Part shown: positions 1-64,000 of the stretch, piece by piece
Layout of the letters: each line of letters begins with the position of its first letter
How positions within the stretch are numbered: position 1 is the first letter of the stretch
Origin: a virus
Length of the DNA stretch: 64,000 bases
IMG/VR virus record: IMGVR_UViG_3300035092_000015
Coordinates: 16,876 to 80,875 of that record
Reading direction: 5' to 3' (one strand)
Position numbers and translations under genes: made by a program
The notes under the pieces: model-generated
Seen by the model: only the letters and a program-made list of their open reading frames with translations
Databases searched by the model: none
Told to the model about the DNA's origin: nothing

Positions 1-10
1 AGGAGAAGCC

Positions 11-781
11 ATGAGCGGCAGCAAGATCGTCACCGACCAGACCAGCTACAACGGCGAACCTCGGGCCCTGCCCGATGTGGCCAGCGAGCACTACACCGCG
101 ATCGACGGGGTGGAGGTCATCGCCCGCGAGTTGGCGGTCTCGCCGCACCCCCGGTGGAAGGACCAACACCCGCAGACCCACCATTTCATCACCAAGCTGC
201 TGCTGGCCGACGGGCGCGAGGTATACGAGTGCAACCACTGCCACCTGCACGATCCGGAGTTGAAGTCGATCAAGGCCCACCTGACCAAGCACCGGCCCAA
301 CCCGCCGCAGCCGTTGACCGACGTGGAGACGATCCGGACGGTGCTGCGGGAGGTCGAGCGGGCCCGCCGGCTGTACGGGGTGGGCCGGTACGGTAAGTAC
401 GCGGTGGACGCGCTGACCCGGCTCGGGGTCCGTCCGGCGACCGGCGATGAGTGGACGGTGGCGAAGGTGACCAGCCTGTACGGTGCCTACAAGGACCGCT
501 ACCCGGTCCGGGCGCCGAAGGTTACCGCCCGCCCCGTGCAGCGGCGCCCCCGGGTCGTCGCGGCTGCCGTCCCGCCGGCCCCCGAACCGACGGTGGTGGT
601 GTCCGGCAGCAACCGCGACCTGATGCAGCTGCTGGTCCAGATCGACGCCATCGTCCACCACGCGATGCGGGCGGTCGCGGCAGCAACCGACCCGGATGAG
701 CAGATCGTGGAGAAGGCCGCCAAGCTGGACCAGCTGGTCGCCGGCCTGGGCGAGGACACGATCAACAAACTGCTGGCTTAG
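11..781 (+). CDS. C2H2 zinc-finger / putative DNA-binding protein
   Basis: AGGAG RBS at 1-5; motif ECNHC..HLTKH; central segment resembles a recombinase-type DNA-binding domain. Confidence 0.6.
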   Translation: MSGSKIVTDQTSYNGEPRALPDVASEHYTAIDGVEVIARELAVSPHPRWKDQHPQTHHFITKLLLADGREVYECNHCHLHDPELKSIKAHLTKHRPNPPQPLTDVETIRTVLREVERARRLYGVGRYGKYAVDALTRLGVRPATGDEWTVAKVTSLYGAYKDRYPVRAPKVTARPVQRRPRVVAAAVPPAPEPTVVVSGSNRDLMQLLVQIDAIVHHAMRAVAAATDPDEQIVEKAAKLDQLVAGLGEDTINKLLA

Positions 782-1179
782 ACCCCATCCTCCGGCACCT
801 CTCTGGCCTCGGCCGGGGGGGTGTCGCTGTAGGTGGGTTCGGTGTTGTCCGCCGCGTTCAGGTCCAGCGCCAGCTGCTCCGCCTCGTTCTCGTCCTTCTC
901 GTCCTTAGGGACGCGGATGACCACACAGGTCGCCAGGGTGGCGATCGAGTTCGCGTCGACCGACAGGAACACCGGGTCGCCGGTGCGCATGTCGGTTGCC
1001 CGGCTGAACACCAGCAGCGTCTTGCCCTGGCGGGCTTCGGCCCACGTCCGGGTCATGTGCTCGTGGACCTGGTCCTCCTGCGCGTCCGGGTCGGTGTCGT
1101 CGGGCAGCTCCAACGAGTCGATCACCTGCGCGCGGTGTCCGCTGGCCAGGGTCATGTCAACCACATACTCAACCTTCAC
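778..1179 (-). CDS. hypothetical protein
   Basis: AGGAG RBS upstream; stop/start overlap with the upstream gene; last gene of the leftward operon. Confidence 0.7.
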   Translation of the reverse strand: MKVEYVVDMTLASGHRAQVIDSLELPDDTDPDAQEDQVHEHMTRTWAEARQGKTLLVFSRATDMRTGDPVFLSVDANSIATLATCVVIRVPKDEKDENEAEQLALDLNAADNTEPTYSDTPPAEAREVPEDGV

Positions 1180-1877
1180 GGTGCCTCTCCTTGTGTCTCC
1201 GACGGTGGGGGGCTATCGACATCCCCCCGTGGGGGTTTCAGTGTCTCCGTGACCAACGGGAGTACCTTCGCGATACCTTCGGACAGCGACCCGTGCGGGT
1301 CCAGTGCTGCCATCCGGGCGACGTTGATGAACAGAGCGCCGGTGGGCAGGCCGTGGCTGCGGACCGGGATGGTGTTGATGATCGGACGCCACGCCGCCTC
1401 AACTGCCTTCCACACTCCGGGCGACCCGGCGACCCGGATCTGCTCGGTCGGGTTGACCAGCCGCTCCAACGGGTTCGGCTGGGTGTCCCAGATCGGGCTG
1501 TACCCCAGATCGAGTGATTCGCACATCCCGGCGAGGCTGTCCAGTTCGGGTTGGGCTATCGGGTAGGTGACGACGGTGGGCAGCGGTCGGACCCGGATCG
1601 GGCCGGTCGCCAGGTGCAGCCACATCTCCGGTTCGGCGGGTTGGCACACGAACACCAGGTCGCAGTAGTCGGCGAGCGTGTCGAGCCGGCTGGTGGTGGG
1701 GATGGCCCACCGCTCGAGCAGATCCACCGTCTCGGGTGGGGTGCCATCGGGGGGGGCCCAGACCATCCCGTGGGGGTGGTAGGCGATCACGGAGTGGTAC
1801 CCGTAGTCGCGCATGGCGAGCGCGAGCGGGATGCCGCGTTCCCAGTCGAGCCCGATGACCCCGATGCGTCGTTTCAC
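1176..1877 (-). CDS. nucleotide-sugar dehydrogenase-like (degenerate Rossmann fold) protein
   Basis: GTG start giving VKRRIGVIGLD..GIPLALAM; DLVFVC segment resembles the UDP-glucose/GDP-mannose dehydrogenase N-terminus. Confidence 0.5.
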   Translation of the reverse strand: MKRRIGVIGLDWERGIPLALAMRDYGYHSVIAYHPHGMVWAPPDGTPPETVDLLERWAIPTTSRLDTLADYCDLVFVCQPAEPEMWLHLATGPIRVRPLPTVVTYPIAQPELDSLAGMCESLDLGYSPIWDTQPNPLERLVNPTEQIRVAGSPGVWKAVEAAWRPIINTIPVRSHGLPTGALFINVARMAALDPHGSLSEGIAKVLPLVTETLKPPRGDVDSPPPSETQGEAP

Positions 1878-1888
1878 CCTGCCGCCTC

Positions 1889-2065
1889 TCAGACCGCCGA
1901 TGAGAACCCGGACACGGCCTCGCGCGGGTGATCGACCTCGCGTTGTAGCCGGCGCAGCGTGGCCTCCAACGCTGGATTGCCGGCCAGTTCGGGCAGCTTC
2001 GCGAGGCGCGCGCCGTCCAGCCGGGCCACCGTGGTCGGGACGTCCGCCGGATCCGGGTTCGTCAC
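1889..2065 (-). CDS. fxsA: FxSxx-COOH family RiPP precursor peptide (58 aa)
   Basis: AAGGAG RBS; GTG start overlaps the upstream TGA; ...LAGNPALEATLRRLQREVDHPREAVSGFSSAV-COOH fits the FxSxx-COOH leader and core pattern. Confidence 0.75.
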   Translation of the reverse strand: MTNPDPADVPTTVARLDGARLAKLPELAGNPALEATLRRLQREVDHPREAVSGFSSAV

Positions 2066-2754
2066 CGGGCGTCTCCTTGTCCCGGGACCCCGGAGGTGTT
2101 CCCGCCGTCGGCGTGGTATCGCCAGGTCCGCTCCGCCAGGTGCACCATCTGCTGGCTGTTCCTGACCGCGTACTGCGACAACCCGATGATGTGGTACCAA
2201 TCCTCGTTGCCGTACTTCTGCGAGTCGCCCTGGAACGGGTCGTTGATGAACCCGACCGCCTGGGCGGCGTCGGTCCGGACCAGGAACGTGATCGTGGTGT
2301 GGTGCGGGGTGGCCGGGTTGAACGGGATCCCGAAATGCCCGAGCGGGTCATTGTCCTCGGTCATCCACGGGAACACGAACATCGCCCCGGTCGCCTCCGC
2401 GACCTCCAGACACCGTTGCAGGTGCTGCGGCAGCCACTCGTCGTCCGAATCGCACCACGCCATCCACTCGGTCTGGACCTGGTCCAGGATCTGCTGGCGG
2501 GTCCAGCCGGCGCCGTGTCCGTCGCGGTCGTTTACGACCAGGATCCGGTCGGGTTGGCGGGTCTGGTTGACGATCGACCGGAGTGTCCGCTCGAGCTTCC
2601 CGTTCACGTACCGGGCGGGGTGGGCGGCGACGCAGGCGGTGACGGTGCCTGGGATCAAGGTGCGGACGGCCCGGTCCAGGTAGTGCTCTAGCGAGTACTC
2701 CGTCTCGGTCTCGGCCTCGGTCGCGTCGGTCGCGTCGTCGATCAACTCACCCAT
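2062..2754 (-). CDS. glycosyltransferase family 2
   Basis: LRSIVNQT..ILVVND, GAGWTR, WCDSDDEWLPQHL (DxD), EDW motif. Confidence 0.85.
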   Translation of the reverse strand: MGELIDDATDATEAETETEYSLEHYLDRAVRTLIPGTVTACVAAHPARYVNGKLERTLRSIVNQTRQPDRILVVNDRDGHGAGWTRQQILDQVQTEWMAWCDSDDEWLPQHLQRCLEVAEATGAMFVFPWMTEDNDPLGHFGIPFNPATPHHTTITFLVRTDAAQAVGFINDPFQGDSQKYGNEDWYHIIGLSQYAVRNSQQMVHLAERTWRYHADGGNTSGVPGQGDAR

Positions 2755-2866
2755 GGTGCCCCCTCCACTTCTCTCCGAGCCACTCCGCCAACGCTACCGC
2801 CGCTAGGCCCACCAACAAGATGATGATGCCGCCCAGACCTTGTGGGTCGTCCCAGCCGCCGTTCAC
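2747..2866 (-). CDS. small membrane peptide
   Basis: GTG start overlapping the upstream stop; one hydrophobic helix GGIIILLVGLAAVALAEW. Confidence 0.5.
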   Translation of the reverse strand: MNGGWDDPQGLGGIIILLVGLAAVALAEWLGEKWRGHHG

Positions 2867-3558
2867 CCGCCACCGCCGTGTTCGTGCAGAATCCACCAGG
2901 TCGCCCACGGCAGATCCATATTCCACCGGACCGGCGCCGGCCCCAGCTGCGACAGCCGCAACAACACCGGCAGCGACAGCTGGTCCTGATGCGACCAGTT
3001 CACACACTCAACCCACCACAGATCCGACAGCGCGATCACCCCCGGGGTGTGCCGGCGTACATTCGCCCCCGTCGCGACCAACCCCCACCCGCCCGGGTGG
3101 AACGAACGGTACGCCTCAATCTGGCGCAGCACCGACGCCGGGTCGTACCGCCAGGTCAACGTCGCCGAGTATTCCCCCTCGGTGTAGATACAGTCCCGCC
3201 ACGGGTGGCGCATACAGGACCAGTCGTCCGACCCGAGCGCCTGCAGGCATTTCTCCGGGTAGTCCGGGAACAGCAGCTGCATCGACCCGTCGATCCACAA
3301 GCTGACATCCACCCCGGGGCAGGCAAGCTCCGGGTGGGTCTTCCACCATTTGTGTGCCAACATCGGCCCGGTCACGGCCGGGTCGCCGTTCAGGGTGGCG
3401 ATCCCGTGCCGGACGATCCGGGGTTCCCACCCGGCGGCGGCTGCCTTCTCCGCCGTCACCTCCGAATCGGTGTACAGGTAGGCGGGGATCCCGAGGAACG
3501 GCAACGGTTTGACCCAATCGTACGGGCCGTAGATCGCGGTGTACAGCGCGAGGTTCAT
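2863..3558 (-). CDS. DUF616/TOD1-MUCI70-like glycosyltransferase
   Basis: LYTAIYGPYD, SLWIDGS, HPWRDCIYTE, QDQLSLP motifs. Confidence 0.8.
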   Translation of the reverse strand: MNLALYTAIYGPYDWVKPLPFLGIPAYLYTDSEVTAEKAAAAGWEPRIVRHGIATLNGDPAVTGPMLAHKWWKTHPELACPGVDVSLWIDGSMQLLFPDYPEKCLQALGSDDWSCMRHPWRDCIYTEGEYSATLTWRYDPASVLRQIEAYRSFHPGGWGLVATGANVRRHTPGVIALSDLWWVECVNWSHQDQLSLPVLLRLSQLGPAPVRWNMDLPWATWWILHEHGGGG

Positions 3559-3773
3559 CGGCCGGCCAGGAAACGTTCAACCGTGGCTGAGTTGCGGTCG
3601 GTGTACGTCTGCGCTGTCACCCGGGCGACCTTGCGCAGCCAGTGCGCCCCCGACGGTCCGACTGGCCGGCTGGTTTCGAGCGCGTTGGCGTATTCGATCA
3701 ACGATTTGACCGACGGCGGTGCGGGTACCAGCTGGACGTCGACCCACCACAGCAGCCGGTTGAGCAGCTTCAT
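3555..3773 (-). CDS. hypothetical protein
   Basis: ATG at 3773 coupled to both flanking genes. Confidence 0.55.
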   Translation of the reverse strand: MKLLNRLLWWVDVQLVPAPPSVKSLIEYANALETSRPVGPSGAHWLRKVARVTAQTYTDRNSATVERFLAGR

Positions 3774-4312
3774 CACTCGTACCCCCGGACCGGTGCGTGG
3801 GCGGCGATCGCCTGCAGGTTGACGTGTAGCCGCCAGTTCCACTCCGCATCCGCCAGTGCGTTGTGCCGGTCCTTCGCAGGCGGCAGGATCTGCTCCGGGT
3901 CGACCCCCAACCGGTGCGCCTCCTGCTGCAGGTCGTTGGTCCACATCGGGATCCCGTTCGGATGGTCGTTCATCGTCCCGTATAGCTGGCACAACACCAC
4001 ATGGTCGTAGGCGCCGTACCAGGCCCACAACTCGACCGGTTCGCCCGGCCCGGTCAGGAACTGGTGGACCTGCTCGGCGATGGTCTCCCGTTCGCGGAAC
4101 ACTGGGTTGTATTCATCCAGACGCCCGTCGGGGGTGTGTGGGAGGCTCGGGAGGACGTTCTCGACCAGCCACGGGTGTCTCCGGATCCGCCGCCACGGCG
4201 CGTCCAAGTCGACCGCGTAGTACATATCGCCTCGGTCGTTGACAATCCCGATCGAGATCAGATCGACCGTCCGGCCGTCCTCCAGGAACTCACAATCGTA
4301 GTAGAACCTCAC
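3773..4312 (-). CDS. DEDDh 3'-5' exoribonuclease (Rv2179c/RNase AS-like)
   Basis: FYYDCEFLEDGRTVDLISIGIV, WAWYGAYDHVVLCQLYG, HNALADA. Confidence 0.9.
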   Translation of the reverse strand: MRFYYDCEFLEDGRTVDLISIGIVNDRGDMYYAVDLDAPWRRIRRHPWLVENVLPSLPHTPDGRLDEYNPVFRERETIAEQVHQFLTGPGEPVELWAWYGAYDHVVLCQLYGTMNDHPNGIPMWTNDLQQEAHRLGVDPEQILPPAKDRHNALADAEWNWRLHVNLQAIAAHAPVRGYE

Positions 4313-5136
4313 CCCAACGCCTCATTCCGGTAAGTCAGGACAGCCTCACGCATCAAGTCCAGATCGTACCGGGGCCGCCAACCGAGCAGATCCCACCCCT
4401 CGCCCGCCGCGTGGATCTCCGACTCGATCTCCCCCTGGCGCATCGGCAGGAAATCGAACCGTGGCATCTTCCACCCGGTTGCACTGGCCGCCACCCACGC
4501 GACCTGCTTCACCGTCATCGGCACCCCGGTCCCGCCGTCGAACACCCGATCCGCGTCGCAGTGCTCGACCGCATCCACCAACATCCGCGCGAGGTCGTCC
4601 ACGTGGATCATGTCGACGGTCTGCTCGCCCGACCCCCAGACCGGCAGCGGTTCCTGGCGCCACGCCTTCACCGCGAACGTCGGCAGGATCTTCTGCGGGT
4701 GTCCCGGGCCGTGTTTCTGCCCCGGCCCGTACGCGTTGAACGCCCGCACATGCGCCACCTGCAGCCCCCGGTTGTGGTGCAGCGCGGTGGCGATCCGCTG
4801 GGCGGCGATCTTGGTCGCGGTGTACAGCGACGGGAACACGTCCGGCATCAAGATCCCGACGTACCGGGCGCCGTTGCGGATACACCACTGCATCACGTTC
4901 AACGCCCCCAGGACGTTCACCTTGACTGCTTCGTTGGGGGTGTCGAACAGTTCTGCTGTCCCGAGCACCCCGGCGAGGTGGATGACCGCGTTGGCCCCCT
5001 CAAGCCCGCCGAGGTGACCGAGGACATCCCCGCCGTGGGTCCGGTCGACTGACCAGGCTTGGTGGCCGGCTTTGCGGGCGGCGACCACGGTGGGTGCGCC
5101 GATGAACCCGGATCCGCCGGTGACTGCGATCTTCAT
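4309..5136 (-). CDS. NAD-dependent nucleotide-sugar epimerase/dehydratase
   Basis: MKIAVTGGSGFIG, VIHLAG, YTATK (YxxxK), FNAYGPG, DMIHVDDLA. Confidence 0.92.
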   Translation of the reverse strand: MKIAVTGGSGFIGAPTVVAARKAGHQAWSVDRTHGGDVLGHLGGLEGANAVIHLAGVLGTAELFDTPNEAVKVNVLGALNVMQWCIRNGARYVGILMPDVFPSLYTATKIAAQRIATALHHNRGLQVAHVRAFNAYGPGQKHGPGHPQKILPTFAVKAWRQEPLPVWGSGEQTVDMIHVDDLARMLVDAVEHCDADRVFDGGTGVPMTVKQVAWVAASATGWKMPRFDFLPMRQGEIESEIHAAGEGWDLLGWRPRYDLDLMREAVLTYRNEALG

Positions 5137-5795
5137 GCCCACTCCTCGGTGAGTTCGGCCAACGCCTGTTCGGGGGTGATAGCGGTGACCCGGTCCAGTA
5201 CCGCAGGGGGGACGGTGGTCCAGTCCTGCCAAATCTCGACCAGCCGCCGGTCCGGTGCCCACTCCTGGGGGTGGGCTGGGAACCCTGACACTACCAGACA
5301 CCCGGTGGGCCAGGTGTCGACCAGGCGCAGCCGCAGATCCGGTCGGTATTCGGCGAGCATCCGGCGGATCTTCCACACGTCGCCGGTCCAGTCCCCCAGG
5401 ATGGGGGTGCCGACGGGGATCCGGCGGGCTTCTTCCTGGTTACGGGGCAGGACGTCGTCGAGCGCGACGATCGAGCGGGGGTGGCAGTACCGGGCGATGT
5501 TCTGGAAGTCCCGTACGACGTATTCGATCAGGTGCATCCCGTCGATGTACGCCAGGTCGATCTGCCACCCATCAGGTCGGGGGTCGGCGAAGAACTCATC
5601 GGAGGTCATGCTGTGGATCTTCTGGTTCGCGGTCTCCACGACCAGCGGCTGCGGGTCGATCCCGATCGCGACCTCGGCTGCGAACGCCAGGTTCAGGCTG
5701 TACCCGTGTTGAACCCCGACCTCCAGGTAGGTTTTCGGCCGGACCAGCCGGTGCAGCCCGGTCAGGAACCCACGGGTGTCGCTTAGATCGACCAT
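5133..5795 (-). CDS. class I SAM-dependent methyltransferase (Methyltransf_24-like)
   Basis: YLEVGVQHGYS, DLAYIDGMH, IVALDD, WTGDVWK. Confidence 0.88.
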   Translation of the reverse strand: MVDLSDTRGFLTGLHRLVRPKTYLEVGVQHGYSLNLAFAAEVAIGIDPQPLVVETANQKIHSMTSDEFFADPRPDGWQIDLAYIDGMHLIEYVVRDFQNIARYCHPRSIVALDDVLPRNQEEARRIPVGTPILGDWTGDVWKIRRMLAEYRPDLRLRLVDTWPTGCLVVSGFPAHPQEWAPDRRLVEIWQDWTTVPPAVLDRVTAITPEQALAELTEEWA

Positions 5796-6466
5796 GGCCG
5801 GAACCCCCACTTCTCGACAAACAACGCCATGTCGACCCCGGTCCTGGCCTGCAACTCCGGGCGGGTCGAGGTCGACTGGTCCGGATACAGATGCCGGACC
5901 TCATCCCGGGGCATGATCAACGTCCCGCCCAACCGGCGGGCCTGCATGTCCAGGTCGTTGTCCCCGCACCACCAGGCGAACCGTTCGTCGGCCCGCAGGT
6001 TCCCCTCGCCGCGCAGCAGGAACGCCCACCCGGGCATCCGTTCATGCAACGCCGTCAACCCCGGTTCGCGGTGGAATACCGGCTCGTGGACCGGGCCGAA
6101 CCCGGCAGCATAGCACCCCCCCAGGCGCATCGGGGTCGACAACCGGTCGAACCAGTCCGGCGGAAGGATCGCATCGTCGTTGCACACCGCCACGTCGTAC
6201 ATCGTCCGGTTAGTGCTCGACATGTTGGCGACCGCGACCCGCCCGAGCCCGACGTTCCACAGCCGGGACAGGTTCGGCGGCTGCTCCGGGTGGTGCTCCA
6301 CCACAACCAGCGGGTGCCGGTGATCGTCGAAATAGCCGCCCAAGTCGGAGTTGTCCACTACCACCACCCACGCGTTCTGGGCCTGGGCGGCGGCGATCGC
6401 TTCGCGCAGTTCTTTGTCCCGTTCGCCTCGGGTGGTGATCACCGCATACCGGGGGATCCGGTCCAT
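5783..6466 (-). CDS. glycosyltransferase family 2
   Basis: VVVVDNS, NLSRLWNVGL, VCNDD, DERFAWWCGDND. Confidence 0.85.
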   Translation of the reverse strand: MDRIPRYAVITTRGERDKELREAIAAAQAQNAWVVVVDNSDLGGYFDDHRHPLVVVEHHPEQPPNLSRLWNVGLGRVAVANMSSTNRTMYDVAVCNDDAILPPDWFDRLSTPMRLGGCYAAGFGPVHEPVFHREPGLTALHERMPGWAFLLRGEGNLRADERFAWWCGDNDLDMQARRLGGTLIMPRDEVRHLYPDQSTSTRPELQARTGVDMALFVEKWGFRPWSI

Positions 6467-6966
6467 CAACGCTCCTTGTCGGGGTAGACGAGTTGGCCGT
6501 CGTACATCAGCCACATCCTGGACAGCTGGACCTCCATGTCCTGGATAGCCGACAGGAGCCACCTCCGGAACTCCTCAGCGGTAACTCTGTCCCGGTTGAA
6601 GATCGGCAGCCGGATAATCAGCCCAAGCCGGTCGGTCAGCGACTTGTGCGGCGGGATGGTCTGCGACAGGTAGTGCCGTTCTTCCGGCTCGGGGTCGGTG
6701 TAGCCGTTCATAGCCGGGAACCGCATGCGGTGCAAGAACCGGTTCGGGTCCCGCACCTCGACCCGCAGCACCATCCAATCGACCATATAACCCGGAGGCG
6801 TAAACAGTGGGCTGGACGGGTCGACCTGGTCCGGAGACAGCAACTCGAACCGCCACCCCGGTTTGTAACTGTGCCGGCGCAGCTGGGCCCGGTACCAACC
6901 ATCGGTACCCGGCGGGGACAGAGCATCCAGCACCTGCTCGCGGCGTTCCTGGACCGGGTCTTTCAC
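6466..6966 (-). CDS. hypothetical protein
   Basis: GTG start overlapping the upstream stop; SYKPGWRFEL segment. Confidence 0.6.
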   Translation of the reverse strand: MKDPVQERREQVLDALSPPGTDGWYRAQLRRHSYKPGWRFELLSPDQVDPSSPLFTPPGYMVDWMVLRVEVRDPNRFLHRMRFPAMNGYTDPEPEERHYLSQTIPPHKSLTDRLGLIIRLPIFNRDRVTAEEFRRWLLSAIQDMEVQLSRMWLMYDGQLVYPDKER

Positions 6967-7946
6967 GACTGGTACGCCTTCAGCCAACGCCAAGCGTTCC
7001 CCTCCACCGTCCGGGTCGCGGCCCACTCCCGACCCGCCTGCGCCATCTCGTCGCGCAGCTGCGGCGATTTGGTCAACGTCCACAGGTGTTTATCCCACTG
7101 TTTCGGGTCAGACACCAGGAACCCGGTCTTGCCGTGTTGGACCGACTCGCGGTACGCGACCACATCCGACGCGACCACCGGGAACCCCAGCGCGTTCGCC
7201 TCCAGACAGCGCAGGTCCGACTTGGAGGTGTTGAACACCGTCGGCGCCAGCGGCGCCACCGCGAAATGCCAATCCAGCAGGTGGTAGAACCGGTCGTGTC
7301 CGACCCAATCGGTCCTGCGGTGCGGGTGGACGCTGGGGAACGACGGCGGGGTCGATCCGACCGTGTGGAACTCCACCGGGACCCCCTGCTGCCGGGCCTG
7401 GTTGAACCAACGCCCGATCGGGTTCGCGGCGCGGGCCCAGTCGCCGGTGTGGGTGGCCGACCCTTGCCAGCCGACGGTGATCCGGTCGACGTGGTACCCG
7501 TGTTGCCAGTCCAGTAACGCCGCCGGGATGCAGTTCGGTACGACGTGGATGTTCCGGTTGTACTGGGCTAGCCGTTCTGCCAGCGGGGCGGTGGAGACGG
7601 TGACCACGTCGGCGACCTGCAGGTTGGCGATGATGTTCGCCTGGATCTGCGGGTTGTTGAAGAACTCGACGCTCGGGTTGTGCTGGTCCAGGTTCAACAG
7701 GTCGTCGTCGACCTCGTACACCAGTTTCGGCCGGTTCCCTTTCGACCGGGCCATCCGCTGGAAGATCCCGGTCGGGCCTTCCAGGCAGGTCCGTTGGGCG
7801 ATCACCACGTCGTAATCCCAGAACTCCTCCTTCAAGGTGTTCCCGAACCGGGTGTGTTCGCCCTGCTCGCGCAAAGCCGCCAGCGGCAGTAGGATCCGGT
7901 ACCAGGCACAGCCGGCGAAATCGGCCTGCCAGCCGAAGATCTTCAC
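6963..7946 (-). CDS. glycosyltransferase family 4 (GT-B)
   Basis: GCAWYRI, YEVDDDL, VTVSTAPLA, VPNCI, KSDLRCLEANALGFPVVASDV, HGKTGFLV. Confidence 0.9.
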   Translation of the reverse strand: MKIFGWQADFAGCAWYRILLPLAALREQGEHTRFGNTLKEEFWDYDVVIAQRTCLEGPTGIFQRMARSKGNRPKLVYEVDDDLLNLDQHNPSVEFFNNPQIQANIIANLQVADVVTVSTAPLAERLAQYNRNIHVVPNCIPAALLDWQHGYHVDRITVGWQGSATHTGDWARAANPIGRWFNQARQQGVPVEFHTVGSTPPSFPSVHPHRRTDWVGHDRFYHLLDWHFAVAPLAPTVFNTSKSDLRCLEANALGFPVVASDVVAYRESVQHGKTGFLVSDPKQWDKHLWTLTKSPQLRDEMAQAGREWAATRTVEGNAWRWLKAYQS

Positions 7947-8788
7947 AAGACCACCCCGGGGTGTAGTTGACGCATGATCTCGATCGGCACCGGGCGGTAC
8001 CGGTCGCGGAAGCTGCGCGGGCTGCGCCCCGCCTGCAGATGGGCCTGGTATAGCGCGTTCTGCTCGGCGAAGGTCAGATCTTCGAACTCCACCCGCAGAC
8101 TGTGCCGGGGCGGTAGCTTCGCCCGGTCCAGCTTCTCCCAATCGATGAACCCGACCGCCTCGGGGTCGCTGTACGGCCCAGCCTGCGGGTCGTCGATAGT
8201 CCGGTCGGTCCAGGCTTCGAACGGCTGCCACCCCCGGGCGGTCGCGGCGGCAGCGGCGCCCCGGTCTGGCCCGTCGACGCACCACAGCTGCTGGTACAGC
8301 CGGTCGATCCGGTTGTGGGTGCGGGCGGTGACCCGGTCGAACGTTGCATGCCGCCACAGGTGCAGGTTCGACCGGGGCAGGTCACTGATACTGGACAGGT
8401 AGACCAGCCCGTACCCGCCGCGTCCCATCGCCTGCAACCGGCGGGCCACCCCGATCGGGTCGACCAGTGCCAGGACCGGGGCGACCCGGGCGATCCGCTG
8501 TGCGATCGCCGGGGTGACGCTGGCCTGCCGCCCGCTGTGTAGCCCTTCGACGGTTTTACCCCAGACGGCTGCCTCGAGCGCGATCTGGTACAGGCTCATT
8601 CCCTGCTCAAGCAGCGCCTCGATGTGCAGCCGGGTGGGGAGGGCGTTGATCCGTGACTGCCAGGTCCCGTAGGCGAGGGCCCGGGTGCGGCGGGCTTTCA
8701 ACTGCCGCCGGTATTCGGCGCAGTCGGTGCAGCCGACGTGGTAGCGGGCTCGGTGGTTGGGGCAGATTCGTGGCTGTGGCGGGACCAT
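7943..8788 (-). CDS. HTH DNA-binding protein with N-terminal Cys cluster
   Basis: CTDC; HIEALLEQGMSLYQIA HTH; RRLQAMGRGGY, typical of actinophage HTH proteins. Confidence 0.65.
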   Translation of the reverse strand: MVPPQPRICPNHRARYHVGCTDCAEYRRQLKARRTRALAYGTWQSRINALPTRLHIEALLEQGMSLYQIALEAAVWGKTVEGLHSGRQASVTPAIAQRIARVAPVLALVDPIGVARRLQAMGRGGYGLVYLSSISDLPRSNLHLWRHATFDRVTARTHNRIDRLYQQLWCVDGPDRGAAAAATARGWQPFEAWTDRTIDDPQAGPYSDPEAVGFIDWEKLDRAKLPPRHSLRVEFEDLTFAEQNALYQAHLQAGRSPRSFRDRYRPVPIEIMRQLHPGVVL

Positions 8789-9237
8789 GGATCTCTCCGG
8801 GGTGGCGGGGCGTCGAACAGGGTGGCGGGTGGTTCGGCCAACTCGGTGGCTCCCCACGGGGTGAGCCAGACGGGGCAGTTGTGGATGCGGGCCCGTTCGA
8901 CACAATCGGCGGTGCCGGACGACTGGCCGGGCGGACCCGGGAAGGCCAGGCAGCAGTACGCGTAGGGCCAGTTCTCGGCCCACATGTGGGCGTTACGGAT
9001 CGGACCGGCGCGGCGACCCATCCGCCAATCAGCCGGATACGGAACCTGGTAGACGTCGGGGTGGTCCTGCTCTTCGACCCAAACCCGGACGATCTCATCC
9101 AGCCCCCGCTCCGCAGCACCGTGCACGACCTTGAACAGCTCACCTCGGGCGATGGCCACGTCGCGCAGCAGCCCGAGCGCCTGCCGGGGCAGGGTCGGTG
9201 GGGCGTAGAACCGCCAGCCGGTGGCGACGATCAACAT
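8698..9237 (-). CDS. SLOG family (YspA/DUF2493-like) protein
   Basis: IVATGWR, VVHGAA.RGLD, YPADW..GRRAGPIRNAHM, LAFPG..SGTADC. Confidence 0.8.
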   Translation of the reverse strand: MLIVATGWRFYAPPTLPRQALGLLRDVAIARGELFKVVHGAAERGLDEIVRVWVEEQDHPDVYQVPYPADWRMGRRAGPIRNAHMWAENWPYAYCCLAFPGPPGQSSGTADCVERARIHNCPVWLTPWGATELAEPPATLFDAPPPRRDPWSRHSHESAPTTEPATTSAAPTAPNTGGS

Positions 9238-9407
9238 GCGGCTCTCCATCCCGGGCGGGATTCGCGGGCGACAGTGGCCATGATCTGCTCGGCGCAGCGG
9301 CGGTGCAGGTAGCGGGTACCGTCCAGGGTTTCGAGGGTGCTGCACGGTTGGCGGCAGCCGGCGCACAAGCCCACCCGGGGCGGGGTGGATCTGCGCAGCC
9401 AGTTCAT
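9231..9407 (-). CDS. small Cys/His-rich hypothetical protein (58 aa)
   Basis: read manually: MNWLRRSTPPRVGLCAGCRQPC...YLHRRC; fills the gap with coupled start/stop. Confidence 0.5.
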   Translation of the reverse strand: MNWLRRSTPPRVGLCAGCRQPCSTLETLDGTRYLHRRCAEQIMATVARESRPGWRAAC

Positions 9408-9682
9408 GGCAGGTCCTGCTCCGGCGGGCCGGTCTCACCCTCGTCCGCCTCGTCCGGCGGTTCGGGGGTTGGGGCGGTGGCGACGTCACCAGCGGGGTCG
9501 ATGTCGCGCCAGCGGCTGTCGCCGGGGCGGGTCCCGCCGTGTCCGAGCGGACCCTCATATTCGGCTAGCCACGTCTTGGCCTTGTCCAGCCAGGGCGTGG
9601 CGTCGCCTGGCTGGATCCCACGGGCGATGCTGTTGAAAAGCCCGGCGGCCCGCTCGAGCAGGTCCTGGTCCTTGCTATTCAC
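9404..9682 (-). CDS. hypothetical protein
   Basis: operonic overlap with neighbours; RBS-like GAGG. Confidence 0.6.
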   Translation of the reverse strand: MNSKDQDLLERAAGLFNSIARGIQPGDATPWLDKAKTWLAEYEGPLGHGGTRPGDSRWRDIDPAGDVATAPTPEPPDEADEGETGPPEQDLP

Positions 9683-10184
9683 CCTCGTCCTCCTTGCCCG
9701 GGTTCAACACCCGCTCCAAACCGGACTGGATCGCCTCCAGTTCGTGACGCAACTCGGCCTCGCTGATCCTATCGGTCTGGAACACCCGGCGGGTGTAGTC
9801 CGCCCAATGCCGGACCCCCACCCGCAGCCGGGCCACTTCCATGTCCGACAGCCGGTCAGCCGCCAGCCGCAGCGTCGTCGCGGACAGCTCAACATCGCCG
9901 TCCTCGTCCAGCGTCCCCTGCGCGGTCCGCGAGACGTACAACGCCCGCATCACCTTGCGCAGCGCCTCGTCCTGCTCCGGGTTCGCGACCTCCAGCCCGG
10001 TGATCCGCAGTTCGACCGACCGGTCCTTGTCCTCGTCCGGGGCGGGTTCGTTGCGGACTGCGTGCTTCAACTCCCCGACCACCATGATCCGGGCGCCCTG
10101 GTTGCGGTACAGCCGGTCGGCGTAAAGCTCGACCGCCTCCTGGGCGGAGGTGGACGGTTTGCCGCTGATCTTAACGGTGGTCAC
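9675..10184 (-). CDS. hypothetical phage protein
   Basis: AGGAGG RBS; downstream of a predicted promoter. Confidence 0.75.
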   Translation of the reverse strand: MTTVKISGKPSTSAQEAVELYADRLYRNQGARIMVVGELKHAVRNEPAPDEDKDRSVELRITGLEVANPEQDEALRKVMRALYVSRTAQGTLDEDGDVELSATTLRLAADRLSDMEVARLRVGVRHWADYTRRVFQTDRISEAELRHELEAIQSGLERVLNPGKEDEGE

Positions 10185-10214
10185 GACTGGTTTCCCTCCT
10201 GGATGGTTCCCGCA

Positions 10215-10243
10215 AGCAAAACATGTGTCACACTGGATGTCAA
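10215..10243 (-). promoter_or_regulatory. leftward promoter TTGACA-N17-TTTGCT overlapping a 19-bp operator-like site
   Basis: reverse strand TTGACA tccagtgtgacacatgt TTTGCT; 10224-10242 is identical to 26136-26154. Confidence 0.65.
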
Positions 10244-10900
10244 TCAGGCGGGGTCGGGTTCAAGACTCCAACACGGGGTCACCCGCGCCAACGCCCGCGA
10301 CTGCTGCCGGTCGACCTCGGTGAACGGATGCTGCAGCATCGCCGCCGCGATCGCACAACACACCGCCGCCTCGGCCAGGTTGTGATCCGCCTGCCCGTTC
10401 GCCCGGTCGATCTGGAAGAACGGCCACTGCTCCCGGACCGCCTTGACCATCCTGGTTTTAGCCACCGCCCCCGACCCCAGCTGACCCGTCCCGGTTGCGT
10501 AGATCTTCAACTGTGGCGACGGGGCGATATACACCGGGATCCGGTCGGTCAGCAGAACGTCGATGATCAGACACCACATGTACGACCGTTCGATCTGCCC
10601 CCCGTACGATTGGGCCATGTCCAGCCCCTCGATGCACACCGCGTCCGGTTTGAACCCAGCTGCGTACCCGCCGATCTGCAACGCGAGTGCGGTCAGCTTC
10701 GGGATCCGTATCCCCCACGGCTGGATGGTCAGTTTGTCCTCGCCGAACAGACGGCATTCGCCGCTGGACAGCGCCACCCCGGTTGCGCGCAGCGACATGT
10801 CGATCCCGGCTGTCCGGATCGCGGGCTGGCTCGAGCGAAGCGGCAGGATCTGTGCGTCTACAGCCGGGCGTTCGATGGTAGCAGCGGTCTGATCGGCCAT
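10244..10900 (-). CDS. ruvC: RuvC-like Holliday junction resolvase
   Basis: AGIDMSLRATGVA, VCIEG, PQLKIYATG.G, DHNLAEA. Confidence 0.85.
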   Translation of the reverse strand: MADQTAATIERPAVDAQILPLRSSQPAIRTAGIDMSLRATGVALSSGECRLFGEDKLTIQPWGIRIPKLTALALQIGGYAAGFKPDAVCIEGLDMAQSYGGQIERSYMWCLIIDVLLTDRIPVYIAPSPQLKIYATGTGQLGSGAVAKTRMVKAVREQWPFFQIDRANGQADHNLAEAAVCCAIAAAMLQHPFTEVDRQQSRALARVTPCWSLEPDPA

Positions 10901-11583
10901 CGCCCGTCCACTCCTTCTGTCGGTTTCTGGTTCTTGCGCAGGTACTCGGCGAACGACGCGTCCTGCTTCTGCTTCCACTCGACCTGCAGCTGGTGCAGCT
11001 GCGGTACCGTCAAGCTGCCCAGGGCGGGGTAGAGCCGTCCGATCCGCCACACCACCCGGGCGGCTGCGAACGCATCATAGGCCGACCCGTGTGCAGATGC
11101 AGCATCCCAGGGGATCCGGTATTGGTTCGCGAGGGTCTCGAGCTTACGGCTGCCTTTACGGTACGGGTCGACTGCTTTGTCCAGGACGAACGCATCCAAC
11201 GCGAAGATCTGGCACCGGTCGGTCAACGGCGCCACCCCGTACAGGCGGCAGTTCCGGTCCAACATGGTCAGGTCGAACGGGACGTTCATCCCGACCAGCG
11301 GGGTGTGTTCGTCGACCATGATCGACAGGACCTGGCACAACGCCTCGAGCGTCTCGGCCGGGTCCGCGCCGTTCTCCTTCAGGAACTGCAGCGAGATTTT
11401 GTGTATCTCATACCCACCGGGCGGGTCAGTCAGACCCGGGTGCAGCAGGTATTCGGTGGTTTCGGCGGGCGGGGCGGTCCGGGGGATATTGATGACCGAC
11501 GCCGACAGGATCAGATCCCGCTCGGTGTCGACACCGGTCGTCTCGCAGTCGAACCCAACCATCGGCCCGTCGGTCCAGGTCAT
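10858..11583 (-). CDS. DnaQ-like (DEDDh) 3'-5' exonuclease
   Basis: GFDCETTG, VGMNVPFDLTML, AHGSAYDA. Confidence 0.9.
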   Translation of the reverse strand: MTWTDGPMVGFDCETTGVDTERDLILSASVINIPRTAPPAETTEYLLHPGLTDPPGGYEIHKISLQFLKENGADPAETLEALCQVLSIMVDEHTPLVGMNVPFDLTMLDRNCRLYGVAPLTDRCQIFALDAFVLDKAVDPYRKGSRKLETLANQYRIPWDAASAHGSAYDAFAAARVVWRIGRLYPALGSLTVPQLHQLQVEWKQKQDASFAEYLRKNQKPTEGVDGRWPIRPLLPSNARL

Positions 11584-11933
11584 CGCCGGACCCACCCGGC
11601 TTGGCGCAGCCCCTCGAACAGCTGCTCGGCCGGTTGGTGCCAACGCATCCACACCTGGCCGTTGGTGTATGCGCTGGTCTGGGTGGGGATCGGGCCTTGC
11701 CGGTCCAGGACCATCCTGGACAGTTCGACCTGCCATCCGCCGTCCGCGTCCATGTATCGGCGTCGAACCTCGACCATCGGCCCGTCGCCCGGGTCGTCCT
11801 CGTGCGGGAACAGCACCACCCCGTCGCGGCCGTCCGGCAGGGCTCCGGTGGTCCGCTGGACGTGCCACAACTCATCGGCGTTGGACATCTCGCTGGCCGT
11901 CTCGTAGACCGGCAGCCACAGGGTGATCTTCAT
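11580..11933 (-). CDS. hypothetical protein
   Basis: ATGA overlaps at both ends. Confidence 0.6.
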   Translation of the reverse strand: MKITLWLPVYETASEMSNADELWHVQRTTGALPDGRDGVVLFPHEDDPGDGPMVEVRRRYMDADGGWQVELSRMVLDRQGPIPTQTSAYTNGQVWMRWHQPAEQLFEGLRQAGWVRR

Positions 11934-12148
11934 GCCGCGAACCACATGAACAGGTGGATCAGCCCGAACACGCACGCGACCGGGATCAAAGTGACCAGCC
12001 CGATCACGGAGCCAGCGTCCAGCTTCGGACGCCACCACTCCCACGAACACAGGCACCGGCCGGCGTACCGCAGCTGGTCCTGCCAGACCCACAACAACAT
12101 CGGGCCGACCACAGCCACGACCGGCAACATGAGATAGAGGGCGATCAC
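11930..12148 (-). CDS. small membrane protein
   Basis: two hydrophobic helices; GTG start overlapping the upstream stop. Confidence 0.55.
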   Translation of the reverse strand: MIALYLMLPVVAVVGPMLLWVWQDQLRYAGRCLCSWEWWRPKLDAGSVIGLVTLIPVACVFGLIHLFMWFAA

Positions 12149-12423
12149 TTTTTCCTCCGGTACCGTTTGGCGTCGGGGCAGGTTGCGAAATGCGGCAGGT
12201 GCAACGTCCCCGGGGTTTTGGTCGCGATCTGGGTGTTGGTCAGGACCACCGCGAGCGGCGAGTCGAGCCCGGTGTCGCGCAGCTGAATGTTGCCCTTCGG
12301 GTCGGGGTTGGCCTCGACCAGCATTCGGTCTCTGCTGGTCGCGGCCCACACCAGCTGGGCGTCGGTGCATTTCGCCGAGTCGCACCACGGCCCGACCGGG
12401 AACCGGCTACCGGTCAGATCCAC
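12145..12423 (-). CDS. small zinc-binding phage protein
   Basis: CxxxxC...PDPKGN...HFATCP pattern common in actinophages. Confidence 0.7.
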   Translation of the reverse strand: MDLTGSRFPVGPWCDSAKCTDAQLVWAATSRDRMLVEANPDPKGNIQLRDTGLDSPLAVVLTNTQIATKTPGTLHLPHFATCPDAKRYRRKK

Positions 12424-12769
12424 CGTCGTCCCCGTCCAGTTCGGCTGCGATCTGCCCGTAGCGGCGTTGGTACACCTCGACCAGCGGTTCGGCCTTCTCC
12501 CGCTCCCACCAGCTGTTCAGATATATCAAGGTCCGTTCAAACTCGGCCCGTTCGACGAAGATCGCGCTGTGCACGACCCGGCGCAGCGGGTAGGCCGGGT
12601 CGGGGCAGCTGCCGATGAAGATCCCGACCTTTCCGTCCTCCATGATGGCCGACCACATGATCTTCGTGTGGTTCTCCTCCGCCAGGTGGGCGAAAAGCTC
12701 GTACGCGACGGGGAACCCGTCGGGCTGCGCTTTACCGTCCCAACCGAACGGGGCAGGTTCACGAGCCAT
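12407..12769 (-). CDS. hypothetical protein
   Basis: ATG at 12769; protein-like composition, in operon. Confidence 0.6.
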   Translation of the reverse strand: MAREPAPFGWDGKAQPDGFPVAYELFAHLAEENHTKIMWSAIMEDGKVGIFIGSCPDPAYPLRRVVHSAIFVERAEFERTLIYLNSWWEREKAEPLVEVYQRRYGQIAAELDGDDGGSDR

Positions 12770-13991
12770 GACGCGACCCCAACCAGGGCAAGAACCCCTC
12801 AAGCTCGACGGCGGTCGCCCGAGCCAACTCGCCGGGCTGCCCGCGCCACTCGCCGTACAACTCCCGCAGCTTCGACATAGACCACTGCCGGGCGCCGGCC
12901 AACGTCGCGACCTGGTTCCACAGGGCCATACGGTCGGGGGATGGTGAACTCGACGGTGCGGGTGAGGAGGTCGACGAACTGGTTGATCCCGGTCCGGCAG
13001 TACCGGCAGGGGCAGCGGCGTTGCCCGACGGCGGCGGGTCGGCGAGCGATGCCCGGCGGGACTGCCACGCTTGCCGCAGCGCGTCCACCTGCTCCGGTTG
13101 GAGCTTGCCGATGTTGTCCTGGATGTGGCCGCTGACCTGCTTGAGCTTGTCCAGTGTGTCCGCCTGGGCGATCCCACGCCACAAGCTGTTGAAGTCCCAT
13201 GTGTCCTCGGCGGGGGTTGCGGCGGCGGGCAGTGCGAGCGGTTGCGGGCCGGGCTCGAGCGCGGGGGCGGGGCGGGCCTCCAATGCCGGCGCGGCGGGTG
13301 CGCCGAGCAGCGCCACCGCCGGGGTCATGTCGATGTGCAGGACCGGGACCATGAACCGGGAGATCATCGTCTTATCTGGGTTGCGCGGATCCGGGACCTC
13401 CGCCTGCCGTTCCTCCATCTCCAGCCGGGCCGGGATGTGGCGGCCCAACGCAGTCAGCAGATCCACCGCGCCGGGCAGTTCGGCAGCCGCGTTGTACCCG
13501 TGCGACTCCAAACGCCACACACCCATCCCAGGGGTGTCGGCGAGCATCAAGGACACCCGGGTGGTCGGTTTACAGCCGGCTTGTTTCTTGTCCGCCGGGT
13601 CCGGCCCGCAGACACACGGCTGGTCCTCCAAAAGCTCCCGCAGCCCGTCGCAACGACGGGAACACCGGCCGTTGGTCCACTGCTCGTAGTATTGGCTGCA
13701 GGCGTTCGGCGGGACGATGACCTGCAAGCTGGTCTTGTCGATCACCACCTGGTGCTGCAGGGCGCCGTGGTCGGGTTGCCACGGTTCAGGTTCTCCGCCG
13801 TACACCAACGCGACCTGTTGGATCAACGTCTCGGACCGGGAGGTCAGCCGGAACCGGTCGAGTTTGACCGGCTCCTTGTATTCCTTGCCGGCGCGGCTGG
13901 TTTTCGGGCGGCTGGTGCCGAGCCGGATCCGGCCCACTTCGACCTGCCGCGCCTGCACGTCGGCCAGCCGGCGGGGGGTAGGAAGCGTCAT
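12759..13991 (-). CDS. Gp3-like / recombination directionality factor-like protein
   Basis: GRIRLG..PVKLDRFRLTS, RRCDG, CKPTTRVSLML, GVWRLESHGYNAA.EL. Confidence 0.8.
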   Translation of the reverse strand: MTLPTPRRLADVQARQVEVGRIRLGTSRPKTSRAGKEYKEPVKLDRFRLTSRSETLIQQVALVYGGEPEPWQPDHGALQHQVVIDKTSLQVIVPPNACSQYYEQWTNGRCSRRCDGLRELLEDQPCVCGPDPADKKQAGCKPTTRVSLMLADTPGMGVWRLESHGYNAAAELPGAVDLLTALGRHIPARLEMEERQAEVPDPRNPDKTMISRFMVPVLHIDMTPAVALLGAPAAPALEARPAPALEPGPQPLALPAAATPAEDTWDFNSLWRGIAQADTLDKLKQVSGHIQDNIGKLQPEQVDALRQAWQSRRASLADPPPSGNAAAPAGTAGPGSTSSSTSSPAPSSSPSPDRMALWNQVATLAGARQWSMSKLRELYGEWRGQPGELARATAVELEGFLPWLGSRHGS

Positions 13992-14368
13992 GTGTTACGC
14001 ACCGCCTCGAGGGTCTGTTCGAATGTCGGCTCGTGTGGTTTGCGGTTGACCTCGCCGACCAGCGTCAGCCAGGCGGCGAGCCGGAACGCGGCGGCGCTGT
14101 CGAGCTTCCGGCCGGACGGGTTGAGCAGGATGGTGGTCTGCAGGCCGGTGCTGCCGACCATGAAGTCGTTGGTCGCGTCGACCGGGGTGGCGAACTTGGC
14201 GGTCTGCAGCCGCAGACGTTCGACCTCGGTATTCTGGTAGCCGGTGTACCCGCTGCGAGCCTGCGCCGCAGCCTTGTCCACGACGCCTTTCGGGGGCGGT
14301 TCGGTGTACACCCCATGCACCACCGCGCCGTTCAACCCGATGTCTGACACTAGCACAAACACATCCAT
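13988..14368 (-). CDS. hypothetical protein
   Basis: GAGG RBS; in operon. Confidence 0.65.
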   Translation of the reverse strand: MDVFVLVSDIGLNGAVVHGVYTEPPPKGVVDKAAAQARSGYTGYQNTEVERLRLQTAKFATPVDATNDFMVGSTGLQTTILLNPSGRKLDSAAAFRLAAWLTLVGEVNRKPHEPTFEQTLEAVRNT

Positions 14369-14379
14369 GGCGGTTCCTC

Positions 14380-15756
14380 TCAGAACGGCAGCGGCTCGTC
14401 CAACAGAGCCAGCTGTGGCGGGCCGATCTTGAACTTAGACGACATCGTGGCGGTGGTCACCGACCCGGCGGCTTTGATCAACTCCGCGTTGGCGGCGAGG
14501 TCAGCCGCGATCGCCGCTTGGACGCGGGCTTTCTGCGCCTGCGCGACCGGCGCCAGCGGCAGGTCGGGCAGCGGCGGTTCCTCCTCGGACAGCCAGGAAT
14601 CGAGCGGATCCGGCCCGTTCGACATGTTCTCGGTGCCGGCGAAATGCTCCTGCGCAGTCCGGTGGACCCCATGCGGGTCGCCCATCTCACACAGATAGCA
14701 GCCCGGCTCGAGAGCCAACTCGATTGCCTCTTGGACCGCCGCGAAGTCCACCCCAGCCGGGTCGTCCTCCGCGACATCCATCACGGCCAGCGCCGCGTCC
14801 GACACCTGCGCCCGGATGGGCATCTGATCCAACGGCGGATCGAACGGCTTCTTCCCGATCCCGGTGATCCACCGGTACGCCGTCAACACCCCCAGGAACG
14901 CGTCGAACGCACCATCGTCCGACAACATCGCCTTGAACGTGTACGATTCCGGGCGCAGCTGCAACACCGCCCGCGCCCAGGTCGACGGCGCCTCGAACTC
15001 CTGCCCGTCCGACAACATCGCCACCTGGCACCGCTCGTACGCTACCGCCTGCAACGGCATGTCGTAGTACAGCCGCTCGTCCGGCTTCTCCCGGGTCTTG
15101 TAGTCCACCCGGATAAGCTCCGCGTCCCCACCGCCGACCCGGTCCAGGAACTCATCCGCCCACCGCGACGCGCCCCGCCGGACCCACACCGCCCCGTCCG
15201 ACGTGCCGGCGTAGCCGTGCAGGCGGTTCAACAACGTCACCTCGGTCTGCTCCCACGAACCGGCCCCATCCGGGCCATTCGGGTGTAGACCGTAGTCGGT
15301 CACCCACTGGTGGAACTGGTCCATGTACGGGCGGACCTCCGGACGGATCGAGATCTGCGACCCACCCCCGAGAATCCACGCGTTGATCGCCTCGTGCACC
15401 TCCGTCCCCTCCTGCGATCGGCGGTTCGACTCCGCCTCATGCCGCCACGCGACGCGGCGCCACCAGCAACGTTCGCACCGGCCACACGGGCAACGTTCGC
15501 AGGTCTGGCCCCGGCCGTGTTTCAGGTAGCACTTGTTGAACGTGTTCCCGCACGCTGGGGTCATCTGCGCAGCCCAGATCGCCGGCAGGTTGTCCACCGC
15601 ATAGTCCGCCGCGACCATTCCGGCCCAGATCTTCAACGCCGCCTTGTCCACCAGGTCCAGGATGGTGGTGACCGAGTCGAACCGTTCATTGGTCAACGGA
15701 TGCACGTAGTACTTGCCACCGGCTGGGTTGGTCTGACGGTTGGCCGGTTCAGCCAC
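14380..15756 (-). CDS. PD-(D/E)XK (Cas4/RecB-like) exonuclease with zinc-finger insert
   Basis: SVTTIL, GTEVH, YAGTSD, VDYKT, LQAVAY. Confidence 0.82.
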   Translation of the reverse strand: MAEPANRQTNPAGGKYYVHPLTNERFDSVTTILDLVDKAALKIWAGMVAADYAVDNLPAIWAAQMTPACGNTFNKCYLKHGRGQTCERCPCGRCERCWWRRVAWRHEAESNRRSQEGTEVHEAINAWILGGGSQISIRPEVRPYMDQFHQWVTDYGLHPNGPDGAGSWEQTEVTLLNRLHGYAGTSDGAVWVRRGASRWADEFLDRVGGGDAELIRVDYKTREKPDERLYYDMPLQAVAYERCQVAMLSDGQEFEAPSTWARAVLQLRPESYTFKAMLSDDGAFDAFLGVLTAYRWITGIGKKPFDPPLDQMPIRAQVSDAALAVMDVAEDDPAGVDFAAVQEAIELALEPGCYLCEMGDPHGVHRTAQEHFAGTENMSNGPDPLDSWLSEEEPPLPDLPLAPVAQAQKARVQAAIAADLAANAELIKAAGSVTTATMSSKFKIGPPQLALLDEPLPF

Positions 15757-15943
15757 TGGACAGCTCCTGTTCGAACAGACGGTGCACGGCTGCGGCGGGG
15801 ATCCGCCACCGCTTGCCTGGACGGATGGCCTCGATCCGGCCGGTCCTAGCCCAATCGGACACAGTCCGGCGGGACAGGCGCAGCATCTTGGCGACCTCGC
15901 CGGTGGTGTAGGTGCAACGTTCGCGTGGCGGGTGGTACGTCAT
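15749..15943 (-). CDS. excisionase-like HTH_17 DNA-binding protein
   Basis: YTTGEVAKMLRLSRRTVSDWARTGRIEAIRPGKRWRIP. Confidence 0.88.
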   Translation of the reverse strand: MTYHPPRERCTYTTGEVAKMLRLSRRTVSDWARTGRIEAIRPGKRWRIPAAAVHRLFEQELSSG

Positions 15944-15971
15944 CGGAGGTGGCGCTCCTGCGGGTCCGGTG

Positions 15972-16511
15972 TCAGGTCACGTGGCTGACTGGGGTGGCGG
16001 TGCCGATCCAACTGTGGATCTGCCCGTCGGTCACCACCGGGTCGGCGGTGTTGGACAGCAGCCACTCCTGGGCTGCTGCCTTGCGGGCCTGCTCGTTCTC
16101 GGCCCGAACCCGTCTCTGGTTGGCCGCCCCGGTGATCTCATACCGGGAGAACCGGTCCCACCGGTGTTGCCCGATCCGCTCCTGGTAGTGCTCGTCACGT
16201 CGGCGCAGCCAACGCTGCGCCAACCCGTCCAACACCCAGTACGACCGGTCGGACAAGGACTGCCACAGCAGCGACAGCACAGCCACGGTCGGGCGGATCA
16301 GCCGCTGCGGTGCCGGTTCGGATCGGGTCCGCAGCAGCGCACCGAGTTCGTCTTCCAACAGCCGCAGCTTGTAATGCGCCAGAGTGGCCTCCACCCCCGA
16401 ACCGATCGTGTACACCACGGCCAGGACCGGCAGCCAGTACACGCCGGTCAAGAGCGCGGCGACGATCAACACGGACACGGCGGGTACGGTACGGACCAGC
16501 CAGGACAACAT
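15972..16511 (-). CDS. membrane protein
   Basis: GGAGG RBS; two N-terminal hydrophobic helices. Confidence 0.65.
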   Translation of the reverse strand: MLSWLVRTVPAVSVLIVAALLTGVYWLPVLAVVYTIGSGVEATLAHYKLRLLEDELGALLRTRSEPAPQRLIRPTVAVLSLLWQSLSDRSYWVLDGLAQRWLRRRDEHYQERIGQHRWDRFSRYEITGAANQRRVRAENEQARKAAAQEWLLSNTADPVVTDGQIHSWIGTATPVSHVT

Positions 16512-16525
16512 CGGAACCTCCGGGG

Positions 16526-16789
16526 TCAGGCCGCTTGCTGCTGGGGATTACTGTTCTCGTGCACGCGCAGCCAACGACGCGGCACTTCGTGGGTGATGTA
16601 GACCCGGGACTTCGAATCGGTCACGTTCCGGTTGATGATCTCCATCATCTCGTCCCGAATAGCAACGAAGGTAGCGGGCGGGTCGCCGCCGCGCCGCTTC
16701 TGGATGAACTCGATCGGGTCGCACCCGAGACGAGAGGCGACCAGCTGGTACAGCGGCCGGTCGGCCAGAGGTGTGGGGGTATCTGCCAT
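16526..16789 (-). CDS. small putative DNA-binding/regulatory protein
   Basis: first gene of the leftward arm, leaderless behind TTGACG-N18-TTTGCT. Confidence 0.65.
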   Translation of the reverse strand: MADTPTPLADRPLYQLVASRLGCDPIEFIQKRRGGDPPATFVAIRDEMMEIINRNVTDSKSRVYITHEVPRRWLRVHENSNPQQQAA

Positions 16790-16883
16790 CGGTCAAGCAA
16801 ACCACGGCAAAGTGAAACCCGTCAAGCAACCTGGCGTGGCACGTCGCTTGACACACCAGCTGTGGGTTGGTATGCTCGGACCC
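16790..16883. promoter_or_regulatory. divergent promoter pair with four operator half-sites at 12-bp period
   Basis: rightward TTGACA(16848-53)-N17-TATGCT(16871-76), ATG 7 nt later; leftward TTGACG-N18-TTTGCT, ATG 6 nt later; GTGAAAC-5-AAGCAAC-5-GTGGCAC-5-TTGACAC. Confidence 0.75.
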
Positions 16884-17240
16884 ATGACCCTGACACCGAC
16901 TGACCCTGCCCTGCCCACCGCCCACGACCTCGGCCTGCAACGGTTCGACGAAGTCATCGCCCGTCTGGAGCAGCTGGGCTGGCGCCGCCTGCGCGTCGAC
17001 ACCCTCGTGTGGGAGGCCGACCAAGCCAACCACCCCCGGGCGCTGCCCACCGTCCGGCACCACTACGACCACGGGGTGTGGGAGCTGTACTACGAACTGG
17101 ACCGGTACTGGAACCACGACACCAAGCCGTTCTCGATCGCTCGGCTCGACCAGGCCGACCTGCCCACCGTCAACCAGGTGCTGGCCCAGCTGTTCGGCAA
17201 ACACCTGCGTCGGTACGTCACAACCCAACGCAGCGCATGA
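16884..17240 (+). CDS. hypothetical protein
   Basis: leaderless ATG after a near-consensus promoter. Confidence 0.7.
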   Translation: MTLTPTDPALPTAHDLGLQRFDEVIARLEQLGWRRLRVDTLVWEADQANHPRALPTVRHHYDHGVWELYYELDRYWNHDTKPFSIARLDQADLPTVNQVLAQLFGKHLRRYVTTQRSA

Positions 17241-17467
17241 TCCAGGAGCTTAGCGCCGTCGAACGGACCGCGCTGCACATCGTGGTCGAAGGCGCCAAAA
17301 CCGCCGTCGAGATGTTCCAGGAACAACCAGCCAAAACCGCCGACGGGACCTTGGTCGACGACACCACCTGCCGTCAGATCGCGCTGCTCGCCGCGAACCT
17401 CACCCACGCCATCGCCTGCTACCCCCACGTCCTGCTCGAACTCGCCGCCCAGGAGGAACCGACATGA
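17237..17467 (+). CDS. hypothetical protein
   Basis: ATGA overlaps at both ends. Confidence 0.65.
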   Translation: MIQELSAVERTALHIVVEGAKTAVEMFQEQPAKTADGTLVDDTTCRQIALLAANLTHAIACYPHVLLELAAQEEPT

Positions 17468-18513
17468 CCCGAGGCACCATCCAAGTCATCGCAGGCGGAC
17501 AGTACGGATCCGAAGCGAAAGGCGCCGTCGCCGGCTACCTGGCCGCCGAACAGGAACAGATGCTCGCGATCCGGGTCGCTGGCCCCAACGCCGGACATTC
17601 GGTGGTCGACCCGATCACCGGCGAGAAGTACGCCCTGCGGCAGATCCCCGCCGCCGCTGTTACCAACCCCGGCGCGTCGCTGTGCATCGCCGCCGGATCC
17701 GAGATCGACCCGTACGTGCTGCACGAAGAGATCGCCTGGCTCGAACGCGGCGGGATCCACGTCAAGGACCGGTTGTTGATCGACCCGGCCGCGACCTGGC
17801 TCACCCAGGACCACAAAGACCGCGAAATCACCGCCGGGATCGTCGGGCGGATCGGGTCCACCGGGAAAGGGATCGGCGCTGCCCGCGCCGCCCGGATCAT
17901 GCGCGAAGCCCGCACCGTCGGACAGCACCGGTCCGAGTTCGAACAGTACGGACACATCGGGTCCGTTGCTACCGCCGCCCGGTCCGTACTGCGCGGCGGG
18001 GCCACGGTCCAGATCGAAGGGACACAAGGGTACGGGTTGGGGCTGCACGGGGAACACTACCCGCAATGCACCTCCTCGGATTGCACCGCGTTGGATTTCC
18101 TGCAGATGGCCCGGGTCAACCCGTGGGAAGCCGACCAGCTGCAGGTGTGGCTGGTGTTCCGGCCCTACCCGATCCGGGTCGCCGGCAACTCCGGATATCT
18201 GTACGGCGAGACCAGCTGGGAGGCACTCGGGCTGGCACCGGAGATGACCACCGTCACCAAGAATATCCGCCGGGTCGGGCAGTGGGACGGCGGGCTGGCG
18301 TACGCCGCGATGCAAGCCAACGGTGGGTCGCGTGTCGTGTGGCCGGTGCTGACCATGGCCGACCAGATCGACCCTGCCCTGGCCGGGGTGACCGACTCTG
18401 ACACGGTGCTCGGGTCGGATCTGCTCGGGCAGTTCCTGAAGATCTTCGAAGCCGACGTCGGGCTCGAACCGTGCATGATCACCACCTCCGACCGCACCTG
18501 CGTGAGGCTGTGA
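17464..18513 (+). CDS. purZ: PurZ0-type succinoaminodeoxyadenylate synthetase (PurA homolog)
   Basis: GGQYGSEAKG (Ser in place of PurA Asp13), GPNAGH, IGSTGKGIG, EGTQG, YPQCTS, TTVTK..RRV, TMAD (GTP-type). Confidence 0.85.
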   Translation: MTRGTIQVIAGGQYGSEAKGAVAGYLAAEQEQMLAIRVAGPNAGHSVVDPITGEKYALRQIPAAAVTNPGASLCIAAGSEIDPYVLHEEIAWLERGGIHVKDRLLIDPAATWLTQDHKDREITAGIVGRIGSTGKGIGAARAARIMREARTVGQHRSEFEQYGHIGSVATAARSVLRGGATVQIEGTQGYGLGLHGEHYPQCTSSDCTALDFLQMARVNPWEADQLQVWLVFRPYPIRVAGNSGYLYGETSWEALGLAPEMTTVTKNIRRVGQWDGGLAYAAMQANGGSRVVWPVLTMADQIDPALAGVTDSDTVLGSDLLGQFLKIFEADVGLEPCMITTSDRTCVRL

Positions 18514-19088
18514 TGGCCAAGAAGAAGCTCCCCCTGCAGGTCGCCTGCTCGACTTGCCACCGGCAGTACAAACCCCGACCCAACAACACCCTGCCCCGCC
18601 ACAAAGACGGACTGCGGTGGTGCCCCGGCAGCTACCAGCCGCCCGCCGCACCCGACGACAACGCCACACCCGGCGGCAGTGGGTTTGCTTGGCTGCCCAC
18701 CCCCGAACCGATCCTGATCGAAGTGCCCCGAGTCGGGGCGAAAGCACAACCACTGGCCGATTGGTGGGCCGCCCGCGCCCTGGCCGAGATCGAGATGGTC
18801 GTGGCGAAAGCCGTCGAATACGGCGCCACCGACCTGCGCGACCTGGGCTACCAGATGCTGGACATGGCCGGGCGGCGCGAGCAGTTCATGGACCCGGAGG
18901 ACCTGCACTACAGCGACGCCTACGCCACCGAGGTCGGGATCGTCTTCTACGCCCAAGGGAAACTCGCCCGCGCCGTGGCCGCGATCAAAGAAGGCCGACG
19001 GCCCTCAGTCGATACCTGGCTGGACCTCGGGGTGTACGCCCGGATGGCCCAACGGGTCCACGACCGAGGCGGCTGGCCCGGTGTCTAG
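18513..19088 (+). CDS. MazG-like/DUF1599-type all-alpha nucleotide pyrophosphatase with N-terminal Zn knuckle
   Basis: KAVEYG..DL, GKLAR, DTWLDLGVYARM; coupled to purZ. Confidence 0.6.
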   Translation: MAKKKLPLQVACSTCHRQYKPRPNNTLPRHKDGLRWCPGSYQPPAAPDDNATPGGSGFAWLPTPEPILIEVPRVGAKAQPLADWWAARALAEIEMVVAKAVEYGATDLRDLGYQMLDMAGRREQFMDPEDLHYSDAYATEVGIVFYAQGKLARAVAAIKEGRRPSVDTWLDLGVYARMAQRVHDRGGWPGV

Positions 19089-19130
19089 CCGGCACTGGTT
19101 CGACCCGATCCCCGCCTGCATCTACTGGGT

Positions 19131-19412
19131 GTGGTTCATCCTGACTTACTGCACTGGCAGCTGACCATGCCCACCCGGATATCCACCGCAGACGAACACT
19201 ACTGGGAGCAGCAAGCCCGACACCTGGTCGCCTGCGACACCTGCCCCGCCCCGATCGACCAACCATGCCACTACCCGACCAGCGGAGTCGAAGCGTCAGT
19301 GTGCTGCCACACCAGCCGGATGGTCAAAGCCGTCAACCACCCCGACTGGGCCGGAAGGAAACCCAAATGGCTACCGACGAAACAATGCGCGACTGGCTCG
19401 CCCCCCAGATGA
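19131..19412 (+). CDS. small zinc-finger protein
   Basis: CDTCPAPIDQPC...HTSR. Confidence 0.5.
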   Translation: MVHPDLLHWQLTMPTRISTADEHYWEQQARHLVACDTCPAPIDQPCHYPTSGVEASVCCHTSRMVKAVNHPDWAGRKPKWLPTKQCATGSPPR

Positions 19413-19657
19413 GACGCGCCGACTGCCCCGAACCCGACTGCAACATGTGGGCCGGACATCAAGGGCTACACTCCATCGCCCCCCGGGCTAGGCACACCAT
19501 CCCCGGCTGGGCAGTGACCCTGTTCGCACTCACCGCCGGGCTGGCCATGCTAGCCGCCGCCGCCCGGATCCATCTGGAAACCGCCCTGCTCGCCGGCTGC
19601 GGGACGCTGCTGGTCGGCACCGCCATCGCCGCGATCAACGAGATGAGGAGACACTGA
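19367..19657 (+). CDS. membrane protein
   Basis: AAGGA RBS; C..C...H...H then two hydrophobic helices. Confidence 0.6.
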   Translation: MATDETMRDWLAPQMRRADCPEPDCNMWAGHQGLHSIAPRARHTIPGWAVTLFALTAGLAMLAAAARIHLETALLAGCGTLLVGTAIAAINEMRRH

Positions 19658-20610
19658 TGGGCACACCCTGGGGCGACCAACCCCCACTCGTCTACTTCGC
19701 CGAACCGATCGACAAAGCCCACGGGCAGAACTTCGCCATCGCCGCCACCATGCACGGCGCACTCACCACCTGGGGCTGCACCACCTACCGCCCCAGCGCA
19801 GCCTGGAAAGCCACCCACCTGGACTGGCGGGTCGACCACCTCAACCGGCAAGCGCTACGCCTGGCCGACCTGATCGTCGCCTACCTCGACGAACACACCC
19901 CATCGATCGGAGTCCCCGCCGAGATCGAAGCCGCCACCGCCCAGAAAATCCCCGCCATCGTGCACTACACCGGCACCTCGTTCGTCCTGGCCGGCAACCC
20001 CCTGGTCACCGTCATCACCAAAACCGAAGACCTGGTCGCAGCGGTGATGCGAGCATTGAAAGACCACCCCCGGCCCGACCGGGCCGCCGACCACCAACTG
20101 GCCCGGACCCTCGCATCGGGTGGTTCGGTCAGCCTCGGCACCATCACCCCCGCACAGGCCACCGCCCTGGTCGCCAAGATCAACGGCCCCGAACCGATCC
20201 GGCTGGTCGTCACCGAAGGCGCCGCCCCACCCCAGCGGGTCTACCAAGACGACGCCGGAATCGACCTCACCACCGCCGCCGAGATCGTCATCAACCCCGG
20301 ACAGTACGTCGACGTCCCCACCCAGGTCGAAGCCACCCAACTCCCCTCCGGATACTGGGGGTTGATCACCGGCCGCTCGAGTGCGCTGCGGAAATGGCGC
20401 CTGCACATCCCCATCGCCGTGATCGACCCCGGCTGGCGCGGCCCGCTGTTCGTCGGGGTGTGGAACCTCGGCGGGAACCCCGTCACCGTCAAAGCCGGCG
20501 ACCGGCTCGGCCAGCTGATCCTCATCCCCAACCACACCGCCCCGATCGAAGTCGTCGCGGCGGTTGAAGACCACCCCCGGGGTTTGAAAGGATTCGGCTC
20601 GAGCGGATGA
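19657..20610 (+). CDS. dut: nucleoside 2'-deoxyribosyltransferase-like domain fused to trimeric dUTPase-like domain
   Basis: N-term VYFAEPID..ADLIVAYL..SIGVPAEI; C-term DAGIDL, GRSS, VIDPGWRG, GDRLGQL, RGLKGFGSSG. Confidence 0.82.
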   Translation: MGTPWGDQPPLVYFAEPIDKAHGQNFAIAATMHGALTTWGCTTYRPSAAWKATHLDWRVDHLNRQALRLADLIVAYLDEHTPSIGVPAEIEAATAQKIPAIVHYTGTSFVLAGNPLVTVITKTEDLVAAVMRALKDHPRPDRAADHQLARTLASGGSVSLGTITPAQATALVAKINGPEPIRLVVTEGAAPPQRVYQDDAGIDLTTAAEIVINPGQYVDVPTQVEATQLPSGYWGLITGRSSALRKWRLHIPIAVIDPGWRGPLFVGVWNLGGNPVTVKAGDRLGQLILIPNHTAPIEVVAAVEDHPRGLKGFGSSG

Positions 20611-21050
20611 AACCCAGCCACCAATGCCGGGTCTGCGGACGGTGGCTCGAAGGCGAGTGGAACCGGACCACCGACCCAGACCTGCAGGCCGCCCTGCAAC
20701 GGCAGATGAACCAAGGCCACTGCGACGGGTGCACACCCGACCTCGAACGGCCCCACCAATGGCGACCCACCCGGCTCGGCGTCACCCGGATCCTGCAAAC
20801 CGAACGGCTGGCCATCCACCGGATCAACTACCTGTGGTGGTGCGCCTGGTGCGGCACACAGACCAGACAACCCGACTACCCCGGCGGGACCTGCAACCAA
20901 CACCGCCTGGCCGAACTGACCGGCCGGACCTACACCGTCGACACCAAACCGACCCTCCCAGGAAGGCCACCCAACCGGACATGGCACTCGACTACCAATG
21001 CGTGTACTGCCGCCCCCAACCCCACGCACGATTCCACAACGGGACATTGA
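20607..21050 (+). CDS. Cys-rich hypothetical protein
   Basis: three CxxC pairs; ATGA overlap. Confidence 0.55.
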   Translation: MKPSHQCRVCGRWLEGEWNRTTDPDLQAALQRQMNQGHCDGCTPDLERPHQWRPTRLGVTRILQTERLAIHRINYLWWCAWCGTQTRQPDYPGGTCNQHRLAELTGRTYTVDTKPTLPGRPPNRTWHSTTNACTAAPNPTHDSTTGH

Positions 21051-21271
21051 TCGAGATCGCCCTACACCACACCGGACGGCGCTGCCACGGCGACATCACC
21101 CGGCTCACACCCACCGAATGGGACAGTTACGCCCCCGCACACGTGGACACCGAGCTGCGCCAGAAATGGGTCCGAGGGTGGCAGGCAACCCAATCACCCG
21201 ACGCGAAACCACCCAAACCCGACCGGGTACGCCCCGCCGGGACCGTCCGCCGGCCCACCCCCCGCCGGTAG
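20981..21271 (+). CDS. hypothetical protein
   Basis: ATG at 20981; CVYC...H...C. Confidence 0.45.
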   Translation: MALDYQCVYCRPQPHARFHNGTLIEIALHHTGRRCHGDITRLTPTEWDSYAPAHVDTELRQKWVRGWQATQSPDAKPPKPDRVRPAGTVRRPTPRR

Positions 21272-21451
21272 GGTGTTGTCCCGCCAGAACCAGCGGTACG
21301 ATAGACGATCCGCGTCCGGGGACAGGAGCGGGGGGCTGCGCCGCCACGCGCAACCCCCCACCTGCTGACACCGGAACCCGCAAGACCACCCGGATCAATC
21401 CTAGCACAACCGGCCCCCGACGGCCGCCAACCACAACAAGAGGGGGGACGA

Positions 21452-23599
21452 GTGGAACGTACCCCGCTGCAGGTCGTGCTCGACGCCATCACCACCCGCA
21501 CCGGGACCGGGCAGCTGCAGAACGGGCAATGGCGACTGCACTGCCCCGCCCACCCAGACCGAAACTCCAGCCTCGGACTGGCCGAAACCCCAGCCGGACA
21601 TGCGCTGCTGTACTGCCAAGCCGGCTGCCGCACCGAAGACGTCCTCGCATCCGTCGACCTGCAGATGCGCGACCTGTACCCCATCACCAACGGCGACCGG
21701 CGCGAAGACCCCATCGTCGCCACCTACCCATACGTGGACGAAACCGGGCAGCTGCTGTACCAAGTGCTGCGGACCGCCAACAAACGGTTCATGCAACGCC
21801 GCCCCGACCCCACCCAACCCACCAAATGGATCTACAAACTCGACGACACCCGCCGGGTCCTGTACCGCCTCCCAGCCGTGCTGCAAGCCATCCGCGAAGG
21901 CCAAACCATCTACCTCGTGGAAGGCGAGAAAGACGTCCACACCGTCGAACAAGACGGCTGCGTCGGGACGTGTAACCCCGGCGGAGCCGGGAAATGGCGA
22001 CCCGAATACACCGACCAGCTACGCGGCGCCCACCTCGTGATCGTCGCCGACATCGACCCCACCGGGGTCGGGATGCGCCACGCCCGAACCCTACACCAAC
22101 AGCTACAACCAGTAGCAGCCAGCCTGCTGCTGTGCCAACCCGCCGCCGGGAAAGACACCACCGACCACCGGCTCGCCGGGTTCGCCCTGGACGAGCTGAC
22201 CATCGTCGACCCCAACCCCCCAACCCCCACCCCGCAGGCCGTCCCGCTGCCCCCGGAGGCCATCGACGGGCCGCCCGAGCCGGTATCACCCGCAACCACC
22301 GACATGGGGAGAGCGAGGATCCGGTTGACCCCCGCATCGGCGTTCACCATCAAACCCGTCCGGTGGGTCTGGGACGGACGGATGCCACTCGGCGAGATCT
22401 GCCTCATCGCCGGACGCGAAGGCGTCGGCAAATCCACCTTCCTGGCCTGGCTCACCGCCGCCATCACAAACGGTAACCTCCCCGGGGTGTACGAAGGCGA
22501 ACCCCGGGCCGTCCTGTACAGCGCCTCCGAAGACGCCTGGAGTTACACCATCGCCCCCCGGATGGTCGCCGCCGGAGCCAACCTCGACCTGGTCTACCGG
22601 ATCGACACACTCGACGACGACGGCACCCCAGGGAAGCTGATCCTCCCACGCGACAGCCGATACCTGCCCGAGATCGCCGAAGAAACCAAAGCCGCCGCAC
22701 TCATGTGCGACCCCATCCTCAGCCTCGTCGACGGAAGGATCAACCCCAACCAAGCCCAAGAACTGCGCTCCGCACTCGAACCGTTGAAACACGCCGCCGA
22801 AACCGCCGGGATCGTCGTCCCCGCACTCGTGCACTTCAACAAAACCCGCGACGTGGACATCCTGTCGATGATCGCCGGGTCGAGATCGTGGTCCGAAGTC
22901 GCCCGCGCCGCCCTGGCGATCGCCGAGGACAAAGAAGCCGAAGAATACACCTGTGTCGTCTCCCAGGGCAAGAACAACCTCGGCCGTAAAAACCTCCCCA
23001 ACCTGCTGTACACCATCGACGACGTAGCGTTGGAGACCGAGGACGGACCACCTGCCAGGGTCGGCCGGCTGCGGTGGACCGGCGAGACCGAACTGGAGGC
23101 GGAAGAGGTGCTGCAACGCAAACCGACCAGCCAAGCCAACCGGGAGAACATGAACCGGACCCAGGCGGCGATCTTGGACTGGCTGGACGAACAGGGCCGC
23201 GCCTGCAGCCCCCGCGAGGTTGCCGATGGGCTGCCGGACGTCCTGAACTATGAGAACGCGAAGAAAACCCTCGCCCGGCTGGCGTCACGCGGCGTAATCC
23301 AACGGGTAGGGACAGGCTTGTATCGCACCGAACCTGCTGTCCCTGCCGCTGGAGCCGGGTCAACGCCCATGCGTACGCGCGACCCCCTCGGAAAACAGTC
23401 CCCGTCCCCCGCCCAAGTCAAGGGGGGTGGAGGGACTGGAAGTAAGGGTATACTTGTCCCCGCAGGGACTGGAGGAGGGACTGGGACGCAGGGGGCGGGC
23501 AAGTTGTCCCCCGAGGTGGTAAGGAGTTGCACGGTCTGCTACGGACCGTTAACGATCACCGAGCCCGGCCAGACCACCCACCCCACCTGCGAGCCCTAG
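21452..23599 (+). CDS. DNA primase-helicase (Zn finger + TOPRIM + RepA/AAA_25 helicase + wHTH)
   Basis: CPAHPD..SL, CQAGC, LVEGEKDV, IVADID..G, GREGVGKST Walker A. Confidence 0.9.
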   Translation: MERTPLQVVLDAITTRTGTGQLQNGQWRLHCPAHPDRNSSLGLAETPAGHALLYCQAGCRTEDVLASVDLQMRDLYPITNGDRREDPIVATYPYVDETGQLLYQVLRTANKRFMQRRPDPTQPTKWIYKLDDTRRVLYRLPAVLQAIREGQTIYLVEGEKDVHTVEQDGCVGTCNPGGAGKWRPEYTDQLRGAHLVIVADIDPTGVGMRHARTLHQQLQPVAASLLLCQPAAGKDTTDHRLAGFALDELTIVDPNPPTPTPQAVPLPPEAIDGPPEPVSPATTDMGRARIRLTPASAFTIKPVRWVWDGRMPLGEICLIAGREGVGKSTFLAWLTAAITNGNLPGVYEGEPRAVLYSASEDAWSYTIAPRMVAAGANLDLVYRIDTLDDDGTPGKLILPRDSRYLPEIAEETKAAALMCDPILSLVDGRINPNQAQELRSALEPLKHAAETAGIVVPALVHFNKTRDVDILSMIAGSRSWSEVARAALAIAEDKEAEEYTCVVSQGKNNLGRKNLPNLLYTIDDVALETEDGPPARVGRLRWTGETELEAEEVLQRKPTSQANRENMNRTQAAILDWLDEQGRACSPREVADGLPDVLNYENAKKTLARLASRGVIQRVGTGLYRTEPAVPAAGAGSTPMRTRDPLGKQSPSPAQVKGGGGTGSKGILVPAGTGGGTGTQGAGKLSPEVVRSCTVCYGPLTITEPGQTTHPTCEP

Positions 23600-23628
23600 C
23601 CGTCGGGACCGCGTGATAGAGTGCAGGG

Positions 23629-23892
23629 ATGGCAACCCAGATCCAACCGGGACAACCCGGTGACCTGCCCGACCACCCACGCCCCATCAGCAGCACCACC
23701 TACCCCTGGGACCAATGGGCCGACGGACACACCTGGCTGCTCACCCGAGACACCGACTACACCGACACCACCCACAAAGTCACCGAAGCCGCCAAGAAAC
23801 ACGCCCAACGCCACGGCTACCACCTGCGCTACGCCACCACCCCCAACAGCATCCGCCTACGATTCATCCCGAAGGAACCCGCCACACCATGA
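23629..23892 (+). CDS. small putative DNA-binding protein
   Basis: YPWDQWADG..W.L...DY; leaderless behind TAGAGT (23617-22). Confidence 0.65.
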   Translation: MATQIQPGQPGDLPDHPRPISSTTYPWDQWADGHTWLLTRDTDYTDTTHKVTEAAKKHAQRHGYHLRYATTPNSIRLRFIPKEPATP

Positions 23893-25331
23893 GCCGACGT
23901 ACACCCACCCCAGACATCGACCGCATCTGGACCACCACCTGGACCACACACCTGTGGCACCAACAATGGCTCGCCCATTTATACACCCAAACCCGAGCCA
24001 ACCCCAACCACCCAGGACACGACCACCTCGACCACTACCACCAAGCCGCCCAGCAATACGCCGACAACCCCACCCCGTGGTTGATCGAACAAGGGCACCA
24101 AGAACAGATCACCCGACACGACCTCCAAGCCGCCCTCGACATCTACAACCAGCACGCCGGACACGACACCGCCCACCTCGGACTCACCAGCCACGACATC
24201 ACCGACCCCACCACCCAGATCCAGATCCGAGACAGCGCCAACCACATCCTGCGGCAGATCACCGAACTCGCCCACCTGCTCGGACAGCAAGCCCAAACCT
24301 GGCGCCTGCAACCGCTGCTCGCCCGCACCCACGGCCAACCCGCCCAGACCACAAGCTACGGACACCGGATCGCCGCCACCATCACCCCGCTGCTGGCGGC
24401 CGGGGCCCGGCTCGAGGCCGCGATCCAGAACTACGACTTCCGCCCCCCGCACGGTGCGGTCGGCACCTCTGCTGACCTGAACCGCGTCCTGCACGGGTGG
24501 GCCGGGCACGGGAACGGCCCGACGACGGCCTCGGAGGGGTCTCCGAGCGCCTCGGAGCCCCCAGCGGGTATTTCGGGCCCCCCAGGAGCTTCGGAGGCCG
24601 CCGGAAAGGCTTCCGAAGCCGTCGACCTGTACGGCGTTTTGATCGCCAAAGCGGCCGGGTTCCAGTTCGTGATGCCCACCACCCGTCAGATCTACCACCG
24701 GTCCTACGACCTGCCGATCGCCTCGGCGATGGTGGAGATCGCGGCGGTCGCGCAGACCTGGGCCACCGACCGGCGGCTGGAGGCGATGCTCGGGTTGGGC
24801 AACGAGGCCCGCGACCCGGGGCAGGTCGGTTCGTCTGCGATGGCGCATAAGACCAACCCGGTCCTGTGCGAACGGATCTGCAGCCTGACGTCGGTTACTC
24901 GGAGTCACTACACCGGGTTGGCGGAGATCGCCGGGCAGGGGTGGCTCGAGGGGGATGTGTCGACCTCTGCAGCCCGGCGGTTGTTGCTGCCGCAACTGTT
25001 CTCGAATGTCTCGGCGATCTTGATCAACTGGCGCGACGCCGCCCTGCGGTGGGAGCCGGATTGTAAGCAGCTGTCCCGTGAGTTGGAGTTACACAACCAG
25101 GAGGTGTCGACGGGGGCGTTGCTGCACTACCTGGTCGAGTCGGGGGTGCCACGGTCGGAGGCCCACCGGCGGCTGCGTGGGGGGGTGTTGGGGCTGCTGG
25201 CCGATGCGGATGGCGAGGAGCATGATCGGTTACTGGCTGTGATGGTGGATGCGTCTCGGATCCCGGTGCAGGCGTTGGTCGAGGTCGATGTGATTGTGGC
25301 GGCGACGGCATCGCTCGGCCCGTCCAGTTGA
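23889..25331 (+). CDS. purB: adenylosuccinate lyase (fumarase/ASL superfamily)
   Basis: HLGLTSHDITD, ARTHGQPAQ, GAVGT, GSSAMAHKTNPVLCERI signature. Confidence 0.88.
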   Translation: MSRRTPTPDIDRIWTTTWTTHLWHQQWLAHLYTQTRANPNHPGHDHLDHYHQAAQQYADNPTPWLIEQGHQEQITRHDLQAALDIYNQHAGHDTAHLGLTSHDITDPTTQIQIRDSANHILRQITELAHLLGQQAQTWRLQPLLARTHGQPAQTTSYGHRIAATITPLLAAGARLEAAIQNYDFRPPHGAVGTSADLNRVLHGWAGHGNGPTTASEGSPSASEPPAGISGPPGASEAAGKASEAVDLYGVLIAKAAGFQFVMPTTRQIYHRSYDLPIASAMVEIAAVAQTWATDRRLEAMLGLGNEARDPGQVGSSAMAHKTNPVLCERICSLTSVTRSHYTGLAEIAGQGWLEGDVSTSAARRLLLPQLFSNVSAILINWRDAALRWEPDCKQLSRELELHNQEVSTGALLHYLVESGVPRSEAHRRLRGGVLGLLADADGEEHDRLLAVMVDASRIPVQALVEVDVIVAATASLGPSS

Positions 25332-25346
25332 CACCCGGGGTGGCAC
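25328..25346. promoter_or_regulatory. operator-like site TTGACAC-N5-GTGGCAC
   Basis: matches the recurring 7-5-7 motif; includes TTGACA. Confidence 0.5.
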
Positions 25347-25391
25347 GGTGGTTTCCTGGCGGGCGGGATGAGCGAGAGCTAAGCTGGATCT

Positions 25392-25574
25392 ATGGCAGCC
25401 GATGTCTCCGCCCGAGTCCGGATCGTCAAAGTCTTCAACCTCGAAGAACAACTCCGCGACCAGGTCCAAACCCTGCGCGACCAGGTCCAAACCATGCAGG
25501 GGCAAATCCAGACCCTGCAGGGCCAGGTCCAGAACCTGAACCAACGAGTCACCGCACTGGAGAACGCACCTTGA
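25392..25574 (+). CDS. small coiled-coil protein
   Basis: heptads LRDQVQT/LRDQVQT/MQGQIQT/LQGQVQN encoded by 21-nt repeats. Confidence 0.7.
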   Translation: MAADVSARVRIVKVFNLEEQLRDQVQTLRDQVQTMQGQIQTLQGQVQNLNQRVTALENAP

Positions 25575-25587
25575 GAGGACGGCATCT

Positions 25588-26130
25588 GTGGTAAGCGACG
25601 GATACTGGCTGGCCGCCCCCGGCCACGACTGGCGGCGGGTCAAGCTCGAGGACTACCTGACCGCAGCCGGCAACGCCGGACTGTACCGTACCGTCACCGA
25701 CCGGCCTCCCGAGGCGTTCACCGACATCGCCTCCGGGATCCGAGGAACCACGTCCGACCCGAACGCGGACCCGCAGGAGATCCCCCGGTTGCACGTGCAA
25801 GGCCGGACGTTGAACGAGCAACAACTAGCTGCCTTGCGCACTGCGTGGGGCCAGGTCGGCGCTGTGCTCGCACAGGTCCGTGCCGACACCATCGCGGCGA
25901 TGCGGGTTGTTGCCGAAGCAATGGGCGCCGCTGTCGATGAGGCTCAGAAGGTCCGGGAGGCTGCGACGATCAGGAACCAACCCTGCACGGCCGCACCCGA
26001 CGATGTGCTCCGCCGTGTGTGCTACGTCTGGACGACCCACGAACATCCCGACCTGCCCGGGGTTCAGGTCGAGACCTGTATGCGGTGCGGGGAGCCCAAC
26101 TGGGAGGCTCTAGCTAAACTCCTCCAATAA
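25588..26130 (+). CDS. hypothetical protein
   Basis: GAGAGGA RBS; C-terminal C..H..CMRC. Confidence 0.6.
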   Translation: MVSDGYWLAAPGHDWRRVKLEDYLTAAGNAGLYRTVTDRPPEAFTDIASGIRGTTSDPNADPQEIPRLHVQGRTLNEQQLAALRTAWGQVGAVLAQVRADTIAAMRVVAEAMGAAVDEAQKVREAATIRNQPCTAAPDDVLRRVCYVWTTHEHPDLPGVQVETCMRCGEPNWEALAKLLQ

Positions 26131-26135
26131 CACCT

Positions 26136-26163
26136 TGTGTCACACTGGATGTCACGCTAAGAT
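26136..26163 (+). promoter_or_regulatory. operator-like site plus -10 TAAGAT (leaderless promoter)
   Basis: 19-bp exact copy of 10224-10242; TAAGAT 26158-63; GTG start 6 nt later. Confidence 0.6.
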
Positions 26164-26169
26164 GGTGGT

Positions 26170-26805
26170 GTGAATCTATCGACCCGCACCGCCACCGCCA
26201 CCCTGGCCGCCCTGACCACACTCACCCTCACCGCTGGATGTGACACCGACTTCTGGGGCAACCCACAACCCGGCCCCAGCGACGAAGGCACCAGCTGCCC
26301 CGTAGGAGAAGGACCCGTGGCCCCACCCCTGCCATTCGACCCCGCCGCCCAGCAGAAACCCGACGGCGTCACCCCCGGCAACAGCTGGATCGTGTTCGAA
26401 CTCGAGGTCAGGGCGTTGGGCGGCGACGGGGACCGCGACTACTGCGTCCCGTTCGCCGGGCACGTCTACGCCCGGTCCGGCGAAGCCGACACCGTCACCC
26501 TCGACGGTGCCGGGCTGCCCGGCGGGCCGCACGACTTCATCGGGACCACCCCCTGGACCGGGCGGTACCTCGCCCTGCAGTACAACCCCACCGAGCAGCG
26601 GTTCGCCGGAACACCCCCCGCCTATGAGGTCCACCTCGACGCGACCTACCTGGCCGATCGGGACGCCCACAACCCCCCACCTGCAGCCCTGCGGTGTGCG
26701 ATCCGACTGCGCGGGGCGACCGTCGCGCAGGACCTGTCGGTGATCGCGAAAGGCAGCAACGTCCGATGCGAGCTGCGCAGCAACGACTACTGGATCCACG
26801 CATGA
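26170..26805 (+). CDS. lipoprotein
   Basis: signal peptide with lipobox LTAG-C. Confidence 0.75.
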   Translation: MNLSTRTATATLAALTTLTLTAGCDTDFWGNPQPGPSDEGTSCPVGEGPVAPPLPFDPAAQQKPDGVTPGNSWIVFELEVRALGGDGDRDYCVPFAGHVYARSGEADTVTLDGAGLPGGPHDFIGTTPWTGRYLALQYNPTEQRFAGTPPAYEVHLDATYLADRDAHNPPPAALRCAIRLRGATVAQDLSVIAKGSNVRCELRSNDYWIHA

Positions 26806-26888
26806 AGATCTCGATCCTGTTGGTCGCTCTGGCGGCGGCGTTCTGCGTGGTCATGGCGGTCGGGTTCCTGGCCGGGTACATCCGATGA
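26802..26888 (+). CDS. small membrane peptide (28 aa)
   Basis: MKISILLVALAAAFCVVMAVGFLAGYIR; ATGA overlaps at both ends. Confidence 0.5.
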   Translation: MKISILLVALAAAFCVVMAVGFLAGYIR

Positions 26889-27247
26889 ACCGGGTACTGT
26901 ACGGCGACGCCCAGGGCCGGTGGGCGCAATTGATCTGGCCGGATGGGCTGGTGTCCCCTCCGGCGCTGGCGATGCACCAGCCGCTGGTCGGGCCGGCCGG
27001 GTTGATCCACCTCGGGCATCCGTGTGAGGTGGTGGGCCAGATCTGCGCCCGGCACGGCGGGAATAAACGCCCGGTCCAGCAGGCGATCGCCGGGCTGCTC
27101 GGGGTGACGCAGCAGCAAGTGTCGCGGTATGCCCTGGGGCAGTCGTTGCCGCCGCCCGTTGTCCTGCCGGTGGTCGTCCGGATGTGGTTCGATCCGCAGC
27201 TGGTCGAAGACGTGATAGCCGGGATCGAGGAGGTCGACGGTGGGTGA
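26885..27247 (+). CDS. XRE-type HTH protein
   Basis: QQAIAGLLGVTQQQVSRYALG. Confidence 0.7.
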   Translation: MNRVLYGDAQGRWAQLIWPDGLVSPPALAMHQPLVGPAGLIHLGHPCEVVGQICARHGGNKRPVQQAIAGLLGVTQQQVSRYALGQSLPPPVVLPVVVRMWFDPQLVEDVIAGIEEVDGG

Positions 27248-27605
27248 TCTTCACGGCGAGATCCGGGTTCGGGTCGAGGCCCGGCAGCAACGGGCCCGAG
27301 AAGTTGCCCCGACCTGGGGGAAAAGCGTCCGCAATGGCGGGGTCGGTACGACCTTCACCCACCAGGCTGGGCAGTGGGAGGCGGCCGAGGCGACGAAGGT
27401 GTTCGTCTATCATGAGAACCCGACCGTCGTCCTGCGCAACTGCGCCGAAGACCTGCGGATCCTGGACGAGCACCGTCCGTGCGCCTGCGACTTGGCCCGG
27501 GAGGTTCCGCACTGTGTCACCCACCGCTGCCCGGCCAGACGGCCGCACACCGCGCTGTCGTCGCTCGCCCGTCGCTACGGAATTGAGGAGAACGATCATG
27601 ACTGA
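27240..27605 (+). CDS. DUF6221-like hypothetical protein
   Basis: VLRNCAEDLRILDEH..C...LSSLARRY. Confidence 0.5.
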   Translation: MGDLHGEIRVRVEARQQRAREVAPTWGKSVRNGGVGTTFTHQAGQWEAAEATKVFVYHENPTVVLRNCAEDLRILDEHRPCACDLAREVPHCVTHRCPARRPHTALSSLARRYGIEENDHD

Positions 27606-27801
27606 CGAACTCACCTGGTTTAAGAGCACCTACTCTGCCGACAGCGCCGCCTGCGTCGAGGTCGCCCGCACCGACACCGAGGTGTGGCTGCGGGACTCGA
27701 AACACCCCACCGGGCCCGTGCTGCGGCTCGACCCGGACGTGTGGCGCCGGTTCGTCCAAGACGTGAGCGCGGGAGCGTTCGACATTGGGACGAAGCCGTG
27801 A
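27598..27801 (+). CDS. DUF397 (BldB-like) protein
   Basis: WFKSTYS...CVEVA...LRDSKHP.GPVL....W..FV. Confidence 0.9.
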   Translation: MTDELTWFKSTYSADSAACVEVARTDTEVWLRDSKHPTGPVLRLDPDVWRRFVQDVSAGAFDIGTKP

Positions 27802-27977
27802 GCGGCGAAGCCCAGGACATCCCCTGGACCAGCCCGTGCGACACCGGTACCTGCATCCAGACCCGCACCGTCGGCGGCCAGGTCGAGATCCGCGACTCCG
27901 AAAACCCAAACGCTACGCTGCTCGTACCGGCGCAGGCGTGGGAGCGGTTTCTCGCCGCTGTCGTAGCAGACCGTTGA
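27798..27977 (+). CDS. DUF397-like protein, second copy
   Basis: CDTGTCIQ...VEIRDSENP..L....AWERFLAAV. Confidence 0.75.
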   Translation: MSGEAQDIPWTSPCDTGTCIQTRTVGGQVEIRDSENPNATLLVPAQAWERFLAAVVADR

Positions 27978-28354
27978 TGGCTGGCGAACGCCCTTACCAG
28001 GACGGGCTGGTCGTGGTCAACTCGGACGGGACCGACACCGGCGGGCCGTTGCAGTTCCTGGCCGACGCACTGCTCGCGAACGGGGTCGACCGGCAGGCTG
28101 CCGCCCTGATCATCTCCACCATGGCCGACACCCTCGAGGTCGAGCGGAAAGCCGCTGACATGAACGCCTGGCGGCAAGGACGGGCCACAGCCACCGAACT
28201 GGTCCGCAAAGTCGACCAATCCCACCAGCTGTACACCGTGCGTTGGCAAGAAGCCTGGGACGCGCACGAGATCATGCAAGCCGTGCGGTGGCGCGGCGTG
28301 GCGGAGGGTCTGCAGATCGCACTGTCGATCCTGGCCGGACCGGAGGACCAGTAA
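27977..28354 (+). CDS. hypothetical protein
   Basis: TGATG coupling. Confidence 0.6.
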   Translation: MAGERPYQDGLVVVNSDGTDTGGPLQFLADALLANGVDRQAAALIISTMADTLEVERKAADMNAWRQGRATATELVRKVDQSHQLYTVRWQEAWDAHEIMQAVRWRGVAEGLQIALSILAGPEDQ

Positions 28355-28884
28355 TGGCTGGCTGGTGGGACCACTTGCTGCACACCCCGATGCGTGACCT
28401 GGCGTGGTATGACTGGATCGCCGCGATCGCGGCGATCCTGATGTCCGTCGCGGGCATGATCGGTGGGGCGACGGCCGTCCGATGGGGGCTGCAGCGGTGG
28501 CGCCCGGGGCCCACCCCGGAGCAGCTGATCGCCGCGATCAAAGCCAACTACGCCGGCCAGTGGGTCGCTGTGCACGGCGGGAAGGTCATCGGGCACAGCC
28601 AATACAACACCCGGGTCCTGCCTGACGCTGTTGGTCGTGCCGGGACGACTATCGCCTACGTCTGCCGCCCGGAGGAGATCCCCAAGTGGGCAGCCAGGTT
28701 CGACCGGGAAGGACGGATCGGACCGAACGACGAGCACGAAACCCGCGAAGAGGCCGAACGTTGGGCGCAGTCCTGGGTTCGGTCGCGCGGCCCGGCGACG
28801 TTGATGCAACGGGTGGACGACCCGATGCACCTGTGCGGGGTGTGGGTCGAGGTCGGACCGATCGAGGTGGGGCGGGATGCTTGA
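28354..28884 (+). CDS. membrane-anchored hypothetical protein
   Basis: TAATG coupling; N-terminal TM helix; YAGQWVAVHGGKVIGH. Confidence 0.6.
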   Translation: MAGWWDHLLHTPMRDLAWYDWIAAIAAILMSVAGMIGGATAVRWGLQRWRPGPTPEQLIAAIKANYAGQWVAVHGGKVIGHSQYNTRVLPDAVGRAGTTIAYVCRPEEIPKWAARFDREGRIGPNDEHETREEAERWAQSWVRSRGPATLMQRVDDPMHLCGVWVEVGPIEVGRDA

Positions 28885-29044
28885 CCGTTGGTACGGGGTC
28901 AGCTGCGATGGGTGCGGCGCAACTCAGGAGATTCTGCCTTCTGGTCGTGCGGCTCGAGCAGCGGCGAAGAGGAGAGGCTGGCGGCGGATCCTGGGCCGAG
29001 ACCTGTGCCCGCGATGTCTGGCGAAGGAAGCTGAAGATGCCTGA
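28877..29044 (+). CDS. small zinc-finger protein (55 aa)
   Basis: read manually: VSCDGCG...AKRRGW....DLCPRC. Confidence 0.6.
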   Translation: MLDRWYGVSCDGCGATQEILPSGRAARAAAKRRGWRRILGRDLCPRCLAKEAEDA

Positions 29045-29246
29045 CGGGGGGCAGGAGGAGCAGGAGGGTGGGGCTATGGTCCTGACGTTCCGCGACGAGG
29101 CAGGCCGGGAATGGCTCGCCGCCGCCCTGGTTGGCCCGCTGTACCGGTATGAGGGCGCCGACCCGGTCCCGGTCGAAACCATCCCGGTCTCGTTGTTGAA
29201 AGACCGCCCGTTCACCCTGTGCCGGATCACGGTGGTCGACCAGTGA
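29037..29246 (+). CDS. hypothetical protein
   Basis: in operon; alternative start at 29076 with GGAGG. Confidence 0.45.
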   Translation: MPDGGQEEQEGGAMVLTFRDEAGREWLAAALVGPLYRYEGADPVPVETIPVSLLKDRPFTLCRITVVDQ

Positions 29247-29656
29247 TGGACGGACGCGGGACCGGGCTGTGGAGCCGCGACAACGACACCTACCGGATGT
29301 TGTCCTACGTCGCCAACCGCAGGAAAGGCTGGAGCCTCCAACCCGGCCAATGGTACTACCGCTGGCCTGGCAAGGCAGTCGCTGCCGCACTCCCGAACCT
29401 GCCCTACGGGCGGGCGTCGGCGAAACCCCACACCGACCGGACGGTTGCGCACATCTCACATCTGGTCCTGCTGGGGTGGCGCGGTGGGCAGCTGCTCGGG
29501 ACGATGGCGGTGTGGCTGTGCGGCTCCACCACCACCCAGTTCGTCCTCGAGCAGGATCTACAGTCCCGTCCGTGTCCGATGTGCTTCCTGCGCCGGGATG
29601 GGCTCGGGATCCTGATCCAGAACAGCATCGTCGTGATCGGAGGCCGCAGTGGCTGA
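29246..29656 (+). CDS. hypothetical protein
   Basis: coupled start; H..WLCG..CPMC zinc ligands. Confidence 0.55.
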   Translation: MDGRGTGLWSRDNDTYRMLSYVANRRKGWSLQPGQWYYRWPGKAVAAALPNLPYGRASAKPHTDRTVAHISHLVLLGWRGGQLLGTMAVWLCGSTTTQFVLEQDLQSRPCPMCFLRRDGLGILIQNSIVVIGGRSG

Positions 29657-29870
29657 ACCGCGACACCGTTGCCCCGGGCTGTGCGGCAACACCGTCCCGA
29701 ACCATCTGCTGGCCTGCGGGCCGTGCTGGTGGCGCCTGCCGGCGCAGCTAAAACGGACGGTCGGGCGGGCCTACCACCGCCGGGAACACGACCCGACCGG
29801 GCACCAGCAGGCGGTCGCGGCAGCGGCGGCGTGGTACCGACAGCAGAAAGAGGGGCAAGCGAATGGCTGA
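29649..29870 (+). CDS. small zinc-binding protein
   Basis: HRCPGLC...LACGPCWWRLP. Confidence 0.65.
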   Translation: MAEPRHRCPGLCGNTVPNHLLACGPCWWRLPAQLKRTVGRAYHRREHDPTGHQQAVAAAAAWYRQQKEGQANG

Positions 29871-30420
29871 GGTCGATCTGGAGAAGGTCGAGGGCCGTCG
29901 GGCGCGGGCAGCTGCCTGGATGAACGGGCAGGACCCGCCGGAGGGTGCGGGGGAACGCGCGGCATGGCTGGTCGTGACGGGTGATGTTCCGGCGTTGATC
30001 GCCGAACTGGAGCAGATCCGACGTGACATGGCCGACCTGCGGGTCGAGCGAGATCAATACTGGAGCCGGTTCAACAGTTCCCAGGACTCGAACAGGACCC
30101 TTGCGACTATGGCGCGGGAGGAGCGTGACCGGGCTAACGAGGCTGCCCGGTTGAGCGCTGAGGCCCGCGACCTGCGAACAGAGATCGCCGAGATGGAGGA
30201 GGTGATCCAGGACCTGCGGCAGGATCTGCAGCGGCACAGCGACGCCCGGATTGTCGAGACCCGCGCCCGGTGCCGGGCCGAGCAGGTTCAGTTCACCCAC
30301 TCCATGTTCGCCTACCCCCACCTGTTCCTGTGGCATGCCCTGTTCGACGGGACCCCGCTGTGCCGGTGTTGGCACAGCCGCGAGATGAGGGAGCACGCCC
30401 GTGCACTGGATGTGGAGTGA
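29863..30420 (+). CDS. coiled-coil hypothetical protein
   Basis: GAGGGG RBS; DVPALIAELE followed by heptads. Confidence 0.65.
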   Translation: MAEVDLEKVEGRRARAAAWMNGQDPPEGAGERAAWLVVTGDVPALIAELEQIRRDMADLRVERDQYWSRFNSSQDSNRTLATMAREERDRANEAARLSAEARDLRTEIAEMEEVIQDLRQDLQRHSDARIVETRARCRAEQVQFTHSMFAYPHLFLWHALFDGTPLCRCWHSREMREHARALDVE

Positions 30421-30601
30421 CTTCGTCCCGAACGTCCTGGCCAACATCGCCGGGACCGGGACCGTCGCCCTGGCCGTCGCCGGGTTGATCAAACTCGACA
30501 CCGTCCGGGCCAGACGTCGCGCCGCCCAGGCCCGCGCCGAGCGCGCCGCATCGAACCTGTCCCCCGCTCCGTCCGCCACACCCGAAGGAGACAACCAGTG
30601 A
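30410..30601 (+). CDS. small membrane protein
   Basis: one TM helix followed by a basic stretch. Confidence 0.5.
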   Translation: MWSDFVPNVLANIAGTGTVALAVAGLIKLDTVRARRRAAQARAERAASNLSPAPSATPEGDNQ

Positions 30602-31104
30602 CCCAGCCCGACGACCGGCTGTACCAAGACCTGCGGCAGGCGTTGAACCGCAACAGCGCCGAGAACGGCAGCAACACCCCCGACTTCATCCTGGCCGAAT
30701 ACCTGCAGTCTTGCCTGCGGGCGTTCGACCACGCTGTGCGGACCCGGGCGTCCGCGACCCAGTTGAGCCCGCTGGACCCGAACCCCGGGTCGACCCTGTT
30801 CGCGCGTTTCGACCCTGTCGAGCAGCCACTGGCTGTCCTCCCGGGGATCCAGACGCTGCTCGAGCAGCACGTCAAAGCTGTGGAGGAGTTGCTGCGGACG
30901 GCGGCGTGTGCGGTGTGCGGCGACCCTGCGGTCATGCTGATGCAGACCAAGCCGGCGCGGATCGGGTTCCGCCGGGATGCGACGGACGACCTGGCGTTGA
31001 GGATCACGGAGGAGGTCCGGCCGTTGTGCGCCGCCCACTCAGACACACCGATCCAGACGCCGGACGTCCCGTCTGACCCGTACCTGTGGGAGTCCGGGAC
31101 ATGA
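30598..31104 (+). CDS. hypothetical phage protein
   Basis: AAGGAG RBS; LNRNSAENGSNTPDFILAEYL. Confidence 0.7.
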   Translation: MTQPDDRLYQDLRQALNRNSAENGSNTPDFILAEYLQSCLRAFDHAVRTRASATQLSPLDPNPGSTLFARFDPVEQPLAVLPGIQTLLEQHVKAVEELLRTAACAVCGDPAVMLMQTKPARIGFRRDATDDLALRITEEVRPLCAAHSDTPIQTPDVPSDPYLWESGT

Positions 31105-31279
31105 CCGGCAAGATCCCAGAGAGCGTCTTCATCGACGCCAACCGGGCCCGCAACAGCGAAGTGCACGGGCTGAACAACGGCGGGCTCGAGCGTCTGATCG
31201 TCATCGGCGCCCGCGAACGCGGATTCCGCGCCGCCGTCGCCGCCGCCTACCGCGCCGGCCAGGCCAGTACAATAGACCC

Positions 31280-32197
31280 ATGCACCCACACGTGTGGAAC
31301 CCCCGGCTGCACCCCCGCGACCGGATCGGCCAGTTCACCGACACACCCGGCAGCGGGTCGTGGCTCTCCCGGGCTGCCGAGCAGGCCCGGCGCGGGTTCA
31401 CCGACGCCGAGCTTGCACAGCGCGAGCAGGACGTCAACGACCTGATCGCCGGGAGCCGCCATCTGGACACCCACCGGGTGCACAAACCGAACGGACGCTG
31501 GTCCGACGAACGGGCCGCCGCTCACCGGGAGATCTTGGACAGGGTGTGGGCGGAGAAAGCCACCCGGGTGCCGAACGAACACCGGGCGGTGATGACCGGC
31601 GGGTTGATGGGCGCCGGAAAGACCACCGTCCTAGCCGGACACCCCGAGATCGACATGTCCGACTACCTGATGGTGTCGGCCGACGACATGAAAGAGGAGA
31701 TCATCCGCCACGGTCTGGTCCCGCGCATCCCGGGCGCCGAACACCTGTCGCCGATGGAGCTGTCGGCGATGTACCACGTCGAATCGGCCTACCTGGCGGA
31801 CGCACTGGCCGAACGCGCCTACGCCGAAGGGAAGAACGTGATCCTGGATGCGTCGATGGGCGACCGGACTGCCCCGGCGGCGCGGCTGGCGCGGCTGCGC
31901 GACATGGGCTACCAGGTCCGGGGGGTGTTCGTCGACATCCCGGTCGAGACGAGCCTGCAACGGGCGTCGGCCCGGTACCGGTCGGGGATGCAGCAGTGGG
32001 GCAGCGGTACCGGCCCGGGCGGGCGGACGATCCCTCCGGCGTTGATCGAGGGGCAACGCGGCCCGGGTGGGATGACGAAGAACCGGGTGGTGTTCGACCA
32101 GCTGCGCGAGGAGGGGTTGTTCGGGGCGGGGTGGGAGGTACACGACAACACCGGGTCGGCGCCGGTGCTGTTGAAGCGCGGAGGAATACAGACGTGA
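31280..32197 (+). CDS. zeta-toxin-like P-loop kinase with N-terminal HPRD tag
   Basis: WNPRLHPRDRIGQFTD; GGLMGAGKTT Walker A; SADDMK; NVILDASM; leaderless behind TACAAT (31268-73). Confidence 0.85.
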   Translation: MHPHVWNPRLHPRDRIGQFTDTPGSGSWLSRAAEQARRGFTDAELAQREQDVNDLIAGSRHLDTHRVHKPNGRWSDERAAAHREILDRVWAEKATRVPNEHRAVMTGGLMGAGKTTVLAGHPEIDMSDYLMVSADDMKEEIIRHGLVPRIPGAEHLSPMELSAMYHVESAYLADALAERAYAEGKNVILDASMGDRTAPAARLARLRDMGYQVRGVFVDIPVETSLQRASARYRSGMQQWGSGTGPGGRTIPPALIEGQRGPGGMTKNRVVFDQLREEGLFGAGWEVHDNTGSAPVLLKRGGIQT

Positions 32198-32212
32198 CAC
32201 GGAGCGTTGCAC
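32194..32212. promoter_or_regulatory. operator-like site GTGACAC-N5-GTTGCAC
   Basis: matches the 7-5-7 motif. Confidence 0.5.
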
Positions 32213-32230
32213 TTAGAGGAGGAGTGTCGC

Positions 32231-32497
32231 ATGGGCAGCAGCAGGACGGTGCAGCAACTGGTGGACGATCTCGCATCTGGCAGGATCAACCTGGATCTGG
32301 CGGTGAGGGATTTTGGGACCCGCCGTTGGCCCGGCCCGGCGCCGGAGACCGCGCAGCAGCGGCACGGGGTGCACGACGCGGACCTGCCCGACCCGAACAG
32401 TATCGATTGGGTGCAGGTGAGCCCCGGGCTGTCAGACGAGCAGCGTCGCGCGTTGCTGCGCGTGTACGACCAGCGTACGTCCCGCTCTGGGCGTTGA
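32231..32497 (+). CDS. small protein, candidate antitoxin/partner of the zeta kinase
   Basis: GAGGAGGAG RBS; directly downstream of the zeta-like gene. Confidence 0.6.
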   Translation: MGSSRTVQQLVDDLASGRINLDLAVRDFGTRRWPGPAPETAQQRHGVHDADLPDPNSIDWVQVSPGLSDEQRRALLRVYDQRTSRSGR

Positions 32498-32736
32498 TCG
32501 CGGTCCGCGAGCTGTGTTTCGCGGTGATGGTCGCGGCGTGTGGGTGGTTGGCGGTGTATGCGGTCTGGCCGTGGTCGCCGTTGCCGGCGCTGCTGGTGTT
32601 GTGGTTGGGGACGCAGGTGGTGCCGTGGTTCCGGCGGCTGTCCCACCCCCGCCGCCCCCGGGTTGCACCCGAGGTGTCACCTGTGGTACAATGGTGGGGT
32701 AAGGGACAACTACAGAGAGGACCCTGCAATGAGTGA
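32494..32736 (+). CDS. small membrane protein
   Basis: TTG start overlapping the upstream TGA; two hydrophobic helices. Confidence 0.4.
   Translation: MIAVRELCFAVMVAACGWLAVYAVWPWSPLPALLVLWLGTQVVPWFRRLSHPRRPRVAPEVSPVVQWWGKGQLQRGPCNE
32662..32692 (+). promoter_or_regulatory. promoter TTGCAC-N18-TACAAT with operator GTTGCAC-N5-GTGTCAC
   Basis: near-identical to 33264-33294. Confidence 0.7.
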
Positions 32737-33028
32737 GAGCCAGGGCTACAGCGCCCCCGACGCCACCTCGCCCGAGTACCGGGCAGGCTGGGCCGCCGAG
32801 AGCGCCAGCCAGGCAACGACTCTGGTCGGAGAGGATCTGGACGACGATGAGCTGGGCATGTTCGCCAGCCGGCTGCTGGGATGGCTGCGCAGTCAGCCGG
32901 ACGTGATCAGCGCCGAGATCGTGATGGACACCGGCAAGGACGACCGCAAGACCAGCGCCGACATCATCCTCGGGGTGGATGTCGCCGCGATCGGCGGAGT
33001 CAGCATGACGATGAACATCACCCCGTGA
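32729..33028 (+). CDS. acidic hypothetical protein
   Basis: GAGAGG RBS; between a promoter and a terminator. Confidence 0.7.
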   Translation: MSESQGYSAPDATSPEYRAGWAAESASQATTLVGEDLDDDELGMFASRLLGWLRSQPDVISAEIVMDTGKDDRKTSADIILGVDVAAIGGVSMTMNITP

Positions 33029-33050
33029 CCTTGTTCCCTCTCTGATGGGC

Positions 33051-33092
33051 CCGGCCCCCCGGCGCGACGACGCCCGGGGGGCCGGTGCTTTT
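33051..33092 (+). terminator. intrinsic terminator
   Basis: CCGGCCCCCCGG...CCGGGGGGCCGG hairpin then GCTTTT. Confidence 0.7.
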
Positions 33093-33095
33093 CTC

Positions 33096-33166
33096 GGCTG
33101 CTTAGCTCAACGGCAGAGCAGGCGTCTCTAACACGCCGGTTGCGGGTCCGACTCCCGCCGCAGCCT
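33096..33166 (+). tRNA. tRNA-like gene with CUA anticodon (amber suppressor type), atypical T-loop
   Basis: acceptor GGCTGCT/CGCAGCC, D arm GCTC/GAGC, anticodon arm GGCGT-CTCTAAC-ACGCC, T arm GCGGG-TCCGACT-CCCGC; no encoded CCA. Confidence 0.75.
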
Positions 33167-33263
33167 CGCACCGCGCGTGGCCCGGACAGCCGGGTAACGC
33201 GGCGGGTCAGGGCGCCGGGCTGGCTGGGCGCCTTGTCGACTTGGCCCGCCGGGGCCACGAGCG

Positions 33264-33294
33264 GTTGCACGCGAGGTGTCACCTGTGATATAAT
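33264..33294 (+). promoter_or_regulatory. promoter TTGCAC-N18-TATAAT with operator GTTGCAC-N5-GTGTCAC
   Basis: consensus -10; duplicate of 32662-32692. Confidence 0.72.
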
Positions 33295-33353
33295 GGAGGT
33301 GCCCGGCCGGACGTCGGTCGGGCGGGTTGGCAACTCCAGAGAGGGAGAACAGG

Positions 33354-33758
33354 ATGTCTGTGACAGTGGGCGCAGGAGCCACCGAACAGGGCCGCGACTG
33401 GAAGATCATCCAGGGTGACCGGCCGCAGAGTGGCGCCTACGACAACCACGTCTGGCAGGAGTTCGCCGGGCTGGCCATCGAGGTGGGCGGCTACAGCGAC
33501 CTGACTGCCATCGACCCCTACAGCGGGCGCAGGTTCTGGCTGGGCGACGCCTACCGGTGCAACACGCACACGGCGATGCTGAAAGCCGCCAAGCCCGGCG
33601 AGGAGGCTCTCGCGGTCTACCAGGCGTCACACGAGTGCGGCGACTGCGGCGGCACGATGATCGCCGCGATCCGCCGGCTGTTGGACGCGATGGAGGCCGT
33701 CGGGTTCCCCGGCGAGCCGGCCGACGAGCCCCGCAGGGCGAACGTGGCCAGCGCCTGA
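33354..33758 (+). CDS. hypothetical protein
   Basis: GGGAG RBS; between a promoter and a terminator. Confidence 0.7.
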   Translation: MSVTVGAGATEQGRDWKIIQGDRPQSGAYDNHVWQEFAGLAIEVGGYSDLTAIDPYSGRRFWLGDAYRCNTHTAMLKAAKPGEEALAVYQASHECGDCGGTMIAAIRRLLDAMEAVGFPGEPADEPRRANVASA

Positions 33759-33770
33759 CCAACCCAACAC

Positions 33771-33800
33771 GACGCCCCCCAGGGCAACCTGGGGGGCGTC
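33771..33800. terminator. hairpin terminator between convergent genes
   Basis: GACGCCCCCCAGG-GCAA-CCTGGGGGGCGTC perfect 13-bp stem. Confidence 0.75.
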
Positions 33801-33803
33801 GCC

Positions 33804-33950
33804 CTATCCGGGGATGTGTTCGATCAGCACCGCGACCACAAACGCACAGAACCCGCCCCAACCCAGCCGCTCCGGGATCAACCCGAACGCAGCCAGCCCC
33901 GACAGGACCAACGCCAACAGCAGGAACAGCAAAACCAACACGGTTGCCAT
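33804..33950 (-). CDS. small membrane protein (48 aa)
   Basis: read manually: MATVLVLLFLLLALVLSGLAAFGLIPERLGWGGFCAFVVAVLIEHIPG. Confidence 0.55.
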   Translation of the reverse strand: MATVLVLLFLLLALVLSGLAAFGLIPERLGWGGFCAFVVAVLIEHIPG

Positions 33951-34035
33951 ACCGGGTGTTTACCCACCGCGACCCCCGGGCATGCTACCATCGGGTAGCC
34001 AGGGTCGCGATGACCCCTGGATAGGGAGAGTCGAG

Positions 34036-34572
34036 ATGACCAAACCCGCCGAAGGTAAACGGCTAAGCGGCAACCCCGTCGGGATCCGGGTCAGCCCCAA
34101 CAAAGACAGCCTCATCGCCCGCCGGATCCGCGCGGTTGAACTGCGCGTCCAAGGCATGACCCTCAACCAGGTCTCCCAGGCCACCGGCGTCAACCCACGG
34201 ACCGTCCGGATCGACATCGACACGGTGTTGCGCGAGCGGGACGCGGAGACCATCCCGAAGCTGCGCGCGCTGGAAGAGGAACGGCTCGACCTGGCCGTCC
34301 GGACCGCGACCGCGATCATCGAAGCCCACCCCGGGACTGAACTGGCGTTGAAGGCCGTCGACCGGTTGATCCGGGCATCGGCCCGCCGCGCCGGGCTGCT
34401 CGGGTTGGACGCCCCGGTGGAGTTGAACATCCGCAGCACCGAGGTGACCCAGGCAGACCTCGAGTTGGACGAGCTGATCCGGGAGGCGCAGGCACGTAAC
34501 GCGAACACCCGGGAACAGCTGATCGCGCAGGCAGGCGGTGGCGGTGACGACACGGCAACCCCGGTGGCCTAA
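34036..34572 (+). CDS. terS: terminase small subunit (HTH)
   Basis: GGGAG RBS; AVELRVQGMTLNQVS HTH; RRAGLLGLDAP; upstream of terL. Confidence 0.75.
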   Translation: MTKPAEGKRLSGNPVGIRVSPNKDSLIARRIRAVELRVQGMTLNQVSQATGVNPRTVRIDIDTVLRERDAETIPKLRALEEERLDLAVRTATAIIEAHPGTELALKAVDRLIRASARRAGLLGLDAPVELNIRSTEVTQADLELDELIREAQARNANTREQLIAQAGGGGDDTATPVA

Positions 34573-35068
34573 GGGTACGCCGTGGCAGCGGCAGGGACCT
34601 GGCCCGGGACGTTGGGCTGAGCAGCTGTCGGCGCAGCTGCCCGGCCACGTCGAAGAGCCTGACTACCGGGGGGTGCACCAACCACCCGACCCCCGTGGCG
34701 CCGACACCGTGATGCGGCTGGACGACCTCGAAGCTGACATGCCCGACGTGTACGAACACCCCGAATACTACCTGTCCAGAGAAACCGAGGGCTGGCGGGA
34801 AGCAGTCCGCGCGATGCGCGCCGTCCGGGGCCGACCCGACGCTACGATCACAATCTACCGGGCCGCACCGCCCGAGGCGGGGGCGATCAACCCCGGCGAC
34901 TGGGTCAGCACCAGCCGGGCCTACGCCGCGACCCACGGTAGACACGCCCACGACCCCGCCCAGGACTGGCCGGTCATCTCGATGCAGGTTCCGGTCAGGG
35001 ACGTGTACTGGGGCGGGAACGACTTCACGGAGTTCGGGTACTGGCCCGGTGTTGAGGAACGGCCGTGA
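34544..35068 (+). CDS. tagged protein with ADP-ribosyltransferase-like domain
   Basis: QPRWPKGTP..GPGPGRWAEQLS tag; IYRAAP..INPGDWVSTSRAYA..EFGY. Confidence 0.65.
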   Translation: MTTRQPRWPKGTPWQRQGPGPGRWAEQLSAQLPGHVEEPDYRGVHQPPDPRGADTVMRLDDLEADMPDVYEHPEYYLSRETEGWREAVRAMRAVRGRPDATITIYRAAPPEAGAINPGDWVSTSRAYAATHGRHAHDPAQDWPVISMQVPVRDVYWGGNDFTEFGYWPGVEERP

Positions 35069-36684
35069 CTGCCGTTCTGCCTGGGCTCGAGCTTGAGCTT
35101 GACGCCCCGCCGCTGCCCTGGATCACCGACCCGTACCACCCCGAGGTCAACGCTGAGAACTTCGACCTGTACGGGTATCTGGCCCAGTTCGACCCCAGGC
35201 TGTTCACCCACAGCCGAGGCCGGCGTGAGATCACCCGGTACGACCCGATCCTGTTCGCGATCGTTTACTTCCCGCACCACATCCGCACCGACGGGCGGAT
35301 CTCATTCGCCGACCCGCATTTCCAGTGGGCCGGCGCCGCCCGACGGTGGATCGTCCCCGCCGGGCTGAAGCAAGACCGGCACGCCTACGTCGCCCCCCGC
35401 GACACCGGCAAGTCGACCTGGTGGTTCCTGCTGCTGCCGATGTGGGCCGCCGCGCACGGGCACATCAAGTTCGCCGCCGCGTTCGCCCACTCCGGCACCC
35501 AATCCGAGACCCACCTGCACGCGTTCCGCTCGGAACTGGCCGAGAACCAACGGCTGCGGCAGGACTACCCCGACCTGTGCACCCCCGCCAGGAAGCCGAA
35601 CGGGAAAACCACCGCCGACAACATCCAGATGTTGCGAACCAAGGCCAACTTTGCGTTCGCTGCGCGTGGGGTGGACGCGGCGAACCTCGGGTTGAAGGAG
35701 AAAGACACCCGCCCCGACCTGATCCTGCTGGACGACGTCGAACCGGACGAAGCCTCGTACAGCCAGTACCAGATGGAGAAACGACGCGGGACCATCATCG
35801 AGGCGATCCTGCCGATGAACCTGCGCGCCCATGTCGTGCTGGTCGGGACCGTCACCATGCCCGGCAGTATCGTCCACCAGCTGGTCGCAGTCGCGAGAGG
35901 CGACACCGAGGTCGAAGCGTGGGTCGGGGAGGAGAACTTCGCCCCGCACCACGCCCTGCCGATCTGTCTACGCGACGACGGGACCGAACGAAGCATCTGG
36001 CCCGCGAAATGGCCCCTGTCGTTCCTGATCTCGATCCGCCGGACCCGATCCTACCTGAAGAACTTCGCCAACGACCCGATGGGCACCGAGGGCGGGTATT
36101 GGACGTTGGAAGATTTCACCTACGGCGAACTGGGCAACCCGACCCGCTGGTTCCTCGCGTTGGACCCGACGATCACCACGAAAACCCGCTCCGACCCGGC
36201 CGGGGTCGCGGTCATCTCCTATGCCCCCGGCTATGTGATCCCGGCCGAGTCGCCGCGCAGGCTGCCGGCGAAGGTCCCGAGCCGGTGTCTGGTGGAGTTC
36301 GCAGCGGAGGTGAAGCTGGTCGGGGAGGGTCTGCGCCGGTACCTGTTGAAGGTCTTGCAGCGGTACCCGAGGGTCAAGGCGATCATCGTCGAAGGCAACC
36401 AGGGCGGGGAGAACTGGCACGCGATCCTGCACGATATGCCGGTCCGGGTGGTTGTCGTGTGGTCGGAGGAGAAGAAGGAGGTCCGGGCGGCGAACCTGCT
36501 GGAGCTGTACCAACACAACCCGCCGAGGGTCCTGCACCCGGAGCCTGGGGCGGTGGTGGCGCTGGAGCAGCAGATGGCGTCTTTCCCCCGGGGCAAGGAC
36601 GACATGGTGGACGCGGTCGGGTCGGTGTGTCTGCGTGTCCTGGGGAAGCCGCCGAAGAAGGGCCAGACGTTCTTCCCGGTCTGA
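35065..36684 (+). CDS. terL: terminase large subunit
   Basis: APRDTGKST Walker A, ILLDDVE Walker B, ALDPT and DDMVDA nuclease motifs. Confidence 0.92.
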   Translation: MTAVLPGLELELDAPPLPWITDPYHPEVNAENFDLYGYLAQFDPRLFTHSRGRREITRYDPILFAIVYFPHHIRTDGRISFADPHFQWAGAARRWIVPAGLKQDRHAYVAPRDTGKSTWWFLLLPMWAAAHGHIKFAAAFAHSGTQSETHLHAFRSELAENQRLRQDYPDLCTPARKPNGKTTADNIQMLRTKANFAFAARGVDAANLGLKEKDTRPDLILLDDVEPDEASYSQYQMEKRRGTIIEAILPMNLRAHVVLVGTVTMPGSIVHQLVAVARGDTEVEAWVGEENFAPHHALPICLRDDGTERSIWPAKWPLSFLISIRRTRSYLKNFANDPMGTEGGYWTLEDFTYGELGNPTRWFLALDPTITTKTRSDPAGVAVISYAPGYVIPAESPRRLPAKVPSRCLVEFAAEVKLVGEGLRRYLLKVLQRYPRVKAIIVEGNQGGENWHAILHDMPVRVVVVWSEEKKEVRAANLLELYQHNPPRVLHPEPGAVVALEQQMASFPRGKDDMVDAVGSVCLRVLGKPPKKGQTFFPV

Positions 36685-36719
36685 TACCCTGGTCGTAACC
36701 GACAGAGAGGGGGCCGGCG

Positions 36720-38729
36720 TTGACCAGAGCGCTCACCCCGGCCCACGCCGCCCAGCTGCAGGTCGGAACCATGACCACCGCCGGCTACGGCACCCCCGCC
36801 CTGGTCAACCCCGGCAACCCGGTGGAGATCACAGTCACCCCCGACAGCGACGGCGACGGACAGCACCTCGATACTGGCGCCACCGGGCTGTTGATGCGCA
36901 GCCTCGCCGAACTGGACGCCGCCCGCCCCGAATACGCCCTAGCGGACGAGATGTACGACGGGACCGTCGAAGAACTGCACGTATCCGACGCCATCGCCCG
37001 GCTGCTGGCACAATCCGGCGTGAACAACATCGAAAACCTGAACTACGCGAAAGTCCCAGTCGACACCATCGCCGAGAAGCTGCAGATCCGCGCGATCACA
37101 GTCTCTGCCGGCGACCTGGCCGAGGACGACAGCCACGACCCCGACCGGGAGATCGGCGAAGCCGACCGCGACATCGAAGACGACCCTGAGGTCGACGAGC
37201 AGAAAGAAATCAGCAGTCACGCGCAGGAGCTGCTGGACGAGATCCGCAAACGCAACCAGCTCGACGCGGAAGAACCCGAGCTGATGAAAACCTGCTCCCG
37301 CTACGGCGAAGGCTACCTGTTCGTCTGGCCGGTGGTGGCCGACCCGGAAGGCTACGAAGAAGCCTCACCGCTCGAGCCGGACCAACCCGCCCGGATCGTC
37401 GGGGTTGACATGTTCGTCAACAGCCCGTACACCACCCGGGCGTACTACGACGCGGAGAACCCGCTGCGGATGACCCACGTCCTGAAATCGTGGGAGTGGT
37501 ACGACGAGGCCAACGACGCCGACCGGCTCCGCGCCACCCTGTACTTCCCCGACCGGATCGAACGTTGGGTGGTCAAGCTGCAGGGCGACCAGGCCCGCCG
37601 CGAAGACTGGGAGCACTACGTCGAGGGCGACGAGCAGTGGCCGTTGGACAACCCGACCGGCGAGATCCCGTTCTTCCACCTGCGCAACGCCCGCCCCTAC
37701 GGCGTGCCCGAACACCGGGCAGCGTACGGGCCGCAACGGTTGATCAACAAACTGGTCAGCACCCACGCGGCGACGATCGACTTCCAGGGCTGGCCGCAGC
37801 GGTACTTCCTGATCGACCCTAAAGCCGACGACCCGATGATGAACCTGCTCGACCCGGACAACCCCGAGGACGATGGGGACGACCCGGAAGGCAGCGGACG
37901 CAGCCCGTTCCGGGCCGACCCGGCAGCGGTGTGGAAGATGTTCGCCAGCGCGGTCGGGCAGTTCCAGGCCGCCGACCCGCAAGTGTTCATGGCGCCGCTG
38001 GACCGGTACATCAAGTCGATCTCCGAACTGTGCGGGATCCCGCTGGACCGGTTCGTCGGGTATTCGACCCCGCCGTCGGGGGAGTCGCGGAAGGCCGCGA
38101 ACGAACCGCTGTACGAGAAGGCCGGGTCGCGGCAGGACTCGTACGGGCCGGTGATGGAGGACGCGTACGAGTTCGCGCTGCAGCTGCTGGGTGTGACCGA
38201 TGTGACGGTCGACGTGAAATGGAAGCCGCTGCAGGTCGCGGTTGGGCTCGAGGATTGGAACATCATCCAGGCGAAGATCGGCAACGGTGTCCCGGTCCGG
38301 CAGGCGTTGATCGAAGCCGGCTACCCGGAGGACGAGGTCGACATCTGGCTGGTGGATGAGACCGGCGCGGACCTGGTCCGGCGGGTGGCGTTGTTGAACT
38401 CGATCGGGACCGCGATCCAGGCGATGTCGGCCGGTGTCGCGGTCGGGATGGTCTCTCCGGAGCAGGCCGGCGACATCATCGCCCGGATCATTGGGGCGGT
38501 TGGGGAGAACCTGCCGCGTCTGGCGAAGCCGGTCGCGTTGCATCCGCAGATGCAGCAGATGGCGGACCAGATGCAGAAGGACGCCCGGGGTCAGCAGGTG
38601 GCTGAGCATATCGCGTCCGCGCCGCCGCAGCCGCAGTTCGACCCGGAGGGTAAGCCTATCCCGCCGCCGCCTGACCGGCCGTTGCCGCCGATGCCGCCCC
38701 CGCCGCCGCCAGTAAGGGTCGGACGATGA
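36720..38729 (+). CDS. portal protein (SPP1 gp6-like)
   Basis: follows terL; NYAKVPVDTIAEKL, YGEGYLFVWP, PSGES; Pro-rich tail. Confidence 0.85.
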   Translation: MTRALTPAHAAQLQVGTMTTAGYGTPALVNPGNPVEITVTPDSDGDGQHLDTGATGLLMRSLAELDAARPEYALADEMYDGTVEELHVSDAIARLLAQSGVNNIENLNYAKVPVDTIAEKLQIRAITVSAGDLAEDDSHDPDREIGEADRDIEDDPEVDEQKEISSHAQELLDEIRKRNQLDAEEPELMKTCSRYGEGYLFVWPVVADPEGYEEASPLEPDQPARIVGVDMFVNSPYTTRAYYDAENPLRMTHVLKSWEWYDEANDADRLRATLYFPDRIERWVVKLQGDQARREDWEHYVEGDEQWPLDNPTGEIPFFHLRNARPYGVPEHRAAYGPQRLINKLVSTHAATIDFQGWPQRYFLIDPKADDPMMNLLDPDNPEDDGDDPEGSGRSPFRADPAAVWKMFASAVGQFQAADPQVFMAPLDRYIKSISELCGIPLDRFVGYSTPPSGESRKAANEPLYEKAGSRQDSYGPVMEDAYEFALQLLGVTDVTVDVKWKPLQVAVGLEDWNIIQAKIGNGVPVRQALIEAGYPEDEVDIWLVDETGADLVRRVALLNSIGTAIQAMSAGVAVGMVSPEQAGDIIARIIGAVGENLPRLAKPVALHPQMQQMADQMQKDARGQQVAEHIASAPPQPQFDPEGKPIPPPPDRPLPPMPPPPPPVRVGR

Positions 38730-39199
38730 CCTGGGGACCAAGCGACGAGCAGAAACACCCTCGCGACCGGGCTGGGCGGTGGGCCGAGAAGCTGTCCGAT
38801 CTGATCGGCCAGCGCCGTTACCGTGGCATGCTCGCTGACTTGGCGGCGATGTCCGCAGACACCCCGGAGCACCGACAACAGGGGGCGGCGGCCCGCCGGG
38901 AGACGGCTGAGTGGTTGCGTGGTCTTCTGTCCGACCCGGAGTCCGGGCACGCTACGATCCCGGTCGGTGTTGGTGTCCTGCTCGACTTGGCTGACGTGAT
39001 CGCGGGTGGGGAGTGGCAGGTCGCCCCGGCGTGGGGGTCGGGTGAGCCGGGCGGGGTGATCCGCCGGGTGTACACCGGCGGGCCGGGCGCCGGGTCGCTG
39101 CGGATTGAGACCGACGGGGGGAATCTGGATTTCCCGATCCCCGAGCCGTGGTCACGGGGCGAAGAGATCCGCATCCAACGCGCCTTCCGTCGGGGGTGA
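38726..39199 (+). CDS. HPRD-tagged protein
   Basis: MTWGPSDEQKHPRDRAGRWAEKLSDLIG. Confidence 0.8.
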   Translation: MTWGPSDEQKHPRDRAGRWAEKLSDLIGQRRYRGMLADLAAMSADTPEHRQQGAAARRETAEWLRGLLSDPESGHATIPVGVGVLLDLADVIAGGEWQVAPAWGSGEPGGVIRRVYTGGPGAGSLRIETDGGNLDFPIPEPWSRGEEIRIQRAFRRG

Positions 39200-39202
39200 C
39201 CT

Positions 39203-40048
39203 GTGACGTGGGGACCGGAGGAGGAGCGGGCACACCCGCGCGACGCTGAAGGCCGTTGGACTGACCGGCTCGATGCCCGGCTGCGTCGGCTGCCGGATTT
39301 TCCGGCCGATGGGACGCGGATGCAAGCATCCGAGATGGCGTACCGTAAACGCTGGCTGGACGAACACGGTCGGTACAGCGGGCTGGAGATCTGGCACCCG
39401 AACCAGGGCACTTGGGCGGACGCAGCCGACGCCTTCCCAAAGGGCCGCTCCTACGGGCCAGCTGACGAGGACGACCCGATGAAGGGTATCAAGCTGGACG
39501 ACCCGTACGGGATCGGGATGGAGGCGCATTGGACCCCCTCCGCTCCGATCCACGTCCGCAGGAAACTCGAGCCGGTCCGCCGGGTCGACCAGACGCGGGA
39601 GAAACCCAACCCGAGGATGGAGTACCTGCACGAGGAGACCGGCGTGTGGGTGCCAGGGGCTAGGCTTGACGTTGACCCTGACACGGGGATGTGGGATGCG
39701 TTCGGCAGCCCGTTCGGCTCGGGGAAGGTTGCCGAACGGCCGCACTACCCGCCGACGAACTTCGACAAGCAGACCGTCGCCTACGGGTTCACCCCGGAGG
39801 ATCACGCGTTCAACGGGATGATCCGAACCATCCACCTGCAGGACGTGGTCGACCAGCCGTCTTACCTGCAGGGCGGGTACCAGATGCTCGGGCAGGACGG
39901 GCAGTGGCACACCCTGGAAGAGGCGTACCAGGTCTATCCGGAGCTTGAAGACTCGGATCTGTTCGAGTTGATCGCGGGGGATCTGCATTTCCCGGAGATC
40001 GAAGCGTCGTCGGAGTTGACGGTCCGCCGCACCCCGATGGACTACTGA
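39203..40048 (+). CDS. HPRD-tagged protein with repeated beta modules
   Basis: MTWGPEEERAHPRDAEGRWTDRL. Confidence 0.8.
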   Translation: MTWGPEEERAHPRDAEGRWTDRLDARLRRLPDFPADGTRMQASEMAYRKRWLDEHGRYSGLEIWHPNQGTWADAADAFPKGRSYGPADEDDPMKGIKLDDPYGIGMEAHWTPSAPIHVRRKLEPVRRVDQTREKPNPRMEYLHEETGVWVPGARLDVDPDTGMWDAFGSPFGSGKVAERPHYPPTNFDKQTVAYGFTPEDHAFNGMIRTIHLQDVVDQPSYLQGGYQMLGQDGQWHTLEEAYQVYPELEDSDLFELIAGDLHFPEIEASSELTVRRTPMDY

Positions 40049-40059
40049 CAGGAGGAGAA

Positions 40060-40233
40060 ATGGCAACCTACGGAGCACCCCGGCAGGTGCCGGGCCGTAA
40101 CAGTACCGGCCGCAGCCGCCAGACGAGCAGCGCGAAGCGTAAGGGGATGAAGGCGCTGCCGCCGCGACGGACCGGCGGGTCGAAGATGACCCGCGACGGG
40201 TCGAACCCGATGGCCCACGGCGGGAACTGCTAA
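40060..40233 (+). CDS. small basic peptide (57 aa)
   Basis: AGGAGG RBS; MATYGAPRQVPGR...NPMAHGGNC, read manually. Confidence 0.7.
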   Translation: MATYGAPRQVPGRNSTGRSRQTSSAKRKGMKALPPRRTGGSKMTRDGSNPMAHGGNC

Positions 40234-40239
40234 GGAGAG

Positions 40240-41094
40240 ATGGCGATGCGCCGTTGGAACGAGAAGGACCACCCCCGCAACCCCGAGGACGGTAGGTTCC
40301 GGGACAAGATCGGCGGCGGCGGGTGGGCGCGGCGTATCTCCGACGCGATCGGGCGACGCCGAGGCGAGCGTGACCAACGCCGCGAAGACGCCCAGTACGA
40401 ACGCGACCGGCGCGAACACATGCGCACCCACCCTGGCGCGACTGCCCGGCAGGCGGCGATCCATGCGTCGATGCAGCAGTCGTTCCGCCGGGAGGAGCAG
40501 GCCAGGGCGGCGGGCGACACCGCGCGGGCGGACAAGCTGAAGGCCCAGGGGTTCGATTTCATGCAGTCGTACCACCAGCCTGACCCGGGTGGGCCGTCGC
40601 GGCTGTCCCGGATGGAGGACGGCACCGGTTCGCGTGACCCCAGGCAGGTCGGTGGGCGTCCGATCGAGATCAACGGCCAGACGGTCGGGTACGAATCGAC
40701 CGGGCCTGGGATCCGGGGCGTCAACCAGGACGAGGAGGGGCTGCCCCGGGGTCGGCTCGAGCGGGAGTTCGCCGATGTGGTTAAGGCCGACGAGGCCGCC
40801 CACGTCGGGGCGTTGAACGAGTCGAAACACCAGATCATCACAACCTACGTCGATGACCTGTTCGAGGTCGCGGAGGACATCCAGAACGGGGTCTTCCAGC
40901 ATGATTTCGAGGAGGACCCGGATCTGGAGGATCTGGTGAATGCGATGGCGGATGTGGTGATGGACCGGCCGGACAACTGGGGGGCGATGCAGTCGGCGGC
41001 GGAGCGGCTGCGCAAGTACATCATCCGCAGCGGCTATGCGAATGTGGCGAAGCTGCCGCGACGCCCGCCGGAGTCGACCTGGAGGAGGGACTAG
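40240..41094 (+). CDS. HPRN-tagged protein
   Basis: RWNEKDHPRNPEDGRFRDKIGGGGWARRISDAIG; AAGGAG RBS. Confidence 0.82.
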   Translation: MAMRRWNEKDHPRNPEDGRFRDKIGGGGWARRISDAIGRRRGERDQRREDAQYERDRREHMRTHPGATARQAAIHASMQQSFRREEQARAAGDTARADKLKAQGFDFMQSYHQPDPGGPSRLSRMEDGTGSRDPRQVGGRPIEINGQTVGYESTGPGIRGVNQDEEGLPRGRLEREFADVVKADEAAHVGALNESKHQIITTYVDDLFEVAEDIQNGVFQHDFEEDPDLEDLVNAMADVVMDRPDNWGAMQSAAERLRKYIIRSGYANVAKLPRRPPESTWRRD

Positions 41095-41097
41095 TTC

Positions 41098-41475
41098 GTG
41101 TCGTGGGGCCCGGACGACGAGCGCAACCATCCACGCGACCCTGCGGGGCGGTGGGCGGAGAAACTGTCTGCCAGGATGATCCATCCGTTCGACGATTTGG
41201 ACTACCCGGAACCCCGCCCACATGGGAACCGGTCGTTTGCTGGGGCGAAGATGGTCCCGGTGTCGGCGATGTTGCAACGGCTGGAGCTGTGGAGTGGGCA
41301 GGTCGATGTGTACGACCAGCGCAGCGACCGGTGGGTGAACCTGGGCGAGGTCCGGCCGGGCCGGGGTACCGACCGGGTGCAGTTTCGGGGCCGGGGTCCG
41401 GGTCCGGCGTTGTTCTCCCGGAATCGGACGGATAGCGTGATTGTCCGGAGGGCTACCGGACAAGCAGGGGCGTGA
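41098..41475 (+). CDS. HPRD-tagged protein with one beta module
   Basis: MSWGPDDERNHPRDPAGRWAEKLSARM; GGAGG RBS. Confidence 0.8.
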   Translation: MSWGPDDERNHPRDPAGRWAEKLSARMIHPFDDLDYPEPRPHGNRSFAGAKMVPVSAMLQRLELWSGQVDVYDQRSDRWVNLGEVRPGRGTDRVQFRGRGPGPALFSRNRTDSVIVRRATGQAGA

Positions 41476-41501
41476 CACATACGGTGTCACTCTGGTAGAA
41501 T
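41472..41501 (+). promoter_or_regulatory. palindromic operator GTGACAC-ATACG-GTGTCAC with -10 TAGAAT
   Basis: perfect 7-bp inverted repeat 41472-41490; TAGAAT 41496-41501. Confidence 0.7.
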
Positions 41502-41512
41502 GGGAGTATGCA

Positions 41513-41695
41513 ATGGCAGTCACCGTCAAACCCCTCGGGCGGGTCGGTAAGTACACCGCCCGAGGCCACCACGCCCACACCGCGATCGGCTACCTCAACA
41601 GCGGCGCCCCCCTCGCCCACGGCGGGAACTGGCGCGGCGGGGCAGCCGCACCCCGGGCCCGCCGTGGTGGCGGACGTCGACGCAGCAGCTACTGA
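41513..41695 (+). CDS. small basic peptide (60 aa)
   Basis: GGGAG RBS; PLAHGGNW shared with the 40060 peptide; Arg/Gly-rich tail. Confidence 0.65.
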   Translation: MAVTVKPLGRVGKYTARGHHAHTAIGYLNSGAPLAHGGNWRGGAAAPRARRGGGRRRSSY

Positions 41696-41710
41696 CGCCA
41701 GGAGTCACGC

Positions 41711-42712
41711 GTGAGCCGCTGGAACGAACGCGAACACCCCCGATGGCCCGCCGGTACACCAACCTCCGGGAACATCGGGGGTGGCCGGTTCGCCGGAGCA
41801 CCCCGACCCGGTGTCCCATCGTCGGGCGGACACGCGTGGGCCGACCAACTGTCCGGGCAGATCGGACGGCGGATGCTCGACCTGGGCCGCGACCGAGGCG
41901 ACGGCACCCGGACCGTCACCACCGAGCAGATGCTCGCCGCCCGCGCCTCGATCCGCCCCGGGATGTACGACTACCAGGACCGGTGGACCGGCGAGTGGCG
42001 TCCGCTGCACGGGGTTGACCCGCACGGGGTCGCCGCAGCGCACGGGATGGCGCTGTCCAGCAGCCCAACCTCCGCACAGATCTACTGGGATCGGGTCCGG
42101 ATCAAACCAGCCGGCCAGCCGGTCCAACCCCATGCCGAACCGACCCCCCGGATCGGCATCCCGCAGGGCGACGGGACCTACCTGATCACCGGGCAGGAGC
42201 TTGCCCAACACGGCGCCGAGCTTGAAGGCCGGATCGACTACATCCCGCGAGGGGGCGCCGGGGACTCGCGGCTCGAGCCGCGCGAGGTGGTGTTCATAGA
42301 GCCCGGCAAAGGCAGCGGGGTGTTCTTGGGCCAGTTCGGGTCCACCAGCCTGCTGCGCGGCGACAGCGAGGTGCTGATCAGCTACCACGGCGAACCGACC
42401 GACGACCAGCAGTTCTTCGAGATGCGGATGGCCACCGGGCTCGAGAGTGACGAGGACCCGGAGGATCTGTTCACCCACGACCGGCGTTACATCGGCAACA
42501 TCGAGGTGCAGGACCCGCAGACCGGCCAGTGGGGTGTGTACCGGGGCGGGGAGTACGAGGAGGACGAGCTGACCGGGCAGGACGTGATCCACATCTGGGT
42601 CGGGGAGCCCGGCGGCGAGTCGAAGATCGTCCTGCCGGACAACCCTCGTGGCGGGTATGGGCGGATCCGGATCCGGCCGATCTCTGGGCAGGCCGGGGGG
42701 GGTCCGCGATGA
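41711..42712 (+). CDS. HPRWP-tagged protein with beta modules
   Basis: MSRWNEREHPRWPAGTPTSGNIGGGRF..AWADQLSGQIG; AGGAG RBS. Confidence 0.82.
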   Translation: MSRWNEREHPRWPAGTPTSGNIGGGRFAGAPRPGVPSSGGHAWADQLSGQIGRRMLDLGRDRGDGTRTVTTEQMLAARASIRPGMYDYQDRWTGEWRPLHGVDPHGVAAAHGMALSSSPTSAQIYWDRVRIKPAGQPVQPHAEPTPRIGIPQGDGTYLITGQELAQHGAELEGRIDYIPRGGAGDSRLEPREVVFIEPGKGSGVFLGQFGSTSLLRGDSEVLISYHGEPTDDQQFFEMRMATGLESDEDPEDLFTHDRRYIGNIEVQDPQTGQWGVYRGGEYEEDELTGQDVIHIWVGEPGGESKIVLPDNPRGGYGRIRIRPISGQAGGGPR

Positions 42713-43581
42713 AGTGGGACGAGCGGAAACACCCCCGCGACCCGCGCGATGGGCAGTTCACCGAGTCGTGGGCCACGGCTATCTCCGACCGGATCGCCGG
42801 GGCGGTCGGCAGAGCAACGTCCAGCCCGAACCTGCCCCGGCTGCAGCCCGGCGGCGGGCTGCCCGCTGACACCCCTGCCGACGGGCGGGTCGACAAGATC
42901 GACGACCTGGTCGACGCTACCGCCCACCTGGACGAAGGCGAGGGGTTCGGCAGGTTCGACGGCATCGAGTTCTACGTGGGAGATGTCGGCTGGGTCAACG
43001 CCGACGAGGCACGGGTGTTGCGCCTCGGCCTTGACGAGGCCCATCGCTCCCACATCATCCACCTGGACAACTCGGAGATGACCATCCCTGGCGGGCTGGG
43101 TGGCGCGGTCGACGTGAGTCTCGAGGGCAAAGTCCGGTGGCGCCACGCCGACATCCGGCCGGTGGACACCAGCCAACCGCCGAACCCCGGCTGGGAATAC
43201 CTGGTCGACTTTTACGACGAGTCGGAGTGGATCGACGCCCCGCAGATCGATGCGGTCGATGGGGAGTGGGTGTACGACGCGGAGATCCTGACCGCTGTCC
43301 TCGGGGGCCGGCCGATGATCGACCCGCCCGAGATGGAAGGTCTGCACACCCACCCGCAGAAGACCACCGTCGGCGCCCGGTTGTTGGACGACCTGCCCGC
43401 CTGGACCGGCGGCGGGTACCAGATCTACAACCCCGACACCGGGACCTGGCACACGATCGAAGAGATCTACCAGGACGACCCGGATGAGGAGGAGATCGAA
43501 CTGATCGCCGACGGGTACCACCTGCCGCACCTGGACACTTCGGACGAGATCGTCGTCCGTCCGATACCCGTAGGGGACTGA
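42709..43581 (+). CDS. HPRD-tagged acidic protein with beta modules
   Basis: MKWDERKHPRDPRDGQFTESWATAISDRI; ATGA overlap. Confidence 0.82.
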   Translation: MKWDERKHPRDPRDGQFTESWATAISDRIAGAVGRATSSPNLPRLQPGGGLPADTPADGRVDKIDDLVDATAHLDEGEGFGRFDGIEFYVGDVGWVNADEARVLRLGLDEAHRSHIIHLDNSEMTIPGGLGGAVDVSLEGKVRWRHADIRPVDTSQPPNPGWEYLVDFYDESEWIDAPQIDAVDGEWVYDAEILTAVLGGRPMIDPPEMEGLHTHPQKTTVGARLLDDLPAWTGGGYQIYNPDTGTWHTIEEIYQDDPDEEEIELIADGYHLPHLDTSDEIVVRPIPVGD

Positions 43582-43583
43582 CA

Positions 43584-44330
43584 ATGGCCCGCGATTGGCG
43601 TGAACAGGACCACCCACGCAACCCAGCCGACGGCCAGTTCGTCGACAAGGCCGGCGCCGGACGGTGGGCCAGCCGAATCTCCGACGCGATCGGGCAGATG
43701 CGAGGCGAGCCCGGCCGCAGCCGCCGCCAGCGCACAGCCGGTGCCGCCAACGCTGACCCCGCCCCGGGTGAAGTCCGGGCAGCGCTGCACGGGCTGGTGC
43801 GCGACTCGGACCTGGCAGCCCTGAACGACGACATGATCCGGGAGGCGATCGAGCAGGCCAAAGTGGATGTCGGAACGAACCCGCTGCGGGGCGGGATGAC
43901 GTTCGATCGGTTTGTCGTGGACCAGATGCAGCAGTACCTGTCCAATCAACACCCGGACGAGATCTGGCCGCATCTGGCGGAGGTCACCGCCCGCCGCGAG
44001 GCTGTGCTCGAGGCGTTCAACCCTGAGGCGGCGTTCCGCAGCAAATACGCCGCGCTGCTGACCGAACTGGTCCCCGGCATCAGCCAAGCCAGCATCGACG
44101 ACGCCGCCCAGGACCACCTCAAGTACGCCAGGGCGGGGCTGCAAGCCCCGATCACTGATGAAGATCTGGACTGGGGTCTCGCCTCCTACATCTCGCTGCT
44201 GGACGGCGACTCGATCATGAACGTCTACGACGCGCTGATGGAGTTGCAACAGCGGACCGGCCGGAGCTTCCCGAACACGATCGACGCCATCGACGAGATG
44301 GGGCTGCTCGACGACGAGGAGGATTACTGA
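43584..44330 (+). CDS. HPRN-tagged alpha-helical acidic protein
   Basis: MARDWREQDHPRNPADGQFVDKAGAGRWASRISDAIG. Confidence 0.82.
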   Translation: MARDWREQDHPRNPADGQFVDKAGAGRWASRISDAIGQMRGEPGRSRRQRTAGAANADPAPGEVRAALHGLVRDSDLAALNDDMIREAIEQAKVDVGTNPLRGGMTFDRFVVDQMQQYLSNQHPDEIWPHLAEVTARREAVLEAFNPEAAFRSKYAALLTELVPGISQASIDDAAQDHLKYARAGLQAPITDEDLDWGLASYISLLDGDSIMNVYDALMELQQRTGRSFPNTIDAIDEMGLLDDEEDY

Positions 44331-44554
44331 TGGTGTACAAGGCGAACAAGACCTTCCGACGCCAGGTAGGCCGGGGCGTCCGGGCGTTGGGCCGCGCCAT
44401 CGCCGCCGGGATCCGGCTGACCCGGCAGAAACGGCTCCAACGGATCCGCACCGGCGAACTGCAAGGATCGGTCCCGCGCCGGCACAGCCGCGCCCGGGGC
44501 CGTGTCACAGCCACCCGCCACGGGATCCGCACCGCCCGCCGCAAACGCCGCTAG
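44330..44554 (+). CDS. small Arg-rich basic protein
   Basis: GAGGAGG RBS; TGATG coupling; very Arg-rich 74 aa. Confidence 0.65.
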   Translation: MVYKANKTFRRQVGRGVRALGRAIAAGIRLTRQKRLQRIRTGELQGSVPRRHSRARGRVTATRHGIRTARRKRR

Positions 44555-44562
44555 GAGTCGAG

Positions 44563-47500
44563 ATGGCACGACGCCGGTACGGGATGCACCCCGGGGATGA
44601 CGACCAACCCCGCTGGCCCGAAGGCACCCCGGTCCGCCCGGATGGGCACGGGCCGGGTGGTGGGCGTTTCCGTGGCACCGGCGATGTCGGCGGGGCTGAT
44701 GTTGGCGACCTCGTGTCCGGGCTGCAGGGGGCGTCTAGCCGGCCGTGGTACGAGACCGCAGCGGGGCAGATCGCGCAACAGCGCGGCGGTGGGCACCCGA
44801 GGGTGGCGTACAACCTGGCTGTGATCAACGCCGCCCAGGCGCAGTACAACGAGAACCGGGGCGACGGGTTCCACGACGAACAGCTGCCGCAGCTGATCGG
44901 GCAGTACAACGTCGCGGAGGCGCAGGGCAACCCGGCTGGGCAGGATGTCGCGGTCGACCAACTCCGGTTGTGGATCGACTCGCATTACCCGGAGCAGTGG
45001 GCTGGTGCTCTGCCGGCGCGGGTGGAGGCCAGGGAGGCGCCTCGGGCGGCGGACCAGGACCAACGTAACAGCGCTGCCTTGGATCTGGCCCGGACAGCCC
45101 AGGCGAATATCGAGGTGAACACCGGCGACCCGGATGATGCTCTGGCGATCCGGATCGAAGCACTCGAGCGGCACCTCGGGCGGACTGGGCATCGGGTGGA
45201 GGCGGATCGGGAGGCAGCTGCTCTGCGCCGATATATGGACCACGAGATGGACCAGGAGGCGGCGTCGCCGCCGGGCACTGCGGTGATGCATGCCCGGCTC
45301 GAGGCGTCTCGACCGTCGGGCGAGGGTCAAGAGCTACGGGCGAGCGAGATCGCTCTGCAGTACATGTCGGGCAGGCCGCTCGAGTTGAACCTGCTCGACG
45401 GGCGCGGCTGGGGCCGGATCACCGATTACAGTGAAGAGAGCGGCGGGACCGAGCACCGGTTCGAGCTACAGTACGAAGACGGCGGCGGCGACGAGATCTT
45501 CATGGGGTCGACCGATCGGTTGATCGCCCGACGTGTACCCGGCAGCCTCCCCGATCAGGCCCAGCAGCCGGAGATGGACCACGACCGGAACCTGCGACTG
45601 GTCAACGCGATGGAAACCCCCGAAGGTGGCGAGGTCACCGCTGCTGAACTGCTTGAGCTGGTCGGCAACGGGCACCGGCTGGAGGTCCTGGGCCGGCACG
45701 GGTGGGATCGAGTTGAGACGGTCGACGTTTCCGGCGAGGGCGACCATTTCATCTACTTGGAGAACGACCCGGAGCCGATCTCGATGTCGCCGGAGGGTCG
45801 GGTGGCGATCCGATTCCCCCAGACACCCGAGCCGGCCACGGCCAGTACCGGTCTCAGTCTCGGCGGGAACCCTCTCACCGATCGCGACGCGTGGAACCGG
45901 CTCGTCGTACACCTGGCCCGCCAGCACAACGACAACCGCGCACGCGACGGGCTGGGCCGCGACGAGGTCATGGACCAGATGGTCGCCGACATCGAACACC
46001 CCGACGTCACCGACGTGCAGGGGGTGGCGGACAGCAACGCGGAGGTCCTGCGGCAACGGCTGGAGCGGATGTACCGGGCATCGATCATCGACCCACCAAC
46101 CCGCCGCGCCGAGCCGCAGTTCACCATCCCCGAGACTGGGGTCATCTCCGCCGCCGAGGACGTGAACCGCGTCCGCCGGGTGACGGGCCAGGCGGAGGAC
46201 GCCCACCTCGCCGATATGCTGCGGGTGGTGCGGGGTGAACTCCCGGGCGACCCTCACGGCATGGTGGCGGCGATGCGGCAGCGGCTGCAGCAGATCCACG
46301 GCGTGACCGTTCCTGGCGGCGACGATCTGGAGGCCCTGAACGACCGCGACCTGCGCGACCTCGGCATCGAATACGACATCGCCGTCCCCGCACCGCCGCT
46401 GGCCCCCGACTACCGCGCCGACCTGATCGCCCGCATCCGCTACCGGCAACAGGCCGACGCCAACCGTGGAGTCTCACGGGCTGCCGCCCATAGCAACGTC
46501 AACTGGGCCGACACCCACATCAGCCACCAACGCCCCAGGTTCTACCGCCAAGCGGTCGACGACTACCAGATGCCGTTGCAGATCCGCGACGCGCAGGGCC
46601 AATGGCGCACCGTCACCTCGATCGGCTACCCCACCAACGGGCAGTACGAGATCACCCACGACGGACCAACCGGCCACACGTTCGTCCCTGAGAACCACAC
46701 GATCACCGCCCGGTTCGGGTCGGACCGCAGTGGCACCACGAACCAGGACCGGCAGCGGTTCAACCAGCAGGTCGCGGTGGTCGCCGAGTCGATGCTCGAA
46801 CAGGTGGCTCCGGAGGACCGGGCGGACGACGAAGGCTACACCCGGCTGCGCGCCGCACTCGACAGCTACAACGACACCACCTCCAACCCGAACGACCAGG
46901 AGTCGATCGACTCGGCGGTGGACGATTTGGTGAACGAACTGGCCGACTGGGATATCTACTTCGACGTCCCGCCGTACCAGGACTACGACAGCGGCGGGCC
47001 CAGCTACCTGCCGCCGAGCCGGTACAACGGCGGGGTCTACACCGGGGACGACGAAGAAGACGACTACTACGACCAGCCGGCAATCCCCGAGATCTACGGC
47101 AACACGCTCGCCGCCGCGATAAGCCAATGGCCACAGGACAACGACGGCGACCTGCCGTCGGGGTACGAGGACCGGGCGGCGGAGATCTGGGACTGGCACG
47201 ACCCGGTCACCGGGTACCGCGCCGAGGTCACCAGCGTCGGCGTCGACGGCGACGGGCTGTCTGTCGAAGGCCGGGTGTACGACGGGGACACCGAGATCGG
47301 GAAGTTCACCCGGACTATCAACTCCAGCAGACCGCAACGGATCTACCACGCCTACTTCAAGATGTACGACAACCAGGGCGGCGGGTTCGCCACCCGATGG
47401 CTGGACCAGGTCAAACAGCAATACCGTGACCAAGGGTTCACCGAGATCGGGGTCTCGGCCGACATAGACGTCGGCGGGTACGCCTGGGCGAAGATGGGGT

Positions 47501-47805
47501 TCGACTTCGCTACCCGCGACAGCGCCCGGTTCACACTCATGGGGATGACCAGCCAGATTGTCGGCGCCCACCAGGCAGGCCGGATCGACGACCGGACGCT
47601 GCATGAGGCGCAGGAGCTGCAACGGCGGTTCGACGCCGGGGAGCACATCACCCCGTTGGAGATCGCGATGGTCGGCTGGCGGTCCCGGGCCGAGTTCGTC
47701 GACTTAGAGCCGGCGCCGTTGGATCCGAACGGCGACCCGATCGAGATGTGGTGGGGTAAGAGGTTCCTGCTGGGCAGGAGTTGGTCAGGGGTGATGCAGC
47801 TGTGA
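44563..47805 (+). CDS. large PRWP-tagged multidomain protein, C-terminal GNAT-like domain
   Basis: QPRWPEGTPVRPDGHGPGGGRF; three beta modules; NQGGGFA..YRDQG..VGGYAWAKMGF. Confidence 0.8.
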   Translation: MARRRYGMHPGDDDQPRWPEGTPVRPDGHGPGGGRFRGTGDVGGADVGDLVSGLQGASSRPWYETAAGQIAQQRGGGHPRVAYNLAVINAAQAQYNENRGDGFHDEQLPQLIGQYNVAEAQGNPAGQDVAVDQLRLWIDSHYPEQWAGALPARVEAREAPRAADQDQRNSAALDLARTAQANIEVNTGDPDDALAIRIEALERHLGRTGHRVEADREAAALRRYMDHEMDQEAASPPGTAVMHARLEASRPSGEGQELRASEIALQYMSGRPLELNLLDGRGWGRITDYSEESGGTEHRFELQYEDGGGDEIFMGSTDRLIARRVPGSLPDQAQQPEMDHDRNLRLVNAMETPEGGEVTAAELLELVGNGHRLEVLGRHGWDRVETVDVSGEGDHFIYLENDPEPISMSPEGRVAIRFPQTPEPATASTGLSLGGNPLTDRDAWNRLVVHLARQHNDNRARDGLGRDEVMDQMVADIEHPDVTDVQGVADSNAEVLRQRLERMYRASIIDPPTRRAEPQFTIPETGVISAAEDVNRVRRVTGQAEDAHLADMLRVVRGELPGDPHGMVAAMRQRLQQIHGVTVPGGDDLEALNDRDLRDLGIEYDIAVPAPPLAPDYRADLIARIRYRQQADANRGVSRAAAHSNVNWADTHISHQRPRFYRQAVDDYQMPLQIRDAQGQWRTVTSIGYPTNGQYEITHDGPTGHTFVPENHTITARFGSDRSGTTNQDRQRFNQQVAVVAESMLEQVAPEDRADDEGYTRLRAALDSYNDTTSNPNDQESIDSAVDDLVNELADWDIYFDVPPYQDYDSGGPSYLPPSRYNGGVYTGDDEEDDYYDQPAIPEIYGNTLAAAISQWPQDNDGDLPSGYEDRAAEIWDWHDPVTGYRAEVTSVGVDGDGLSVEGRVYDGDTEIGKFTRTINSSRPQRIYHAYFKMYDNQGGGFATRWLDQVKQQYRDQGFTEIGVSADIDVGGYAWAKMGFDFATRDSARFTLMGMTSQIVGAHQAGRIDDRTLHEAQELQRRFDAGEHITPLEIAMVGWRSRAEFVDLEPAPLDPNGDPIEMWWGKRFLLGRSWSGVMQL

Positions 47806-48038
47806 ACAGACAGGAATACCTGCGGCGGGCGTCGGAGATCCACACCGCATGGTCCGCCCGATACGCGGACCGGATCGAACCGGCGACGGGTGCGTCCAGC
47901 CCGCACGAACCAGGCGGCGAGTCGGATTTCGCCGAACACCACCACGATGTGTCGGCGCCGCCGCATTTCGCGGATCTGCTGGACGAGCAGCTGCAGGCGT
48001 TGACGCAGGAGTACCAGGCCAGCCCCGACCGGGGGTGA
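47802..48038 (+). CDS. small acidic protein
   Basis: GTGA overlap with the upstream gene. Confidence 0.6.
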   Translation: MNRQEYLRRASEIHTAWSARYADRIEPATGASSPHEPGGESDFAEHHHDVSAPPHFADLLDEQLQALTQEYQASPDRG

Positions 48039-48098
48039 GACAATAGGCGGGAACAGCCGCCCACCACCCGACGTTGAACCACCGGAGGTGTAACACCA

Positions 48099-48311
48099 AT
48101 GCGCAAGGTGAGGATTTTGACCATCCCCGAGCCCGGCAGCCACGAGAAGCCGCAAGAACTCGGGCAGCTGGTCGACAACAACGGCCAGATCGTCGGCACC
48201 ACCCCCGCCGCCGAGGAGATCCTCGGCTCTGACCCTGCCCAACGCCAGGTCAAGTTCGACCGGTACCACCGTGGCTGGTCCAACGGGTACGTCGAGACCA
48301 AGGCAGCGTAG
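48099..48311 (+). CDS. small protein with WSNGY motif
   Basis: GGAGGT RBS. Confidence 0.7.
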   Translation: MRKVRILTIPEPGSHEKPQELGQLVDNNGQIVGTTPAAEEILGSDPAQRQVKFDRYHRGWSNGYVETKAA

Positions 48312-48313
48312 CT

Positions 48314-49330
48314 GTGCCGGCGCCCCGCGACCAGCCGCGTTGGCCCCGGGGATCGCCCGACGACCCGGAGGGTAGAGGCCAGGGCGGACGGTGGCGTGAA
48401 CGCAACGCCGCCACCATGTGGTCCGACCAGCTGTACACCCGGATCGGCGGGATCCCGCCCTGGGCCGATCGCTCGTACATCGCCCGGTTGGCGTTGCTAC
48501 GTCCGAAACGGGAAGGCCGGATATCTGGCGGGTCGGTGGCGCAGACCCAGCAGCTGGACTACGACGGCGGCGGGGTCGCCATCCGTAAGACCTTCTCCGA
48601 CGACGACGACGGGAAACGGGCAGCATCGGCCGAATACCTGTCGTCGTTGGTGTCCGACGTCGTGGGGGCGATGGCCCCGGCAGTGGTGAAAGACCCGACC
48701 GACCCGGAACACGCGGTGATCATGGGCCGGGTCAACGGCGACCTCGGGACGATGCACACCGGGTCGAAGGACGCCACCGAATGGGGCGAGGCCCGGTACT
48801 GGTACGCCGAGTCCGACGCCGGCCGTAGGATCGGGCTGTTGGATGTCCTGATCGCGAACCGCGACCGGCATTCGATGAACTGGATCATGTCGAACGAACT
48901 GGACGCCCCCCACGCGTGGCGGCCGGACCAGGGCACGATACGTCGGCCGATCCCGATCGACCATTCGGAGGCATTCCAGGACACGTTGATCGCCGGGGCC
49001 GGGTTGAAGATCGTCAGCCCTGAAGGGCAGTACACCGCCCCGATGGAGCTTCTGGCGTACCGTGGTTTCACCGGTGCGTGGCTGCAACGCGCGGGGGAAC
49101 TGGCCGACGAGTCGGGGGTGGCGATCGACGCCCACTCGGTCGGCGGGACCCTGGCATACCAGGAGAAGAACCCACTACACCCGGACGATGTTCCGGTCCT
49201 ACGGGCCCGGTTGGAGGCTCTGCGACCGAGGTTCGCCGACGAGGATATGCTCGAGCAGTACACGTTGATGATGCGCCGGTTCGAACACCTCGCGCGGCGG
49301 GCTGCCGGGACCGAGCGGATGTTCCCATGA
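48314..49330 (+). CDS. PRWP-tagged HipA/PI3-PI4-kinase-like kinase 1
   Basis: QPRWPRGSP..GQGGRW; AIRK, AEYLSS, DVLIANRDRHSMNW, PIDH. Confidence 0.85.
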   Translation: MPAPRDQPRWPRGSPDDPEGRGQGGRWRERNAATMWSDQLYTRIGGIPPWADRSYIARLALLRPKREGRISGGSVAQTQQLDYDGGGVAIRKTFSDDDDGKRAASAEYLSSLVSDVVGAMAPAVVKDPTDPEHAVIMGRVNGDLGTMHTGSKDATEWGEARYWYAESDAGRRIGLLDVLIANRDRHSMNWIMSNELDAPHAWRPDQGTIRRPIPIDHSEAFQDTLIAGAGLKIVSPEGQYTAPMELLAYRGFTGAWLQRAGELADESGVAIDAHSVGGTLAYQEKNPLHPDDVPVLRARLEALRPRFADEDMLEQYTLMMRRFEHLARRAAGTERMFP

Positions 49331-50244
49331 GCCGCGACTGGGACCCCGACAAGCACCCCCGCGACCCGGACGACGGACGATTCACCGAGACGTGGGCCGC
49401 CCAGGCAGTGGCCAGACTCTGGCGGCCCAGGACTCACAACGAACTGGCCGACCTGGTCAAACGGGACGATTACACCGAATCTGACCTCGCAGGCGGCAGT
49501 TCCTCCCACACTCGGCTGTACACCTACAGCACCGGAGAACGGGTGGTGCACAAAACCGCCTTCGGTCAAGAAGACGAAGATTTCGATGAGTTCAGCCGGG
49601 ATGATTATGAAGGCGGCTACGGGCCGCCGCCCGGCGAAGAGAACAGCGTCACCTGGGACCAACTGGACGCGATCCAACAGGCCGAAAACGAAACCATCGC
49701 CAGCCTGATCGGACGCGCCATCGGCGCTCCCGTCCCCGCTGCCGTGTACGACCACAGCCGCCGCGATTCGATCTACATGGACTACGTGCCCGGCCGGACT
49801 GCTTGGGCCGAGTTCCAGCACCGCAACCCGCGCGGCAGGCACACCGAGTTCTACCAGATGCAGCAGCAGCTGGCTGCCACCGATCAGGGCCGGCTGTTGG
49901 GGCTGCTGGACCTGTTGATCGGCAACGGTGACCGCAACGGCAACAACTGGATCATCGACCCCGACGGGCGGATCTGGGGGATCGACCACGCGCACAGCTT
50001 CGACCAGGGCGACGGCGGCGGTGTGTCGGATTTCGCCGACCCGATCATGATCCGGCGTCTCGACCCGGACGATAAGATCGTCGACTTTCATCCAGACGAT
50101 GCCCGCGAAGCCGCCCGGCGGATCGCCGAACTGCGACCAGCGATCGACCGGCCCGGAGTGTGGCCGAGTGTCAACGATATGCTGGACACTCTGGAGCAGC
50201 TGGCCCGGCACGGCGACCCAGACGCCCCCCGGAGGATCTTGTGA
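49327..50244 (+). CDS. HPRD-tagged HipA/PI3-PI4-kinase-like kinase 2
   Basis: DWDPDKHPRDPDDGRFTETWA; VVHK, NETIASL, DLLIGNGDRNGNNW, GIDH. Confidence 0.85.
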   Translation: MSRDWDPDKHPRDPDDGRFTETWAAQAVARLWRPRTHNELADLVKRDDYTESDLAGGSSSHTRLYTYSTGERVVHKTAFGQEDEDFDEFSRDDYEGGYGPPPGEENSVTWDQLDAIQQAENETIASLIGRAIGAPVPAAVYDHSRRDSIYMDYVPGRTAWAEFQHRNPRGRHTEFYQMQQQLAATDQGRLLGLLDLLIGNGDRNGNNWIIDPDGRIWGIDHAHSFDQGDGGGVSDFADPIMIRRLDPDDKIVDFHPDDAREAARRIAELRPAIDRPGVWPSVNDMLDTLEQLARHGDPDAPRRIL

Positions 50245-51023
50245 CCCGCGACTGGGACGAGGCCGAACACCCCCGCGACGAGGCCGGGCGGTTCACCGAA
50301 GCCTGGGCCGCATCACTGCACGGGCTGATGTTCCCGGGCAACGGGCTGATGACCCACGACGACCTGGACAAATACCGCGACCGGACCGACTACACCGCCG
50401 AACGGCTCGGCAACTCGTCCAACCCGGTGCACCTGCGGACCTACAGCGACGGGCGGCAGCTGGTCCACAAAGAACACGAACTCGACCATCAGGCCGACAA
50501 CGAGATCCGGGCCTCCTGGATGGGTTGGGCCGTCGGCGCACCCGTCCCGGCCGTGGTGTCCGACCCGGAAGACCCCGAATACGGCACCCTGTCGGAGTAC
50601 ATCGACGGGCTCACCCCGTCCTGGCACTCCAGCCCGGAGATGGTCCAGTGGGCCCAGGGACGGACTGGCGCCGACCGGTTGGGGCTGTTCGACCTGCTGG
50701 CCGGCGCCGCCGATCGGCACAACTTCAACTGGTTGGTCGACGACGACGGGCACGTCTATGGGATCGACCACGCCGACGTTGAGTTCGGGAGGGAGAACGT
50801 AGCGATCGGGCCGTTCGTCCAGTTGTACTACTACAGAGACAGAGGTTCGGCCAATCCGGCTGTCCCCGGTCGGTACATCCAACCGCCACTGACCCAGGCC
50901 CAGCTGCAGGTCGTGGAGCAGCGGCTGGAGCACCTGCGGTACCAGCGTAAGATGTTCAGCCCCGGCGAGTGGCGCGGGATCCGTAAGATGCTCGAGCAGG
51001 TCAAACAGAAAGCTATGCCATGA
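50241..51023 (+). CDS. HPRD-tagged HipA/PI3-PI4-kinase-like kinase 3
   Basis: DWDEAEHPRDEAGRFTEAWA; LVHK, NEIRAS, DLLAGAADRHNFNW, GIDH. Confidence 0.85.
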   Translation: MTRDWDEAEHPRDEAGRFTEAWAASLHGLMFPGNGLMTHDDLDKYRDRTDYTAERLGNSSNPVHLRTYSDGRQLVHKEHELDHQADNEIRASWMGWAVGAPVPAVVSDPEDPEYGTLSEYIDGLTPSWHSSPEMVQWAQGRTGADRLGLFDLLAGAADRHNFNWLVDDDGHVYGIDHADVEFGRENVAIGPFVQLYYYRDRGSANPAVPGRYIQPPLTQAQLQVVEQRLEHLRYQRKMFSPGEWRGIRKMLEQVKQKAMP

Positions 51024-51895
51024 CCGACCAGCCGCGTTGGCCCGGAGGAACCCCAGTCGCCCCCGACGGGAAAGGCCCTGGTGGCGGCCGGTTCCGCGAC
51101 AGCGTCCCCGAAGGGTGGGCGTTGCAGACCGCGCTAGTGCTCGGGCAGAAACAACCCTGGAAGCGGATCTCACGCGGCGAGCTGAGCCTGGCCGTACGGC
51201 GCGGCACCGACGCCGCTGCCGCCGACAAACTGCACGGCGGGGAGATGGCCCAAACCCAGATCTTCACCCACCCCGACGGGCAGGCGGTCGTCAAGAAGAC
51301 CTACGGCCGGTTCGACCACGACTCAGTCGACTCGGAATACCTGACCGGGTTGGTGTCGGAGGCGATCGGCGCACCCACCCCGGCGGTGGTCCGCGACCCC
51401 GACGGCGACCCAGCTGTCGTGTGGATGCAGTACGTGCCGGGTTCGTTGGCTGCGTCGCAGCTGCCCCGACGGTTGACCCCCGACCCGTACGCGTCTGATG
51501 ACGCGGCGCTGCTCGGGCTGCTCGACATCCTGACGTTGAACTGGGACCGCAACGCCGGCAACTGGAAGCACGCCCCCGGGAACAGGATCGTCGGGATCGA
51601 CCACGGCGAGGCGTTCAAGATCTCAGCCCCGGACAACCCGGACGGATCGCCCGGCATCCCCCGGCAGATGCGCGACTCCGGGTTCACGAAGCTGTACGCC
51701 GACCGGGGTGTCCTGGGTTGGTCCTGGAGGGACAACGACCTGCACCCCGACGACCTGGAGGCGCTGCGGCCGAGGCTGCAGGCGCTGCGGGCACAGTTCG
51801 TCCAGGGCCACCGGGGCAGCTACCACGACGCGATGATGCGCCGACTGGATGAGCTGCAACGCCGCGCCCGGGGGACCCGCCGGAGGATCCAATGA
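51020..51895 (+). CDS. PRWP-tagged HipA/PI3-PI4-kinase-like kinase 4
   Basis: QPRWPGGTPVAPDGKGPGGGRF; VVKK, SEYLTG, DILTLNWDRNAGNW, GIDH. Confidence 0.85.
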   Translation: MTDQPRWPGGTPVAPDGKGPGGGRFRDSVPEGWALQTALVLGQKQPWKRISRGELSLAVRRGTDAAAADKLHGGEMAQTQIFTHPDGQAVVKKTYGRFDHDSVDSEYLTGLVSEAIGAPTPAVVRDPDGDPAVVWMQYVPGSLAASQLPRRLTPDPYASDDAALLGLLDILTLNWDRNAGNWKHAPGNRIVGIDHGEAFKISAPDNPDGSPGIPRQMRDSGFTKLYADRGVLGWSWRDNDLHPDDLEALRPRLQALRAQFVQGHRGSYHDAMMRRLDELQRRARGTRRRIQ

Positions 51896-52956
51896 CCCTG
51901 CCGGTAGGACCGACAGACGAGCAACTCGGCGTCGAACTGCGCGCCGCCGCGATCCTCACCAACGAACTGCGCCAACAGCTGGAGGTCGCCACCCGGCAAA
52001 TCGCAGCTTTGTACATCGGGCTGGCCGGCAGTTTGAGCCAACCGCTGCCGCCGCCGGTCCGCCGCCGGTTCGCCGACGCTGCCGGGCAGATCATCGCCCG
52101 GGTGGCGGTCGACATCCGGGTTCCGTTGTGGGAGATGGTCCTGCAGGCGTTGGATCTGGGGCAGCAGTCGGCGACTCCGTTTGTGCAGCAGGTCCCGGCC
52201 CGGCTGCGCAGCTACAGCCAACACACCTACGACCAGCTGGTCGCTGGATTGCAGCAGCTGGAACGCCCACCGGCGACGGTACACCAGTGGGTGGTTGCGT
52301 TGGCGGCGGCTGCCCAGGCAAGGATCGACGCGCAGTTGTTGTCCGCGCAATCAGCCGGTCAGGTCGGGGCGCCTCCGGCGGATTTCGCGGAGGTCCTGGC
52401 GCGGATCATCGCCCCGGCCGAGCAGGCGTTGACCGGGCTTGAGCGGGACGCGCGGTGGGCGACCAACGCCGGGTTCAACATGGGGGTCCGGGAGGTTGCG
52501 GACCTGGCCGGGGTGTCGCGGATGTGGATCGCCGAACGCGACGCGTGCCTGCACTGCTTGGCGTTGTCCGGTGAGATCGCCGGGCCGGGTCAGCCGTACA
52601 ACGCGAGCCTGACGTTCTACATCGGGCCGAACGGGCTGTTCAAACCGCTACCGGTCTATCCGGTCGGCCCGTTGTGGGGTCCGCCCCGGCACCCGAACTG
52701 CCGGTGTTTCCAACGACCCGCGCCGGTGCTAGCCGGGTACCCGGTCCAGCCGTGGGAGTCGGGGCCGTACACCCCGTCGCAGGCGTTGAAGCGCGAAGCC
52801 CGCCGGTCAGTTCTGCGCGGGGTGAGCGGGTCGGATTCGCTGCCGGCCCGGTTGCGCGCCACGGATGCTTTACTGGCCGTGGGTGCTGGGCTGCCGGTGT
52901 CGGTGGAGCGGCGGGCCCGGCAGGCGGTGCGTCGCGGCGGATACGGGGGGAGGTGA
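51892..52956 (+). CDS. MuF-like minor capsid / head morphogenesis protein
   Basis: WIAERDACLHC...PPRHPNCRC. Confidence 0.82.
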   Translation: MTLPVGPTDEQLGVELRAAAILTNELRQQLEVATRQIAALYIGLAGSLSQPLPPPVRRRFADAAGQIIARVAVDIRVPLWEMVLQALDLGQQSATPFVQQVPARLRSYSQHTYDQLVAGLQQLERPPATVHQWVVALAAAAQARIDAQLLSAQSAGQVGAPPADFAEVLARIIAPAEQALTGLERDARWATNAGFNMGVREVADLAGVSRMWIAERDACLHCLALSGEIAGPGQPYNASLTFYIGPNGLFKPLPVYPVGPLWGPPRHPNCRCFQRPAPVLAGYPVQPWESGPYTPSQALKREARRSVLRGVSGSDSLPARLRATDALLAVGAGLPVSVERRARQAVRRGGYGGR

Positions 52957-52961
52957 TTGGG

Positions 52962-53051
52962 ATGGCGAAGAAGGGCCGGTTGGGCAACTTCGGCGGGAAG
53001 AAGGCCCCGCCGTTCACGAAGAAGAGCGGCAAGGGCGGTAAGAAGAAGTGA
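52962..53051 (+). CDS. tiny Lys/Gly-rich basic peptide (29 aa)
   Basis: GGAGGTG RBS; MAKKGRLGNFGGKKAPPFTKKSGKGGKKK; stop overlaps next start. Confidence 0.65.
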   Translation: MAKKGRLGNFGGKKAPPFTKKSGKGGKKK

Positions 53052-53809
53052 CGCAGCAGCGTTGGCCCCGGGGCACCCCGATTGCCCCGGGCGGCCACGG
53101 CCCAGGTGGCGGACGTTACCGGGGTGTGTCCAGTTCGGCGTTCGACGATGATGATCATGACGTGTGGGTCAGCACCGTGTCGGACCGGATGGAGGCGTTG
53201 AAGCGGACCCCGCCGTGGATCTCCGGCCGGGCCGAGTGGAAGCAGCACCACCGCGACCAGTGGGTGGCCAAAGCGGCCGAGACGTTGAACGAACTGGGCT
53301 ACCAGGCGGTGGACGCGCCGAACGGCGGGCTGTTGCCCCACCCGCAGGGCTACCCGGGTGCGGCGGGATCCTACCACTACCGGTTCTCTCCCGAGACCCT
53401 CGGCGAGGTCTACGACCAACATGCCTACCGGTACTACCCGCACGACTACATGATCGACGCCATCGGCATCCTCGAGGACGGGTCGCCCGTCGGCTTGGCC
53501 GAGCTGCGCAGCGCCCGAGGCGACTGGCGGGTCTCGATGCAAGCCTACGGCGAAGGACCGGACACGAAAGAGATCCTCGGGCATGCCCTGGCTGCGCACC
53601 CCGACTACGCCACCTCCGGGGACTTCTCTATCCGGACACCGTCCGGCGAGTGGGCGATGCTGGAGGAGATGTACGTCGACCCGGAAGACCCGGACACGGT
53701 CGAGTTGCATGCCGGGGATCAGGTGTGGGAGATCGACACCAGCGACGATGTCCTGATCCGGCGGGACTGGGAGCCGAAGTACCGCAGCCCTGAACTCGGG
53801 AAGAGGTAA
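53048..53809 (+). CDS. RWP-tagged protein with beta module
   Basis: QRWPRGTPIAPGGHGPGGGRYRG..WVSTVSDRM. Confidence 0.8.
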   Translation: MTQQRWPRGTPIAPGGHGPGGGRYRGVSSSAFDDDDHDVWVSTVSDRMEALKRTPPWISGRAEWKQHHRDQWVAKAAETLNELGYQAVDAPNGGLLPHPQGYPGAAGSYHYRFSPETLGEVYDQHAYRYYPHDYMIDAIGILEDGSPVGLAELRSARGDWRVSMQAYGEGPDTKEILGHALAAHPDYATSGDFSIRTPSGEWAMLEEMYVDPEDPDTVELHAGDQVWEIDTSDDVLIRRDWEPKYRSPELGKR

Positions 53810-53811
53810 CC

Positions 53812-55446
53812 GTGGCCCGCAGGTTCGTCGAACACGACCACCCCCGGTGGCCAGCTGAAGCCCCGGACGGCAAAGGTGGGGAGTTCCGCGACAAAACCCC
53901 CGACATCGGCGGCGGCGGGGATTGGGCCGATCGGCTGTCCGGACGGATCGGGGTGCAGTCGGCGGGCCGGCACGGGTCGGTCGCGACCGGGCTGCGCCAG
54001 ACCTGCCCGGTGTGTTACCGGCAGGTGAAGGTGGTCGGGTCGGGGAAGCTGTCGACCCACAACGGGCACGACGGGAAACGCTGCCCCGGGTCCGGCCAGC
54101 CGGCTACAGTCAAACCACCGGCGGACATCCAACGAGCCCCGAGCCGGGCGACCGGGGTGAAGCCGCCCGCGAAGAAGGCCACCCGCCGCGCGGCTGGCGG
54201 CACGTTGCGGCCACCGCCGCCGCCGAGGGTCACCCCCGGGGCGTGGGACGCACCGGTCACTGGTGCGGCCGAGACCCGGATGGCCGATTGGCGGTCCCGG
54301 ACCATGCACCGTCAGGCCGACGGGTCGATGTACCACCCGAACACCGCCGCGACCCGGGCGGCGGAGATCCAACGGTTGCACCACGACATCCAGGCCGAGG
54401 AGAAGAACCTGGAGGGCCGGCGCAACACAGCGGTGTACAACGCCGCGAGGATCGACCTCGGGTTGAAGCACTGGGAGATCATCCCGTACGGTAAAGAGAA
54501 GGACTACGCCGACGCCGCCGACGCCGACCCGCAGGTGCTGGCGGCGGAGGCCAGGCTCCAGTCGCTGCGCAACCAGCTGGACTACGCCGAGTTGGCGATC
54601 AAACACGACCGGCCGTTCGACCCGACCAACCCGCTCGCGTACTACGGGTCGATGCTGCACATCGAATCGAACGACTGGTTCGCCTACGGGGTCCTGGACC
54701 AACTGGAGCAGCGTGTCCCGCCCGCGTTCCACAAAGCAGTCGCGGAGTGGCTGGCGTTCCAGAGCCGGCACAACAACAGCGCAGGGATCTGGGTCGGATC
54801 CACCCACAGCATCCGCGACCTGGACAACCTCAGACGGCAGATCACCAAACCGCCGCGCGGGTGGGGCAAGAAAGCCACTATGGCCACCTGGGACGACGTG
54901 GACGGGGTGGTGTCCGGCAGCGCCGTCTACGCGGTGGTCCACACCGACAACAGCGAATCGCACCTGCGCAGCCGCCGCCGGAGCCACCAGATGGCCGGCA
55001 TCCCGCAGGACCTGGCCGTCGGTGATGCCGGACTGCACGAGTTCGGCCATGTCCTGGACGCCGCGATGGGGTTCTTCAACACCAGCCGGGCCTACCGGTG
55101 GGACGACGCGTCGGCCCAGCGGAAGTGGCGTTTGATCCATGGTCGGATCAAGCGAGGGTCTCGGCGGCTGTCGCCGTACTACCGGCAGAAAGGCGACGCC
55201 GGCCCAGAGGAGTTCTGGGCGGATACGTTCTTCACTTGGGCATCGGCTGACCCGACTCCGACAACCGACCCGTTCTATGCTGGGGGCAGAGCCGGACGGG
55301 CGGTCACCACACGGGATTTGCTGATGCTGGAGACGTATGGCGGGCAGATCGAAGATGTTATGTCGATCTCGGACTACTTCGACGGGCTGCACCGGGATCT
55401 GGTCAGTGGGCGGCGGCTGCCCAGGATCGAACAGAGGAGGCCGTAA
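53812..55446 (+). CDS. HPRWP-tagged protein with Zn knuckle and HEXXH metallopeptidase
   Basis: DHPRWPAEAPDGKGGEF..WADRLSGRIG; CPVC..H..C; LHEFGHVLD..EEFWADTF. Confidence 0.82.
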   Translation: MARRFVEHDHPRWPAEAPDGKGGEFRDKTPDIGGGGDWADRLSGRIGVQSAGRHGSVATGLRQTCPVCYRQVKVVGSGKLSTHNGHDGKRCPGSGQPATVKPPADIQRAPSRATGVKPPAKKATRRAAGGTLRPPPPPRVTPGAWDAPVTGAAETRMADWRSRTMHRQADGSMYHPNTAATRAAEIQRLHHDIQAEEKNLEGRRNTAVYNAARIDLGLKHWEIIPYGKEKDYADAADADPQVLAAEARLQSLRNQLDYAELAIKHDRPFDPTNPLAYYGSMLHIESNDWFAYGVLDQLEQRVPPAFHKAVAEWLAFQSRHNNSAGIWVGSTHSIRDLDNLRRQITKPPRGWGKKATMATWDDVDGVVSGSAVYAVVHTDNSESHLRSRRRSHQMAGIPQDLAVGDAGLHEFGHVLDAAMGFFNTSRAYRWDDASAQRKWRLIHGRIKRGSRRLSPYYRQKGDAGPEEFWADTFFTWASADPTPTTDPFYAGGRAGRAVTTRDLLMLETYGGQIEDVMSISDYFDGLHRDLVSGRRLPRIEQRRP

Positions 55447-55643
55447 TGTCGGTCGGTGAACCGTGGCAGGACAAGAACGGCCAGTGGATGGTCCCGACCC
55501 GGGTTGAAGGCGACGACGAGGACGACCAGCGGGTGGTGGGGATGGGTTGGGCTCCGTTGACCCCGGACCATCCGTTGTACGAGCAGTGGCTGCAGTACAT
55601 CCGGGCCGGTTGGGCACGCGAGGTCGACGCCCGGATCAGCTAG
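55446..55643 (+). CDS. small acidic protein
   Basis: GAGGAGG RBS; TAATG coupling to the peptidase gene. Confidence 0.7.
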   Translation: MSVGEPWQDKNGQWMVPTRVEGDDEDDQRVVGMGWAPLTPDHPLYEQWLQYIRAGWAREVDARIS

Positions 55644-55712
55644 AATGGCAGGATCCCCCGGGATGGGGGGGCTGGCGTGATGCCGGCACTTTTGCGAACA
55701 GGAGCGGTCGGG

Positions 55713-56504
55713 ATGACCAGACGAGACGGCGCGATCGTGGCCGGGCCGGACGACGACGACCTGGACCCCAACGGCCCGGACGATGACGACGAGCTCGACG
55801 AGGACGAACTGGAAACACCGCCGGCCCAGCAGCAGGGGCCGACCCGTGAGGAGCTTCTGGCGGAGGTCCAGCGGCTGCGCCGGGGCAACACCCGCAACAA
55901 CCGGGAGCTGCAGAAAACCCGCCAGGTCACGGCGTGGATGAAGAAACACGGCATCGTCGACCTCGAGCAGTGGCTGGCCGACCAGCAGACCCCGTCCGGT
56001 AGCCCCGGAGAGGTATCTGGGAGCCCCACGGAGACACTCGGAACGCCACCCGGGCATGTCGATAACCCTCCGGCCCCTCCAGCGCCTCCGGCGCCGCCTG
56101 CGCCGAACGAGGCGGAAGTCGAACGGCGGGTCCGGCTCGAGTTGGAGCGGCAGCGGGCGCAGGACGAAGAGCGGGTCGACAAGCTCACCAACTCGCTGCG
56201 CGCGAGCGCCATCCAGGCAGCCCTGTCCGGCGCCCGGTTCAGCGGGACCGTCGCGACCGCGTTGAAGGTCATCGACCAGTCGAAGATCGAGGTCGACGCC
56301 GACGGGAACGTCACCGGGGTCGATGACGCTGTGGCCGAACTGCGCGCTGAGATCCCCGAATGGTTCCGCCGCCCCACCCAACCCACGGCCAGCAGTCCGA
56401 CCCGCAACGGCGGCGCGGTCGACGGTGGGGAGAAGCGCCCACCACCTGCGAAGCCGCGACGTTGGGAAGACCAGATCGTTGACCGGTGGCGAGGCGGCCG
56501 GTAA
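55713..56504 (+). CDS. capsid scaffolding protein
   Basis: AGGAG RBS; acidic N-terminus, coiled coil, ELRAEIPEWF; upstream of capsid gene. Confidence 0.78.
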   Translation: MTRRDGAIVAGPDDDDLDPNGPDDDDELDEDELETPPAQQQGPTREELLAEVQRLRRGNTRNNRELQKTRQVTAWMKKHGIVDLEQWLADQQTPSGSPGEVSGSPTETLGTPPGHVDNPPAPPAPPAPPAPNEAEVERRVRLELERQRAQDEERVDKLTNSLRASAIQAALSGARFSGTVATALKVIDQSKIEVDADGNVTGVDDAVAELRAEIPEWFRRPTQPTASSPTRNGGAVDGGEKRPPPAKPRRWEDQIVDRWRGGR

Positions 56505-56642
56505 GATCGAGCCTGGGTTCACACCCCCCCTCAACCGCCCCCGCGCAAAACCCTCCGGGGACCTGGACAGCGAGCCGCCCCCGTGCTCGCCGGTGGTCCG
56601 GTCGGCGCGGGGGCGGCCCTATCCCGGGGTGAACCTGTGGGA

Positions 56643-57167
56643 TCAGACGTCCGGCGTGACTTCCTCGTCCGGGGAGTCGGTCGCCGCGAAACCCTCCGCC
56701 GCGCCGGCCGTGACGTTGATCGTGTCCTCGATCACGACCGGGGCGCCGCCGCCGTCCGGGGTGGCCGTGAACGTGAGCGCAGCCGCGCCGAGCGCGCCGC
56801 TGCCGACCGCCGCGATGACCGCGCTGCCGTCGCCGTTGTCGGTGACGTTGATCAGCTCCGGGTTGGCGGTGGTGAACACCTGGGTGCCGACGAACGGCGC
56901 GCTGGCCGGAGCGCCGAACTCGTCGACCGGGGCGTAGGTGCGGGTGAACTTCTTGTCCTGGGCGAGGTCACGCACGGTGTGGATCCTTCCATCTGTGGTG
57001 GGTACCGCTGGGGTGCTGTTCGGCACCCGGTCGGATGCGACGGTGTCTCTGTCAGTCCCGTCGTGCAGCTGGAACTGGGGGCGTCGGCCCTTGACAATGC
57101 GTCGCACCTGGAGAAAGGTGTCACCCTCGTCGGTGATCTGCCCCAGCGGGTAGAGGTCGCTTAGCAC
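56643..57167 (-). CDS. antisense-oriented protein with Ig-like beta-rich C-terminus
   Basis: GAGAGGGGAG RBS before GTG 57167; Thr/Gly/Ala beta-rich sequence; start uncertain. Confidence 0.55.
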   Translation of the reverse strand: MLSDLYPLGQITDEGDTFLQVRRIVKGRRPQFQLHDGTDRDTVASDRVPNSTPAVPTTDGRIHTVRDLAQDKKFTRTYAPVDEFGAPASAPFVGTQVFTTANPELINVTDNGDGSAVIAAVGSGALGAAALTFTATPDGGGAPVVIEDTINVTAGAAEGFAATDSPDEEVTPDV

Positions 57168-57349
57168 TGCGCCGGCTCCCCTCTCTTGTCTCCGGCATCG
57201 TACCACCGGCTACCGTCGGCTGCCCGTTCGTACCGGTCGGCTATCCGCCGTTCGGTCACCCGTGGGTACGATCGCCCCCCGGTGTTCACCCTCCGCCCAG
57301 CAGAACACCCCCCGGCCCGTCCGCGACGGGCGGTGCAGACGCGGCCGGA

Positions 57350-57580
57350 TCACCGCCTGCGACGGCGGGCCGGCGCCCGGCGCTTCTTGCCCCCAACCGC
57401 CATGCTCGGGTACCTCGCCCGGACCGCTGCCGCAACCCGCGCATATACCCCGTTGCGCCGTGCATAAGCCAACGCCGCCCTAGCGTGAGCCCGATCATGG
57501 ATCGGGTACTTACGCGTCTTCGGGTACACGAACGCACTCGCCGGTAGTGCGCGGCGAGAAGCAGCCGTCAACTTCGCCAT
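57350..57580 (-). CDS. small basic protein (DUF6582-like)
   Basis: LPASAFVYPKTRKYPIHDRAHARAAL; poly-Arg tail. Confidence 0.7.
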   Translation of the reverse strand: MAKLTAASRRALPASAFVYPKTRKYPIHDRAHARAALAYARRNGVYARVAAAVRARYPSMAVGGKKRRAPARRRRR

Positions 57581-57612
57581 ACGACCAACGGTACCCCCGA
57601 CGCACCACGTGT

Positions 57613-57618
57613 TACAAT
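57613..57618 (+). promoter_or_regulatory. -10 element upstream of the capsid operon
   Basis: TACAAT in the intergenic gap about 140 nt before the capsid start. Confidence 0.45.
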
Positions 57619-57756
57619 GGCAGCGGCAGAGCACCTGTTCGACCTCGTGTCAAGTGGCTGCGACCCTGCCGGTTCGTGATGAACCCGGCCCCTGCTCGCG
57701 ATGAGCGAATCCCAGCAATCTCGGATCTCGCTGCGACAGCGGGAAGGAGTCTACAC

Positions 57757-58839
57757 GTGAGCAAGACTGCACTGCCCGAATGGGTCATCGGCCTCGACGA
57801 GAGCAACGAGGGCCCCCAGTATCGCCCTGGCACCATCGTCGGGTTCCGCAAGGACGGCACCCCGCTGTACATGGTGGCCGGTGGCGCCGCCGCGAACGTC
57901 GCCGACTGGATCCCGATCGAGTACGACTCGGAGGTCATCCAGCGGGTCCTGATGGAGTCCGCGATCGAGCGGTTCGGCAGCCGCGTCCCGATGCGGTCCA
58001 AGACCAAGTCGATCCCCCGCTCCGCAGGGATCACGGTCACCGCCGGGACTACCTACGTCGACGACACCTCGACCAACGACGAGGTCACCATCACCGCCCG
58101 CCGGTTCATCGCCCGGTTCAAGATCGACGAGGACGACCTCGCCGACGCTTCGACCCGCATGGACGTGATCCGGACCAAGGGCATCGACTGGGCGATCTCG
58201 TACGCCGATGTGTTCGACAACGCGTGTCTGGCGGTCACCGGCGCCGAGAACGGCACCACCGTCCCGTTCACCTCGGTGTACCGGGCGCTGCGTTCGACCA
58301 ACTCCGACACCAGCTACACCGCCGACGACAACTACCTGACCTGGGACGACGACCTGATCAACATCGCGTCGACCCCGCTCGGGACGTCGCTGTACGAGAA
58401 GCTGTCGGCTCTGTTCAAGAAGGTCGAGACCGGCAAGTACTGGTCGCCGGCCGACATGCTCGTCATCGCCCACCCAGGGTGGCGTGACGCGCTGCGGCTG
58501 TGCCTGGACTCGCAGGGCCGGCCGATCTTCCAGCCGGGTGTCGGGTTCGGTCTGCCGGGCAACGGCACCCCGGATGCGCTGTTCAACACCCCGATCGTGT
58601 GGACCCGTGGCGCGAAGACCAGCCCGACCAACACCGGTTCGCCGGGCGGCAACGACGTGCTGTTCTTCGCGAACGCTCGGTTCCTCAAGCGCGGTGACCG
58701 GTCGGGCCCGGAGACGCTGACCGACGACGCGCGGGCGCAGGACGACACCGACGACTACGCGATCAAGTTCCGCACCCGTCGCGGGTTCGTGGTCGCGCAC
58801 GAGAAGGCGATGGCGGTTCTGGAGCGCATCACCGACTAA
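57757..58839 (+). CDS. major capsid protein (HK97 fold)
   Basis: AAGGAG RBS; WIPIEY..EVI, FDNACL..TG, DSQGRPIF, AIKFRTRRGFVV; position after scaffold. Confidence 0.88.
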   Translation: MSKTALPEWVIGLDESNEGPQYRPGTIVGFRKDGTPLYMVAGGAAANVADWIPIEYDSEVIQRVLMESAIERFGSRVPMRSKTKSIPRSAGITVTAGTTYVDDTSTNDEVTITARRFIARFKIDEDDLADASTRMDVIRTKGIDWAISYADVFDNACLAVTGAENGTTVPFTSVYRALRSTNSDTSYTADDNYLTWDDDLINIASTPLGTSLYEKLSALFKKVETGKYWSPADMLVIAHPGWRDALRLCLDSQGRPIFQPGVGFGLPGNGTPDALFNTPIVWTRGAKTSPTNTGSPGGNDVLFFANARFLKRGDRSGPETLTDDARAQDDTDDYAIKFRTRRGFVVAHEKAMAVLERITD

Positions 58840-58958
58840 CGGCACCCCCCCGTTCTCGGGGGCCGGTGTTTCGGGGACCCCGACCCCCGAGCCCGGCCCC
58901 CGAGCCGTATCCGGCTGGTACACTGGTGGCGATCGGACAACCAAGTCGGGAGGATCCA

Positions 58959-59420
58959 GTGGGAGTGTACGACGATTGGCGGCAGCCGCAGCTGCAGGCC
59001 GAGGCTGGCAAGCGGGGTCTGTCCGCAGGCGGGTCGAACGACGAGATCAAGGCTCGACTCGAGCAGGACGACGACGAGAAGCGGATCGCGGCGCTGCTCG
59101 GCGACGACACGGCACCGCCGGAGACCAGCCCGGCCCAGCCAGCCAGCCAACCCACTGCGACCCCACCCGCAGCTCCCCCAGAGCCAGCAGCGACCCAGGC
59201 CGAACCGACGCCGCCACCGCACGAATACACCGCCCGATATGAATGTCGCGGCGAGCTGTCGACCGGGACCCACGAAGACAACCGGTTCCGCGCCTACGAG
59301 CAAGCCATCCGCGACGGATACGTCCCGCGCGGTGGGCTGTCGGCGGTGTACCGGTCCGGATTCGAAACCGTCAACGGCGTCCGGCACGCAGTGTACAAGG
59401 TGACCCTCAAGAAGCAGTAG
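58959..59420 (+). CDS. SAP/HeH-like domain protein
   Basis: GGAGG RBS; YDDW..PQLQAE..KRGLS.GGS..EIKARL. Confidence 0.65.
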   Translation: MGVYDDWRQPQLQAEAGKRGLSAGGSNDEIKARLEQDDDEKRIAALLGDDTAPPETSPAQPASQPTATPPAAPPEPAATQAEPTPPPHEYTARYECRGELSTGTHEDNRFRAYEQAIRDGYVPRGGLSAVYRSGFETVNGVRHAVYKVTLKKQ

Positions 59421-59430
59421 GAGGCCGCCG

Positions 59431-59877
59431 GTGACCGAGCCACTCGAGGCGTGGGCCGACAGCGACGACGTGGACCTGTTGACCGGCGTCACCGTCGACG
59501 ACGACGCTGTCCTGCGCGCCCAGGACATCATCGAGATCTTCGCCGGCACCACCTGGCTGGCCACCGACCAGATCTCCCAGCGGAACCTGCGGCTGTTGAA
59601 CCGGGCCGTGGCGTACCAGACCGCGTGGATGGCCAGCCGACCCGACATGTACAGCCATTTCGACGTCGACACCGTTTCGCAGGACGGGGCCAGCTTCACC
59701 CCCGCCACCGTGAACGCCCAGCTTCTCGCCCCGCTCGCGCAGCGGTGTCTGCGCCGGCTCACCTGGGGTTGGAAGCCGCTGCGGGTCCGGCGCGGCTACA
59801 ACGAACCGGACTACAACGACCTGGGGCCGCGTGACTCGGCAGTGGCCGACGACAACAAGGTCTGGACCCCGATGTGA
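59431..59877 (+). CDS. head-to-tail adaptor
   Basis: synteny; LNRAVAYQTAW, LAPLAQRCL. Confidence 0.7.
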   Translation: MTEPLEAWADSDDVDLLTGVTVDDDAVLRAQDIIEIFAGTTWLATDQISQRNLRLLNRAVAYQTAWMASRPDMYSHFDVDTVSQDGASFTPATVNAQLLAPLAQRCLRRLTWGWKPLRVRRGYNEPDYNDLGPRDSAVADDNKVWTPM

Positions 59878-60209
59878 GAGCAGTCGCCACCACCACCATA
59901 TCGATCCTGCGCGGCACCGTCACCGATGGCTACGGCGACACGGTGGACGACAACACCGGGCAGCCGGTCGCGACCGGGGTGCCGGCGTCGATCCTTGAAC
60001 AGAACCGGCGGGTGTTCCTGCCGGCCGAGCAGGCATTCCGGATTGTCCGGACCTATGCCGGGCGGGTCGGCCCCGAGATCGACATCCGCAAAGACGACCG
60101 GGTGAAAGACGAACAGACCAACACCGTCTACCTGGTGACCGACCTGTCAGATCCGCACGCGTCACCGCTGCACCCCGACTATCAACTCCAGCTGTCCCGC
60201 ACCACCTGA
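59874..60209 (+). CDS. head-to-tail stopper
   Basis: synteny; TDGYGD, DRVKDE..VYLV. Confidence 0.65.
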   Translation: MRAVATTTISILRGTVTDGYGDTVDDNTGQPVATGVPASILEQNRRVFLPAEQAFRIVRTYAGRVGPEIDIRKDDRVKDEQTNTVYLVTDLSDPHASPLHPDYQLQLSRTT

Positions 60210-60300
60210 TGCTACAATCGGGCTAGACAGGGGGATCCTCGGGCGGGTCAACCGACCGCCCCTGCGGAGCAGTCCGGCTTGGTAGACAGGCGGGTGAGCA

Positions 60301-60690
60301 GTGGTCGTTATCTACGTCGAGAGCCCGCTCGCCCAGGTGCACATCGACGATATCCGTGGCGACCTGCGTGAGTGGCTTGCGAAAGAAATCGCCGCCGACG
60401 CCCGCCGGTACGCCCCTGTCCGCACCGGCTACCTGTCGACCCACATCTGGCCCAACCGCGACTCGAGCCGGGTCATCGCCTCCGGCGCCGGTATGCCCCC
60501 CAACGCTGACGCCCCCGCCTACGTCGAATACGGCACCCGGCCACACGACATCCCGAACGCATTCGGGTGGGGCTTCACCGCCCACCACCCCGGCACCCAC
60601 CCGCAGCCGTACCTGCGGCCAGCTGCGTACACCCGGCGGGTCATCCCACCGTCGGCGGTCCATTCGATCTCCAACCGGGCACCGCGATGA
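60301..60690 (+). CDS. HK97 gp10-like neck protein
   Basis: APVRTGYL, YVEYGT, HHPGT.PQPYLRPA. Confidence 0.85.
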   Translation: MVVIYVESPLAQVHIDDIRGDLREWLAKEIAADARRYAPVRTGYLSTHIWPNRDSSRVIASGAGMPPNADAPAYVEYGTRPHDIPNAFGWGFTAHHPGTHPQPYLRPAAYTRRVIPPSAVHSISNRAPR

Positions 60691-61157
60691 GCACCCCGCT
60701 GCTGCCCACCGCCGAACTGGTCGCCGTCAGGTGGCTGCTCGCCGCTGTGTCCGGGTTAACCGGGAAAGTCGCCACCACCCTGCCCGACACGCCATGGACC
60801 GACAACGAGTTCGTCCAGGTCATGGCCGTCGGCGGCAGCCCCGACCCGGACGTGCCGATGTTCCACCCGGTAGTCACCGTGAATGTCTACGCGGAGAAAC
60901 CCGGCAGCCGCAAACCGCCGTGGGGGCAAGCGTTCCAGCTGGCGCAGCGGATCGTGATGGCCACCTACACTAAACGGTGGGCGCCCGACCCGGCGGTCGA
61001 ACTGACCGGGCTGCCGGCCAACTACGGCCGGGCAGTGGTCGGGTCGGTGTTCCCGGTCAGCGAGATCCGCAAGCTCCCGTCGGACCCGTCGCAATACGCG
61101 GTGTACACGGTGGATCTGCAGTTCAACTGGGTCCCCGCATCGGTGGTGATCGCATGA
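60687..61157 (+). CDS. tail terminator protein
   Basis: synteny; VATTLP, FVQVMAVGG. Confidence 0.75.
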   Translation: MSTPLLPTAELVAVRWLLAAVSGLTGKVATTLPDTPWTDNEFVQVMAVGGSPDPDVPMFHPVVTVNVYAEKPGSRKPPWGQAFQLAQRIVMATYTKRWAPDPAVELTGLPANYGRAVVGSVFPVSEIRKLPSDPSQYAVYTVDLQFNWVPASVVIA

Positions 61158-61399
61158 GTCGCACCGTGTCGGACCGGTACGGGCTGGTCGGTGCCTCGTC
61201 GGGGCAGCTGCTGACCTACCAGGGCAGGGCGATCCTGCACGACAACCGGCGGGAGATGGAGTTCCTGTTCCCCAACACCCGGGTCGTCCGGGTCACCCGG
61301 GGCGAGTTGGGCCAACCGTGGATGTGGCTCAAACATCACCCGGCGATGGAGAAGACTACGTTCCCGCTGCAACGGGAGGAGTTCGTCGATGCCCGGTAG
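61154..61399 (+). CDS. hypothetical protein
   Basis: ATGA overlap; LLTYQGRAILHDNRREMEFLFP. Confidence 0.65.
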   Translation: MSRTVSDRYGLVGASSGQLLTYQGRAILHDNRREMEFLFPNTRVVRVTRGELGQPWMWLKHHPAMEKTTFPLQREEFVDAR

Positions 61400-61601
61400 A
61401 CGTGGGCACCACCGGGGCAGTCACACCTACCCGGGGTTCCGCAGCAAGAAGCAATGGCGGTGGGCGTTCGCCACCCACCAGAAGTTCGCCCACAAGTGGG
61501 CGCACGAGACACCCGGCGGCAAGAAGGTCAGGTACCGGCGGCTGCCGACCCGGGTCGGCCGTCCGACAGCACGAACGCTACGCAGCAAGAAAGGAAGATG
61601 A
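61389..61601 (+). CDS. small basic protein
   Basis: GGAGG RBS; FRSKKQWRWAFA...FAHKWAHET. Confidence 0.7.
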   Translation: MPGRRGHHRGSHTYPGFRSKKQWRWAFATHQKFAHKWAHETPGGKKVRYRRLPTRVGRPTARTLRSKKGR

Positions 61602-61604
61602 GCA

Positions 61605-62189
61605 ATGGCCGTAACCGTGCTGAACCTGATCCAGGGACCCGGCACTCTCTACAAGGGTACGCAGTATTCGAACACGACTGCGTACACCACCACCGCAGAG
61701 CCGTTGGACGCGGCAGTCAACACCACCCCCCAATCGTCGTCGTGGACCGACGTCGGCGGGACCCGGGATGGTGTGACGATCGAGATCGGCCGGGAGTACT
61801 CGGAGCTTGAGGTTGACCAGCTGGTCGACACCCCGGACCGGCGGATGACCAAGCGGGAGATGAGCATCGCCACCAACCTGGCGGAGGCGACGCTGGAGAA
61901 CTACGCTCTGGCGAACAACGAATCCCCCCCGACCACCGCGTCCGGTTACAAGGTGACCGAGCCGGTGACGACCACGGCGGCGACCCAGCCGACGTTCGTC
62001 CCGTTGATCTTCGACGGGTTCGCGCCGACGGCGTTCCGGCGGCGGGTCATCGGCCGCAGGATGTTGTCCACCGAGCCGGTGCAGGTCGCGTACAAGAAGG
62101 ACGGGCAGACGGTCTACGCGGTCAAGTGGGCGTCGCATTACGTCTCGTCCAGCATCGCACCGTACAAGTTCGTCGATCAGACTTCGTAA
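61605..62189 (+). CDS. major tail (tube) protein
   Basis: NLIQGPGTLY, WTDVGGTRDGV, VDQ, TNLAEATLEN. Confidence 0.85.
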   Translation: MAVTVLNLIQGPGTLYKGTQYSNTTAYTTTAEPLDAAVNTTPQSSSWTDVGGTRDGVTIEIGREYSELEVDQLVDTPDRRMTKREMSIATNLAEATLENYALANNESPPTTASGYKVTEPVTTTAATQPTFVPLIFDGFAPTAFRRRVIGRRMLSTEPVQVAYKKDGQTVYAVKWASHYVSSSIAPYKFVDQTS

Positions 62190-62206
62190 CCCCAGGAGAA
62201 CAGGAC

Positions 62207-62611
62207 ATGACTATGGTCGGGGAGTCGGCAGGCGGCAGCGGCGGCGGGTTCTCGGTGAACCCGTCGCTGTTGGCCGACGGCGATGAGGAGACAGCAGACG
62301 GTGGGCTGCCGGACGGGGTGTACCCGGAAGGCACCGTGGTCCCGCCGGAGCGGGAGGAGCTTTTCCGGGTCGAAGGGAAGATCTACACGGTCCCGAAGAG
62401 GATCGACCCGGGGATCGCGTTCCGGTATATGAAAAGCGTCCGCAAGGGCAGAGGCGACCAAGCCGCCGCCGACATGTTGTATGACGTGCTCGGCGAGGCC
62501 GTGATCGATGTCCTGGCTGCGGACAAACTGGACCAGGACCAGGTGGCGGCGGTGATGAAGGCGGCCGAGAAGTACGCCATGTCGGCCATCCGCAAGACCC
62601 TGGGAAACTGA
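62207..62611 (+). CDS. tail assembly chaperone (G-like)
   Basis: AGGAG RBS; ends at slippery GGGAAAC-TGA. Confidence 0.78.
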   Translation: MTMVGESAGGSGGGFSVNPSLLADGDEETADGGLPDGVYPEGTVVPPEREELFRVEGKIYTVPKRIDPGIAFRYMKSVRKGRGDQAAADMLYDVLGEAVIDVLAADKLDQDQVAAVMKAAEKYAMSAIRKTLGN

Positions 62612-62934
62612 TCCAGCGCGCCGCCGAGATGTCCTGGATGCTGGACCTGGACTACGACATCGAGTCCGACCTGCACCGGTTCCACGGGCTGGAGGTTGAC
62701 CTCGACGAGGACCAGTACGCCGGGCTGTCGGCGGAGCGGCTGTTCGGCCTGATCGAACGGCTCGGCGCCTACGACGGCGCGCTGGCAGGCAGGATCCACC
62801 AGCTGGTGGAGGAACAACGGGCACAACACCCAAGCGCCCAGGCTCTGCAAAAGCCCGGGACGACCCAGATCGACGCGACCACAGCAGACGTCGCCGAGCA
62901 ACTGGGTGATTGGGTGGAGATCTCTAAGGTGTAG
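62602..62934 (+). CDS. tail assembly chaperone -1 frameshift extension (GT-like)
   Basis: GGGAAAC 62602-62608; the -1 frame is open through DIESDLHRFH..RLGAYDGAL to 62934. Confidence 0.72.
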   Translation, partial: GKLIQRAAEMSWMLDLDYDIESDLHRFHGLEVDLDEDQYAGLSAERLFGLIERLGAYDGALAGRIHQLVEEQRAQHPSAQALQKPGTTQIDATTADVAEQLGDWVEISKV

Positions 62935-62948
62935 GCGGGAGGCGGAAG

Positions 62949-64000
62949 GTGGCAGCCGGGTTCAAGGTCGCCGACGCCTACATCGAGGTCCATGTCGACG
63001 ACGACACCAAAAAGGGCCGGCGTGACATCGACCGCGACACCCGCCGGTGGGCTGATAACCTCGGCAAGGGGATCGGCGAGAAGTTGCTGTCCGGGCTAAC
63101 CACCGGCTTGCGCGGGCTGTTCACAGTGCTCAAAGGATCGATCGCGCTGATCGCGTTCACCGCCCGCATGGCGCTGCTCGGGTTGGTCATCGGCACCGTC
63201 GTCTCCGCCGTCGCCGGGCTGCTCGGCGCGCTGGTCAACCTCATCCCAGTCCTGCACGAGCTGGTCGTGGTTTTGATCCAAGCGGCCGGTGTGTTACTGC
63301 TGTACCCGGCGGCGATCGCGTCGGCGTTGATCGCGTTCGGTACGTTGAAGCTCGGATTCCAAGGGATATCGGCTGCGTTGAAAGCCGGCCTATCGGGCGA
63401 CCTGCAGGCGTTGAACAAAGCCCTGGAGAAGCTGGCCCCCAACGCGGCGGCGTTCGTCAGCGAGATCATCAAAGCCAAACCGGCGTTCGACCGGATGAGG
63501 CTGCAGATCCAGAACAGCCTGTTCGAGGACCTGGCCGAGCTGCTGCGGAAGATGTCCCAGGTGTACCTGCCGATCCTGACCCACGGGTTGGACACCATGG
63601 CGATCGCGCTGAACCAGGTGTTCAAAAACATCGGGCAGTTCCTGCTGGGCGCCCAAACCCAGAACGACATCGGCACCATCATGCAGAACGCCGCCCGCGC
63701 CGCGACCGAACTCGGCGCGGTGCTCACCCCGGCGTTGGCGATCCTGCGCGATGTGCTGGTTGTGTCGACAAAAGTCCTGGCCGATCTGACCGCGAAGCTG
63801 GTCCCGATCTTCCAAGTCTGGGCCGACTCGATCGAACGGATGCGCGCCGACGGGTCGCTGGAGAAGCTGATCCTAGACGGTGTCGAGGCGTTGAAGCTGT
63901 TCGCCAGCCTGGCCGGCGACCTGATCGGGATCCTGGGCGGGATCTCCCGGGCAGCCGGCGAAGGCGGCGGGCTGTTCAGCTTCTTCGACCGGTTGAACAC
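62949..64000 (+). CDS. tape measure protein (5' part, runs off window)
   Basis: GGAGG RBS; VAAGFKVADAYIEVHVD.., helical, LEKLAPNAAAFV; no stop before the window end, so absent from the ORF track. Confidence 0.85.
   Translation, partial: MAAGFKVADAYIEVHVDDDTKKGRRDIDRDTRRWADNLGKGIGEKLLSGLTTGLRGLFTVLKGSIALIAFTARMALLGLVIGTVVSAVAGLLGALVNLIPVLHELVVVLIQAAGVLLLYPAAIASALIAFGTLKLGFQGISAALKAGLSGDLQALNKALEKLAPNAAAFVSEIIKAKPAFDRMRLQIQNSLFEDLAELLRKMSQVYLPILTHGLDTMAIALNQVFKNIGQFLLGAQTQNDIGTIMQNAARAATELGAVLTPALAILRDVLVVSTKVLADLTAKLVPIFQVWADSIERMRADGSLEKLILDGVEALKLFASLAGDLIGILGGISRAAGEGGGLFSFFDRLN

What the first reader, a model, noticed from the sequence alone, without database searches (positions are those of the whole stretch)
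1889..2065. Orphan FxSxx-COOH RiPP precursor inside a phage sugar-modification operon
Seen: a 58-aa peptide with a good RBS, coupled to a GT2 gene, ending ..ALEATLRRL...EAVSGFSSAV. Established: FxSxx-COOH (FxsA) peptides of actinomycetes are cyclophane precursors normally encoded beside the radical SAM maturase FxsB. No radical SAM gene is in this window. Inference: the phage supplies a substrate or decoy for a host Fxs system (possibly signalling or defence), or the neighbouring glycosyltransferases modify the Ser-rich core.
Basis: partly seen in the sequence, partly recalled or inferred. Interest (0 to 1): 0.75.

Follow-up and report, generated by a model that had tools for sequence, protein, structure and literature searches.

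The report
Phage-borne orphan FxsA peptide precursor
A soil phage of high-GC bacteria carries, without any of the modifying enzymes, a well-conserved copy of a small peptide gene that filamentous actinomycetes keep inside a predicted suicide-type immune gene cluster, so the phage probably feeds a look-alike peptide into that host system.

Summary
Observation confirmed. Window 1889-2065 (-) encodes a 58-aa peptide with an AAGGAG ribosome site, a GTGA start/stop overlap with an upstream GT2 gene, and the end GFSSAV-stop. It scores 35.5 bits on NCBIfam TIGR04268 (cut-off 28). The complete 80.9-kb phage has no radical SAM, FxsB, HExxH hydroxylase or FxsT. Relatives with a near-invariant PREAVSGFSSA(V/I) end sit in 4 other viral and 5 further metagenome contigs, in four settings: after GT2, after an inserted ORF, after a 50-aa ORF, and inside a 28-tRNA array. 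Synonymous sites are near saturation while the core does not change, so it is a translated, selected gene. Two pattern scans of 185,579 bacterial species genomes found no copy of this subtype. Best reading (about 0.5): an orphan precursor or mimic that works through the host Fxs machinery, which papers predict to belong to a TIR/STAND immune locus. Modification by the phage glycosyltransferases is weakened, not excluded. Host unknown; nothing tested at the bench. The scan has noted orphan phage FxsA genes before on other DNA (24 notes, at least 20 genomes); this subtype only in this genome.

The parts
1889..2065 (-). 58-aa FxsA-like (FxSxx-COOH family) peptide gene, GTG start, TGA stop at 1891-1889; Phe54-Ser55-Ser56-Ala57-Val58 at the C-terminus
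   Evidence: purifying selection
2073..2078 (-). Shine-Dalgarno AAGGAG, 7 bases before the GTG start; lies inside the 3' end of the GT2 gene
   Evidence: read; identical in the related phage locus L001
2062..2754 (-). GT2-family glycosyltransferase, 230 aa; its TGA overlaps the peptide's GTG (GTGA)
   Evidence: PF00535 49.3 bits; phrog_14775 E 4.6e-30; 42% identical homologues in Streptomyces phages Zuko and KimJongPhill, which have no peptide
1176..1877 (-). 233-aa gene 11 bases downstream of the peptide; short UDP-glucose/GDP-mannose dehydrogenase-like Rossmann protein (a lead only)
   Evidence: no Pfam, NCBIfam or PHROG hit; language-model look-alikes at 0.93 carry PF03721/PF00984; kept in L001 and L013, no match in the 104.7-kb phage G003 at E 1e-5
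2863..3558 (-). TOD1/MUCI70-like glycosyltransferase (context: sugar operon)
   Evidence: PF04765 25.5 bits; 57% identical homologue in G003
3773..8357 (-). rest of the leftward operon (context). Rv2179c-like exonuclease 3773-4312, NAD epimerase within 4309-5376, methyltransferase 5133-5810, GT2-like 5783-6562, 205-aa unknown 6466-7083, GT1 within 6963-8357. These are maximal ORFs; starts were not curated.
   Evidence: syntenic with G003 82.5-87.7 kb at 30-57% identity

Best explanation
The gene makes a 58-residue peptide that is a true homologue of FxsA, the precursor of the FxSxx-COOH cyclophane (triceptide) peptides of actinomycetes. It keeps both the leader helix motif (ALEATLRRL) and the C-terminal Phe-x-Ser motif. 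An FxsB-type radical SAM enzyme cross-links Phe C4 to Ser C-beta at that motif. The phage, probably lytic, has none of the Fxs enzymes. The peptide can therefore only meet such enzymes in its host, a so far unidentified actinomycete. Proposed mechanism (inferred): during infection the peptide is made together with the leftward operon. It is bound by the host FxsB through its leader. It then acts in one of two ways. It may be matured into a look-alike of the host's own Fxs peptide. Or it may occupy the enzyme, or the TPR sensor protein FxsT, as a decoy. Either way it would blunt or misdirect the FxsC/FxsT (TIR-ParA-STAND) cell-suicide and alarm system that the literature predicts around FxsAB. 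Shown here: a real, selected, family-level FxsA homologue; orphan in three complete or near-complete phage genomes; a conserved subtype seen only on phage-like or metagenome contigs. Inferred: every step that involves the host.
For: Family: TIGR04268 35.5 bits against a cut-off of 28. A genuine FxsA next to FxsB in Nonomuraea gerenzanensis scores 44.9. All 4 word-search homologues carry Pfam PF27839, named FxSxx-COOH.

Orphan: 0 matches to TIGR04269, PF04055, TIGR04267 and NF040586 in G000 (100% complete), G001 (93%) and G003 (100%). The PF04055 control rang in 14 of 14 genomes.

Selection: window against L003 has 25 synonymous differences on 29.3 synonymous sites and 18 non-synonymous on 75.7 sites over the last 35 codons. 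The 11 core codons PREAVSGFSSA have no amino-acid change in 6 of 7 loci; L018 has Q for R. A strain variant has 2 synonymous changes and one leader change, A19V.

Independence from neighbours: the same subtype follows GT2 (G000, L001). It follows a 92-aa inserted ORF, again with a GTGA overlap (L013). It follows a 50-aa ORF (L012, L015-L017). It also sits between tRNA-Arg and tRNA-Cys in a 28-tRNA array (L003).

A second FxsA subtype (AGFQS type) is also orphan in a 95%-complete viral contig that has no radical SAM and no GT2.

Host side: FxsB is very common in filamentous actinomycetes including Streptomyces, with 7,540 of 8,000 scored candidates at E <= 1e-30. The phage terminase is closest to Streptomyces phages at 42-47%.

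Literature: FxsAB lies in loci with FxsC (active TIR) and FxsT (ParA, inactive TIR, STAND/TPR). These are predicted to couple cell death to a modified peptide that is an antiviral molecule or an alarm signal (PMC7159879, section 24 read; bioRxiv 10.64898/2026.10.19.760177, passages read). MscB, an FxsB-family enzyme, links Phe C4 to Ser C-beta (PMC11002830, passages read).

No tyrosine or serine integrase was found in G000, G001 or G003. Expression would then fall in lytic infection.
Against: The host is unknown, so it is not shown that it has an Fxs locus. Two pattern scans of one genome for each of 185,579 species found no bacterial peptide with this core. The phage form therefore copies no known host FxsA closely, and recognition by a host FxsB is an assumption. 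The 10 nearest representative clusters that I looked up are all metagenome singletons or pairs without context. The immune role of Fxs loci is itself only predicted. The peptide is embedded in, and translationally coupled to, a sugar operon. That operon co-occurs with the peptide in both complete lineages, which a pure host-Fxs model does not explain. No RNA or protein data exist for the gene.
Confidence: 0.5

Rival explanations
1. The peptide is a substrate of the phage's own glycosyltransferases. GT2 or another enzyme of the operon would O-glycosylate Ser52, Ser55 or Ser56. The result would be a glycopeptide in the manner of glycocins, or the peptide would serve as a primer or regulator of the virion- or surface-glycosylation pathway.
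For: GTGA coupling to GT2 and a place inside the operon in G000 and L001. There are three Ser in the last seven residues. The same syntenic operon (GT1, GT2-like, methyltransferase, epimerase, TOD1-like GT, GT2; 30-57% identity) is present in G003, the other complete phage with this subtype. The peptide there is 57-61% identical, a similar divergence, which is compatible with common descent as one block.
Against: In G003 the peptide is about 55 kb from the operon, inside a tRNA array. In L013 a 275-bp insertion with its own ORF separates GT2 from the peptide. Streptomyces phage Zuko has the GT-methyltransferase-GT2 block but 0 TIGR04268 matches. GT2-bearing viral contigs G005 (88% complete) and G006 (77%) also have none. 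An orphan FxsA of another subtype sits in a 95%-complete viral contig without any GT2. The GT2 is 230 aa and its best partial matches are polysaccharide enzymes (TuaG, WcaA). By recall, peptide-glycosylating SunS-type enzymes are longer. The conserved leader and the F-x-S end are already explained by FxsA homology.
Confidence: 0.12
2. The peptide acts unmodified and independently of any Fxs machinery. It would be, for example, a small helical protein that binds another host or phage target, with the FxsA-like sequence merely its evolutionary origin.
For: No maturase is at hand in the phage. This core subtype was not found in the bacterial species genomes scanned, as if it had left the host family's constraints. 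TIGR04268 scores of subtype members run from 45.3 down to 16 bits, which shows drift from the bacterial family.
Against: The residues that stay fixed are exactly those that define the modified motif: Gly-Phe-x-Ser at the very C-terminus, and the LRRL leader helix. The leader N-terminus varies freely: 9 of the 12 differences between P0001 and P0003 lie in the first 22 residues. This is the pattern of a RiPP precursor.
Confidence: 0.15
3. The phage does carry a maturase, but of an unrecognised family, so the peptide is not an orphan.
For: Many genes of the 80.9-kb genome have no family assignment. The genes flanking the peptide on its downstream side (233 aa and 133 aa) have no Pfam, NCBIfam or PHROG match.
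Against: Apart from the sugar operon and an exonuclease, the ORFs shared by G000 and G003 at E <= 1e-5 lie next to the peptide in neither genome. The 233-aa neighbour has no match in G003. Its look-alikes are sugar-nucleotide dehydrogenases. No CxxxCxxC motif occurs in a plausible frame.
Confidence: 0.08
4. The ORF is a decaying hitch-hiker or is not translated.
For: No RNA run holds the stretch. The gene is short.
Against: It has a strong ribosome site and a start/stop overlap that is re-created with a different upstream gene in L013. It stays intact in every locus found. Synonymous sites are near saturation while the core is unchanged.
Confidence: 0.04

Closest known systems
FxsA/FxsB (FxSxx-COOH; MscA/MscB) triceptide system of Actinomycetota (NCBIfam TIGR04268 and TIGR04269; Pfam PF27839)
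   Same: Length of about 55-60 aa. The leader has the D-L/V ... ALxxxLRRL helix. The C-terminus is G-F-x-S-x-x-COOH. The score is over the curated cut-off. It aligns with the Nonomuraea FxsA, which lies in one locus with FxsT, FxsB and the aKG-HExxH hydroxylase.
   Different: It is encoded by a phage without FxsB, HExxH hydroxylase or FxsT. The core is the conserved variant PREAVSGFSSA(V/I), not the commoner A-G-F-Q/N-S. That variant was not found in 185,579 species genomes by two pattern scans. Modification is untested.
Fxs-associated TIR-ParA/STAND loci (FxsC, FxsT; VMAP-ternary peptide-processing systems), predicted immune or apoptosis systems (PMC7159879; bioRxiv 10.64898/2026.10.19.760177)
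   Same: The phage peptide belongs to the peptide family that these papers place at the output or signal end of such loci.
   Different: None of the locus's proteins is in the phage. In the passages I read, the papers do not describe phage-borne copies. The immune role is a prediction, not an experiment.
Other orphan FxsA-like genes on phage contigs
   Same: A stand-alone precursor gene without a maturase. G008 is 95% complete, has no radical SAM, and holds an AGFQS-type peptide about 3 kb from a tyrosine integrase. A tRNA-array setting was noted before (e1-5785253) and is seen here in L003.
   Different: This subtype has its own near-invariant core. It sits in probably lytic phages. In this lineage it is embedded in a sugar operon. 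The sequence look-up found this subtype in no other genome of the scan.
Glycocin precursor plus GT2 glycosyltransferase pairs such as SunA/SunS (recalled, not tested by any search)
   Same: A small peptide gene next to a GT2-family enzyme.
   Different: There are no Cys residues and no helix-loop-helix with disulfides. The GT2 is a 230-aa catalytic domain whose homologues occur in phages without the peptide.

Membership tests
FxsA / FxSxx-COOH precursor family (TIGR04268, PF27839) | Score at or above the curated cut-off of the family model (28 bits) | tested here: met
   35.5 bits, E 8.3e-9. Relatives: L001 45.3, L003 30.6. L012 25.0 and L018 16.0 are below the cut-off. The local Pfam copy lacks PF27839 and gave no hit. 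PF27839 is precomputed for 4 of 4 homologues.
FxsA / FxSxx-COOH precursor family (TIGR04268, PF27839) | Small peptide ending in Phe-x-Ser-x-x-COOH | tested here: met
   Phe54-Ser55-Ser56-Ala57-Val58-stop. These columns are invariant in the 5-sequence alignment.
FxsAB RiPP system (precursor plus maturase) | An FxsB radical SAM/SPASM maturase (TIGR04269) encoded beside the precursor | tested here: not met
   0 matches to TIGR04269 and to PF04055 in the complete genome. In the Nonomuraea comparator FxsB scores 467 bits, 2.6 kb from FxsA.
FxsAB RiPP system (precursor plus maturase) | Accessory genes of the locus: aKG-HExxH hydroxylase (TIGR04267), FxsT (NF040586), FxsC (TIGR04276) | tested here: not met
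   0 of 4 viral records match each model. The TIGR04276 search rang in no control genome, so it is weak evidence.
FxsAB RiPP system (precursor plus maturase) | Phe C4 to Ser C-beta cyclophane cross-link in the product | not testable with these tools
   The chemistry is known for MscB (PMC11002830, passages read). It needs mass spectrometry or NMR of the peptide made with an FxsB.
Glycocin-type peptide plus GT2 pair | The transferase and the peptide always occur together | tested here: not met
   GT2 homologues without the peptide: Zuko, G005 and G006. Peptide far from GT2: G003.

The most novel reading that the evidence does not exclude
A phage-specific clade of FxsA mimics is a counter-defence tool. 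The host's own FxsB would staple the phage peptide. Alternatively the peptide would jam FxsB. Its conserved SGFSSA(V/I)-COOH end would then occupy the TPR sensor of FxsT. The TIR-ParA-STAND suicide and alarm system of multicellular actinomycetes would then be silenced, or its alarm peptide counterfeited. This would be a virus hijacking a host RiPP pathway by supplying only the substrate. It would also give the first experimental handle on what Fxs loci do.
Probability: 0.25. Interest if true: 0.85.

Novelty: new variant of a known kind. Interest (0 to 1): 0.6.

Why it matters
The function of the very common Fxs loci of actinomycetes is still only predicted. FxsB alone gave 7,540 of 8,000 scored candidates at E <= 1e-30 in one search. 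Phage-borne orphan copies of the precursor are indirect evidence that the peptide matters in phage-host conflict. That evidence is independent of the comparative-genomic argument in the two papers. They also offer a simple experiment: peptide with or without the host FxsB, and with or without the Fxs locus, under infection. For natural-product work, this would be a RiPP precursor that travels without its enzyme and relies on the enzyme of another genome. My five searches of the open literature found no paper that describes phage-encoded FxsA. Subscription papers and supplements were not searchable.

Tried and rejected
The contexts of P0003 and P0005 were obtained with the search for related loci instead. 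The contexts of P0006-P0017 remain unknown; they are metagenome singletons or pairs.

2. Bacterial hosts. Two genome-contig scans with subtype patterns gave 0 relatives (166 and 25 stretches matched). These are narrow pattern scans of one genome per species, not proof of absence. I therefore could not ask which genera carry Fxs loci by taxonomy.

3. tblastn of the peptide against 50,697 phage records gave only 15 chance-level rows (E 3 to 9). No cultured phage in that collection has this subtype.

4. Complex prediction of a Streptomyces-led FxsB alignment (A5) with the peptide alignment (A3) gave no verdict. It is neither support nor evidence against.

5. A scan of viral contigs with the Nonomuraea FxsB found none (10 stretches matched, 0 relatives). 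A single-protein query finds close relatives only. I therefore did not reproduce the earlier notes' claim of phage FxsB cassettes.

6. Sequencing runs: 24 listed, none on record as RNA. This says nothing on expression. Contigs of 4 runs were laid and used only for the strain variant in the 7,928-base contig of run X1.

7. The promoter and terminator scan of 600-4400 found no promoter-like site and one terminator-like site on the + strand, at chance level. Rfam gave 0 matches in 1-9000.

8. A second TIGR04268 match in G000 (window about 9985-10074 +, 13.7 bits) lies opposite a coding gene. I took it as noise.

9. CxxxCxxC motifs occur only in low-GC3 or antisense frames. They were rejected as radical SAM candidates.

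10. The supplements of PMC7159879 (source data with gene neighbourhoods) could not be seen. They may list phage or prophage copies.

11. I looked for ORFs shared by G000 and G003 that might be a hidden partner. Only the sugar operon, an exonuclease and scattered ORFs of unassigned function are shared.

Full report
What is there. On the minus strand of window 1889-2065 lies an ORF of 58 codons plus TGA. Its GTG start overlaps the TGA stop of the upstream GT2 glycosyltransferase gene (2062-2754) as GTGA. AAGGAG lies 7 bases before the start. Third-position G+C is 0.86, like the surrounding genes and well above the window mean of 0.67. The product ends Gly-Phe-Ser-Ser-Ala-Val. It scores 35.5 bits (E 8.3e-9) on NCBIfam TIGR04268, 'FxSxx-COOH cyclophane-containing RiPP peptide', whose cut-off is 28. 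The match covers model positions 5-44 of 44, so both leader and core align. The local Pfam and PHROG libraries give nothing. All four homologues found by word search carry the precomputed Pfam domain PF27839, which names FxSxx-COOH.

The genome. The window is bases 16876-80875 of an 80,875-base IMG/VR virus record with direct terminal repeats, rated 100% complete. Its terminase is 42-47% identical to those of Streptomyces phages such as Zuko and Dryad. A 124-base piece of its exonuclease gene resembles Gordonia phages. No tyrosine or serine integrase is found, so it is probably lytic. The stretch, or close relatives of it, occurs in rhizosphere and soil metagenome runs. Six-frame HMM searches of the whole genome find no FxsB (TIGR04269) and no radical SAM domain at all (PF04055; the control rang in 14 of 14 genomes). 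They also find no aKG-HExxH hydroxylase (TIGR04267), no FxsT (NF040586) and no FxsC C-terminal domain (TIGR04276; this last control rang nowhere and counts for little). For comparison I read a canonical locus in Nonomuraea gerenzanensis. It holds FxsT (1008 bits), a 54-aa FxsA (44.9 bits), two further genes, FxsB (467 bits) and the HExxH hydroxylase (176 bits) within 8 kb. The phage peptide is therefore an orphan.

Relatives. A word search found 4 homologues of 58-59 aa at 57-97% identity. A profile search of 1.84 billion representatives found 54 at E <= 0.001. The nearest ones share a near-invariant end, PREAVSGFSSA(V/I). More distant ones show the commoner bacterial form, A-G-F-Q/N-S. The ten nearest clusters that I looked up are all metagenome singletons or pairs from ENA, Logan or JGI, and none is from an NCBI genome. 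Scans of IMG/VR found the subtype on 4 other viral contigs. A scan of JGI metagenomes found 6 loci, one of them the same 104.7-kb contig. Two pattern scans of one genome for each of 185,579 bacterial and archaeal species found none. These scans are narrow, so they do not prove absence.

Contexts. (a) In G000, G001/L001 (93% complete) and L013 the order is TOD1-like GT, GT2, peptide, a 233-aa gene, a 133-aa gene. L013 has a 275-bp insertion exactly between GT2 and the peptide. The insertion carries a roughly 92-aa ORF whose TGA again overlaps a new GTG start of the peptide. (b) In G003/L003 (104.7 kb, 100% complete, 60% G+C) and the fragment G002, the gene stands alone with its own ribosome site. 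It lies between tRNA-Arg(ccg) and tRNA-Cys(gca) in an array of 28 tRNA genes. (c) In L012 and L015-L017 (phages related to G003) a 65-aa form follows a 50-aa ORF with a 4-base overlap. (d) In L018, a 7.5-kb contig of 70% G+C, a 94-aa form faces a second, convergent FxsA-like ORF. No radical SAM is found in any viral record, and no plausible CxxxCxxC ORF in any locus.

Is it a working gene? Between the window and L003, synonymous differences are near saturation: 25 on 29.3 sites over the last 35 codons. Non-synonymous differences number 18 on 75.7 sites. The 11 core codons show no amino-acid change in 6 of 7 loci. Between G000 and G001 the peptide is 79% identical while GT2 is 92% identical. 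Nine of the twelve peptide differences lie in the first 22 residues. A strain variant on a 7,928-base contig has two synonymous changes and A19V. A fast-changing leader N-terminus with a fixed leader helix and a fixed C-terminal motif is what PMC7159879 (section 24) describes for these precursors.

What is known of the family. MscB, of the FxsB family (IPR026335), joins Phe C4 to the C-beta of the Ser two residues on (PMC11002830, passages read; the primary paper, Nguyen et al. 2020, I saw only in its reference list). Kaur et al. 2020 (PMC7159879, section 24 read in full) place the FxSxx peptide, its radical SAM/SPASM enzyme and an HExxH protein next to VMAP-ternary systems, together with a TIR plus AP-ATPase-TPR protein. 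They propose that the processed peptide is a toxin or signal. NCBIfam now names the HExxH protein a beta-hydroxylase. A 2026 preprint (10.64898/2026.10.19.760177, passages read) maps FxsC to an active TIR and FxsT to ParA plus an inactive TIR plus STAND. It finds these loci enriched in multicellular bacteria. [quoted passage not shown] Neither paper mentions phage-borne FxsA in the parts I read. My five searches found no such paper. FxsB is abundant in filamentous actinomycetes, Streptomyces included.

Best explanation. The phage supplies only the substrate-like peptide. The features kept under selection are those that an FxsB would need (leader helix, G-F-x-S at the C-terminus). The phage has no such enzyme. 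So the peptide most likely meets the host's Fxs machinery as a substrate, a competitor or a ligand mimic, to the phage's advantage. I put this at about 0.5. The steps that involve the host are all inferred.

The sugar-operon question. A BLAST comparison of all ORFs shows that G003 has the same operon in the same order: GT1, GT2-like, methyltransferase, epimerase, TOD1-like GT, GT2, at 30-57% identity. Thus both complete lineages that have this peptide subtype also have the operon. The peptide (57-61% identical) and the operon proteins have diverged to a similar degree. Against a functional tie, five points stand. In G003 the peptide is about 55 kb from the operon. In L013 another ORF sits between GT2 and the peptide. 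Zuko has the GT-methyltransferase-GT2 block and no FxsA match. Two further GT2-bearing viral contigs have none either. A 95%-complete viral contig with an orphan FxsA of the AGFQS type has no GT2. I read the position in this window as an insertion at a plastic operon junction, and give the glycosylation rival 0.12.

Limits. The host is unidentified. Bacterial genomes could not be searched by taxonomy from a virus record. Supplements were closed. The one structure-based test gave no verdict and is listed only under Tried and rejected.

Verdict. This is a real, selected, orphan FxsA-family precursor gene in a probably lytic actinophage. It belongs to a subtype seen so far only on phage-like and metagenome contigs. 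It is a new variant of a known kind. The scan has noted orphan phage FxsA genes before on other DNA (24 notes, at least 20 genomes), but found this subtype only in this genome. Interest 0.6.

Noticed in passing
window 33096-33167 (+): The only tRNA gene in the window has the anticodon CTA. It would read the amber stop codon, and ARAGORN labels it tRNA-Pyl. It may be a suppressor tRNA in a phage.
   Followed up: no
L018 2905-3189 (+) and 3206-3457 (-): A 7.5-kb, 70% G+C metagenome contig holds two convergent FxsA-like ORFs. One is a 94-aa form ending SGFSSAI (TIGR04268 16.0 bits). The other is an 83-aa form ending SAFQSFVE (18.3 bits). Both are below the cut-off. A Phd/YefM-like antitoxin ORF and an exonuclease lie nearby.
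   Followed up: partly
L013 547-824: A 275-bp insertion relative to the window lies exactly between GT2 and the peptide. It carries a roughly 92-aa Cys-containing ORF of unknown function. Its stop overlaps a new GTG start of the peptide.
   Followed up: partly
window 2062-8357 and G003 82.5-87.7 kb (L025 2516-7702): Two otherwise distant phages (81 kb at 67% G+C; 105 kb at 60% G+C with 28 tRNAs) share a syntenic six-gene sugar operon at 30-57% protein identity.
   Followed up: partly
G003 54604-67890 (+): One open frame of about 4,400 codons in the 104.7-kb phage matches several separate G000 ORFs (G000 65189-68770, that is window 48314-51895) at 26-34% identity. Earlier notes call those window genes tagged HipA-like kinases.
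   Followed up: no
window 2380-2614: Contigs of two soil or rhizosphere runs (X3, X4) join 2380 to 2614 with 20 other letters between. This would be a GT2 variant lacking about 230 bases. It has low depth and was laid at 85% likeness (table 5c).
   Followed up: no
L037 5001-5132 (G008): A 46.5-kb, 95%-complete viral contig carries an AGFQS-type orphan FxsA about 3 kb from a tyrosine integrase. It has no radical SAM and no GT2.
   Followed up: partly

Follow-up and report, generated by a model that had tools for sequence, protein, structure and literature searches.

Gene content of the locus

The window analysed here (64,000 nt) covers positions 16,876 to 80,875 of IMGVR_UViG_3300035092_000015, a complete virus genome of 80,875 bp with a 127-bp terminal repeat. 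Its plus strand carries a gene for a PurZ0-type synthetase, an overlapping gene for a 191-aa protein, a predicted DmtZ-DutZ fusion, a primase-helicase and a PurB-like lyase, together with several smaller ORFs (Table 1). The 80.9-kb phage is uncultured, as is its one sister, a 93%-complete contig (hereafter the sister contig), and its host group is high-GC bacteria. We read the locus, with a probability of about 0.8, as a PurZ0-type 2-aminoadenine (Z) DNA module of a complete actinophage genome, working by the pathway proposed below.

Table 1. Coordinates of the predicted genes in the window and the evidence for each.
Feature	Position	Strand	Evidence or remarks
PurZ0-type (2-amino)adenylosuccinate synthetase, 349 aa	17464..18513	+	7vf6 match, PHROG 1211, tree, motifs
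PurZ0-coupled 191-aa protein	18513..19088	+	N-terminal zinc ribbon ~10-45, conserved four-helix domain 79-185
Small zinc-finger ORF, 93 aa	19131..19412	+	Pfam Phage_zn_bind_8, 1.5e-5
Putative ORF, 130 aa	19265..19657	+	No significant family match
Predicted DmtZ-DutZ fusion, 317 aa	19657..20610	+	NDT-like ~1-125, dUTPase-fold ~185-317
Cys-rich ORF, 147 aa	20607..21050	+	Sub-threshold Pfam matches only; same-length ORF in sister contig
Primase-helicase, 715 aa	21452..23599	+	Zinc finger, Toprim-like region, RepA/DnaB-like ATPase; no polymerase domain
ORF, 87 aa	23629..23892	+	No match in family searches
PurB-like adenylosuccinate lyase, 481 aa	23886..25331	+	Ser/Ala/Pro-rich insert; Lyase_1 6.5e-18
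DnaQ-like 3'-5' exonuclease	10858..11868	-	Outside the Z module; relevant to DNA copying

The 93-aa and 130-aa ORFs overlap in different frames, and it is therefore uncertain which of them is real. The purB ORF was listed from 23715, and its start was placed at 23886 following the sister protein (480 aa).

The synthetase belongs to the PurZ0 clade

An AGGAGG motif is found 8 nt ahead of the purZ0 ATG. The best solved relative of the synthetase is 7vf6, the PurZ0 of Gordonia phage Archimedes (8e-86, 291.7 bits), and lower scores were obtained for P. horikoshii PurA (160 bits), phiVC8 PurZ (121.5 bits) and S-2L PurZ (96 bits). The protein also matches PHROG 1211 (4e-77). Its GGQYGSEAKG segment lines up with P. 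horikoshii PurA GGQWGDEGKG and 7vf6 GSEAKG, so that a Ser occupies the position of the catalytic Asp13, as originally predicted. Among the P-loops compared, GSEAKG is found in the window protein and in 8 known PurZ0, GSTGKG in ATP-type PurZ and GDEGKG in PurA. The TMAD motif foreseen at the NTP-specificity site is likewise there: in the alignment VLTMADQ falls opposite VLTGLD and TMLD of PurA, and the segment is gapped in all four ATP-type PurZ sequences. This PurA-type nucleotide-base recognition segment probably governs the choice of GTP, and the motif suggests that the window synthetase uses GTP. The original PurZ0 paper reportedly gives nucleotide preferences opposite to those printed in the 2026 study. 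Section 24 of the latter (PMC12884076) also prints them the opposite way round to the bioRxiv introduction.

The window and sister proteins and the 8 known PurZ0 form one clade (support 100/99) and the ATP-type PurZ another (99/98), in a tree of 15 rows rooted on one PurA and hence on a single long outgroup branch. The sister purZ0 has a frameshift within the P-loop codons, which may be an assembly error or a sign that the gene is dispensable.

The predicted DmtZ-DutZ fusion and PurB

The NDT-dUTPase fusion of the original prediction is present, its Dut domain lying 1.1 kb downstream of purZ0. This domain matches Pfam PF00692 (5e-23) and PHROG 135 (6e-32) and is identical at 59 of 130 positions (45%) to the Wayne domain assayed in PMC12884076. 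The NDT-like N-terminus matches Pfam Nuc_deoxyrib_tr below the cut-off of 28.8 bits (17.7-19.3 bits, E 0.0013-0.004). All five residues of Ghobes DmtZ named in PMC12884076 (Tyr6, Asp12, Pro57, Asn77 and Glu103) are kept in the window protein, as Y13, D19, P46, N63 and E89, and also in Hiyaa, Galactica, Archimedes, Wayne and the sister contig. According to PMC12884076, the Dut-like DutZ of PurZ0 phages hydrolyses both dATP and dGTP, leaving the monophosphates, and their NDT-like DmtZ splits dAMP and can pass deoxyribose 5-phosphate on to the Z base. The conserved residues point to a DmtZ, a dAMP N-glycosidase/transferase, at the N-terminus, and the C-terminus is probably a DutZ, a dNTP diphosphatase for which the likeness to Wayne suggests a preference for dATP and dGTP.

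The lyase has 39 solved relatives, the best of which are adenylosuccinate lyases (4nle, 1e-42), and its loop GSSAMAHKTNP fits the SSxMxxKxN signature of the fumarate-lyase fold, in agreement with the predicted PurB. PurA and PurB act one after the other on the way to AMP, and their Pfam families both have matches here, as would be expected if the pair were ordinary auxiliary enzymes converting IMP to AMP and boosting adenylate, with no Z involved. We regard this as very improbable: the catalytic Asp is replaced by Ser, the synthetase falls inside the well-supported PurZ0 clade, and the adjoining DmtZ-DutZ destroys dATP and dAMP in relatives, so that an adenylate-boosting pair beside it would make no sense.

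Composition of the module

A study of 2026 described the standard Z-DNA set of the PurZ0 type: PurZ0, a dATP-removing DmtZ-DutZ (NDT-dUTPase) fusion and a phage PurB. Of 98 PurZ0 genomes all have dutZ, 85 have dmtZ, and the two are fused in 77 (PMC12884076). The composition of the module, which the original prediction had called unusual, is therefore the norm for PurZ0 phages, and the same gene order recurs in Streptomyces Hiyaaviruses. The accompanying idea of a dATP exclusion that does not depend on DatZ has fared better, as the DutZ and DmtZ route is now published (PMC12884076). Among 81 PurZ0 loci (the window and the best 80 of 282 IMG/VR relatives), Dut was found downstream of purZ0 in 58/60 and DmtZ in 53/60.

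DatZ is a feature of the ATP-type PurZ phages. Searches of the complete genome for DatZ (PF12917) and for PF18909 and PF04447 (DUF5664/DUF550) gave no match at E≤1. That DatZ and DpoZ are not recognizable in the window was correctly noted in the original prediction. The suggestion that they could lie outside it does not hold, as neither PF12917 nor PF00476 found a match in the rest of the genome.

The locus adds to what is in print on two points: a PurZ0 phage without a polymerase, and a near-constant partner gene of purZ0.

A conserved partner gene of purZ0

The purZ0 TGA overlaps the ATG of the 191-aa gene (TGATG at 18511-18515), which bears out the predicted coupling, but not the label MazG-like that had been given to the gene. 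The protein had no sequence match in Pfam, PHROG or PDB (Pfam at E≤10 gave nothing relevant), and hhalign comparisons of its family with MazZ, DUF550 and DUF5664 gave E-values of 0.06-0.8, against 1e-29 to 1e-37 for positive controls. AlphaFold2 models reached a pLDDT of 86.8 for the whole protein and 93.3 for the domain alone, and a Foldseek search with the model gave no match at E≤0.001. By predicted structure the helical domain resembles the phage proteins of DUF1599 ("nucleotide modification associated domain 1", Nmad1) and DUF6378, with language-model scores of 0.90-0.91; the nearest named look-alike is DUF1599, with a TM of 0.70 over 98 residues. DUF6378 was touched by 2 of 41 family members (best E-value 0.015), and the HMMs of DUF1599 (PF07659) and DUF6378 had no match in this genome at E≤10. 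We found no established function for either domain.

The family comprises 947 cluster representatives. Its gene is the immediate downstream neighbor of purZ0 in 72 of the 76 loci with enough downstream DNA (DUF5664 takes its place in 2), the upstream neighbor of the family gene is purZ0 in 22/22, and one protein (P0162) is a natural fusion of the synthetase and the family protein. The gene most faithfully tied to purZ0 in nature has no name, Pfam family or assigned function. The main text of PMC12884076 does not mention the family, perhaps because proteins were annotated there by Pfam. Cultured phages (Ghobes, Archimedes, Goodman and Hiyaa) carry the gene, which is therefore directly testable.

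The slot after purZ is taken by MazZ in S-2L and by DUF5664 in Wayne, and an Acinetobacter phage has a DUF5664-DUF550 enzyme there. The 191-aa protein might accordingly be a divergent all-alpha nucleotide pyrophosphohydrolase in the MazZ/DUF5664 role, supplying PurZ0 with dGMP from dGTP. Its near-constant position, the two loci with DUF5664 instead, the natural fusion, and a four-helix domain whose long helices each carry conserved acidic and basic residues agree with this reading. The negative profile comparisons and the empty Foldseek search speak against it, as does the closest look-alike being DUF1599 and not MazG; dGMP would, moreover, already be supplied by DutZ. We consider such an enzyme plausible, at somewhat less than even odds.

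Proposed DNA replication without a phage polymerase

DpoZ is absent from the whole genome, as is every polymerase family searched: PolA, PolB, Pol III alpha and Prim-Pol (PF00476, PF00136, PF07733 and PF09250) had no match at E≤1, either here or in the sister contig, although a very divergent polymerase among the unannotated ORFs could escape these four models and also the searches of the larger ORFs with PHROG and Pfam. The only replication proteins found in the two phages are a Toprim primase-helicase and the DnaQ-like exonuclease. The former, as predicted, matches AAA_25 (6e-22) and the primase/helicase PHROGs 239, 6088, 47 and 10729, with a weak Toprim_3 match (E 0.028). The latter matches Pfam RNase_T (6.8e-11) and PHROG 192, "DNA polymerase exonuclease subunit" (2.3e-29), and its relatives in actinophage records carry a DnaQ-like annotation.

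PolA lies just upstream of purZ0 in all eight cultured PurZ0 phages inspected, and all eight other near-complete PurZ0 genomes lacking PolA have Prim-Pol; the window lineage thus lacks something that the others keep. A phage without a polymerase would have to have its DNA built by the host replicase. That replicase and the host mismatch system could perhaps not be forced into full use of Z without DatZ or DpoZ, and the module might then only shift nucleotide pools, giving partial or transient substitution or setting dZ nucleotides against host defences. The lack of a Z-selective or any other polymerase in the genome, and the polymerases found in both sets of eight phages, fit such a role. We nevertheless think it improbable, as the dATP-removing pair of DutZ and DmtZ is intact. 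In E. coli, expression of the purZ-mazZ-datZ triad is also said to bring Z into DNA via host polymerases, which again counts against a role restricted to the pools.

Proposed pathway

Building on the family identities, conserved residues, gene order and absences established here, we propose a pathway for Z-DNA whose enzymatic steps are modeled on the characterized Wayne, Ghobes and Archimedes proteins. PurZ0 would join dGMP and aspartate to N6-succino-2-amino-dAMP, the phage PurB would remove fumarate to give dZMP, and host kinases would carry this on to dZTP. Within the fusion, the DutZ half would convert dATP and dGTP to dAMP and dGMP, thereby removing the competitor and feeding PurZ0, while the DmtZ half would split dAMP into adenine and deoxyribose 5-phosphate and could also shift the sugar phosphate to free Z base. 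The zinc-ribbon/four-helix protein, translationally coupled to purZ0, would be one more component of the set, and a near-obligate one. Recruitment of the host replicase would fall to the primase-helicase, and depletion of dATP, not choice by a Z-selective polymerase, would probably bring Z into the phage DNA.

A bolder and rather doubtful extension is that the PurZ0 pathway has a core component that has been overlooked, the zinc-ribbon/four-helix protein, which would act on the pool of purine deoxynucleotides as a new family of enzymes or as a partner of PurZ0. In this lineage, a pool-editing set of PurZ0, DmtZ-DutZ, PurB and the helical protein would then suffice on its own for an unmodified host Pol III to write Z-DNA, and the phage DnaQ-like exonuclease might bias proofreading. 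The existence of a complete PurZ0 phage that has no polymerase hints that a cellular replicase may need no more than an edited nucleotide pool to make Z-DNA, which bears on the engineering of Z-genomes in bacteria.

Comparison with known phages

As the pathway has already been described, the phage is mainly a further member in a new phage backbone. Its terminase is nearest to those of the Zuko, Dryad and Wentworth phages, which are absent among the PurZ matches.

Cyanophage S-2L is also a Z phage without DpoZ and with a small gene coupled directly downstream of purZ, but it has an ATP-type PurZ (GSTGKG, guanine-site segment deleted), DatZ and MazZ, none of which is found in the window phage. 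S-2L presumably also carries PrimPol, which the window phage lacks.

Arthrobacter phage Wayne and the Gordonia phages Ghobes and Archimedes (PMC12884076; PDB 7vf6) have the PurZ0 clade and the Ser P-loop in common with the window phage, and their system is likewise without DatZ or MazZ. Wayne further shares the NDT-Dut fusion. However, the window PurZ0 is only 42-51% identical to theirs, their genomes are 44-45 kb compared with 81 kb here, Wayne has a DUF5664 protein that the window phage lacks, and PolA (DpoZ-1) and a primase-polymerase, both missing here, are annotated in these phages.

The Streptomyces Hiyaavirus phages (Hiyaa, Galactica, Spocter and Keanu) have genomes of similar size (81-83 kb) and a PurZ0 that is 47-48% identical to that of the window but, unlike the window phage, they carry DNA polymerase I and a separate helicase upstream. 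The gene order in Hiyaa and Galactica is as in the window: purZ0, the helical-domain gene and the NDT-Dut fusion, with purB a few kb downstream.

A PurZ0 synthetase and its gene neighborhood

The window spans bases 16876–80875 of an IMG/VR virus record that is 80,875 bp long, is rated "complete" by CheckV and has an exact terminal repeat of 127 bp. The G+C content is ≈67%, and a megablast search with the 7.9-kb stretch 17464–25331 gave no match among 50,697 phage records. The sole close relative is the sister contig IMGVR_UViG_3300017605_000880 (72,977 bp, 93% complete), which has the same gene order and a PurZ0 that is 89–90% identical. All features listed in the original prediction for 17464–25331 stood except one, the "MazG-like" label of the 191-aa gene. 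On the plus strand between window positions 16000 and 26000 the AT skew is 0.13–0.33 (A > T) and C also exceeds G; this base skew over the replication and Z module far exceeds that of the left arm.

Features of the phage genome, in window coordinates
Feature	Position	Strand	Remarks
Sugar-chemistry block	2062–8381	-	
DnaQ-like exonuclease	10858–11868	-	RNase_T 6.8e-11
411-aa protein	12759–13994	-	Gp3-like domain, 2.8e-39
PurA homologue, 349 aa	17464–18513	+	
191-aa gene	18513–19088	+	ATG overlaps synthetase TGA (TGATG)
Two small ORFs	between 191-aa gene and fusion	+	mutually overlapping
NDT-dUTPase fusion, 317 aa	19657–20610	+	
Cys-rich ORF, 147 aa	between fusion and primase-helicase	+	
Primase-helicase, 715 aa	21452–23599	+	
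87-aa ORF	between primase-helicase and PurB homologue	+	
PurB homologue	23886–25331	+	
398-aa protein	31001–32197		Zeta-toxin/AAA_33 kinase domain, 1.5e-14

Judged by its sequence, the synthetase belongs to PurZ0. Its best solved relative in a search of PDB sequences is 7vf6 (8e-86, 291.7 bits), the PurZ0 of Gordonia phage Archimedes according to the main text of PMC12884076, while the other solved relatives scored 160 bits (P. horikoshii PurA), 121.5 bits (phiVC8 PurZ), 96 bits (S-2L PurZ) and ≈61 bits (E. coli PurA). The P-loop GSEAKG is the same in all eight known PurZ0 sequences aligned and reads GSTGKG in ATP-type PurZ and GDEGKG in PurA. The segment VLTMADQ, alignable with PurA, is missing from all four ATP-type PurZ compared. 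The phylogeny proposed earlier, a maximum-likelihood tree of 15 rows with PurA, PurZ and PurZ0, places the window and sister proteins inside the PurZ0 clade (support 100/99) on a long branch of their own, and the synthetase is 42–51% identical to cultured PurZ0. An ordinary PurA/PurB reading was rejected on the basis of the P-loop, the clade membership and the adjacent DmtZ-DutZ, whose relatives destroy dATP and dAMP.

PurZ0 enzymes that use GTP occur in actinophages, and GTP use by the synthetase here is predicted from a motif. ATP use is a derived state of PurZ according to the introduction of bioRxiv 10.1101/2025.10.22.683976; the nucleotide order in section 24 of PMC12884076 conflicts with that introduction, and one of the two is apparently swapped. 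In the sister purZ0 (positions 6049–6200 of its locus, L004) the reading frame shifts after GGQYGS and before EAKG, inside the P-loop codons, which splits the gene into a 317-aa ORF and a short fragment at the N-terminus. The shift may reflect a faulty assembly or a gene that is truly a pseudogene.

Among the 39 solved chains that match the lyase, adenylosuccinate lyases rank first (1e-42). The signature loop of the protein is preserved as GSSAMAHKTNP, and a Ser/Ala/Pro-rich insert is present. A purB beside purZ0 is already annotated in phages Hiyaa, Galactica and Ghobes, and purB was found inside the fetched flanks at 29 of 81 surveyed PurZ0 loci; this survey covers the window and the best 80 of 282 IMG/VR relatives. 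A literature search found no paper treating phage-encoded PurB together with PurZ, and none on 2-aminoadenine together with Streptomyces phage.

Probable exclusion of dATP by a DmtZ-DutZ fusion

The original prediction foresaw a different way of excluding dATP and allowed that datZ might lie outside the window. Neither DatZ (PF12917) nor DUF5664 (PF18909) or DUF550 (PF04447) gave a match at E<=1 in the whole genome, and the fusion protein is by sequence a DmtZ-DutZ. The DmtZ residues Tyr6, Asp12, Pro57, Asn77 and Glu103 (Ghobes gp53 numbering), all five named in the main text of PMC12884076, align with Y13, D19, P46, N63 and E89 of the fusion; Ghobes gp53 was taken as the DmtZ of that paper because Tyr6 and Asp12 are present in it. 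The Dut half is identical to the assayed Wayne protein at 59 of 130 positions. Both Ghobes gp53 (L005:17693-18178, locus of Ghobes) and Archimedes gp53 (L010:5343-5780, locus of Archimedes) are named "deoxyuridine triphosphatase" in GenBank; by alignment both correspond to the NDT-like part of the fusions and contain the DmtZ residues, and the true Dut-like genes are gp55.

According to the main text of PMC12884076, the Dut-like enzyme of PurZ0 phages converts dATP and dGTP to their monophosphates, and dAMP is cleaved by the NDT-like DmtZ, which also passes deoxyribose 5-phosphate on to Z. In that paper's set of 98 PurZ0 genomes, dutZ occurs in all 98, dmtZ in 85 and a fusion of the two in 77. 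From this prevalence and these activities it follows that dATP exclusion without DatZ is the published norm of the PurZ0 branch. The earlier interpretation was thus right in spirit, while the "unusual composition" it saw is now textbook for PurZ0 phages. The pathway in this phage is ordinary for PurZ0 phages, and we infer Z substitution in its DNA.

A helical gene family linked to purZ0

The 191-aa protein had no match in Pfam or PHROG, or among PDB sequences at E<=1. AlphaFold2 models it as a zinc ribbon with a domain of four helices behind it (pLDDT 86.8 over the full length and 93.3 for the helical domain by itself), and Foldseek searches of the PDB with whole-protein and domain-only models returned nothing at E<=0.001. 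A profile of the helical family showed no significant similarity to a 35-row DUF5664 alignment or to single sequences of MazZ (S-2L, phiVC8), DUF5664-DUF550, Wayne gp51 and gp52, Ghobes gp52 and Archimedes gp52. Positional counterparts used as positive controls were recovered by the same comparisons (Ghobes gp51 1.7e-29, Hiyaa gp68 2.1e-34 and Goodman gp55 1.1e-37). The "MazG-like" label therefore found no support in these searches; a remote homology may still exist, because the family alignments are shallow (Neff ≈3).

When 41 family members were run singly against Pfam, only zinc-finger noise was obtained, together with DUF6378 and DUF7830 in two members each. The nearest named look-alikes in the ESM Atlas are DUF1599 (TM 0.70 over 98 residues) and DUF6378. 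The HMMs of these look-alikes, PF07659 and PF19905, had no match in the genome at E<=10, and a literature search yielded nothing on the function of DUF1599, DUF6378, Nmad1 or the "nucleotide modification associated domain". Short family members (106–130 aa) are the helical domain alone, and the zinc ribbon is therefore an optional add-on. The longer homologues P0123, P0134 and P0003 have at least two zinc-finger/zinc-ribbon units ahead of the helical domain.

In a library of 1.84 billion proteins the helical family has 947 representatives, 928 of them at E<=1e-10. The domain occurs in 31 records of the phage collection (Microbacterium 18, Gordonia 6, Streptomyces 5, Micrococcus 1 and Curtobacterium 1), and these numbers per genus equal those of the non-Arthrobacter PurZ0 records; the record-level match is drawn from the equal counts for Microbacterium, Gordonia and Streptomyces, with 7 of the 31 inspected directly. 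In all seven the helical gene immediately follows purZ0; in Archimedes, as in Ghobes, it is gp51. Where a surveyed PurZ0 locus extends 1.3 kb or more downstream, the helical gene lies within 1 kb downstream on the same strand in 72 of 76 cases, the exceptions being two with DUF5664 instead and two with neither (L050 and L084). Reciprocally, purZ0 is directly upstream of the helical domain in 22 of 22 loci with at least 1.2 kb upstream, out of 25 found with one peptide pattern, several on contigs that the first survey had covered. In one case, the database protein P0162 (549 aa), synthetase and helical domain are naturally fused.

The slot after purZ0 that is held here by the helical gene is filled by DUF5664 in Wayne, by MazZ in S-2L and by a dATP/dGTP pyrophosphohydrolase in an Acinetobacter phage. 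Position thus suggests a MazZ-like role for the 191-aa gene, of which sequence and fold give no proof. This gene goes unmentioned in the main text of PMC12884076 and may be listed in the supplements of that paper (Figs S8, S9 and tables). A by-product of the analysis is a sharply delimited gene family without a name that is tied to purZ0.

A Z module without a recognizable DNA polymerase

DpoZ (PolA), which the original prediction had also placed possibly outside the window, gave no match at E<=1 in the rest of the genome. PolA, PolB, Pol III alpha and Prim-Pol domains were all absent at E<=1 from the complete genome, and no polymerase turned up when the larger ORFs were scanned with Pfam and PHROG. 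The replication genes present include a Toprim-type primase-helicase, which had no match among PDB sequences; a RuvC-like resolvase and another exonuclease besides the DnaQ-like one are also encoded. The same four polymerase families are missing from the 93%-complete sister contig.

PolA lies upstream of purZ0 in all eight cultured PurZ0 phages inspected, and within 10 kb in 24 of the 39 surveyed loci whose upstream flank spans 9 kb or more. The flank lacks PolA in 20 records, 18 of which have none anywhere; this holds for 8 of the 10 that are at least 90% complete. These eight near-complete records all have a Prim-Pol domain, and none has PolB or Pol III alpha. Among the genomes tested, this lineage (2/2 records) is therefore the only one without a recognizable polymerase. 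PolA-less PurZ0 genomes are possibly listed in the supplements of PMC12884076 (Figs S8, S9 and tables). What differs in this phage, as far as its sequence indicates, is a PurZ0 module in a polymerase-less context that would rely on a host replicase.

Genome background and other genes

The large terminase is ≈45% identical to those of Streptomyces phages Zuko, Dryad and Wentworth, and none of these is among the five Streptomyces PurZ records. The phage looks like another backbone that has acquired the Z module. The sugar-chemistry block contains a GT2 glycosyltransferase, a TOD1/MUCI70-like transferase, an NAD epimerase/dehydratase, a methyltransferase and a GT1 glycosyltransferase (PHROG 7162), and an Rv2179c-like exonuclease sits within it. 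The block might serve glycosylation of the virion, the host surface or DNA.

The Gp3-like domain of the 411-aa protein is described as "recombination directionality factor-like", and a temperate lifestyle was considered on this account. The PurZ0-bearing records behind the surveyed loci L048 and L067 are classed as "provirus" in IMG/VR. For a Z-phage, integration would mean alternating between A-DNA and Z-DNA. In addition to the kinase domain of the 398-aa protein, a 362-aa protein encoded at another place in the genome (L019:11549-12637) shows weak SAVED-like similarity (8e-4).
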